Positions 1 through 64,000 of a stretch of DNA of 64,000 nt are shown in pieces. The DNA is taken from contig NC_058377.1 of the NCBI RefSeq assembly GCF_018350175.1, positions 61,566,001 through 61,630,000 on the forward strand, written 5' to 3'. Position numbers and translations under genes: made by a program. Numbering within the stretch: position 1 is the first letter of the stretch; each line of letters begins with the position of its first letter. The stretch comes from Felis catus. Its lineage: Eukaryota. The notes beneath the pieces were generated by a model. It was not told where the DNA came from. It did no database searches and worked only from the letters and a program-made list of their open reading frames with translations.

Positions 1-13129: not shown

Positions 13130-13600
13130 AAACTCAGCTTACTTACCTATACTTTCTTGGATCCTGAAGGTATTTAACTGGTTGAGAGGGAAAAATAAAA
13201 GCAAGATGATGTTCAGAAGACAAACAACAAATGTGGAGCTATTTATACCTCCTCTAGGCATCTCTCATGCCCCAGACCTTCAGTCCCCAGAGGACTGAAC
13301 TTCACACACTGGTGGAAGAAGATGGCCCAGAGTCGGCTCCTGGGAGAAACACGCCCACTGTCTCTCCCGCTACAGCATGTGCAGGGTTTCCTTGGTCCAG
13401 CACTCTGGGACATCCAAGTTAGCACACACTTGCATTGAGTACCCAGATCTCCTTTGCGTGGCAGAGAGTCTTGCTAGTGCAATACTGTCTTGTTCCCATG
13501 GAGGCATCTGCAAATGTAGACTGTGAATACCACATGTGGAAGGATTGTACGCTTTTTAGCGGGCACCTAAGACTAGATTCTGTCACCTTACTTACCTTGA
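13130..13600 (-). promoter_or_regulatory. Candidate 5' non-coding exons / promoter of OR52Z1-like gene
   Basis: Two consensus minus-strand donors AG|GTAAGT (13147, 13596); O/E(EBF)-like sites at 13284-13293, 13336-13345, 13494-13503; candidate acceptor cttttcacag| at 9759. Motif inference only. Confidence 0.35.
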
Positions 13601-13744
13601 AATTTTAAGGCTCCTTGGCTTTCTCTCTCTTCCATTGGTCACATGGTAGAATTCGCATCAGAAGGGTCCAGAAATGCCATTAGCTACCATAGAGAGTTTT
13701 ATTTGGATTTTGATGTGGATTTTTATTTTCTCAGCCTGAGCTGC

Positions 13745-13975
13745 TCTTCTTCTTTTCTTTCTCCCTTTCCTCCTCCTCCTCCTCCTCCTCCTCTTCCTCC
13801 TTCTTCTTTCAGAGACAAAGATAGTAGACGAGGGACATAGGAAGAGGGAGAGAAAGAATCTCAATTCAGTGCTCAGTGCTCAGCATGGAGCCTGACATGA
13901 GTCTTGATCTTACAACCTGGAATCATGACCTGATCAGGAGTCGAAGGCTTAACTGACTGAGCCACCCAGGTGCCT
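13745..13975 (-). mobile_element. Older CAN-SINE with (CCT)n-rich tail region
   Basis: aactgactgagccacccaggtgcc end plus a (CCT)n run at ~13769-13800. Confidence 0.75.
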
Positions 13976-14544
13976 CTCTTTTCCTTTTCCTTTTTCTTTT
14001 TAAACTTTCTCTATACTGGTAACTTTTCTCTAAATGCATTGGGATTGTCTGGGGGGTTGGGCTAAGGTTCTAATTATAATCATAACCTTAATTTCACATT
14101 TCTTTTATTTTTTGATTTTCCTTTGTAAAAAAATTGGAGAATCCTTTCATATATGTAAGTAAACCTTTTTTGTCTTTTCTATATCTATCAAGGACCCTCA
14201 CACGAATTTTGTCTCTCTTGGTTATTATTCTTTCTCCATTCCTATTACAATAGGTTCGCTTTTCCCTTCTGCACACTGTGGAAGGTAATCTGAGAAGCTG
14301 ACTGCAATCACGCCCTTCTCAATCTCTCTGTGTGTGCTGCTGCTATCTTCTGTGGTAGAGCCCAATCCTCCTCCTCTTGAACCTGGGATGACAGTTCTTG
14401 TGACCACATAATGTAGCAGGAATGATGGTGATGTTCTCGGGTGTCTGAGCCAATGTAATATGAAGTCTGGCAACTTCTACCTTGTTTTTTATTCAAAGCC
14501 AGGCACCCATATTAGGAATAGAACTCCACTGAAATCATACCAAT

Positions 14545-14830
14545 AATATGAAGAAGCTATCCCCATGGAGAGAGGGTGACTATGGAGATGAGCCCAAAGG
14601 CACCAGGCATGGGACTGAAGTTCGTGGACATTTCAACTCAGCTGAAGCTGAATTCTTAGTTGAATGCTGCCTATTGATGTACAACAGACCACTCCTTATG
14701 GAAACAGAACCATACAGTCATGCCTTACCTGGATTGTTGACCCACAGAATTGTGAGAAACAATAAGTCATTGTTGTTTGGAAACACTAAGTTTGGGGATG
14801 GTTTGTCACAGAAGAGATAACAATTATAAC
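14545..14830 (+). mobile_element. MaLR (MLT1-like) LTR fragment
   Basis: 3' end motif gacccacagaattgtgaga...ttgttgttt...cactaagtttggggatggtttgtcacag...agataac typical of MLT1 LTRs. Confidence 0.65.
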
Positions 14831-14901
14831 ATAGCAAACATTTTGAAATGATTTTATAATTTTCTTTTGGTCCTGACTGCAAACAATTTGTTAAATTTAA
14901 C

Positions 14902-15110
14902 TTTTTTTTTTAAGTTTATTTATTTTTGATAGAGAGCAAGCATGAACAGGGGAGGGCCAGAGAAAGAGGGAGAGAGGGAGAGAATCCCAAGCAGACTTTG
15001 TGCTATCAGCACGGAACCTGATGTGGGTTTGAACCCACTAACCGCAAGATCACGACCTGAGATGAAATCAAGAGTCGGCAGCTTAACCAACTGAGCCACC
15101 CAGGCACCCC
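14902..15110 (-). mobile_element. CAN-SINE
   Basis: Complete with poly-T tail; the paralog at 37078-37257 is truncated by a deletion. Confidence 0.92.
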
Positions 15111-16689
15111 AACTTTAAACGATTCTTATATCATTTGATCTATTTCTTGTCTATTTCTCTACTGTCTTATTTTCTTATTTTTTTCCCATATCTACCAATT
15201 ATTCATAGAGAGAATCACTTCAGATCGAAGCAACATAATGTAGTTTCTCTAGGACACACCGGTGTGTGAGTGTGTCTGTGTGTGTTGTGTGGATGTTCTT
15301 GCAGGGGAGACAGAGCATTTATCACCAGAAACATTTTTATTTTTATTTTATTTTCTATTTTCGACAGAAACTCTTCACTGAAAATGCTTCCTGTTTTCCA
15401 GGAATATTGATAACAGTTGTATAAGGAAGAGTGAGGGGGTTCTTTCAGAGTAAGGTGGTTACTAGTTTTTCCTCAGTTTTAACTGACAACCATTTCTGTC
15501 ATGGTTTTTCCTCCCACAAAATCAACACTTGTTCAAGAGTGCTTTCAAGCCTATGTCCATGCACTTGCAAATACTCCTATTAATTCCTCATTGAGGAATG
15601 TCGCACTCAAAGGGCCTCAGACCTGTTGTCACTACTTACCATCACAGGGTGGACTCTCTTTTTTGGCATTTGTGTCGGGGTTTGTGGTATTTCCAGTGTT
15701 TTCTCTAACAGTAGGCTACTGTCCCCCAACCCTCTCTCTCCCTAGACAGTCTTTTGGGTGTGGCTTGGGGGCTGGCTCAGAAAGTAGGAGATTGTTTTTC
15801 TCCCTATACATGAAAATATAGGTTGGCTCTTCTGCTCCTTATCGATTGAGGGAGGGCAAGGAACGTGTAAACATACTGAGATACAAGTGTCTACTGTTAT
15901 CGTCAGGATCCCAGTAGCTTTCCTCAACATTTCACAGGGATTTTATGCTATCTTCTAGATCCTGTGTTACTGTGGAAATCAGCAAGGCCATTCTGGTTTC
16001 CAATCCTATAGGTAACAGCTGTTTGTTTACTAATGTATTCGTTTCCCTTTTGAAGCTACTAGTGTGTCCTTTTTACTACTCCCATTTTATATAAAAACTT
16101 AATGATTGCGTGTCTGATTTTTAAACAATTGAGCCAATATTGATGCATTACTATTAACCAAATCTCACAGTTTACATCAAGATTCACCTTCTCTGTTACA
16201 GTTCTGTGGTTCTGATAAGCACAGATCTATCCAAAATAGAACTTTCCTATGGAACTATTCCTGAGCCTAAATGGCATAAAACAAAGAAGCAATTACCATT
16301 AATTCATTTGAAAAATTGTTTTAGCATTTCCAGTCCCCAAAAATAACCTCTGTTAAGGTTTTCTGGCACCTTCAGACATGTCTTGCTAACAGATGCACAA
16401 AATTAATCCAGATAAAGCACAGATGCTCAGAGAAATGGTTCAGAACTCTGGGGGGTTGATGCTGTGATGTTGAGTGTGGGTCCCCAGGAAGGCTGGCCTC
16501 CTCTCGCTCCCTCTGTAATGGCTCAATGCAAAACACACACTGAACGTTTGTTTTGCTTTTTTTGTAAAAGTGAAAATACTCTTCAGAGTTCTTTCAACTA
16601 GTGACAACAGGTACTGATGCAGGTCTTTCCGAAGAGCTAAGGGGCATAACGTGAACTTTCAGAAAGTGAGGGATACCTGTACCTAATGT

Positions 16690-17800
16690 CATGTACCCTC
16701 CATCACAGTATCATACAGATCACTTTCACTACTCTACAATTCCCTGTGCTCCACCCATTCAACCCTCCCTCTCTCTTCCTACACTCCTGGCTACACTCAT
16801 CTTTATGCTATTTCTAATTTCTATAGTTTTGCCTTTTCCAGAATGTCATATATTTGGAATCATGTACAGATGTAACCTTCTCTGGATGGCTTCTTTCACT
16901 CAAAACTGTGCATTAAAGGCTCTTCCATGTCTTTTCATAGCTTGATAGCTCTCTTCTTTTTAAATTTTTTTTAATGTTTATTTGCTTTTGAGACAGAGAG
17001 AGACAGATGTTAGCAGGGGCCGGGCAGAGAGAGAGAGGGAGACATGGAATTTGAAGCAGGCTCCAGGCTCCAAGCTGTAGCGCTGAGCCCGGCGTGGGGC
17101 TCGAACCCACAAATGGCAAGATCATGACCTAGGCCGAAGTCATGTGCTCAGCCCACTGAAACTCTCGGGCACCCCAGCTCTCTCTCTTTTTTAATCAAAT
17201 ACTCACATTACATTTTAAAGAGGTGCCACGGTCTGTTTTTCCCTTCATCTTAGTTGCCTCCAATTTTTGGCAATTAAAAATAAACCTGCTATAAACATTT
17301 ATGTGCGTGTCTTTGTGTAGACATAAGTTTTTAACCCATTTGGTACCATGTCTAGGAGTGCAAGGCCAACCACATGGTAAGACTATGTTTCCTTCAGTGA
17401 GAAATGCAAAACTCTCTTTCAGCGTGGCTGTACTATTTTGTATTTTCACCAGCAATGAACGAGAGTCTCTATTACTCTATATCCTCACCAGCATTTGGTT
17501 TTGTCAGTATTTCAGGTTTTACTCATTCTGATAGGTGTGTATGCTATCCCATTGTTTTACTTTGCAATTCCTTAATGACAAATGATATTGAGCATCTTAA
17601 AACATGCTTATTGCTCTTTGTTATGTCTTTTTGGGGTGAAATATGTTTTCAGATTTTTGTCTGCTTTTTAAGCAACTTGTTTATTTCCTTATTGTTGAGA
17701 TTTAAAAGTTCTTTGTATATTTTGGATACAAGTCCTTTGTCAAACATGTATTTTGCAAATACTTTCTGCCAGTCTGTAGCCATAGGCTTTTCATTTTCTT
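16690..17800 (-). mobile_element. Old L1M fragments with nested CAN-SINE (~16957-17175)
   Basis: Antisense L1 ORF2/3'UTR similarity (ttgccttttccagaatgtcatat, tctttgtatattttggatacaagtcctttgtc); paralog ~38860-39975. Confidence 0.8.
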
Positions 17801-18603
17801 AACTTACTATGAAACTGTGTTCTTTTTTCCCAGGGTACACGGTGTCCTTTAGTTTTTGGAATAGTTTTGAATAATTTTCTAATATGTTCCTGGTCTACTA
17901 CTGTCCACCTATAGTTTTATCTTCCCTGACTTTCTAGAACTCCAGTTTAGTGATATGTTGGTGTTCTTGGATTGAACCTATATAGTTTTTAATCACAGCC
18001 CCCATAGTTAACATGTGTCCTTTTGTTCTGGTTTCTTATATCTATCTTCTGGGAGTTTCATTGTTTTTTTCTTTTATTTCTCATATTGTTGTTTAATTTA
18101 CAAATTACCTTTTTGTAAACATGTTTGTTTTTTGTTTGTTTTAGTACAATATGCTTAAAATACACCTCCTCAAAAAAAACCTTTTGGTGACTAAAAAGCC
18201 ACATGAAGACCTTGTTTTCTTTGAGTACCTACACGTTCTAAAACAAAGAGTTTGGCTGCATTTAATTTCAGTGATAGATGCATATTTATGAATTCTTCTG
18301 GAGAAGCATCCATAGAGAAGAAATTCAACCAGGAAATAAAAAATAAAAGAGGAAAGGTAACAATATATTTTCACTATTTGATCTTTATGTTTATTCCTTT
18401 TATTAGGCGGTAGCATCCCAAAACCGACCGAATAATAGTTGTCATAGGGTATAACGATATGAAAACCATAAAATGCAGACAAAATAAACAAAACAAATAT
18501 ACAAAACTGAAGAATTGCAGACAGTGTGGATTTTTAAATGTTATATTTAATTTTGAGATATTGCTACTAAGGCGGAAGGTGAAGGAGTTAATCACAGTGA
18601 ATT

Positions 18604-19542
18604 TTATGAAGAAAACGACTTTACCACATGAATGCGGATCTGCTTGGTCTTGGCACCATAGACAAGTGGATTGAGAAATGGGGGGACCAGCAAGTAGAGG
18701 CTAGAAAAGAGGATGTGGATATAAGGGGGAACATGAGCACCAAACCTATGTGTGAAGAAGGAGAAGAAGGCAAGGAGGTAGAACTGGAGGAAGACACACA
18801 TATGAGCGATGCACGTATTGAATGCTTTCAACCGAGCCTCCTTCTTGGGCAAACGAAAAACAGTGGAAAAGATCTGTGCATAAGACAAAGTGATGAATGT
18901 GAGGTCGAACCCTGCAACTGTAAATGCCACAAACAAGCCATAGATTTTGTTGACCCGTACATTTTCTGCAGCCATTTTCACAATGGCCATATGCTCACAG
19001 TAGCAGTGGGAGATGATGGTTGTATGGTAAAACTGAAACCGGAACTTTATCAGTATTAGGCACGGGGCTACTAGGCAAGCGGCCCTGAGTGTTACCACTG
19101 CCCCTATCTGGGTGACTAGGCGGTGCGTGATGATGGCAGAATGTCTTAGTGGATAACAGATGGCCACATAACGGTCCAGAGCCATGGCCAACAGGATGCC
19201 TGACTCTATGCCCTGAAATGTGTGGATGAGCCACATTTGAAGCAAACAGGAATCAAAATAAATGTCTGCCACATGAAACCAGAAAATTCCAAGCATCTTG
19301 GGCATAATGGTGGTAGCAAGCGCAATATCTGTGACTCCCAGCATGCCTACGAAAATGTACATGGGCTCATGGAGGCTGCGCTCTGACCTGATGATGAGAA
19401 GAAGCAAGGAGTTTCCAATCATAGCAATGAGATACATGACACAGAATGGAATCCCAATCCAGCACTGCACAGTCTCTAGGCCTGGGATCCCTATCAGCGT
19501 CAACACAGAAGGCCTGAAGACTGTGATGTTGGAAATGGACAT
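18604..19542 (-). CDS. OR52A1: Class I olfactory receptor, OR52A1-like copy A, 312 aa (probable chimera)
   Basis: MSISNITVF.PSVLTLIGIPGLE.VQCWIGIPFC, MALDRYVAICYPLRH, FQFYHTTIISH, KAFNTCIAH, HRFG, PPFLNPLVYGAKT; matches human OR52A1 as I recall it. Confidence 0.95.
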   Translation of the reverse strand: MSISNITVFRPSVLTLIGIPGLETVQCWIGIPFCVMYLIAMIGNSLLLLIIRSERSLHEPMYIFVGMLGVTDIALATTIMPKMLGIFWFHVADIYFDSCLLQMWLIHTFQGIESGILLAMALDRYVAICYPLRHSAIITHRLVTQIGAVVTLRAACLVAPCLILIKFRFQFYHTTIISHCYCEHMAIVKMAAENVRVNKIYGLFVAFTVAGFDLTFITLSYAQIFSTVFRLPKKEARLKAFNTCIAHMCVFLQFYLLAFFSFFTHRFGAHVPPYIHILFSSLYLLVPPFLNPLVYGAKTKQIRIHVVKSFSS

Positions 19543-20894
19543 AATGTCCTCCGGCCTCCAGATGAAAATGAAAGAAGGTTCTCAGTCAGTGGCACTCTTC
19601 TCTTCTACTCCTGTTTTAATTCAAAGTCATCATAGTGAGTCTCTGTGATTTTGTCAGAATTCAAAGAGCATCTCATCCATCTCGTTTATATTATCAAAGG
19701 AAAAAGATCCATACTTACACATCACTGTTTTCAAGAAGGACATCCATAAGTAGTGTACCACAGTAAGAAGTTATGTACAAGGCAGGCCAACTGCATTAGA
19801 ACCACCCAGATGACGTGGATAAAGGAGTAAATTGCTGTTCTTTTGGTTATGTCCTTCTGGACCTGCGGATAAAATAATTATACTTGTTTATTTGCTTGGA
19901 TATTGCACTTTAATCAGATTTTAATAAATCTCTCCCTATCCCACATTTCAGCTGACCTTAGTGTTCTATTTTTTCCCCCAAACTCTCGGAGTCAGAAACC
20001 ATCAGTTTGGACAATCACATAATCAGACTCTAACCAGTATTTTGGTTTAAAAGGCTTCCTTAGAAAGAGAAGTGAGATAGACATAGCTTCACCCAGGAAC
20101 ATAATATATTGAGATAAGTGTATCTGTGTATTATGTATTTATGTAGGACTGGCTCTCCTTTTTAAAAAATGTGAAATAGAGCTTGAGAAAAGATGATCAA
20201 ATCCATGTAATTTTAATCTAAATCAAGTTCCATGCTGATTTTTACATTATAAGTAAAACTTTATTTTATTTTCCCTATGTAAGTAATGGCAGAATTCTTT
20301 GACATGAATTGTACACTTCAAATAATGGAAATTCTGAAATACATGCTTCGGAAGGACTAGAAGGGAGGAATCTCTAGAAGGCAAAAAATCTAGAGAAACA
20401 AGGCATAGGCAAGAGGACTCATTCTTGCTGACTAGGGGATATAGGTGAACAGGTAACTTAGCCAGAATCAAGGTTAGTTTCTGGGGTTGAAAGTGCTCAG
20501 GGTTACTATCACCAAAAGATCGGCAAGTTTAGGCTCATTGATTCTTAATAATATGCAGACCATTTGATTGCTTCACTCATATTGTGAGCTCAAGCCTAAA
20601 AAATGAATAAAAATAAAGGGGTGAAAAGACAGTCTCCTTAAGAGGAGTCCAAGATAGAAGTAGAAATGGAAGACAGAAGGCAGACCTTGGGGTTCCAGAA
20701 ATGATGCAGGAGAGAGGGCTGTAGAGCAACTAAGGAAACTTTAGTTGCTTCAATTCCCTGATGACTGAATTTCCTCAAAACTTGGGTTCTTAGTGCCTGT
20801 ATGAAAGTTCTTTTCTTATAAAGATCATTGCTTTTAAGAATTGCGTATCTAAAATCATGAAATTCTCAAGTTGTACAATAGAAAAATACCTGCT

Positions 20895-21250
20895 AGGTGC
20901 ACGGGTGGCTCAGTCAGTTAAGTATCCCATTCTGTGTTGTTGTTTTTAATGTTTATTTATTTTGAGAGAGAGAATGCTAGCAGGGGAGCGGGGGGGGGGG
21001 AGGGGGAAGATCCACTCACAGCAGAGAGCTCCATGCAGGGCTCCAGTTCATGAGCTGTGAGGTCATGACCTTGGCCACGGTCTGAGGCTTAAGGGACTGC
21101 AACTGCGCCACTCAGGTGCCCCACACTTCCAACTTTTCATCTTGGCTCAGGTCATGATCTCATGGTTAATGAGATTGAGCTCCATGTCAGGCTCTGCATT
21201 CTCTCTCCTTCTCTCTCTGCTCCTTCCCATGCTCTTCTCTAAACAAACAA
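20895..21250. mobile_element. Nested CAN-SINEs (minus-strand SINE ~20935-21122 inside a plus-strand SINE)
   Basis: Plus-strand head ggtgcacgggtggctcagtcagttaag is interrupted and resumes at ...ttggctcaggtcatgatctc; same structure at 50438-50790. Confidence 0.8.
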
Positions 21251-21380
21251 ACAACCATTTATGAAAAAAATAGTTGCTATCGTATAAAACAGCTTTTAGT
21301 TATTTCATTCATTCCTATCTCTCCAACAGTGTTACATTATGTCAGCAAGCTCATAATCATCTAAACATATAATGAATGTT

Positions 21381-21835
21381 AGGGCCCCTGGATGGCTCAG
21401 TAGGTAAAGCAACTGACTTTGGCTCAGGTCATGATTTTGTGGTTCATGAGTTCAAACCCTGTGTTGGGCTCTGTGCTGACACCAGGGAGCCTGGAGCCTA
21501 TTTCAAACTCTCTCTTTGTTTCTCTCTCACTCTCTCTCTCTCTCTCTGCCCCTCATCTGCTCATTATCTCTCTCTCTCTCTCTCATACATAAAATGAACA
21601 TTAAAAAAATTTAGGGGCGCCTGTGTTGCTCAGTGGGTTGAGCGTCTGACTTCAGCTCAGCTCATGATCTCACAGCTTCATGATTTCAAACCCCGTGTCG
21701 GGTTCTGCGCTGACAGCTTGGAGCCTGGAGCCTGCTTCCGATTCTGTCTCCATCTCTCTCTGCCCCTAACCCACTCGTATTCTGTCTCTGTCTCTCTCAA
21801 AACTAAACATTAAAAACATCATTATTTAAAAATTT
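21381..21835 (+). mobile_element. Two head-to-tail CAN-SINEs
   Basis: Second SINE starts at ~21613 in the A tail of the first; outer degenerate TSD aaacatata..gaa.gt.a; paralog 50926-51370. Confidence 0.88.
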
Positions 21836-22079
21836 AAACATATACCGAAAGTCACCAAATATACCAGTAATTCAGCAATAGCTGTGGTTTATGCTGCTAA
21901 AACTCTAGTGACGAATCATAGTCAGAAGGACCATTTATGAAGACAGGCTGTATCACCTGACATGTATTTAGGATAGACTAGTCAGTCAGCAAAGTCCATT
22001 TCCAAAGCATAGAAATCCTTTAGAAATGATCACCTTGTCTGACTTATTCAAGCTGACATAGGAGCTTGAGCTGACATAG

Positions 22080-22900
22080 GAGCATTACCTGACAATTGCA
22101 GATGGTGGGAAGGCAGGTGGGAGAGGATGCATGACTACAGAGCGGGGGCGGGGGGGGGGTGGCGGGGGGTGGAGTGGTTATCATTGGAAAAGCTGGAAAT
22201 GAAACATTATGGGGTGAATTTGGCGAGAGTGAGGCTTCCTTGCCCTTTCCTGTTGGGAGCCAGTTCTGCTCTTACCAGACACTTGAAGACCAAGGTCAGT
22301 CTTCATAATACAATGACTCAGCACTCACTTGTCATCCACTCTTTCTCCTCCTGAGATTCCCATCTCATTCACTTCCATCTCGTGCTGGCCATGCCTCTTC
22401 TTACTATCTGCACCCTCTATAACAGCCCTCTTCAATGTCATGAACTCTGAGCCATTTGCTGCTGGGCTATCTGCCAATACGTGGGAAGTATCTCTGTGAG
22501 AACCTTTCTTGCTTTTCTTCTGTTGCTGCAGAACAGACATGCTCCCTGTTCTGTCAGTTTATCTGAGATCATGTTGCTGGGTTCATCTCCACCAAAACTC
22601 CCAGCAAGGTTTGTATTATGCTGAGGCAGGAGCATAAATTTATTGAACTCAAACTGTAGAGGAAAGCCCCTGACCACCACTTGTAATGTTCCCCTTGAAT
22701 GTGAGAAGGACCAGGTCTGAACACGGACTGAGAGATTTCCTTGCCAGTAGCCCAAGCCACAGGAGGCCCAGCAGCTCATAATTAAGCCCCCTTGGGTCCA
22801 ATCACATCTCATGTCTCTGAAATCATTTCTAAAACTTGCAGAATCTCCTTGCTCTCCTCTTTTCGCTTTCCCATGGGGTAAATGCAGAGAAATTAAAGTA
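22080..22900 (-). promoter_or_regulatory. Candidate promoter / 5' UTR exons of OR52A1-like copy A
   Basis: TAATTA (22779-22784) next to CCCCTTGGGT, TCCCATGGGG (22869-22878), minus-strand donors at 22089 and 22329. Block conserved upstream of all three OR52A1 copies. Confidence 0.45.
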
Positions 22901-23994
22901 CCCATGTTGTATTTTTTAAGAGTTCAGTTCCTTTCCTGCTGTCCTCCTTTGGAAAAAGATCTAAAGCACCTTTAAATGTAGGCATGTTTCTATGCCATGA
23001 ATTCTATAAGTATCCTTTTGACCCATCTTTCACTTAGGCACTTCTGGAAAGAAAAGTCTGTATCCACCAGGGCTTTCTATCACATATTTCACTCTAATTC
23101 TCTTGCAGTCTCCTTCCTCAGATTTTTATTTTATTGAAGCTATTTTTGTAAATTCAGTGATTTTCTCAGGATGACCAGTTGTGATGGACATTTCTAAATC
23201 CTTCCATACTGAGCCGTGAATCAGTTGTTGCACATTGGACTGAACTTTTCTCCATCCCTCCTTTTCATACATTTCTTCCACTTTTCTTGCACTCTTCCTT
23301 CGGATTGCAGGTGTTTTATGCCTCATAGATGTGAGGGAATCACGCTATTCTGAACTTGATGCAAATAAAAGTAGATATGATATATGCTTTCAAATTTTTA
23401 GAAATGTGGGGAGAAGAATTAGCATATCTTTAATCATGAGAACAAATGATGAGTTCTAAAAAAACCAGACAAACTTATATACATTGTACCTTTCTCCTTC
23501 ATATGATTCACCTGGTTTCCAGACCTTTCTTGTACGTTGCTCCCCTTAAGAGGTATTTGACATAATGTTGAGATGCTGGCAAGTTTAGGAAGAATACCTT
23601 CAGTATGATGGAGGAAGACATTCATAATGGATTGCAGGGAGAATAAGAGGTAGAGGTCAAAGGGCAAGGGGGCCTTGCATGCTCTTTCCACAATTCCGTC
23701 TGTAAAGGAGACTGATACCATGGCATTGAGTCATGTTGAGTGCATGTTGAGTGCATGAGTGAATCATGTTGAGTGGTTCAGAGGTCAGACTGTCACATGT
23801 TGGCTAACAATAGCTCATTGTTAAGTCACCGAGAAAACATAGACTATTTTATACTTTTGTTTCCTTTTTCTTCCTCTCTTCTACTGACTTTACCTCAAAA
23901 GATTTTCTTTCCTTTACCCTAAAATTGTGAGGGCTGTGGGGGTAGGCTAATGAATCATCTTTAAAGGATCATCATTCGAAAATGATCTGGTTTG

Positions 23995-24225
23995 GGGGTG
24001 CCTGAGTGGCTCAGTCTGTTAAGTGTCCGTCTTCAGTTTAGATCATGATCCAGTTCCTGGGTTCGAGCCCTGAGTCGGGCTCTGTCTTGCCAGCTCAGAG
24101 CCTGGAGCCTGCTTTAGAGTCTGTGTCTCCCTCTCCCTGCCCCTCCCCCACTCTTTCTCTCCCCCTCGCTCTAGCTTTCTCACTCTTGCTCTCATCTAAA
24201 AATTAATAAACATTAGAAATTTTTG
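23995..24225 (+). mobile_element. CAN-SINE (SINEC_Fc-like)
   Basis: ggggtgcctgagtggctcagtc head, (CT)-rich region, A tail, degenerate TSD ending tctggttt. Confidence 0.9.
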
Positions 24226-24950
24226 TAAACGTTCTGGTTTCTTCTACCAATTGTATAATTTTAGATATTTCATTTAGATTTATAATCCATTTCAAGTTAA
24301 CTGTTGTATAGTAAAAAGGTTGATTTTGTCTGGATATAGATATCAGCATTATTTGTAGAGAAGACTTCTTTCTCTGTTGAACAGCCATGATATTATTTAT
24401 GATCTCAATTGACCCCATATGTAGACCTTAATTTCTTGGCTCTGTATTCCACATGATTTAGCAGTGATTTTGGCAATATGAGTCTCTTAACTACTGTAGC
24501 TTTCTTAAACTAAAGGATGGACAGGAAATTGATGTAATTGATTTTACTCTGCTAAAAACCTGGATTGCAAGATTGATGTATTATTCTTCATCGTGAATAC
24601 GAATCAGTATTTTGGGGAAAAACTTGAGTGATGTTCTTGAACTTAAAATCCGTATACAGAGCTTTAGCAGGCAGCATGAAATTAGTGGGGTGATTTCACA
24701 CATTTCTATGAGATTTCATGGGAAATGAATGACTAATAAAATCTAAGCAGTTATTGAGAAAATTCTACCATGAACAGTGCAATTGCTTTATTTAGATCAT
24801 TGCCTTTAATCTTCAAAGCATCAAAACTAAACTGCATTTCATCTCCTATTTACAAATGAGTAAATTTAATTCAAACAGGTCAGAACACAAAAAATGTCCC
24901 ATACATATTAAAAGTAAAATAGCTAGAATTTGGATTTAAGTATACCTATT

Positions 24951-25169
24951 TAAAATTTTTTCCATGTTTCTTTTTGGGAGAGAGACACAGACAGACAGAC
25001 AAAGCATGAGCAGGGGAGAGACAGAGAGGGCGAGACACAGAACTCAAAAAAGGCTCCAGGCTCCATGCTGTCAGCATAGAGGCCAGCAAAGGGTTAGAAC
25101 TCACAGAGTGGGAGATCATGACCTGAACTGAAGTCAGAGGTTTAATCAAATGAGCCACCCAGGTGCCCT
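24951..25169 (-). mobile_element. CAN-SINE (paralog of 240-453)
   Basis: Same insertion site and sequence as in unit 1. Confidence 0.9.
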
Positions 25170-26844
25170 GGGGGACTTAAGTATATTTAATTCAATCATC
25201 CAACATCACATTGCAGACTTACTTCTTGCAAGTACCACCTTTTCACTGTGTGACTTTAATAAACTTGCATAAGTTCTTTGAGTTTCTTCAATTATATAAT
25301 GAGAATCATAGTACTAACTAGTTAACAGGATTGTCATGGAGATTGGCACTAATTATTGGTGTGGGATGGCTTCTGAAACTATCTGGAAAAATTAAGAACT
25401 GGGTCCAAAAAATATCCTTGTCCATTTTGGTGATTGCTGTGCATTGAGCACTTTCAAAGACAGATATATACAAAATGGAAGAAAACTCAATAAATTGAAT
25501 GAATTATATAAACGCAGAAAAAATTATATACATGATTCCACCCATCAACTTACATACTTATCACTTGTTCTAAGACAAAGACCTTGATACTCAGTAATTC
25601 TTCAAGGCTCTGGTTTAAAAGAACATTCATTCTAGTTTGTGGAAAGTCACAACCATGTAGGAAACAAAGGTGAGTCCTGCAGACCCTGTCTAGGAAGTTT
25701 ATCTCAAATTGTTCCTTCCCTCCCTCCCTTCCTGTTGATCAAAAGCAGGTCTCCTAATGTCTACTACCAGAAGATTGGTGTCTACCAGAGCTATGACAAA
25801 AGTAGAGGCTTACATATTTTAGTCATTTCCTGCTGAAACCACTGTTTTCAGGTCACTGTTTTTTCTACCCATTAGCTAATTAAAAACAAAATGGTTTCCT
25901 AAAGTCAAATAGTTTTGACTGCAAATATTTGTTCTGTGTACTAAATTATTTTCACCTGTGTAAATCACTTCGTAAGGTACCCGTTGAAAGGTATCTCTTC
26001 TTCAGGGCACACACTCAATGAATATTTAGTATCAGCACAATTAGTATGTTTCCAAATTGTTTAATTACAAAAACTTTAAACAGGCACAAAACAAGCATTA
26101 TAATGAGATTCCATCTACCCCTCACGGGGCTGCAATAATTATCAACATTATACCATTCTTTTATCTTCCCTACTCGCAACCAGTATGTACCCCAATAATT
26201 ATTGTTATTACTATTATCGTCATCATTATTATTATTTAGAGGGTTAGAAGTAAAATTGACATTCATGGAAGTGTGCAAATCTTAGCTGAACCATTTTGAC
26301 AAATGAATACAACCATGTAGCTTACAATCCTAACATACGTATGGCATTTCCATCTTCTGGCAAATGTTCTCATGTGGTTCCCCAGTCACTCGGTCCCCTC
26401 TACATCCATCAGAAGTAACCACTTCCGCAATACACCCATTATAATAATAACACACACTCTTTTGTGTCCTGATTCTTTTCCACTCACAAACATGTATCCC
26501 TGAGTTGCATGTACTTGGAAACAAAAACATCCCCAGGACCCAATCCGCCTATCCCTCAGGGAATAAAACAAAGGAATCAAGTATTTAAGGATTGAATAGT
26601 TAAATGATGTCCTCACCAGGAAAAATCTCATGGCCCTTGCCTCTTTCTAAAAGCTTACATCAAGTAATGACATTCTCTATTTTCAGGGAGAAAGGTGAGG
26701 CTACTTTTCTTTCTCCATCTACTAAACCTTGTAGCTTATTCATAAGCAATAATAAACTATGGAATTTTTCCAATTGCAGGGCTCATATCCAGCCAATAAG
26801 ACCTGATGTAAGTTCCTATGTTCTTAGCATATTATCTGTCTTGA

Positions 26845-27564
26845 TTAGAGCTCATCCCAGTTTCTAGTCAGTGTACGGACAATGCTATTGCAAATTTCCT
26901 GAGTATAATACTATGGACGATCCGATTGACCACAGGTGGGAAGAAAAGGTAGGCATTGGCCATGACAGATTGGAGGAGTGGAGGTAATTGCCACCCAAAA
27001 GGATGCAGCAAGAAGAAGCTGATCACGGGCACATAGTATACAAGAACGGCACAGACGTGTGACACACGTGTTGAGTGCCCTCCACTTCCCAGCCCCAGAA
27101 GCTACTCCCAGTACCCTATGAAGAATCAACACCTAAGGAACAATGAACAAGGAGTCAAACCCAAATGTGGAGGTAATGACAAACAGACCCAGGATGCTAT
27201 TGGGGCGGATGACTCCAACAGGGCAATTTGATTAGATCTGAATGGAGACAGTAAGAGTGTGTGAGGGTATTGTAGCCCCAGAAAAGCAGACCTTTCTGGG
27301 GGAAGAACAGTGGGAACATGAGTACCACACTTCATAGAGACACCAAGTTCAACAACAGCCAGCATGGCCAGAAAGAGGTACATGGGTTGGTGCAAAGCAG
27401 GGTCAATCTGGATGATGGAAAGAATGGTGCCATTTCCTAGGAGAATGATGATGTACACTAGGCAGAAAGGGATAGATATCCAGATGTGCTCTGCCTCTTC
27501 CCTGGAGTGCCAACAAGACTGAAGGTTGCAGGTGTGCACTCAGTGGAACCGTCGAAAATGTCAT
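26845..27564 (-). pseudogene. OR51-family pseudogene (probable OR51A1P-position ortholog)
   Basis: Across frames: EHIWISIPFCLVYIIILLGNGTIL...LHQPMYLFLAMLAVVELGVS / SVVLMFP...THSYCLHSDLIKLPC / WRALNTCV / HVCAVLVYYVP...LHPFG...PPVVN. TM2-TM4 (including the DRY motif) is deleted, with several frameshifts and a stop. Confidence 0.9.
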
Positions 27565-28929
27565 GGCGAGACTTCATTTGAAGATACAGGGAAACACGTG
27601 GGGACTGGCGAATATCAGTCTCTGGTCAGTTATTGTATGTCAAATGTCAAGCTCTTGATATCATATTTAAGATATTTCCTTACAAAAGAGATGGAAAATG
27701 TATTTCTGAAACAAGGACACATGTAAAGCACACTGTGTGGGGGAGAAATGTGTTTAGATGCAGGGCAGAGTGTTTCTACATGGGCCGCATGCCAAACAAA
27801 AAAGGCATTGACAGAAATCTCCACAGGGTCATTTGTGGCAGTGAAGGTGGTGATAATAAGCATAGAAATGACAGCTTCCTATGGAAATGGAAGACTGAAG
27901 GATCTGGTAACTTTCTGCAGTTTGTACAAGAGTGATGGAAGCAGCAAAAGTAATTTAGCACAGTGATAAAGAGAGTTCATGGTTCTAACACTTAATGACT
28001 TGTGATCTTGGAGAACCCCTTAAGTTACCCGAGATCCAAGTATTTGACATAAACAAATAACACTTATATAAGATAATGTATGTAAATTGTTTACCATTAT
28101 ATTTGGAACCATAAATACTCAACACAGAAAGTAAAAGAAACAATTAAGTCTCTTAGAAAAGGAGGGTAGTTTCTCCCAGTTTTTAGAATTTTCCAATGCC
28201 CTTATTTAACTTACCAGTTCATTCTTTCTCCCTCTACTCTCCATGGATGATGGTGAAACCTTCTCTATATTTTGTAGGAGGGTAAGTGTCTCCTGCTGGA
28301 ACCTGGGGCCAAAGCTGAGAGCAACACCAAAGCCATTAGGGTCTCACAGGCTGAGTATGATGGCGAGGATGGAGTTTAAGGCAAGGGTTCTTTACCTGGG
28401 AACAAGTTCATGAACACTAAAATTCTACTCATCAGTGGCAGAGCCTTGGGTGTTAAGGTTAGGAGCCAGAGGTGGAATTCAAGATCAGGCTTGAGATAGA
28501 GTTGGTGAGTGAAAATGGGACAGAGATTTTAATAGAGTTGAAGGAAAGAACAAGGAGAAAGGAGAGAAATTTAACTCCATCTGGAATTTGTTTTGGGGAC
28601 TTGGGTGACTAAGGATTTCATTTAGTTATTCACACATGTAGAAACCACTTTTAACACATGTGTTAATGGATAGCCTGGTGTTTCCTCAACTATTTTGAGC
28701 AACTATAGGTCTCATTTTAAATCTTTATGTAAATGTAGATCTATATCTTGATTCTGTCTCCTGCTTTGGGATCCAATGCCTATTTTGTCAGAGTCACAGT
28801 GCTGCAAGTATCTGATTTTATTATACGTAAGTTCATATCTAATTGGTCAAGTAATTTTTTAAATTTTCCTGACTACTTTCTATGTTTTTCTTTTACATAA
28901 ACACTACAACTCAGAATGCATATAAATAG

Positions 28930-30370
28930 AGCAATGACACAAATATAAAAGTTACAATCATAAACTTCTTGGGAAAAAACATAGAGGTAAATTTTCATGA
29001 CCTTTGATTGCACAACGGATTCTCAAATGTCACACCAAAGCATGAGGAAAAAAATAAACAACATAGATAAATGGACTTCATCAAAACTAAAATTTCAACA
29101 TTATCAAATGACATTAACAAAAAGTGAAATGATAACCTACAAAACGAAATTTGCAAATTGTATATCTAATAAGGGATTAATTCCCAGAATATACAGAGAA
29201 CTCAACTCAAAACCAAAAAGATAAACAACCGAATTCACAAATAGCAAAGGAATTAAATAATGAATCCTCTAAAGAAAACATGCAAATGCCAATAGCACAT
29301 GAAATAAAATTCAAAACCACAATAAGACACCACTTCACATCTACTAAAATGTGTATAATTTTTTTAAAAATTTAAAAACTAGGGGTGCATGGGTGGCTCG
29401 GCTGGTTGAGCGTCTGAGTTCGGCTCAGATTATGATCTCGCGGTTTTTGAGTTCCAGTCCCAGTTCAGGCTCTGTGCTGTTGGCTTGGAGTCTGGAACCT
29501 GCTTTGGATTCTGTGTCTCCTTCTCTCTCTGCCCACCCCATCCCCCCCCCCGGCTTGTGCTCTGTTTCTGCCCCTCAAAAATAAATAAGTAAATGTAAAA
29601 CACAGTTAAAAAATTAAAAGACAAGTTTTGACAAAATAGGGAAAAATCGGAACCATCATACATTGCCAGTGGAAATAAAAACTGGTGCACATTCTGTGGA
29701 AAACAGTTTGGCAGTTTCTTAAAAACTCAGGCACAGAATTACATGTAATGCAGTAATTCCACTCCTGAGTATGTACCGCCCAAATTAAATACAGGTATTC
29801 AAAGACATACTTGTACATGGATGTTCATTGCAACATTATTTACAGTAGGCAAGTGGTGGAAGGAGCCAAACTGCACATCCATAGATGAANNNNNNNNNNN
29901 NNNNNNNNNNNNNNNNNNNNNNNNNNNNNNNNNNNNNNNNNNNNNNNNNNNNNNNNNNNNNNNNNNNNNNNNNNNNNNNNNNNNNNNNNNNNNNNNNNNN
30001 NNNNNNNNNNNNNNNNNNNNNTATAAAGAAATGAAGGATAAAAACATGCTACAACATGGATGACCTTTGAAAATCTTATGTTCAGTGAAATAAGCCAGAC
30101 ACAAAGCATAAATATGATATGATTCCACCTCTACAAGTAAACAAATTCATAGAAATATAAAGTGGGTTATAGGTTAACAGGGGAGTGGGGAATTATTGCT
30201 CAGAGACATAGGGTTTCTGTTTTGGGTGTTGAAAGCTTTTGCAACTGGTTGAAGTAGTAACACAACATTGCAAATATGATTAATTGCTCTGAATCATACA
30301 CTTAAAAATCATTATTATAACAAACTTTATGGTACAGATATTTTGCCATAATAAAATTTAAAAAAATATC
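28930..30370 (+). mobile_element. Old L1M fragment with nested SINE (29382-29605), paralog of 3720-5160
   Basis: Colinear with unit 1. Confidence 0.8.
29890..30021. other. Assembly gap (132 N)
   Basis: N run at the site paralogous to 4680-4814. Confidence 1.
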
Positions 30371-31734
30371 AGCATGCAAACGATAAAATATATTAGCTTT
30401 TTTTGGGATTATGGGGAATTTGTAGATCATTGTGGATGTCATATTATCATTACAATGAATAATATGCAATAAACATTTCCTATATGTATTTCAGACACAT
30501 GTACATTTTTGTTTACCATTTTAAATGATGTCGTTTTCCATTTCATGTCTCTAATCATTCTAGCTACAATAAGCACTAATGTCTTCTCCCCCACCCCTGC
30601 CCCAAGTTTACTGAAGTATAATTGACAATCAGAAATTGCTTATATCGCATTGTGTAACTGATGACCCGATATATGTATACATTATGAAACACTCACTAAA
30701 ACGAAGCCAACCAACATATCCATTACCTCACACCTGCACCAATTTCCTATGTTTCTTCTCTTTTGTGATGAGACTACCCAAGGTCTACCCCTCAACAAAT
30801 TTCAAGTACACAATACAGGATAAGAAAATATGGATTTCTATGCCGTTCTTATGGAACTCTGTTGGCTTTACAAAGACTAGGAAAATAATTAAATACAGAA
30901 ATAAGGAAAAATGAATTAGGACACAAAAGCTAGGATTTGTCTTCTTCTTTCCCCACTTCTTATCCTTCTTTAACTTATATTAGCTAAAAGCCAATTATAA
31001 CACGATATTATTCTGCAACACTTTTGACATGGTAAACTAGTATCTTTAGCCTCTTCCCACTTTTGGATACATTTTCCTAATACCCTATGCTTCATGTCAC
31101 AGCGTTTCACCATGTCTGAGACCACTTAGCGCAGAGTAGAAACCATCGGGAGAAAGATTTGTTCTGACTCCATAGTATCTCTATATCTGCTACTGCTCAG
31201 CTACCCAGGTAATGTATTCTTTGACTCTCTGGGTCTAAGAGTCTGATATTAAATGATCCGGCATCTTCCTCTCATGAAACATGGTTCTCACCTTAACAAT
31301 CTCTTAGTGCTTTTTCTTCTACTACTTCTTCTTCTTCTTTTTAATTGTACCTAGAAGAGTAGGTCAGTTTTCTCTAAGCCCCTCCAGGGCTCTCCGTTTC
31401 TATCGTGCATGGCATACCGTTTTTCTTACTCACTGTTACCCAGTGGGGGACTTTGTGGTCAAGAAGATGGTAGGATGGTAGGATACGGAGCATCCCCTTC
31501 AAAATTTCCAGGGCAACGACTCAGTGATTGTGCTTCTAGCAGCTCAGCACACACAGTGTACTCCTGACTCCTTCAACATCTACCAATCCCTGAGCCCTCA
31601 CCCTGAAATCTTCTCTACAATTGAGGCTGATGACTCAATCATTGTTTATTCCTGTCATATTTCATACATCCTGGGTGGGAAATTGGTATTTCCTTAGTTC
31701 CTCACTGCCAAAACTCAAGCCTTAAAAACTCTTC

Positions 31735-31783
31735 TTGTTTTTATTATTTTTTAATGTTTATCTATTTTTGAGAGAGAGAGACA

Positions 31784-31835
<52 letters not shown>

Positions 31836-32006
31836 AGAGAGCCTGAGTGGGGGAGGAGCAGTGAGAGAGGGAGACATAATCTGAAGCAGGCTCCAACCTC
31901 CTAGCTGTCAGCACAGAGCCCGACACAGGGCTCAAACCTCAAACCATGAGATCATGACCTGAGCCGAAGTCAGATGCTTCACCACCCGAGCCACCCAGGC
32001 ACCCCC
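31735..32006 (-). mobile_element. CAN-SINE with expanded (GA)n (paralog of 6515-6754)
   Basis: Same site; longer GA run. Confidence 0.9.
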
Positions 32007-32609
32007 TTAAAAAGTTTTCTCCTTGAAGGCTCATTTACACCGCTCATTTCATCAAATATTTTGTTATCATTCTGTACTCTATTTCCTCTCTGACTCCCCT
32101 TCAATGCTTGGAGAATCTAATTCTGAACCAGAATCCTATTTGCTGCAACTTTTAGCAACATTTTATGTGACTTCCGTATCTATGATGATGACCCATTCCA
32201 ACCATTTTTCTATGAATTATTGTTAGCAGGGCTATGTTGAGTTTGGGGAGATCAGTTCTTTGATGTCTCTGTTCATAAAAGTTACCAACACCATCAAAAT
32301 AAAATTTGCTTTTATTAAATTCCAAATACATCATGTGACATATTTCATTTAATTGTCATGCCAGTAAAGAAGGTACTAAAATAATTCCATTTTATTGGTC
32401 AAGAACCAATAGTTACATAACAGGACAATTTTATACAGTTAGTGTGGGAATGACAAACCAGGATTTTCTCATATCAAAGGGTTTATTCTAACTCTTAAAA
32501 TAGATTTCCTTGCTCAAATTCAAGTGAATATAACATATATTTCAAACCAAAGTAGTTATCCAGGATTCCAAGGGTCAAGGCAACACGCTTTCATTTCCCA
32601 CATTGATTG

Positions 32610-32654
<45 letters not shown>

Positions 32655-33825
32655 ATTTATATATGTGATATATATATGATGTATATTACATCATGTGTAT
32701 ATATACATCCTATATCATATATATATCATATATATATATCATTAACATGCATGTGTATATATGTGTGTTTTTATAATGTGTATGTATATATTACATTGTA
32801 CATATATTAATATGTCTAGTGTATACAAACACACATCACATATACATAATAGAAAAACAAAGAAAAGAGGCTAACCCGGAAAAGGTTGCACGTGTTCAAG
32901 GTAATGCTTGAAAGTTCATTGTTTGTCTATCTTCAAGTGTATATAAGGTCAGATTGCACATTCTCAGAGCATGTGCTAAGGCCTGCTGAAGGAGAGGTTG
33001 TAAAAATACTACCTTGAATGAAGAAATTAAGGTACAATCTGGAGACAAGCTTCTATAAAGTAATATTTGGTGTGAATAGAGCCTCTTTAAATACAACTAT
33101 GTGTAAACATCCTATTTAGTCTTTCACTGCCTTTTAATTTTGGACCTGGGTATGGTATTTTTCATCTGTTAGTCCCTCCCTTGGTGAAGTCTGTTGACAC
33201 CAGGATGCTTCATTAATGATTTGGGCCCAAAGTCTTCACTATGTAGGGAACAAAGTGCTAACTTTTAAGTGGTCTATGTGGTCTCAGGTGGGTTGATTTC
33301 ACTTATTATTTGTTTTCATTCAGTATTATCTGTTCATTCAATAAACCTATACGATGTGCCTTCTGTACAGCCGACTTTATATCAGTGATTCAGATAATAT
33401 CTCATTTTAGAACTCGCATTTTAATTGCAGTAAAAGGTACAGATAGAAATAATTATTGTTTATTGTTTATTGTTTATTGTGGCTTCAAGCTCCTGGCCCA
33501 AGTGTTTACTGACTGTGGTGGGAGTGTTTTATTTCAGCAGAATTTCAACTGTCTCTACAAACACTCAATGACTCACTATTTTCGCTTCCCAGATCGACCC
33601 AAGACAATTCCATCTGGGTTTAACCCTAAAATATGTTTTTCTTAGTGTTATCTTATGTATGCTTAAGAATAAGTTAAAATGCAAGATAATAGGATATCTA
33701 GGAGAATTGAGAATATCATTCATTTATTTTTCTCAACAATTTTAAGTGCTTTATGGAAATACATTGCAAACTTTGGCATTTATTAACCTTCTACGTTTAT
33801 TGAGAGTTACTCATGGATTCTGTTT

Positions 33826-33963
33826 NNNNNNNNNNNNNNNNNNNNNNNNNNNNNNNNNNNNNNNNNNNNNNNNNNNNNNNNNNNNNNNNNNNNNNNNNNN
33901 NNNNNNNNNNNNNNNNNNNNNNNNNNNNNNNNNNNNNNNNNNNNNNNNNNNNNNNNNNNNNNN
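33826..33963. other. Assembly gap (138 N)
   Basis: N run at the site paralogous to the (TG)n(GA)n repeat at 8544-8617. Confidence 1.
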
Positions 33964-34001
33964 TATTCAGAAATACCCAGCATTTAGCATTATTCTTCAT
34001 T

Positions 34002-34960
34002 TTAACAATGCGTGCTGATGGGGGAGCAAAGCAAAATTACTCGGTCTTGAATCTGTTTGGTCTTCACCCCATAAATGATGGGGTTTATCATAGGGGGCAC
34101 TACCACATAGAGGTTGGCTACCAGGATGTGGATGTGCTGAGAGACGGTTTTATCCCCAAAGCGATGGGCAAAAAAGGAAAAGAATGCTGGGGTATAGAAC
34201 ATAAGTATGACACAAATGTGGGAACCACATTTGTTGAGGGCCTTGAATCGGGCAGACAAGGATGATATCTGAAAAACTGTGCAAAGGATCATCGCGTAGG
34301 ACATAATGATGAACACAATGTCTAGTCCTGTAGACAGTAGGACCACAGTCAGGCCATAAATGATGTTGACACTGATATTGTCACATGCCAATCTGGCAAT
34401 GCCCATGTGCTCACAGTAGGAATGGGGAATGATGTTTCTCCCACAATACGTAAGTCGGTGTACCAGGAAGATGAATGGAAAGCAGATGATAAAGCTCCTG
34501 ACCACAGCTGTGATGCCAATTTTCCCAGTGGCTGAGGAGGTTAAGATTGTGGTATATCTCAGTGGGTGACAGACGGCCACATAGCAGTCAAAGGCCATGG
34601 CCAGCAGAATAGCAGATTCTACCGCAAAGAGGAAATGGATGAAGAACATGTGAGATACACAACTACCAAAGGATATATCCATGGAATGGAACCAGAAGAA
34701 GCCAGCATCCTGGAGGCTGTGGTTGTGGAGAGCAGGACATCTGATAAGGCCAGCATGGAAAGGAAGACATACATAGCCTCATGGAGACGGCACTCAGTTA
34801 CAATCAGGAAGATCAAGAAGATGTTGCCTATGACAGCCAAAATGTACATAGAACAGATAGGGATGGAGATCCAGGTATGAGAATCTTCCAGTCCTGGGAT
34901 TCCAGTCAGGACATACCACATATCCTGGGGATGGGTGTGATTGTAAGAGAAAGGGGCCAT
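34002..34960 (-). pseudogene. OR52Z1: OR52Z1-like pseudogene (frameshift)
   Basis: Net 1-bp deletion at ~34699 (gaagaagccagc vs gaagattgccagc in copy 1) splits the ORF into 34619-34960 and 34002-34682. Also DRY>DCY, LHEPMY>LHEAMY, PKML>SRML, NTC>NKC. Confidence 0.92.
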
Positions 34961-37077
34961 CTGGGGCAGTATATTCCAGACCTAGCATCTGGATTAAAGA
35001 CCACAGGGCTGACTGAGGATTGAGGAGCAGCACCACTTTCAGTTGAATGACATCTGATTAGATTGTTTGGCAGTATTTTCTTCTCTGTGAAAAGATAGTG
35101 AGATGTATTAATGAGCCTAAAACTGCACTCTGACTCCTTCCATGGAAGAATTAAGTCATATCTTGGGAAAAAATGCTTCACATTAATAAGTGCTTAATAT
35201 GTGCCATAGCACTTTATAAATATCACCTTATTAAATGTTCACAATAGCCTGTTGAAAAGACCTTGACAATGATCCTCAACATGGATACTGTTGTTATTCC
35301 AACAGATGCAAAAATATTCCACAGACGTTCAGCTTCTTGTCCCAGGTCCCATTGGATTCAGGGTCAGACAGCATAGGTTTGAAACCTCTGATCGCAGCCA
35401 CCACCCAATACTCCCTATAAAAATAAAACTAGACACAAAAACATGTCATCAAAATGTTCATTCTCATATATCTGAAGTATTATATTGCATAAGGAAGAGG
35501 GAGGGAATTCATTTTTACCAAAATACATTTTGGGCAATACAGTACATATGTCCTTTTCAACCTTGATGGGCCGCTGGAATGATGCTAAGGGCCATGATAG
35601 GCACTAAACATCCACAGGTGACTTCATTGATTCTTGTCAGCTAATCAACATATTTCTTAAAATTATACGATGAATATTAAAAAACCTGAAGAATATGCAG
35701 CCTCAAACTGAGTTGGACTCTTAAATGGATGGATATGCTTGACAAGTGGTGAAGGAAAAATACACTGTCTCATTTGGGTCCCTGCTTGAAAATTAGACAA
35801 TGTATTACTTCAAAATACCCCCGAGCAGGAAGTAACAGCGTTTCACATTAGGAAGTAGGGGTCCCCAGGCTTTCAATAAAAGAGAGGGAGGGTAATCTAC
35901 TGGTTACGACTTTTCTGTAGTTGCAACAGAATGCATAAAAGCAAGGGATGTGTTGGGTGAAATGCCAGAGAGGAGATAGCCCATTTGAGTGGGATGTGTG
36001 TGTGAGGGGGCGTATTCCTATGAATACATAGCTATAAGTGAGGGTATAAACATGGATACAAAGCAGGTGGATGACAAGTGGCTTCCATCCTCCCCCTGTC
36101 CCCATTCTCAAATCAAAGGGGGCTGAATGTATTTGCTTAAGAGGAACATGGGCTTAAGAGATGTCTGCCTTTTTACCTCTTGATTGCATTGGAGTCAGTA
36201 TCATTGTGCAGCATAGTTTTACCACCTTTACTTTCAGTTTTTATTAGGTGTTCAATATTCCAGTACTTCATACCATATGACTGAAATATTTGGAATCCAT
36301 TTCTTTCTTTTTCTTTTTTTTTAACTGAAGTATAGTTGATATGCAATGTAGCATTAGTTTCAAGTGTACCACACTGTGATTCCACAAGTCTATATGTTAT
36401 AGTATGTTATATACTTGCCATGAGTGTCCCGTATGTCACCATGCAATCCTATTACAATCCCACTGACCAGATTCCCCATGCTTGGCATTTATTCCCGTGA
36501 CTGCAAGCTTCTATCCCTCTCTCCCTTCCTCATGTTGCCCGTCTTCCGACCTGCAGCCTGTTTGGCAAGCATTAGTTTGTTCTCTATATTCATTTGGACA
36601 CCATTTTTTGAGTTAGAGTTTAGCGGACATAATACTCAAAGGGTCACCCCATTAGGACTTTCCTTAAGTTGGTATATGATTCTTTCTAATTACGTAATAA
36701 AATGTTGAGATGCTTAAGTCTATTGATCTACTTTAGTTCCATAAACCAAGTGTGTAGCCATTTAACATGAAGCTAAAATTAATTGCTGAAAATTTATTTT
36801 CAATGGGATTACAGTGTTTTGGGGACAGAAAGAAAAGATTAATCTGTGAGTGAAGTGCAGTTATGGGGAGGGGATGCTTAGCGAGTGGGGCTTCATCAGG
36901 ACATCTGATATGGGGAAGAGGAGAGTCTAAATGATGGAAGAAAAAGAAATGGAGGTAGAAGAGACATAAGACAAATTTTACAGATTTCCTTCTAACTTTC
37001 CTGGAGATCTTTTGGGACACCAGTGAGTGATCTGTTTTATTGTATTCCTTTTTGTTGTGCTATAGCATTATCACCAA

Positions 37078-37257
37078 AGAGAGCAAGCATGAACGGGGGA
37101 GGGCCAGAGAAAGAGGGAGAGAGGGAGAGAATCCCAAGCCGACTCTGCGCTATCAGCACGGAGCCTGATGTGGGGTTTGAACCCACTAACCGCAAGAACG
37201 ACCTGAGATGAAATCAAGAGTCGGCAGCTTAACCAACTCAGCCACCCAGACACCCCA
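37078..37257 (-). mobile_element. CAN-SINE truncated at its tail by a deletion
   Basis: Matches 14931-15110; the poly-T end is missing. Confidence 0.9.
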
Positions 37258-38859
37258 ACTTTAAACGATTCTTATATCATATGATCTATTTTTTGTCTAT
37301 TTCTGTACTTTGTTTTCTTATTTTATTCCCATATCTACCAATTATTCATACAGAGAATGACTTCAGATTGGAGCAATATAATGTAGTTTCTCTAGGACAC
37401 ACCGGTGTGTGAGTGTGTCTGTGTGTGTTGTGTGGGTGTTCTTGCAGGGGAGACAGAGCATTTATCACCAGAAACATTTTTATTTTCATTTTTATTTTAT
37501 TTGTATTTTTATTTTCTATTTTCGACAGAAGCTCTTCGCTGGAAATGCTTCCTGTTTTCCAGGAATATTGATAACAGTTGTATACAGAGAGTGAGGGGGT
37601 TCTTTCAGAGTAAGGTGGTTACTAGTTTTTTGTCAGTTTTAACTGACTACCATTTCTGTCATGGTTTTTCCTCCCACAAAATCAACACTTGCTCAAGAGT
37701 GTTTTCCATGCACTTTCCATGCACTTTCCTATTTCCATGCACTTTCAACTACTCCTATTAATTCCCCATTTGAGGAATGTCTGACTCAAAAGGCCTCAGA
37801 CCTGTTGTCACTACTTTCCATCACAGGGTGGACTCTCTTTTTTGGCATTTGTGTCAGGGTTTGTGGTATTTCCAGTGTTTTCCCTAACAGTAGGCTACTG
37901 TCCCCCAACCCTCTCTCCCTAGACAGTCTTTTGGGTGTGGCTTGGGGGTTGGCTTAGAAAGTAGGAGATTGTTTTTCTCCCTATACATGAAAATATGGGT
38001 TGGCTCTTCTGCTCTTTATCGATTGAGGGAGGGCAAGGAACGTGTAAACATACTGAGATACAAGTGTCTACTGTTATCGTCAGGATCCCAGTAGCTTTCC
38101 TCAACATTTCACAGGGATTTTATGCTATCTTCTAGATCCTGTGTTACGGTGGAAATAGGCAAGGCCATTCTGTTTTCCAATCCTACAGGTATCAGCTGTT
38201 TGTTTACTAATGTATTCGTTTCCCTTTTGAAGCTACTAGTGTGTCCTTTTTACTACTCCCATTTTATATAAAAACTTAATGATTGCGTGTCTGATTTGTA
38301 AACAATTGAGCCAATATTGATGCATTACTATTAACCAAAGCCCACAGTTTACATGAAGATTCACCTCTGTTACAGTTCTGTGGTACTGATAAGTACAGAT
38401 CTATCCAAGAGTAGAACCTCCCTATGGAATCTTTCCTCAGCTGAAATGGCATAAACAAAGAAGCAATTACCATTAATTCATATGCAAAATTGTTTTAGCA
38501 TGTCCAGTCCCCCAAAATAATCTCTGTTAAGGTTTCTGGCACCTTCAGACATGTCTTGCTAACAGATGCACAAAATTAATATGGATAAAGCACAGATGCT
38601 CAGAGACATGGTTCAGAACTCTGGGGGGTTGATGCTGTGATGTTGAGTGTGGGTCCCCAGGAAGGCTGGCCTCCTCTCGCTCCCTCTGTAATGGCTCAAT
38701 GCAAAACACACACTGGACGCTTGTTTTGCTTTTTTTGTAAAAGTGAAAATACTCTTCAGAGTTCTTTCAAGTAGTGACAACAGGTACTGAGGTAGGTCTT
38801 TCCGAAGAGCTAAGGGGCATAACGTGAACTTTCAGAAAGTGGGGGATACCTGTACATAA

Positions 38860-39975
38860 TGTCATATACCCTCCATCACAGTATTATACCCATCACTTTC
38901 ACTACTCTACAATTCCCTGTGCTCCACCCATTCAACTCTCCCTCTCTCTTCCTACACTCCTGGCTACACTCATCTTTATGCTATTTCTAATTTCTATAGC
39001 TTTGCCTTTTCCAGAATGTCATATATTTGGAATCATGTACAGATGTAACCTTCTCTGGATGGCTTCTTTCACTCAAAACTGTGCATTAAAGGCTCTTCCA
39101 TGTCTTTTCATAGCTTGATAGCTCTCTTGAGTTTTAAATTTTTTTAATGTTTATTTGCTTTTGAGACAGAGAGAGACAGAGTGTGAGCAGGGGAGGGATA
39201 GAGAGAGAGAGGGGGAGACATGGAATTCGAAGCAGGCTCCAGGCTCCAAGCTGAAGGGCTGAGCCCGGGGTGGGGCTCGAACCCACAAATGGCAAGATCA
39301 TGACCTAGGCCAAAGTCAGATACTCAGCCCACTGAGCCTCTTGGGCACCCCTAACTCTCTCTTTTTTAATCAAATACTCACATTACATTTTAAAGAGGTG
39401 CCACGGTCTATTTTTCCCTTCATCTTAGTTGCCTCCAATTTTTGGCAATTAAAAATAAACCTGCTATAAACATTTATGTGCGTGTCTTTGTGTAGACATA
39501 AGTTTTTAACCCATTTGGTACCATGTCTAGGAGTGCAAGGCTGACCACATGGTAAGACTACGTTTCCTTCGGTGAGAAATGCAAAACTCTCTTTCAGCGT
39601 GGCTGTACTATTTTGTATTTTCACCAGCAATGAACGAGAGTCCCGATTATTCTATATCCTCACCAGCATTTGGTTTTGTCAGTATTTCAGGTTTTACCCA
39701 TTCTAACAGGTGTGTATGCTATCCCATTGTTTTACTTTGCAATTCCTTAATGACAAATGATATTGAGCATCTTAAAACATGCTTATTGCTCTTTGTTATG
39801 TCTTTTTGGGGTGAAATATGTTTTCAGATTTTTGCCTGCTTTTTAAGCGCCTTGTTTATTTCCTTATTGTTGAGATTTAAAAGTTCTTTGTATATTTTGG
39901 ATACAAGTCCTTTGTCAAACATGTATTTTGCAAATACTTTCTGCCAGTCTGTAGCCATAGGCTTTTCATTTTCTT
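38860..39975 (-). mobile_element. Old L1M fragments with nested SINE (~39132-39351)
   Basis: Paralog of 16690-17800. Confidence 0.8.
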
Positions 39976-40349
39976 AACTTACTATGAAACTGTGTTCTTT
40001 TTTCCCAGGGTACACGGTGGATTCTCCCAATTTGGATTTGTGTCCTTTAGTTTTTGGAATAGTTTTGAATAATTTTCTAATATGTTCGTGGTCTACTACA
40101 GTCCACCTATAATTTTATCTTCCCTGACTTTCTAGAACTCCAGTTTAATGATATGTTGGTGTTCTTGGATTGGCCCTATATAGTTTTTCATCCTAGCCAC
40201 CATACTTAACACTTGTCCTTCTGTTCTACTTTCTTATATCTAACTTCTGAGAATTTCATTGTTTTTTCTTTTATTTCTCATATGGCTGTTTAATTTACAA
40301 ATTATCTTTTTGTTCTCTAATTATTTCTTTTAGTAGTATTCTGTTCTAT

Positions 40350-40561
40350 TTTTTGAAAAAAATGAGGTTTATTTATTTTTGAGAGAGAGAGAAAGACAGA
40401 GCACAAGCAGGGAAGGAGCACAGAGAGGGAGACGCAGAATTCGAGCAGGCTCCAGGCTCTGAGCTGTAGCACAGAGCCTTACAGGTGGCTCAAACCCATG
40501 AATTGAGAGATGACCTGAGACTTAGTTGGAGGCTTAACTGACTAGGCCACCCAGGTGCCCC
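40350..40561 (-). mobile_element. CAN-SINE
   Basis: SINE body ending ggccacccaggtgcccc; absent from unit 1 along with its flanks. Confidence 0.88.
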
Positions 40562-41103
40562 TTAGATATTTTTATCTCATTACATCCTTAAAGATTTGGC
40601 TTCTATGTACACGTTTGCTTTTTGTTTGTTTCTTAGCACAATATGCTTAAAATACACCTTCTCAAAAAAAACCTGTTTAGGTGACAAAAAGTTCAACCCA
40701 CATGAACACCTTGTTTTCTTTGAGTACCTGCACATTCTAAAACAAAGAGGTTGGCTGCATTTGATTTCAGTGATAGATGCATATTTATGAATCCTTCTGG
40801 AGAAGAATCCATAGAGAAGAAACTCAACCAGGAAATAAAAAATAAAAGAGGAAAGGAAACAATATATTTTCACTATTTTAATCTTCATGCTTATTCCTCT
40901 TATTAGGTGGTAGCATCCCAAAACCGACCGAATAATAGTTGTCATGGGGTATAATGATGTGAAAACCATAAAATGCAGACAAATTACACAAAACAAATAT
41001 ACAAATCTGAAGCATTGCAGATAATGTGGCTTTTTAAATGTTATATTTAATTTTGAGAGATTGTTACTAATGCGGAGGTTGAAGGAGTTAATCACAGTGA
41101 ATT

Positions 41104-42042
41104 TTATGAATAGAGCATCTTTACCAGGTGAATGCGGATCTGCTTGGTCTTGGCACCATAGACAAGTGGATTGAGAAATGGGGGGACCAGCAAGTAGAGG
41201 CTAGAAAAGAGGATATGGATATAAGGGGGAACATGAGCACCAAACCTATGTGTGAAGAAGGAGAAGAAGGCAAGGAGGTAGAACGGGAGGAAGACGCATA
41301 TGTGAGCGATGCACGTATTGAATGCTTTCAACCGAGCCTCCTTCTGGGGCAAACGAAAAACTGTGGAAAAGATCTGTGCATAAGACAAAGTGATGAATGT
41401 GAGGTCAAACACTGCAACGGTGAATGCCACAAACAAGCCATAAATTTTGTTGACCCGCACATCTGATGCAGCCAGTTTTACAATGGCCATATGCTCACAG
41501 TAAGAGTGGGAGATGATGGTTGTATGGTAAAACTGAAACCGGAACTTTATCAGTATTAGGCATGGGGCTACTAGGCAAGCGGCCCTGAGTGTTACCACTG
41601 CCCCTATCTGGGTGACAAGGCGGTGTGTGACGATGACAGCATGTCTTAGTGGATAACAGATGGCCACATAACGGTCCACAGCCATGGCCAACAGAAGGCC
41701 TGACTCTATGCACTGAAATGTGTGGATGAGCCACATTTGAAGCAAACAGGAATCAAAATAAATGTCTGCCACATGAAACCAGAAAATTCCAAGCATCTTG
41801 GGCATAATGGTGGTAGCAAGCGCAATATCTGTGACTCCCAGCATGCCTACGAAAATGTACATGGGCTCATGGAGGCTGCGCTCTGACCTGATGATGATCA
41901 GAAGCAAGGAGTTTCCAATCATAGCAATGAGATACATGACACAGAATGGAATCCCAATCCAGCACTGCACAGTCTCTAGGCCTGGGATCCCTATCAGCGT
42001 CAACACAGAAGGCATGAAGACTGTGATGTTGGAAGTGGACAT
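41104..42042 (-). CDS. OR52A1: Class I olfactory receptor, OR52A1-like copy B, 312 aa
   Basis: Intact ORF; MAVDRYVAICYPLRH, HSYCEHM, KAFNTCIAH, HRFG, PPFLNPLVY. Confidence 0.95.
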   Translation of the reverse strand: MSTSNITVFMPSVLTLIGIPGLETVQCWIGIPFCVMYLIAMIGNSLLLIIIRSERSLHEPMYIFVGMLGVTDIALATTIMPKMLGIFWFHVADIYFDSCLLQMWLIHTFQCIESGLLLAMAVDRYVAICYPLRHAVIVTHRLVTQIGAVVTLRAACLVAPCLILIKFRFQFYHTTIISHSYCEHMAIVKLAASDVRVNKIYGLFVAFTVAVFDLTFITLSYAQIFSTVFRLPQKEARLKAFNTCIAHICVFLPFYLLAFFSFFTHRFGAHVPPYIHILFSSLYLLVPPFLNPLVYGAKTKQIRIHLVKMLYS

Positions 42043-42559
42043 AATGTCTTTGGGCTTCCAGAAGCAAATGAAAGAAGCTTCTCAGTCAGTGGCACCCTTC
42101 TCCTCTACTCTTGTTTGTATAAAGTCATCATAGTGGGTCTCTGATTTTGTCAGAACTCTAAGATCATATCATCCTTCTTATTTATATTATGGAATAAAAA
42201 TGATCCGCCGATACACATTGTGTTTTCAGAACAGACATCCACGAGTAGTGTAGCACAATGAGAAGTTACATAGAAGGCAAGTCAATTGCATCACAACCAG
42301 CCAGATCATGTGGGTAACAGAGTAACTGCTGATCTCTCTGTTATGTGCCTCTGCACCTGGGGATACAATAATTATACCTGTTAAACTTGCTTGGAAATGA
42401 CATTTCAAGCAGAGTTTGATGAATCTCCATATTCCACATTCCAACTACCTGATAATATTTGTTATTTTCCATTGTGTCTAGGTCTGGAACTGACACTTTG
42501 GATCAACAAATCTGACTCTGACCAGTACATTAGTAGATAAATCTCCATAAGTTTTATAT

Positions 42560-42751
42560 TTTAAGGTTTTTTTTTTAATAGAGAGAGACAGAGATCACAG
42601 GAGGGGCAAAGAGAAGGGAGAGAGAGAGTAACCCAAACAGACTACATACCATCAGCACACAGCCTGACATGAGGTTTGAACTCACCAACCCCAAGATCTT
42701 GACCTGACCTGAAATCAAGAATGGCACGCTCAACTGAGACACCCAGGAGCC
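42560..42751 (-). mobile_element. Diverged CAN-SINE
   Basis: Poly-T, GA-rich region, ends caactgagacacccaggagcc. Confidence 0.78.
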
Positions 42752-42924
42752 TCTTTTTCTCTTTATTTCTTGATTTTTTTAAGTGAAAAAACTCCCTATG
42801 AAAGAGAACAGAGAAACTGGTGACACCCAAGAGCACAATATATTCATCTATCTATATCATTTGTATCTACGTAAGACTGGATGTCTCTCTTTTCCTTGTT
42901 TTTTTTTTTCCATTAACAATTTCA

Positions 42925-43175
42925 CTTTTTAAATTTAATCCATGTTAGTTAACATGTAGTGTAAGAAGGGTTTTAGGAGTAGAATTTAGTGACTTGTCAT
43001 TAAATATAATACCCAGTGCTCATCCCAACAAGTGCCCTCCTTAATGCCCATCACCCATTTAACCCATCCCCCACCCACCACCCTTACAGTAAACCTCAGA
43101 GTGTTTTTTACACCCAGGAGGCTCTTATGGTTTGTGCTCTTCCGTTTTTATCTTATTTTTTCTTCCCTTCCCCAG
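42925..43175 (-). mobile_element. Carnivore L1 3' end fragment
   Basis: acccagtgctcatcccaacaagtgccctccttaatgcccatcaccca resembles the L1 3' UTR at 58070-58140. Confidence 0.8.
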
Positions 43176-44319
43176 AAGTCCTTTCAAAAGAAAGTAGGAA
43201 GCGCTTTGAATAGATCATCCAAGCCCATGCACTTTTGGTGAGTCTGGGTGAAAATTTCATGCCATTTTTACATGCCTCAAAGAACTCTATTTTATTTTGC
43301 CCACATACTAACAATTGAATTCCTGAAAATTAGTGGTGTGCTTAAAATCAGTGACATTTGGAATACCCATTTCTGAATACCTAGATGAAAGGAATCTCTA
43401 GAAAACATGGAAACTCAGAGGCGACAATGTATAGAGACAAGGGGACTCAATCTTGCTGACAACAGAGTGTGGGAAAATGGGTCCATGGGTAATTCATGGA
43501 CTAGAGGCTAGGTTCTTGGGCTTAAACTGCTCACAGCTGCCAGTAACATGAGATTTGGCCAATGTAAGCTCATTAATTCTTAATGAAATATATATCACTT
43601 GAACATTTGAATTTTTCATGAGCTCATGCATGAGAAAAGAGTGAAAAATAAAGGGGTGAAAGGACACGTTTCCCAACAGGAGTCCAATATGGAAGTAGGA
43701 ATGGAAGACACGGAGCAGACTTGGGATACCAGAAATGATGGAGGAAATGGCTCAACTTAAGAACATTTAATCACCTTGATTCATGATGACTGACTTTTCT
43801 GAAAACTGGGCTCTTAGTCTAGTTCAGATACATTTGTATCTGAAAAGATCTTGCTTTTTAAAAATCACATATCTTAAATTAGAAAGCTTCAGGCTACATT
43901 AGAAAGTTTCTATTTGGTGGAAACAGGATTCAGTTGTTTCATTCTTTCCTAGTTGGTCCAACATTGTTGCTTTCTGTCAGCAACCCCATGATCATTTAAT
44001 CATATATTTATTGTCACTAAAAATGCCAGTAATGCAGGAAGAGCTGTGGTGTATGTGGCTAAACCTCAAGTGAAGGAACCCACTCAACAGGTCCATTCTA
44101 GAAGCAAGTCTGTATCAGCTGATGCATATTTAGAATATACCAGTTAGTCAACTAAAACATGATTTCCAAAACTTTGCTCCCCAATGCTTAATCCTAGAGA
44201 TTCCTCGATCATGGATTCTTTTATTCACTTCTTCTTTCTAGAGTTAATCAGAATTAGAAGAGAAATCCTTCAGTACCATTCACATTGTCTGGCATATTTA
44301 ACAGTAAGGAGCTGATGTG

Positions 44320-45100
44320 GCAGCATTACCTGACAGGTACAGATGGTGGGAAGGCAAGTGGGAGAGGACCTAAGTGAGTACAGAGCAGGGGGGATGGAGT
44401 GGTTATCACTGGAAAAGCTGGTAGTGAAACATTATTGGGTGAAATTGAGGAAAGGGACTTCATGCTTTGTTGTTGGGGGCCAGTTGTGTTTTTACAAGAC
44501 TCCTGAAAACCGTGGTCTGTCTTCGTAACACCATCACTCATCACTCATCACTCACCTGTCATTCACTCTTTTTCCTCCTGAGACTCTCATCTCATTCACT
44601 TGTGCTTATGCTGGCAGCGGCTCTTTCTTCTCTCTGCACCCTCTAGAACAGCCCGCTGTAAATATCATGAACTCTTATCCATTTGCTGCTCAGCCATCTG
44701 CCAAACTGTGTACATCTCTGGAATAGACTTTCCTCTCTTCTTCTGTCCCTGCAAAACAGACTTGCACTCTCTTTTGTAAATTGTGTCTGAGCTCATGTTG
44801 GTGGGATCACACTCCAACAAAACTCACAGGAAGGTCTATATTTGCTAGACACAGCATAACTTTATTAAGCTTGAATTGGCAAGTATAACGTTCCCCAGTG
44901 TACAAGGAGAAGGAGGAGGTCTGAATATGAGATTTCCCAGCCGCTAACCCAAGCCTCCAGGGACCCAGCAGCTCATAATGAAGCCCTCTTGCGTCCATCC
45001 ACATCTAATGTCCCTGAAGCCATTTCTGCAACTTGCAGAATCCCCTTGGTCTCTTCATTTCTTTTTCCCCACCAGGGAGATGTAGAGAAATTAATATATG
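44320..45100 (-). promoter_or_regulatory. Candidate promoter / 5' UTR exons of OR52A1-like copy B
   Basis: Diverged homolog of 22080-22900; keeps CAG|GTAATG (44330), CAG|GTGAGT (44556) and TAATGA (44976-44981). Confidence 0.4.
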
Positions 45101-45800
45101 CAATCTGTATTTTTTGACATTCCTTACAAAATAAAAAGTTTTCTGTGAAAATTAAGTAATTAAATTTACTTTTGTCAGTTTCTTTCTGCTGTCCTCATTT
45201 GGAAAAAGATTGAAAGGACACTTAAGTGTACTTAAATGTATGTTCCTATGCCGATGAGTTACGTATAAATAAGTATTCTGTGACCCTTCTTTCACTGAGA
45301 CACTTCTGGACACAAAATCTGTATCCTCAATGGCTCTCTATCACACATTTAATACTCATTCTCTTGTAGTATCATTCTTTAGATCTTTATTTTATTGAAG
45401 CTTTGTAAATTGAGTATATTCTCACAATGACCAGTTATGATGGACATTTCCACTTTCCACTGCTTAGTAGACTTTCATTACAGAAAACTACACATCTGAC
45501 TATTATCATTATTATCATTGTCAATTATACATGATGAATAATTATACATAATTTCATCTAAATGTTTTTGGAAATATGCTTTGTCGCTTTTTATATAAAT
45601 ACTTACAAAATACTCTTTAATTGTTTCTTTGCAGACGATGACCCAAACTGTTTATTTGCATAAATGTGTGAACTCTGACTAGAACATTAAAATTGCCTCC
45701 GCAGTTTTTTTTTTCTTTTATTCCAAAGAAATTGTTATTAAAGCACCACAACCCCTATTGGTAATCCAAGCAAACCCTATCTCATAAATACTGACATTTA

Positions 45801-46230
45801 TTTTTTTTCATATGTAATTTACTGTCAAATTAGTTTCCATGCAACACCCAATGCTCATCCCTTCAGGTGCCCTCCTCAATGCCTATCACCCACCCTCCCC
45901 TCCCTCCCACCTCCCATCAACCCTCAGTTCATTCTCAGTTTTTAAGAGTCTCTGATACTTTGGCTCCCTCCCTCTGCAACTTTTTTTCCTTCCCCTCCCC
46001 CATGGTCTTCTGGTAAGTTTCTCCAGATCCACATAAGACTGAAAACATATGGTATCTGTCTTCCTCTGTATGACTTATTTTACTTAGCATCACACTCTCC
46101 AGTTCCATCCATGTTGCTACAAAAGGCCATATTTCATTCTTTCTCACTGCCAACTAGAATTCCACTGTGTACATAAACCACAATTTCTTTATCCATTCTT
46201 TAGTTGATGAACATTTAGGCTCTTTCCATA
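45801..46230 (-). mobile_element. 5'-truncated carnivore/felid L1 (430 bp) with TSD
   Basis: Encodes ORF2 C-terminus (KNEIWPFVATWMELESVMLS); exact TSD ataaatactgacattta at 45784-45800 and 46231-46247. Confidence 0.95.
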
Positions 46231-46894
46231 ATAAATACTGACATTTAAAACAGCCTCAAAAGATGCTTGAGGATAGCCTCTAGATTTACAAAGTGATCAA
46301 ATTCAGTATTCATTGATAAAGCCCAGTCTATAAAACAAGCCAGAGTATCTACATCCATGTGACATGCAGTCTAATAAATTCTTATGTATACATTGATTTA
46401 AGTGTCACAAATCAAAGTATGGACGTCTGCACACATGTGAATATTTTCCATACTCTTTTTAAAAATGACCCATGAGCTCAGGTTTTCAGGAACGGCCCAC
46501 AAGCCTTAAGTTCTCAAGTCATTAATTTGGACAGAACACTTTATGTGTTCATTAGCACAATAACCTTGAGTGATTTAAAAGCATGATGTTTTAAGTCCAC
46601 TGAGAAGATACCCTGCCATATGTCAAATAGATACACACATTCACACACATGTGCATTTTTGGAGTGAAAACTGGCCAGTGACATATGATAGCTTTCAGAA
46701 TAAAGTTCACCCATTTTGTATAGTGTTCATAACCATTCTTGACATTTGTAGTTTTCTTGTCTCTACAAGTTGTGCATTACATTGAGAAAAACTGTGCCAT
46801 TACTTGATTCTCTATTTAAGCTCCAAGACCATCTACCTGGCATGGTATGTCTTTACCTACCAGCAATTCATCTGTCATTCCTTAAGACTTGCTA

Positions 46895-47205
46895 CAGGGA
46901 AAAACTAATACCACATGATTTCAAGCATATGTGGAATTTAAGAAACAAAACAAACAAGCAAAGGGAAAAAATAAGAGACAGAAAGAAATCAAAAAAGGAC
47001 ATTTAACTGGAGAGAACACATTGATGGTTACCAGCAGGGAGGTGGGTGGAGGGATGGGTTATATTGGTGATGGGGATTATTAAGAAGTCCACTTGTCATG
47101 ATGAGCACAAGGTGTTGTATGGAAGTATGGAATCACTATATTGCACATCTGAAACTAATATAACACTGTGTGTTACCTAACTGGAATTAACAAAAAAATT
47201 AAAAG
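46895..47205 (+). mobile_element. Carnivore L1 3' end fragment
   Basis: atgtggaatttaagaaacaaaacaaac ... tattgcacatctgaaactaatataacactg. Confidence 0.8.
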
Positions 47206-47694
47206 AGGAATCAGACTTTGTAATTAAAACAAAAGAAAAGAAGAAAATACTACAGATGCTGCTTTCCTTTGGATTTCAATGCTTCACTCTCTTGGCTAAC
47301 CCTACATTCCAGAGGTACCTCTATTACTTCTATCATTTTCGTCTCCCTCTCTCTCTCTTTCTCCCAGTGATATTAAGCTATGATGGCTATAAACCCAAAA
47401 AAACATAAACACTGTCAAATTTGTCATTTTGCTTCTATTCTTGAGTATAGCATTTATAATATTGTAGGGTTTTGATAACACTTGAGAAATTAATAAAGAC
47501 ATAAATGGTGAGTGTGCATAAAAAGCACTGAATTGTAAAATAGAATGATGGATTGTTCATAATGTTTATGTCTTAATGCCCTGAATGACACCGGAAACGT
47601 TGAAATTTGAAGACTATGTGTCATTAGATTGTATACAGTTTTTTGTTTCATTGGGTTTTTTGTTTGAATGAGAACAAAATGCTTCCTCTCATTA

Positions 47695-47906
47695 ATTTTA
47701 TTGCTTAAGTTTATTTATTTATTTTAATAGAGGGAAAGAAAGTGCACAAGTTGGCAGGGGCAGAGAGAGAGAAGGTGAGAGAGAACCTCAAGCTGGCTTC
47801 GTGCTCTCAGCAAAGAACCTAGTGCAGGGCTTGAACTCATGAACCATGAGATCATGACCAGAGCCAAAATTGGACACTTAATCAACAGAGCCATCCAGGA
47901 ACCCCT
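47695..47906 (-). mobile_element. CAN-SINE
   Basis: gggcttgaactcatgaaccatgagatcatgacc ... gagccatccagg. Confidence 0.82.
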
Positions 47907-48366
47907 CCTCTCATTTACTTTAAAGATGATGAGGATGATCCAGAAACAAATAGATTCAACAACGTGATTTCATCAAGTACCTGGACAATCCAAGACAATG
48001 AGTCTTGGGTGCTTGGAAATTCATTGAGAAATAGATATTTATGGATTGTTGTGGAGAAGATTACTTAAAGGAGAAAATTCAATCAGGAACTGAAAAATAA
48101 GAAAAAAGAAAGGGAATTGGTACATACTCACTATTGCTGTTTCTACCATTCCCATTCTCATTACCTAGTAGGATCTAAATCGCACTGACTGATAGGTGTC
48201 ATGGGCTGTGATGTGAAAACTGCCTAAAATGCAGGCAAATTTCACAAAACAATTAAGGAGACAAGTCGAGCATCATGAATCATATGCATTTTTCCATTTT
48301 ATTCTGTTTTGAGAGATTGTTACTTTGCATAAAGGAGAAGGTTGAAGACGTTAATCACAGTGCATT

Positions 48367-49302
48367 TTATGAATACAACATCTTTACCAGGTGAATGCGG
48401 ATCTGCTTGGTCTTGGCACCATAGACAAGTGGATTGAGAAATGGGGGAACCAGCAAGTAGAGGCTAGAAAAGAGGATGTGGATATAAGGGGGAACATGAG
48501 CACCAAACCTATGTGTGAAGAAGGAGAAGAAGGCAAGGAGGTAGAGCTGGAGAAAGACACAGATGTGAGCGATGCACGTATTGAATGCTTTCAACCGAGC
48601 CTCCTTCTGGGGCAAATGAAAAACGGTGATAAATACCTGTATGTAGGACAAAGTGATGAATATGAGGTCAAACCCTGCAACGGTGAATGCCACAAACAAA
48701 CCATAGATTTTGTTGACCCGTACATTTTCTGCAGCCATTTTCACAATGGCCATATGCTCACAGTAGCAGTGGGAGATGATGGTTGTATGGTAAAACTGAA
48801 ACCGGAACTTTATCAGTACTAAAGATGCTACAAGAAGGGCAGCCCTGAGTGTTACCACAGCTGCTATTTGTGTGACTAGGCGGTGGGTGAAGATGGCAGA
48901 ATGTCTTAGTGGATAACAGATGGCCACATAACGGTCCAGAGCCATGGCCAACAGAAGGCCTGACTCTATGCACTGAAATGTGTGGATGAGCCCCATTTGA
49001 AGCAAACAGGAATCAAAATAAATGTCTGGCACATGAAACCAGAAGATTCCAAGCATCTTGGGCACAATGCTCGTGCCAAGTACAATATCTGTGACTCCCA
49101 GCATGCCTACGAAAATGTACATGGGCTCATGGAGGCTGCGTTCTGACCTGATGATGAGAAGAAGCAAGGAGTTTCCAATCATAGCAATGAGATACATGAC
49201 ACAGAATGGAATCCCAATCCAGCACTGCACAGTCTCTAGGCCTGGGATCCCTATCAGCGTCAACACAGAAGGCCTGAAGACTGTGATGTTGGAAACGGTC
49301 AT
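48367..49302 (-). CDS. OR52A1: Class I olfactory receptor, OR52A1-like copy C, 311 aa (one-codon deletion in TM4)
   Basis: Intact ORF with the main OR motifs; LVAPCLIL in copies A/B is LVASLVL here. Confidence 0.93.
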   Translation of the reverse strand: MTVSNITVFRPSVLTLIGIPGLETVQCWIGIPFCVMYLIAMIGNSLLLLIIRSERSLHEPMYIFVGMLGVTDIVLGTSIVPKMLGIFWFHVPDIYFDSCLLQMGLIHTFQCIESGLLLAMALDRYVAICYPLRHSAIFTHRLVTQIAAVVTLRAALLVASLVLIKFRFQFYHTTIISHCYCEHMAIVKMAAENVRVNKIYGLFVAFTVAGFDLIFITLSYIQVFITVFHLPQKEARLKAFNTCIAHICVFLQLYLLAFFSFFTHRFGAHVPPYIHILFSSLYLLVPPFLNPLVYGAKTKQIRIHLVKMLYS

Positions 49303-50437
49303 AATGTCCTCCGGCCTCCAGATGAAAATGAAAGAAGGTTCTCAGTCAGTGGCACTCTTCTACTCCTGTTTTAATTCAAAGTCATCATAGTGAGTCTCTG
49401 TGATTTTGGCAGAACTCTAAGATCATCTCATCCATCTCGTTTATATTATCAAAGGGAAAAGACAGATTCATATACACACACCACATTTCAGATGACCTTA
49501 GTGTTCTATTTCTTTCCCCCAAACCCTCTGAGTCAGAAACTGTCAGTTTGGACAATCACATAATCAGACTCTAACCAGTATTTTGGTTTAAAAGGCTTCC
49601 TATGAAAGAGAAGTGAGATAGAAATAGCTTCACCCAGGAACATAATATATTTAGATACCTTTATCTGTATATTATGTGTTTATGTAGGACTGGATGTCCT
49701 TTTAAAAAACTGTGAAATAGAGCTTGAGAAAAGATGATCAAATCCATGTAATTTTAATCTAAATCAAAGTTCCATGCTGATTTACATTATAAGTAAAACT
49801 TTATTTTATTTTGCCTATGTAAGTAATAGCAGAATTCTTTGAAATGAGTTGGACACTTAAAATAATGGAAATTCTGAAATACACGCTTCGGAATGACTAG
49901 AAGGGAAGAATCTCTAGAAGGCAAAGAAATCTAGAGAAACAAGGCATAGGCAAGAGGACTCATTCTTGCTGACTAGGGGATATAGGTGAACGGGTAACTT
50001 AGCCAGAAAAGAAGTTAGTTTCTGGGGTTGAAAGCGCTCAGGGTTACCATCACCAAAAGATCGGCAAGTTTAGGCTCATTGATTCCTAATAATATGCAGA
50101 CCATTTGATTGCTTCACTCATATTGTGAGCTCAAGCCTAAAGAATGAATAAGAATAAAGGGGTGAAAAGACAGTCTCCTTAAGAGGAGTCCAAGATAGAA
50201 GTAGAAATGGAAGACAGAAGGCAGACCTTGGGGTTCCAGAAATGATGCAGGAGAGAGAGCGCTGTAGAGCAACTAAGGAAACTTTAGTTGCTTCAATTCC
50301 CTGATGACTGAATTTCCTCAAAACTTGGGTTCTTAGTGCCTGTATGAAAGTTCTTTCCTGATAAAGATCATTACTTTTAAGAATTGCATATCTAAAATCA
50401 TGAAATTCTCAAGTTGTACAATAGAAAAATACCTGCT

Positions 50438-51370
50438 AGGTGCATGGGTGGCTCAGTCAGTTAAGTATCCCATTCTGTGTTGTTGTTTTTAATGTTTATT
50501 TATTTTGAGAGAGAGAATGCTAGCAGGGTAGCGGCGGGGGGGGAAGATCCACTCACAGCAGAGAGCTCCATGCAGGGCTCCAGTTCATGAGCTGTGAGGT
50601 CATGACCTTGGCCACGGTCTGAGGCTTAAGGGACTGCAACTGCGCCACTCAGGTGCCCCACACTTCCAACTTTTCATCTTGGCTCAGGTCATGATCACAT
50701 GGTTAATGAGATTGAGCTCCATGTCAGGCTCTGCATTCTCTCTCCTTCTCTCTCTGCTCCTTCCCATGCTCTTCTCTAAACAAACAAACAACCAACCATT
50801 TATGAAAAAAATATTTGCTATCTTGTGAAAAACAACATTTAGTTATTTCATTCATTCCTAGTGTCTCTAACACTGTTGCATTATGTCAGCAAGCTCATGA
50901 TCATCTAAACATATACTGAATGTTAGGGCCCCCAAGGTGGCTCAGCAGGTAAAGCAACTGACATTGGGCGCAGGTCATGATCTTGTGGTTCATGAGTTCA
51001 AGCCCTGTGTTGGGCTCTGTGCTGAAACCTTGGAGCCTGGAGACTATTTTGAACCCCCCCTTTCTCTCTCTCTCTCTCTCTGCTCCACCCCTGCTCATGC
51101 TCTATATCTCTCTCTCTCTATTATACATAAAGTAAATATTAAAAAAAATTAGGGGCACCTGTGTGGCTCAGTCGGTTGAGCGTCCGACTTCAGCTCAGGT
51201 CATGATCTCACATCTCCTGAGTTCAAACCCGTGTCGGGCTCTGTGCTGACAGCTTGGAGCCTGGAGCCTTCTTCCGATTCTCTCTCCCCCTCTCTCTGCC
51301 CCTAATCTACTCACATTCTGTCTCTGTGTCTCTCAAAGCTAAATATTAAAAAAAAATATTTTTAAAAATT
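50438..51370. mobile_element. Nested SINE pair (50438-50790) and tandem SINE pair (50926-51370)
   Basis: Paralogs of 20895-21250 and 21381-21835. Confidence 0.85.
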
Positions 51371-51609
51371 TGAACATATACCGAATGTCATCAAATATAC
51401 CAGTAATTCAGCAACAGCTGTGGTTTGTGTTGCTAAACCTCTAGTGAAGAATCATATTCAGGGGGACCACTTATGAAGACAGGCTGTATCACCTGACATG
51501 TATTTATGATAGACTAGTCAGTCAGCAAAGTCCTTGATTTCCAAAGCATAGAAATCCTTTAGAAATGATCACCTTGTCTGACCTATTCAAGAGTTAGGAG
51601 CTGACATAG

Positions 51610-52420
51610 GAGCATTACCTGACAGGTGCAGACGGTGGGAAGGCAGGTGGGAGAGGATCTGCATGATTACAGAGCAGGAGGGGGGGGGGGTGGAGTGGTT
51701 ATCATTGGAAAAGCTGGAAATGAAACATTATGGGGTGAATTTGGCCAGAGTGAGACTTCCTTGCCCTTTCCTGTTGGGAGCCAGTTCTGCTCTTACCAGA
51801 CTCTTGAAGACCAAGGTCAGTCTTCATAATACAATGACTCAGCACTCACTTGTCATCCACTCTTTCTCCTCCTGAGATTCTCATCTCATTCACTTGCATC
51901 TCATGCTGGCCATGCCTCTTCTTTCTATCTGCACCCTCTATAACAGCCCTCTTCAATGTCATGAACTCTGAGCCATTTGCTGCTGGGCTATCTGCCAATA
52001 GGCCAGAAGTATCTCTGTGAGAACCTTTCTTGCTTTTCTTCTGTTGCTGCAGAACAGACATGCTCCCTGTTCTGTCAGTTTATCTGAGATCGTGTTGGTG
52101 GGTTCATCTCCACCAAAACTCCCAGCAAGGTTTGTATCATGCTGAGGCAGGAGCATAAATTTATTGAACTCAAACTGTAGAGGAAAGCCCCTGACCACCA
52201 CTTGTAATGTTCCCCAGTGAATGTGAGAAGGACCCTGTCTGAAGACAGACAGAGATTTCCTAGCCAGTAGCCCAAGCCACAGGAGGCCCAGCAGCTCATA
52301 ATTAAGCCCCCTTGGGTCCAATCACATCTCATGTCTCTGAAATCATTTCTAAAACTTGCAGAATCTCCTTGCTCTCCTCTTTTCGCTTTCCCACGGGGTA
52401 AATGCAGAGAAATTAAAGTA
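51610..52420 (-). promoter_or_regulatory. Candidate promoter / 5' UTR exons of OR52A1-like copy C
   Basis: Near-identical to 22080-22900; TAATTA 52299-52304, TCCCACGGGG 52389-52398. Confidence 0.45.
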
Positions 52421-53466
52421 CCCATGTTATATTTTTTAAGAGTTCAGTTCCTTTCCTGCTGTCCTCCTTTGGAAAAAGATCTAAAGCACCTTTAAATGTA
52501 GGCATGTTTCTATGCCATGAATTCTATAAGTATCCTTTTGACCCATCTTTCACTTAGGCACTTCTGGAAAGAAAAGTCTGTATCCACCAGGGCTTTCTAT
52601 CACATATTTCCCTCTAATTCTCTTGCAGTCTCCTTCCTCAGATTTTTATTTTATTGAAGCTATTTTTGTAAATTCAGTGATTTTCTCAGAATGACCAGTT
52701 ATGATGGACATTTCTAAATCCTTCCATACTGAGCCTTGAATCAGTTGTTGCACATTGGACTGAACTTTTCTCCATCCCTCCTTTCCATATATTTCTTCCA
52801 CTTTTCTTGCACTCTTCCTTCGGATTGCAGGTGTTTTATGCCTCATAGATGTGAGGGAATCACGCTATTCTGAACTTGATGCAAATAAAAGAATTATGAT
52901 ATATGCTTTCAAATTTCTAGAAATGTGGGGAGAAGAATTAGCATATCTTTAATCATGAGAACAAATGATGAGTTCTAAAAAAACAAACTTATATACATTG
53001 TAACTTTCTCCTTGACATGATTTACCTGATTTCCAGACCGTTTTTGTACGTTGCTAACCTTAAGAGGTACTTGACGTAATGTTGAGATGCTGGCAAGTTT
53101 AGGAAGAATACCTTCAGTATGATGAAGGAAGACATTCATAATGGATTGCAGGGAGAATAAGAGGTAGAGGTCAAAGAGCAAGGGGGCCTTGCATGCTCTT
53201 TCCACAATTCCGTCTGTAAAGGAGACTGATACCATGGCATTGAGTCATGTTGAATGCAATTGATTCAGAGGTCAGACTGTCACTTCTTGGCTAACAATAG
53301 CTCATTGTTAAGTCACCGAAAAACTTAGACTATTTTATACTTTTGTTTCCTTTTTCTTCCTCTCTTCTACTGACTTTACTTCGATAGATTTTCTTTCTTT
53401 TTTCCTAAAATTGTGAGGGTTGTGGGTCGTAGGCTAATGGATCATTTTAAAGGTTCATCATTTGCA

Positions 53467-54460
53467 AACGGAATTTGCAAATTATATATCTAATACGGGA
53501 TTAATGCCCAGAATATACAAAAAACTCAAACAACTCAAAACCAAAAAGATAAACAACCGAATTTAAAAATAGGCAAAGGAATTAAATAATTAATCCTCTA
53601 AAGAAAATATACAAATAAAATAAATAAATAAACGCTATGGAGCCTGCTTTGGATTCTGTGTCTCCTTCTCTCTCTGCCTAACCCCCGCTTGTGCTCCGTC
53701 TCTCAAAAATAAATAAGGAAATGTAAAACACAATTAAAAAATTGAAACACTAACAAGTTTTGACAAAATAGGGAAAAATTGGAACCATCATACATTGCCA
53801 GAGGAAATGAAAAATGGTGCACATTCTGTGGAAAACAGTTTGGCAGTTTCTTAAAAACTCAGGCACAGAATTACATGTAATGCAGTAATTCCACTCCTGA
53901 GTATGTACCCCCCAAATAAGAACAGGTATTCAAAGACATACCTGTACATGGATGTTCATTGCAGCATTATTTACAGTAGGCAAATGGTGGAAGCAACCGA
54001 ACTGCACATCCATAGATGAATGTAAAAAACAATGTATACACACACACACACACATATACATATACATATATATATAAAGAGAACATTATGCATCAGTATA
54101 AAGAAATGAAGGATGCTACATTCATAAAGGATGAAACATGCTACAACATGGATGACCTTTGCAAATCTTATGTTCAGTGAAATAAGCCAGACACAAAACA
54201 TAAATATTATATGATTCCACCTCTACAAGTAAACAAAATCATAGAAATATAAAGTGGGTTATAGGTTAACAGGGGAGTGGGGAATTATTGCTCAGAGACA
54301 TAGGGTTTCTGTTTTGGGTGATGAAAGCTTTTGCAACTGGTGGCAAATGGAACACAACATTGCAAATATGATTAATTGCTCTGAATCATACACTTAAAAA
54401 TCATTGTTATCACAAACTTTATGGAACAGATATTTTGCCACAAAAAATTTTGAAAAAATA
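53467..54460 (+). mobile_element. Old L1M fragment with partially deleted SINE (53638-53740)
   Basis: Paralog of 3929-5160; ~200 bp including the SINE head is replaced by an aaat-rich filler. Confidence 0.8.
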
Positions 54461-55825
54461 TCAGCATGCAAACGATAAAATATATTAGCATTTATTGGGA
54501 TTATGGGGAATTTGTAGATCATGGTGGATGCCATATTATCATTACAATGAATAATATGCAATAAACATTTCCTACATGTATTTCAGACACATGTACATTT
54601 TTGTTTACCATTTTAAATGATGTCATTTTCCACTTCATTTTTCTAATCATTCTAGCTACAATAAAACACTAATGTCTTCTCCCCCACCTCTGCCCCAGGT
54701 TTACTGAAGTATAATTGACAATCAGAAATTGCTTATAACGGATGTGTGTAACTGATGACCCAATATATGTATACATTATGAAATACTCACTAAAACGAAG
54801 CCAATCAACATATCCATCACTTCACACCTGTACCATTTTCCTATGTCTTTTTTCTCCTTTGTGATGAGACTACCCAAGGTCTACCCCTCAACAAATTTCA
54901 AACACAAAATCCAGGATAAGTAAATATGGATTAGTATGCCATTCTTGTGGAACTCTGTTGGCTTTACAAAGACTAGGAAAATAATTAAATACAGAAATAA
55001 GGAAAAATAAATTAAGACACAAAACCTAGGATTTGTCTTCTTCTTTCTCCACTTCTTATACTTCTTTAATTATATTAGCTAAAACCCCTATTATAACATG
55101 ATATTCTGCAACAGTTTTGACATGGCAAACTAGTATCTTTAGCCTCTTCCCACTTTTGGATACATTTTCCTAATACCCTATGCTTCATGTCACAGCGTTT
55201 CACCATGTCTGAGACCACTTAGGGCAGAGCAGAAACCATCAGAGGAAGATTTGTTCTGACTCCGTAGTATCTCTATATCTGCTACTGCTCAGCTACCCAG
55301 GTAATGTATTCTTTAACTCGCTGGGTCTCAGAGTCTGATATTAAATGACCCGGCGTCTTCATCTCATGAAACACGGTTCTCACTTTAGCAATCTCTTAGT
55401 GCTTTTTTTTCTTCCACTTCTTCTTTTTCTTTTTTAATTGTACCTGGAAAAGTAGGTCAGTTTTCTCTAAGCCCCTCCAGGGCTCTCAGTTTCTATTGTG
55501 CATGGTATACCGTTTTTCTTACTCACTGTTACCCAGTGGGGGACTTTGTGGTCAAGAAGATGGTAGGATGGTAGGATACGGAGCATCCCCTTCAAAATTT
55601 CCAGGGCAACGACTCAGTGATTGTGCTTCTAGCAGCTAAGAACACACAGTGTACTCCTGACTCCTTCAACATCTACCAATCCCTGAGCCCTCAACCTGAA
55701 AGCTTCTCTACAATTAAGGCTGACGACTCAGTCATTGTTTATTCCTGTCATATTTCATACATTCTGGGTGGGAAATTGGTATTTCCTTAGTTCCTCACTG
55801 TCAAAAATCAAGCCTTAAAAAGTCT

Positions 55826-55877
55826 CCTTTTTTTAATAATTTTTTAATGTTTATCTATTTTTGAGAGACAGAGACAC

Positions 55878-55925
<48 letters not shown>

Positions 55926-56086
55926 AGAGTGGGGGAGGAGCAGTGAGAGAGAGACACATTCTGAAGCAGGCTCCAGGCTCCTAGCTGTCAGCACAGAGAC
56001 CAACACAGGGCTCAAACCTCAAACCATGAGATCATGACCTGAGCCGAAGTCAGATGCTTCACCACCTGAGCCACCCAGGCACCCCC
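55826..56086 (-). mobile_element. CAN-SINE (paralog of 6515-6754)
   Basis: Same site in all three units. Confidence 0.9.
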
Positions 56087-56506
56087 TCAAAAAGATTTCT
56101 CTTTGAAGTCTCACTTACACCACTCATTTAATCAAATATTTTGTTATCATTCTGTACTCTATTTCCTCTGACTCCCTTTCAATCCTTGGAGAATTTACTT
56201 CTGATCCAGAATCCTATTTGCTACAACTTTTAGCAACATTTTATGTGACTTCCGTATCTATGATGATGACCCATTCCAACCATTTTTCTATGAATTATTG
56301 TTATCAGGGCTATGTTGAGTTTGGGGAGATCAGTTCTTTGATGTTTCTGTTCATAAAAGTTACCAACACCATCAAAATAAAATTTGCTTTTATTAAATTA
56401 CAAATACATCATATGACATATTTCATTTAATTGTCAACCAATAAAGAAGGTACTAAAATAATTCCTCTTTAAGGGCAAGAACCAATAGTTACATAACAGG
56501 ACAATT

Positions 56507-56510
<4 letters not shown>

Positions 56511-56541
<31 letters not shown>

Positions 56542-56752
56542 TTAAAAAAATTTTAACGTTTATTTATTTCTGAGACAGAGAGAGACAGAGCATGAACAGG
56601 GGAGGGGCAGAGAGAGGGAGACACAGAATCTGAAACAGGCTCCAGGCTCTGAGCTGTCAGCACAGAGCCCGACGCGGGCTTGAACTCACGAACCGTGCAA
56701 TCAGACCTGAGCCTAAGTCGGTCGCTTAACCAACCGAGCCATCCAGTCGCCC
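56511..56752 (-). mobile_element. Young SINEC_Fc-like SINE, unit-3 specific
   Basis: Perfect 16-bp TSD aacaggacaattttat (56495-56510, 56753-56768); (TTTA)n tail; CpGs retained; empty sites at ~7162 and ~32419. Confidence 0.97.
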
Positions 56753-56942
56753 AACAGGACAATTTTATACAGTTAGTGTGGGACTGGCAAACCAGGATTT
56801 CTCATATCAAAGGGTTTTTTTTTTAACTCTTAAAATAGATTTCCTTGCTCAAATTCAAGTGAATATAACATATATTTCAAACCAAAGTAGTTATCCAGGA
56901 TTCCAAGGGTCAAGGCATCACGCTTTCATTTCCCACATTGAT

Positions 56943-56948
<6 letters not shown>

Positions 56949-56995
<47 letters not shown>

Positions 56996-57105
56996 ATATA
57001 TATGACATATATATATCATATATATATATTGATATATATGTGATGTATATTACATCATGTGTATATATACATCCTATATCATATATATATATCATATATA
57101 TATAT
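56949..57105. repeat. (AT)n microsatellite plus TA-rich extension
   Basis: Long pure AT run at 56949-56992. Confidence 0.95.
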
Positions 57106-58258
57106 CATTAACATGCATGTGTATATATGTGTGTTTTTATAATGTGTATGTATATATTACATTGTACATATATTAATATGTCTAGTGTATACAAACACAC
57201 ATCACATATACATAATAGAAAAACAAAGAAAAAAGGCTAACCCGGAAAAGGTTGCACGTGTTCAAGGTAATGCTTGAAAGTTCATTGTTTGTCTATCTTC
57301 AAGTGTATATAAGGTCAGATTGCACATTCTCAGAGCATGTGCTATGGCCTGCTGAAGGAGAGATTGTAAGAATACTATCTTGAATGAAGAAATTAAAGTA
57401 CAATCTGGAGACAAGCTTCTATAAAATAATATTTGGTGTGAATAGAGCCTCTTTAAATACAACTATGTGTAAACATCTTATTTAGTCTTTCACTGCCTTT
57501 TTTTTGGACCTGGGTATGGTATTTTTCATCTGTTAGTCCCTCCCTTGGTGAAGTCTGTTGACACCAAGATGCTTCATTAATGATTTGGGCCCAAAGTCTT
57601 CACTATGTAGGGAACAAAGTGTTAAATTTTAAGTTGTCTATGTGGTCTCAGGTGGGTTGATTTCACTAATTATTTGTTTTCATTCAGTATCATCTATTCA
57701 TTCAATAAACCTATACGATGTGCCTTTTCTACACAGTAGACTTTCTATCAGTGATTCAGAAAATATCTCATTTTAGAACTCGCATTTTAATTGCCGTAAA
57801 AGGTACAGATAGAAATAATTATTGCTTATTGTTTATTGTTTATTGTGGCTTCAAGCTCCTGGCCCAAGTATTTACTGACTGTGGTGGGACTGTTTTATAT
57901 TTCAGCAGAATTTCTTTCTTTTTTTTTTTTTTTGCCAAGCAGAAGACAATATACTTTAATTGAATCATACAATGTATAAACACTTCCAGTTTTTTTTTTT
58001 TGGTAGTTATCAATTTATTATTTTCTTTTTTTTATATATATGAAATTTATTGACAAATTCGTTTCCATACAACACTCAGTGCTCATCCCAAAAGCTGCCC
58101 TCCTCAATACCCATCACCCACCCTCTCCTCCCTCCCACCCCCCATCAACCCTCAGTTTGTTCTCAGTTTTTAACAGTCTCTTATGCTTTGGCTCTCTCCC
58201 ACTCTAACCTCTTTTTTTTTTTTTTCCTTCCTCTCCCCCATGGGTTCCTGTTAATTTC

Positions 58259-61200
58259 TCAGGGTCCACATAAGAGTGAAACCATATGGTATCTGTCTTT
58301 CTCTGTATGGCTTATTTCACTTAGCATCACACTCTCCAGTTCCATCCACGTTGCTACAAAAGGCCATATTTCATTTTTTCTCATTGCCACGTAATATTCC
58401 ATTGTGTATATAAACCACAATTTCTTTATCCATTCATCAGTTGATGGACATTTAGGCTCTTTCCATAATTTGGCTATTGTTGAGAGTGCTGCTATGAACA
58501 CTGGGGTTCAAGTGGCCCTATGCATCAGTACTCCTGTATCCCTTGGATAAATTCCTAGCAGTGCTATTGCTGGGTCATAGGGTAGGTCTATTTTTAATTT
58601 TCTGAGGAACCTCCACACTGCTTTCCAGAGCGGCTGCACCAATTTGCATTCCCACCAACAGTGCAAGAGGGTTCCCGTTTCTCCACATCCTCTCCAGCAT
58701 CTAGAGTCTCCTGATTTGTTCATTTTGGCCACTCTGACTGGCGNNNNNNNNNNNNNNNNNNNNNNNNNNNNNNNNNNNNNNNNNNNNNNNNNNNNNNNNN
58801 NNNNNNNNNNNNNNNNNNNNNNNNNNNNNNNNNNNNNNNNNNNNNNNNNNNNNNNNNNNNNNNNNNNNNNNNNNNTCTTCACTGGGTTATTTGTTTTTCG
58901 GTGTGGAGTTTGGTGAGCTCTTTATAGATTTTGGATACTAGCCCTTTGTCCGATATGTCATTTGCGAATATCTTTTCCCATTCCGTTGGTTGCCTTTTAG
59001 TTTTGTTGGTTGTTTCCTTTGCTGTGCAGAAGCTTTTTATCTTCATAAGGTCCTAGTAATTCACTTTTGCTTTTAATTCCCTTGCCTTTGGGGATGTGTC
59101 GAGTAAGAGATTGCTACGGCTGAGGTCAGAGAGGTCTTTTCCTGCTTTCTCCTCTAAGGTTTTGATGGTTTCCTGTCTCACATTTAGGTCCTTTATCCAT
59201 TTTGAGTTTATTTTTGTGAATGGTGTGAGAAAGTGGTCTAGTTTCAACCTTCTGCATGTTGCTGTCCAGTTCTCCCAGCACCATTTGTTAAAGAGGCTGT
59301 CTTTTTTCCATTGGATGTTCTTTCCTGCTTTGTCAAAGATGAGTTGGCCATACGTTTGTGGGTCTAGTTCTGGGGTTTCTATTTATTCCATTGGTCTATG
59401 TGTCTGTTTTTGTGCCAATACCATGCTGTCTTGATGATGACAGCTTTGTAGTAGAGGCTAAAGTCTGGGATTGTGATGCCTCCTGCTTTTGTCTTCTTCT
59501 TCAAAATTCCTTTGGCTATTCGGGGCCTTTTGTGGTTCCATGTGAATTTTAGGATTGCTTGTTCTAGTTTCGAGAAGAATGCTGGTGCCATTTGGTTGGG
59601 ATTGCATTGAATGTGTAGATAGCTTTGGGTAGTATTGACATTTTGACAATATTTATTTTTCCAATCCATGAGCAGGGAATGTCTTTCCATTTCTTTAAAT
59701 CTTCTTCAATTTCCTTCATAAGCTTTCTATAGTTTTCAGCATACAGATCCTTTACATCTTTGGTTAGATTTATTCCTAGGTATTTTATGCTTCTTGGTGC
59801 AATTGTGAATGGGATCAGTTTCTTTATTTGTCTTTCTGTTGCTTCATTGTTAGTGTATAAGAATGCAACTCATTTCTGTACATTGATTTTGTATCCTGCA
59901 ACTTTGCTGAATTCCTGTATCAGTTCTAGCAGACTTTTGGTGGAGTCTGTCGGATTTTCCATGTATAATATCATGTCATCTGCAAAAAGCGAAAGCTTGA
60001 CTTCATCTTTGCCAATTTTGATGCCTTTGATTTTGTTTTGTTGTCTGATTGCTGATGCTAGAACTTCCAGCACTATGTTAAACAGCAGCGGTGAGAGTGG
60101 ACATCCTTGTCATGTTCCTGATCTCAGGGAAAAAGCTCTCAGTTTTTCCCCGTTGAGGATGATGTCAGCTGTGGGCTTTTCATAAATGGCTTTTATGATC
60201 TTTAAGTATGTTCCTTCTATCCTGACTTTCTCAAGGGTTTTTATTAAGAAAGGGTGCTGGATTTTGTCAAAGGCCTTTTCTGCATCAATTGACAGGATCA
60301 TATGGTTCTTCTCTTTTTTTTTGTTAATGTGATGTATCACGTTGATTGATTTGCGAATGTTGAACCAGCCCTGCATCCCAGGAATGAATCCCACTTGATC
60401 ATGGTGAATAATTCTTTTTATATGCCATTGAATTCGATTTGCTAGTATCTTATTGAGAATTTTTGCATCCATATTCATCAGGGATATTGGCCTGTAGTTC
60501 TCTTTTTTTACTGGGTCTCTGTCTGGTTTAGGAATCAAAGTAATACTGGCTTCATAGAATGAGTCTGGAAGTTTTCCTTCCCTTTCTATTTCTTGGAATA
60601 GCTTGAGAAGGATACGTATTATCTATGCTTTAAACGTCTGGTAGAACTCCCCTGGGAAGCCATCTGGTCCTGGACTCTTATTTGTTGGGAGATTTTTGAT
60701 AACCGATTCAATTTCTTCGCTGGTTATGGGTCTGTTCAAGCTTTCTATTTCCTCCTGATTGAGTTTTGGAAGAGTGTGGGTGTTCAGGAATTTGTCCATT
60801 TCTTCCAGGTTGTCCAATTTGTTGGCATATAATTTTTCATAGTATTCCCTGATAATTGTTTGTATCTCTGAGGGATTGGTTGTAACAATTCCATTTTCAT
60901 TCATGATTTTATCTATTTGGGTCATCTTCCTTTTCTTTTTGAGAAGCCTGGCTAGAGGTTTGTCAATTTTGCTTATTTTTTCAAAAAACCAACTCTTGAT
61001 TTCATTGATCTGCTCTACAGTTTTTTTAGATTCTATATTGTTTATTTCTGTTCTGATCTTTATTATTTCTCTTCTTCTGCTGGGTTTAGGCTCCCTTTGC
61101 TGTTCTGCTTCTAGTTCCTTTAGGTGTGCTGTTAGATTTTGTATTTGGGATTTTTCTTGTTTCTTGAGATAGGCCTGGATTGCAATGTATTTTCCTCTCA

Positions 61201-62080
61201 GGACTGCCTTCGCTGTGTCCCAAAGCATATGGATTGTTGTATTTTCATTTTCGTTTGTTTCCATATATTTTTTAATTTCTTCTCTAATTGCCTGGTTGAC
61301 CCACTCATTCGTTAGTAGGGTGTTCTTTAATCTCCATGCTTTTGGAGGTTTTCCAGACTTTTTTCTGTGGTTGATTTCAAGCTTCATAGCATTGTGGTCT
61401 GAAAGTATGCATGGTATAATTTCAATTCTTGTAAACTTATGAAGGGCTGTTTTGTGACCCAGTATATGATCTCTCTTGGAGAATGTTCCATGTGCACGCG
61501 AGAAGAAAGTATATTCTGTTGCTTTGGGATGTAGAGTTCTAAATATATCTGTCAAGTCCATCTGATCCAATGTCTCATTCAGGGCCCTTGTTTCTTTATT
61601 GACCGTGTGTCTAGATGATCTATCCATTTCTGTAAGTGGGGTGTTAAAGTCCCCTGCAATTACCACATTCTTATCAATGATGTTGCTTATGTTTATGAGT
61701 AATTGTTTTATATATTTGGGGGCTCCGGTATTTGGCGCATAGACATTTATAATTGTTAGCTCTTCCTGATGGATAGACCCTGTAACTATATTATAATGTC
61801 CTTCTTCATCTCTTGTTACAGCCTTTAATTTAAAGTCTAGTTTGTCTGATATAAGTATGGCTACTCCAGCTTTTTTTTGACTTCCAGTGGCATGATAAAT
61901 AGTTCTCCATCCCCTCACTCTCAATCTAAAGGTGTCCTCAGGTCTAAAATGAGTCTCTTGTAGACAGCAAATAGATGGGTCTTGTTTTTTTATCCATTCT
62001 GATACCCTATGTCTTTTGGTTGGCGCATTGAATCCATTTACATTCAGTGTTATTATAGAAAGATACGGGTTTAGAGTCAT
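58259..62080 (-). pseudogene. L1 ORF2 (endonuclease / reverse transcriptase), disrupted
   Basis: [53 protein letters not shown]; stop at 60623 and further breaks split it into several ORFs; N gap inside. Confidence 0.95.
58744..58875. other. Assembly gap (132 N) within L1 ORF2
   Basis: N run. Confidence 1.
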
Positions 62081-62130
62081 TGTGATGTCTGTATGTTTTA
62101 TGCTTGTAGTGATGTCTCTGGGACTTTGTC

Positions 62131-63022
62131 TCACAGGGTCCCCCTTAGGGTCTCTTGTAGGGCTGGTTTAGTGGTGACAAATTCCTTCAGTTTTTGTTTG
62201 TTTGGGAAGACCTTTATCTCTCCTTCTATTCTAAATGACAGACTTGCTGGATAAAGGATTCTCAGCTGCATATTTTTTCTGTCTAGCACCCTGAAAATCT
62301 CGTGCCAATTCTTTCTGGCCTGCCAAGTTTCAAAAGAGAGATCAGTCACGAGTCTTATAGGTCTCCCTTTATATGTGAGGGCACGTTTACCCCTTGCTGC
62401 TTTCAGAATTTTCTCTTTATCCTTGTATTTTGCCAGTTTCACTATGATATGTCGTGCAGAAGATCGATTCAAGTTATGTCTGAAGGGAGTTCTCTATGCC
62501 TCTTGGATTTCAATGCCTTTTTCCTTCCCCAGTTCAGGAAAGTTCTCAGCTATTATTTCTTCAAGTACCCTTCAGCACCATTCCCTCTCTCTTCCTCCTC
62601 TGGGATACTAATTATGCGTATATTATTTCTTTTTAGTGTATCACTTAGTTCTCTAATTTTCCCCTCATACTCCTGGATTTTTTTATCTCTCTTTTTCTCA
62701 GCTTCCTCTTTTTCCATAACTTTATCTTCTAGTTCACCTATTCTCTCCTCTGCCTCTTCAATCCGAGCCGTGGTGGTTTCCATTTTGTTATGCATTTCGT
62801 TTAAAGCATTTTTCAGCTCCTCGTGACTGTTCCTTAGTCTCTTGATCTCTGTAGCAAGAGATTCTCTGCTGTCCTGTATACTGTTTTCAAGCCCAGCGAT
62901 TAATTTTATGACTATTATTCTAAATTCACTTTCTGTTATATTATTTAAATCCTTTTTGATCAGCTCATTAGCTGTTGTTATTTCCTGGAGATTCTTCTGA
63001 GGGGAATTCTTCCGCTGGTCAT
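62131..63022 (-). pseudogene. L1 ORF1, disrupted
   Basis: Coiled coil (RIEEAEERIGELEDK), RNNIRI, ARKNW, YPASLSF; frameshifts near codon 3 and ~62568, in-frame TAG at ~62494. Confidence 0.92.
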
Positions 63023-63944
63023 TTTGGATAGCCCCTGGTGTGGTGAGGACCCTAGGGCACTTCCCCTGTGCTGTGGTGTATAACTGGAGTTGGTGGGCGG
63101 GCCGGGGTCCGACCTGATGTCTGCCCCCAGCCCACCGCTGGGGCCACAGTCAGACTGGTGTGTGCCTTCTCTTCCCCTCTCCTAGGGGCGGATTCACTGT
63201 GGGGTGGCGTGGCCCATCTGGGCTACTTGCACACTGCCAGGCTTGTGATGCTGGGGATCTGGCGTATTAGCTGGGATGGGTAGGCAAGTTGCACAGGGGC
63301 AGGAGGGGCAGGCTTACCTCGCTTCTCCATTGGTGATCCACTTCAGGAGGGACCCTATGGCAGTAGGAGGGAGTCAGATCCGCTGCAGGAGGTTTGGCTC
63401 CCCAGAAGCACAGAGTTGGGTGTTTGTGCGGAGGGAACAAGTTCCCTGGCAGGAACTGGTTCTCTTTGGGATTTTGGCTGGGGGATGGGCGGGGGAGATG
63501 GCCTTGGCGAGTGCCTTTGTTCCCCACCAACTGAGCTCTGTAGTCCGGGGGCTCAGCAGCTCTCCCTCCCTTTGTCCTCCAGCCTTCCCGCTTTCTGAGC
63601 AGAGCTGTTAACTTATGACCTCCCAGACGCTAAGTCGCGCTTGCTGTTGGAACACAGTCCACCCGGCCCCTCCGCTTTTGCAAGCCAGACTCGGGGGTTC
63701 TGCTTGGCCGGCGAGCCGCCCCTCCGCCCCGGCTCCCTCCCTTCAGTCGTGGAGCGCGCACCGCCTCGCCGCCCTTCCTACCCTCTTCCGTGGGCCTCTC
63801 GTCTGCGTTTGGCTCCCGCGACTCCGTTCTGCTAATCCTCTGGCGGTTTTCTGGGTTATTTAGGCAGGTGTAGGTGGAATCTAAGTGATCAGCAGGACGC
63901 GCGGTGAGCCCAGCGTCCTCCTAAGCCGCCATCTTGCCGCTATC
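63023..63944 (-). promoter_or_regulatory. L1 5' UTR internal promoter (CpG-rich) with YY1 motif
   Basis: CpG-dense 63620-63940; caagatggcggc (YY1 consensus) at ~63925-63936 on the minus strand, ~10 bp from the 5' end. Confidence 0.85.
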
Positions 63945-64000
63945 TCAGCAGAATTTCAACTGTTTCTACAAACACTCAATGACTCACTATTTTCGCTTCC

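Follow-up and report, generated by a model that had tools for sequence, protein, structure and literature searches.

An OR52A1-like gene of the domestic cat that joins the flanks of two paralogues, with a probable origin at a tandem duplication junction

Described paralogue fusions and the cat gene

For the human tandem class I odorant receptor paralogues OR51A2 and OR51A4, an NAHR fusion near the 5' end of the ORF is described (PMC2570968; PMC2978733), which is a segregating deletion with an allele frequency of ~32% (PMC2978733). Human OR8U1 is an in-frame chimera of OR8U8 and OR8U9, generated by a polymorphic deletion with the crossover in the middle of the ORF (bp 472–590; PMC2570968), so that its protein is truly hybrid. 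In anti-Lepore fusions, the 5' part is derived from the downstream parent and the 3' part from the upstream parent, and the parents flank the product; such HBB/HBD fusions in carnivores and other laurasiatherians have long been fixed and are blurred by conversion (PMC4041002).

Here, we describe copy A, one of the OR52A1-like genes in a 64,000-nucleotide stretch of the Felis catus genome (the window) and its left neighbourhood. As in OR51A2/OR51A4, copy A combines the protein of one gene with the upstream region of another; unlike that segregating deletion, it is apparently old, common to several felids at the protein level, and more simply explained as a duplication junction. Its crossover resembles that of OR8U1 in lying within an identical stretch of ~115–120 bp and in the spacing of the genes involved (7.6 kb in humans and 7.3 kb in the cat), but the switch is at the start of the ORF rather than in its middle. 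It resembles the HBB/HBD fusions in that its 5' part is from the downstream and its 3' part from the upstream paralogue, with parents on both sides, in the same chromosomal neighbourhood. However, the HBB/HBD parents are adjacent globins, whereas the presumed cat parents lie within an older tandem array, ~25 kb from each other, with an OR52Z1 gene carried along in the duplication. No literature on this cat locus was found among the best-ranked matches, and a repertoire table may include these genes.

Structure of copy A and its flanks

The features of the locus are listed in the table. Copy A is an intact class I odorant receptor gene with the OR52 residues R6.59, H45.52, and G5.39 (R266, H184, and G202). 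Its best protein matches are OR52A1, it also matches 8HTI (E = 4e-121), and its amino acid identity is 93.3% to copy B, 91.0% to copy C, and 89.7% to copy D.

Features of the cat OR52A1 region (window coordinates unless stated otherwise)
Feature	Position	Strand	Remark
Copy A, OR52A1-like ORF, 312 aa, intact	18604..19542	-	B-lineage coding region, C/D-type start
Likeliest crossover interval	19382..19513	-	CDS +30 to +161
Mid-CDS tract, A like C/D at 9/9 sites	18900..19055 (+488..+643)	-	
B-type 3' flank of A	17176..18603	-	
C/D-type 5' flank of A, presumed promoter inside	19543..23982	-	collinear with D flank to 26764 and beyond
Copy B, intact, 3' donor type	41104..42042	-	
Copy C, intact, 311 aa, same type as D	48367..49302	-	
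C 5' flank, without ~215 bp and ~5.2 kb retained in A and D	49303..53468	-	
Copy D, C-type, 6 kb left of window	G000:C21:61559875-61560813; L014:3875-4813		
B-C spacer (B 5' flank + C 3' flank)	42043..48366	.	
SINE-containing 295-bp stretch in B 3' flank, missing from A 3' flank	40314..40608	.	
Hybrid SINE, older tandem-duplication junction	16960..17175	.	same junction at 39133-39351
OR52Z1-like G1, intact, within D-to-A repeat	8675..9634	-	
OR52Z1-like G2, frameshifted in this genome, within A-to-B repeat	34002..34960	-	

The two flanks of copy A are derived from different paralogues, with a single switch in a homologous stretch. Self-BLAST aligned 18119–19958 with 40609–42450 (90.4%) and 19941–23982 with 49481–53468 (92.6%). 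In the 3' flank (291 gap-free columns), A differed from B by 0.058 and from C by 0.316, as against 0.285 between B and C, and at the diagnostic sites, defined as those where C and D agree and both differ from B, A carried the B state at 93 of 101, far above chance. A preliminary description of the window had placed the 3' flank of A close to B and the flanks of B and C much further apart, and both points are borne out. Upstream of the gene, the relationship is reversed: A had the C/D state at 22 of the 23 diagnostic sites in the proximal part and at 196 of the 206 in the distal part, also far above chance, and the proximal differences were 0.215 from B and 0.053 from D (321 gap-free columns). 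The closeness of this flank to C, as originally described, holds over 4 kb (0.0475; 3,703 gap-free columns), but D matches A about equally well (A–D, 0.0548; C–D, 0.0505). Segments of ~215 bp and ~5.2 kb common to the A and D flanks have been lost from that of C. At 22006–23194, the A flank includes segments that are 70–76% conserved with the B and E flanks; a 155-aa ORF at 22438–22905 lies within this shared non-coding sequence.

In the coding region, A agrees with C and D at +8, at +29, and at everything upstream, and with B at +162 and then from +221 onward. B and C are completely identical across CDS +30..+143, 114 bp at the switch; if single sites were shifted by later conversion, the wider bound of the crossover would extend from the start codon to +221. 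The switch thus falls inside the coding region, as the preliminary description had proposed, and the gene is in frame, its upstream region being C-type and its 3' end B-type. The term "chimeric receptor" used there is apt for the mosaic gene but overstated for the protein: the swapped part is at most ~53 codons, with three residues different from B. Because the coding region is mainly B-like and the switch lies in its first ~160 bases, copy A is a B-lineage receptor with a foreign upstream region and not a half-and-half protein. Similarly, the "promoter" of C attributed to A is a C/D-type upstream region that, judging from the sequence, may contain the promoter. The tract at +488..+643 consists mostly of ancestral states altered in B, together with a probable short conversion near codon 190. 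It was ruled out as a second crossover: most of its states also occur in hyaena, otter, and bear proteins, indicating that B is the copy that changed. The residue pair G111 and C161 is present in A and five felid relatives and absent from cat B, C, D, and E.

Origin of copy A in the tandem array

In the direction of transcription, the order of the genes is C, B, A, D, so that intact B-type and C-type genes flank A. The flanks of B-type and C-type OR52A1 genes are ~20–30% different and their coding regions 92–98% alike. The D-to-A (24,729 bp) and A-to-B (22,500 bp) intervals are collinear at 91–95% and have a common hybrid-SINE junction; the DNA between the parents is therefore present twice, and its two copies meet at A. 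The similarity of units 0 and 1 to the third unit ends in the middle of the SINE (17075/39250/69270), and beyond it they diverge. The ~7.3 kb between B and C (7,263 bp) is, as had been reported, missing at A, with no such spacer beside this gene; a second copy, 6.2% diverged, lies to the left of D.

We consider it somewhat probable that A is the junction of a tandem duplication of ~23–25 kb, produced by one unequal D × B crossover of the anti-Lepore type, and that this event probably preceded the diversification of living cats. Starting from B-type and C-type OR52A1 genes as old paralogues, SINE–SINE recombination would first have doubled a block of B, spacer, C, and OR52Z1. Next, D, which is the left unit's C-type gene, may have paired out of register with the B gene of the right unit; a crossover within CDS +30..+161 would have added a middle unit with A at its junction. 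Later gene conversion may have blurred the coding regions, in which mosaic sites are present. Such a history would leave C-type upstream DNA in control of a carboxylic-acid-type receptor of the B lineage.

The trees of the 5' and 3' flanks of A were discordant, as the preliminary description had predicted. With the B, Bp, and E flanks as the root for the whole 5' flank, all five runs gave (A,D) as the top tree, and (A,C) was the best in none (AU p = 0.024–0.037; KH/SH p = 0.07–0.15); (A,D) was again at the top over the 908 columns closest to the junction, where both rival topologies had an AU p of 0.048. No whole-flank run rejected (C,D), which was the top tree in the distal 1,311 columns, and the strict counts of the rooted comparison were 7, 6, and 3. 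At no point did the rooted trees prefer A+C, nor do they prove A+D sisterhood; an A+D tree is also compatible with duplication followed by deletion. The three units form nearly a star, ~5% apart. Outgroup votes (21 for the D+A side, 17 for A+C, and 22 for D+C) were dropped as a root because they were star-like. X1–X2 was the closest pair in only one of four three-way blocks, and by raw distances the duplicated halves are no younger than other pairs of units. No insertion was common to just two of the three units, and the large indels were mostly losses from the C unit. The OR52Z1 protein tree was set aside as a marker of unit order, being confounded by within-species conversion; cat G1 and G3 are sisters in it, and such conversion between units weakens every tree.

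The preliminary description had instead proposed a deletion of 7.3 kb with C as the donor. In its full form, the middle one of three complete B-spacer-C units would have lost this segment by a B × C-type crossover, which we think less probable than the duplication. The final structure would be identical, the A–C distance is the smallest of the three raw 5'-flank distances, and under a strict clock the private changes of the three units (87, 81, and 63) would make the A and C units sisters, although the short branch of C can account for that distance and (A,C) was never the top rooted tree. Human OR8U1 and OR51A2/OR51A4 are deletion fusions of a similar size class. Nevertheless, a deletion takes one event more, and the duplicating crossover is simpler, with two events as against three. 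D, a C-type gene with its own spacer, lies close to the left edge of the window, and A is not solitary between its intact neighbours, so the deletion could be rescued only through a lost third complete unit, the spacer of which is absent from the genome region and from 40 of the 40 variant letters listed in four runs. The two types of event are indistinguishable when a window cuts off one parent, which calls for caution.

Gene conversion alone, in which one side of a B-type or C-type gene was overwritten at constant copy number, appears very unlikely. Short conversion tracts are frequent in these coding regions, but A is collinear for >20 kb in both directions into different neighbours (to the left as B, to the right as D), and a tract of that length including a neighbouring gene would in effect be a crossover. 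Least plausible of all is that the assembly collapsed a B-type and a C-type gene, both unseen, into one; the identity of B and C over the 114 bp at the switch, the 103 variant rows beyond those listed, and the loss of rare variants from contigs could be cited for it. The flanks of A are ~5–7% different from those of every other copy, and 20 runs of 13 studies contained 0.79–0.84 of the words of 17900–20900. A collapse would also predict a third spacer, none of which was seen among the variant letters listed, and the annotations of five further felid species include A-type proteins, three of them with a C-type R10. Indirectly, the felid proteins and the lack of a third spacer in the contigs make such a collapse, which the preliminary description had raised as a possible objection, unlikely.

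Copy A in other felids and its possible significance

In a quick protein tree, which left out the 642-aa fused row P0151 and drew on the 15 listed of the 133 members of the largest cluster, copy A clustered with five proteins, from the leopard, fishing cat, Geoffroy's cat, bobcat, and Iberian lynx (SH-aLRT 92). G2, the OR52Z1 gene of the middle unit, grouped with lynx and pantherine proteins (UFBoot 99). Judged from proteins across felids, with flanks from the cat, the fusion probably predates the diversification of living cats. In the clouded leopard, the accession numbers run in an order (OR52Z1, OR52A1, G2-type, B, OR52Z1) similar to that of the genes in the cat, although accession order is not a map.

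It is conceivable, but speculative, that A originated in the felid ancestor as a promoter-swapped receptor at the duplication junction, and that it has been kept intact throughout the family owing to a different level or zone of expression that the C-type upstream region confers on the B-lineage G111/C161 pocket. A swap dating to the felid ancestor would presumably be >10 million years old. If this is true, the locus would be a natural promoter-swap experiment beside the beta-globin cluster. Its importance would rise should the expression of A differ from that of B in the nose of the cat. The event type itself is ordinary and known from human odorant receptors and globins; the mechanism is not new and the protein is barely altered. 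Copy A shows how odorant-receptor arrays generate new combinations of promoter and coding sequence. An HBB-like gene lies ~82 kb from copy A.

Mosaic flanks of copy A and the surrounding array

A search of the cat genome recovered five OR52A1-like copies at 92-100%: A, B, and C in the window, and D and E to its left, whose proteins carry the Felis catus label in the protein collection. Self-BLAST again recovered the two matches of A noted in the preliminary description, that is, of its 3' flank to B and of its 5' flank to C. B-type and C-type flanks are 21-32% different, and A is 5-8% from the matching flank on each side. Diagnostic columns were defined as those in which C and D share a state that B lacks. 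In the 3' flank, A has the B state at 93 of 101 such sites; in the 5' flank, it has the C/D state at 22 of 23 proximal sites and 196 of 206 distal ones. Trees of the separate partitions are likewise discordant, A joining B on the downstream side and C/D on the upstream side, so that site counts, distances, and trees all confirm the mixed flanks.

Positions of receptor copies and neighboring features (plain coordinates are window positions; L numbers denote sequence stretches outside the window)
Feature	Position	Strand	Remark
Copy A, intact OR52A1-like ORF	18604-19542	minus	ORF in window
Copy B, intact OR52A1-like ORF	41104-42042	minus	ORF in window
Copy C, intact OR52A1-like ORF	48367-49302	minus	ORF in window; one-codon deletion (Pro160 of A) in TM4, adjoining pocket position 4.60; not in D
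Copy D	6 kb left of window		
Copy E	L010:2123-3061; 48 kb left of window		
G2, OR52Z1-like	34002-34960		One-base frameshift near codon 88
G3, OR52Z1-like	L015:377-1297		20-bp deletion near start; later ATG used
L1 insertion, ~6 kb	57914-63945		ORF2 fragment 60623-62080; specific to third unit
Array left end	L013:7554-7570 (G000:C21 ~61553554); 12.4 kb left of window		Half SINE joined to B-type gene truncated seven bases into coding region
Adult beta-globin-like gene	L018:7478-8101 (window ~101,500-102,100); ~38 kb right of window		97.5% near-duplicate 4.3 kb away

Contiguous sequence of 264 kb identifies D as a C-type gene, its 3' flank being 3.1% from that of C. D is accompanied by a separate copy of the B-C spacer, which is 6.2% diverged (6069 columns) and starts with a B-type 5' flank (Bp) truncated seven bases into the coding region. 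The array order is (Bp, spacer, D, C-type flank, X1) (A, C-type flank, X2) (B, spacer, C, C-type flank, X3), where X1, X2, and X3 each contain one OR52Z1-like gene, and the gene order along transcription is C, B, A, D. X1 and X2 meet the B-type 3' flank via the same hybrid SINE, which matches that of X3 only to its middle, and it therefore likely marks an older tandem duplication by SINE-SINE recombination.

The junction that ends the array on the left probably reflects the loss of a B-type gene; on its left side, a ~13-kb OR51-containing block is present as a duplicate of one located 55-60 kb further left. Among the cat OR52Z1-like copies, only G1 is full-length. Copy E is itself mosaic (5' half of the CDS C/D-like, codons 190-194 B-like, and 3' third A/B-like), and its flanks are ~15-35% from every other copy.

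Origin of copy A: collapse, deletion, or duplication

Assembly collapse, the objection raised in the preliminary description, predicts a third copy of the spacer. In spacer contigs of four runs on 43250-45450 (85% likeness), all 40 variant rows listed match the letters of the D-side spacer and none is a third-spacer variant, which argues against collapse; another 103 rows lie beyond these, and contigs drop rare variants. Of the 24 runs listed, 20 (from 13 studies) contained 0.79-0.84 of the words sampled from 17900-20900; part of this share stems from paralogues, and one run may be the assembly source. A appears to be a real fusion of paralogues, of a well-known kind. Passages of PMC2570968 describe the origin of OR8U1 from OR8U8/OR8U9 and an OR51A2/OR51A4 fusion with the protein of one gene and the upstream region of the other, and a part of PMC2978733 places the latter's fusion point close to the 5' ORF end.

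The fusion of the preliminary description stands, but its B-C deletion (Lepore type) does not fare as well. The 5' part of A derives from the downstream type and the 3' part from the upstream type, both types remaining intact, an arrangement that is anti-Lepore as defined in passages of PMC4041002, which also describe fixed globin fusions of this type in carnivores. A single D x B crossover in a two-unit array would yield A, and we lean toward this duplication; a deletion within a third complete unit, which is possible but less probable, requires that additional unit as well as its loss. A is thus more simply read as a duplication junction with D.

Because the two routes give identical final structures, only ancestry can discriminate between them, and its signal is weak. 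All unit pairs are ~4-7% apart; A-C is slightly the closest pair in raw distance, and the supposed daughter halves of the D x B event are no younger than the other pairs, both of which speak against duplication. Outgroup votes for the three pairings were 21, 17, and 22 sites, strict site counts were 7, 6, and 3, and comparison of the three units found no insertion common to exactly two. In likelihood tests rooted on the B, Bp, and E flanks, (A,D) was best in all five whole-flank runs; (A,C) gave AU p values of 0.024-0.037 but KH/SH values of 0.07-0.15, and (C,D) was not rejected. The proximal 908 columns favor (A,D) and the distal 1311 columns (C,D); an earlier run on a forced alignment ranked the pairings identically.

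Switch point and encoded receptor

A shares the state of C and D at upstream sites as far as -6 and at CDS +8 and +29, and that of B at +162 and in a run from +221; B and C are identical over +30..+143. The crossover thus most likely falls in +30..+161 (window 19382-19513). Beyond it, A agrees with B at 22 of 28 sites in +162..+487 and at 13 of 20 in +644..+939, and with C/D at 9 of 9 in +488..+643. Most residues of the A/C/D type in this last tract also occur in hyaena, otter, and bear proteins, indicating that B is the derived copy there. A short gene conversion near codon 190 is probable.

The "chimeric receptor" of the preliminary description holds for the gene but scarcely for the protein, since only 3 (residues 3, 10, and 49) of the 21 residue differences between A and B lie within the stretch possibly from the C/D side. 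In OR52cs, the pocket is formed by TM3-6, according to passages of PMC10703812; mapped via the alignment to 8HTI, A retains R266, H184, and G202, and variation among the five cat copies is confined to 111 and 161 of the 18 positions examined. The fusion therefore amounts to swapped upstream DNA. Between 19543 and the following receptor remnant (~27 kb), the DNA is entirely of the C/D type and holds the putative promoter.

Felid relatives and the beta-globin neighborhood

A quick tree built from 52 protein rows joins A (SH-aLRT 92) to sequences from leopard, fishing cat, Geoffroy's cat, bobcat, and Iberian lynx and places 11 rows in a separate B clade (SH-aLRT 97); three of the five felid proteins grouping with A have the C-type R10. 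OR52Z1-like proteins, in counts that may include isoforms, number three each in lion, tiger, jaguar, clouded leopard, and Canada lynx and four in Geoffroy's cat. G2, the middle cat copy, falls in one clade with proteins of lynx and pantherines (UFBoot 99), and the felid copies as a whole are separated from meerkat (UFBoot 87). Taken together, these proteins indicate that the three-unit array is older than the split between big and small cats, and that A probably is too, i.e., pan-felid. A literature search at the level of listings found no paper on cat gene A, and the passages of a bioRxiv felid receptor repertoire survey (10.64898/2026.08.03.742608) contain nothing on the cat locus.

Lion, tiger, leopard, jaguar, and clouded leopard have in common another OR52A1 mosaic (P0001, P0160-P0163), with the first two thirds B/A-like, residues 215-254 C/D-like, and the tail A-like, which may represent either the pantherine gene in A's place or an additional hybrid. 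In Geoffroy's cat (P0131, P0138, P0165, P0224, P0244, P0246), as many as four OR52Z1-like proteins form one cluster, and two proteins of the OR52A1 type have the same extended tail, suggesting continued turnover or homogenization of the array.

The array neighbors the adult beta-globin-like gene. A GATA1-bound HPFH enhancer lies within human OR52A1, according to passages of PMC8500713, and WGATAR matches were listed for the multiplied cat OR52A1-like copies.
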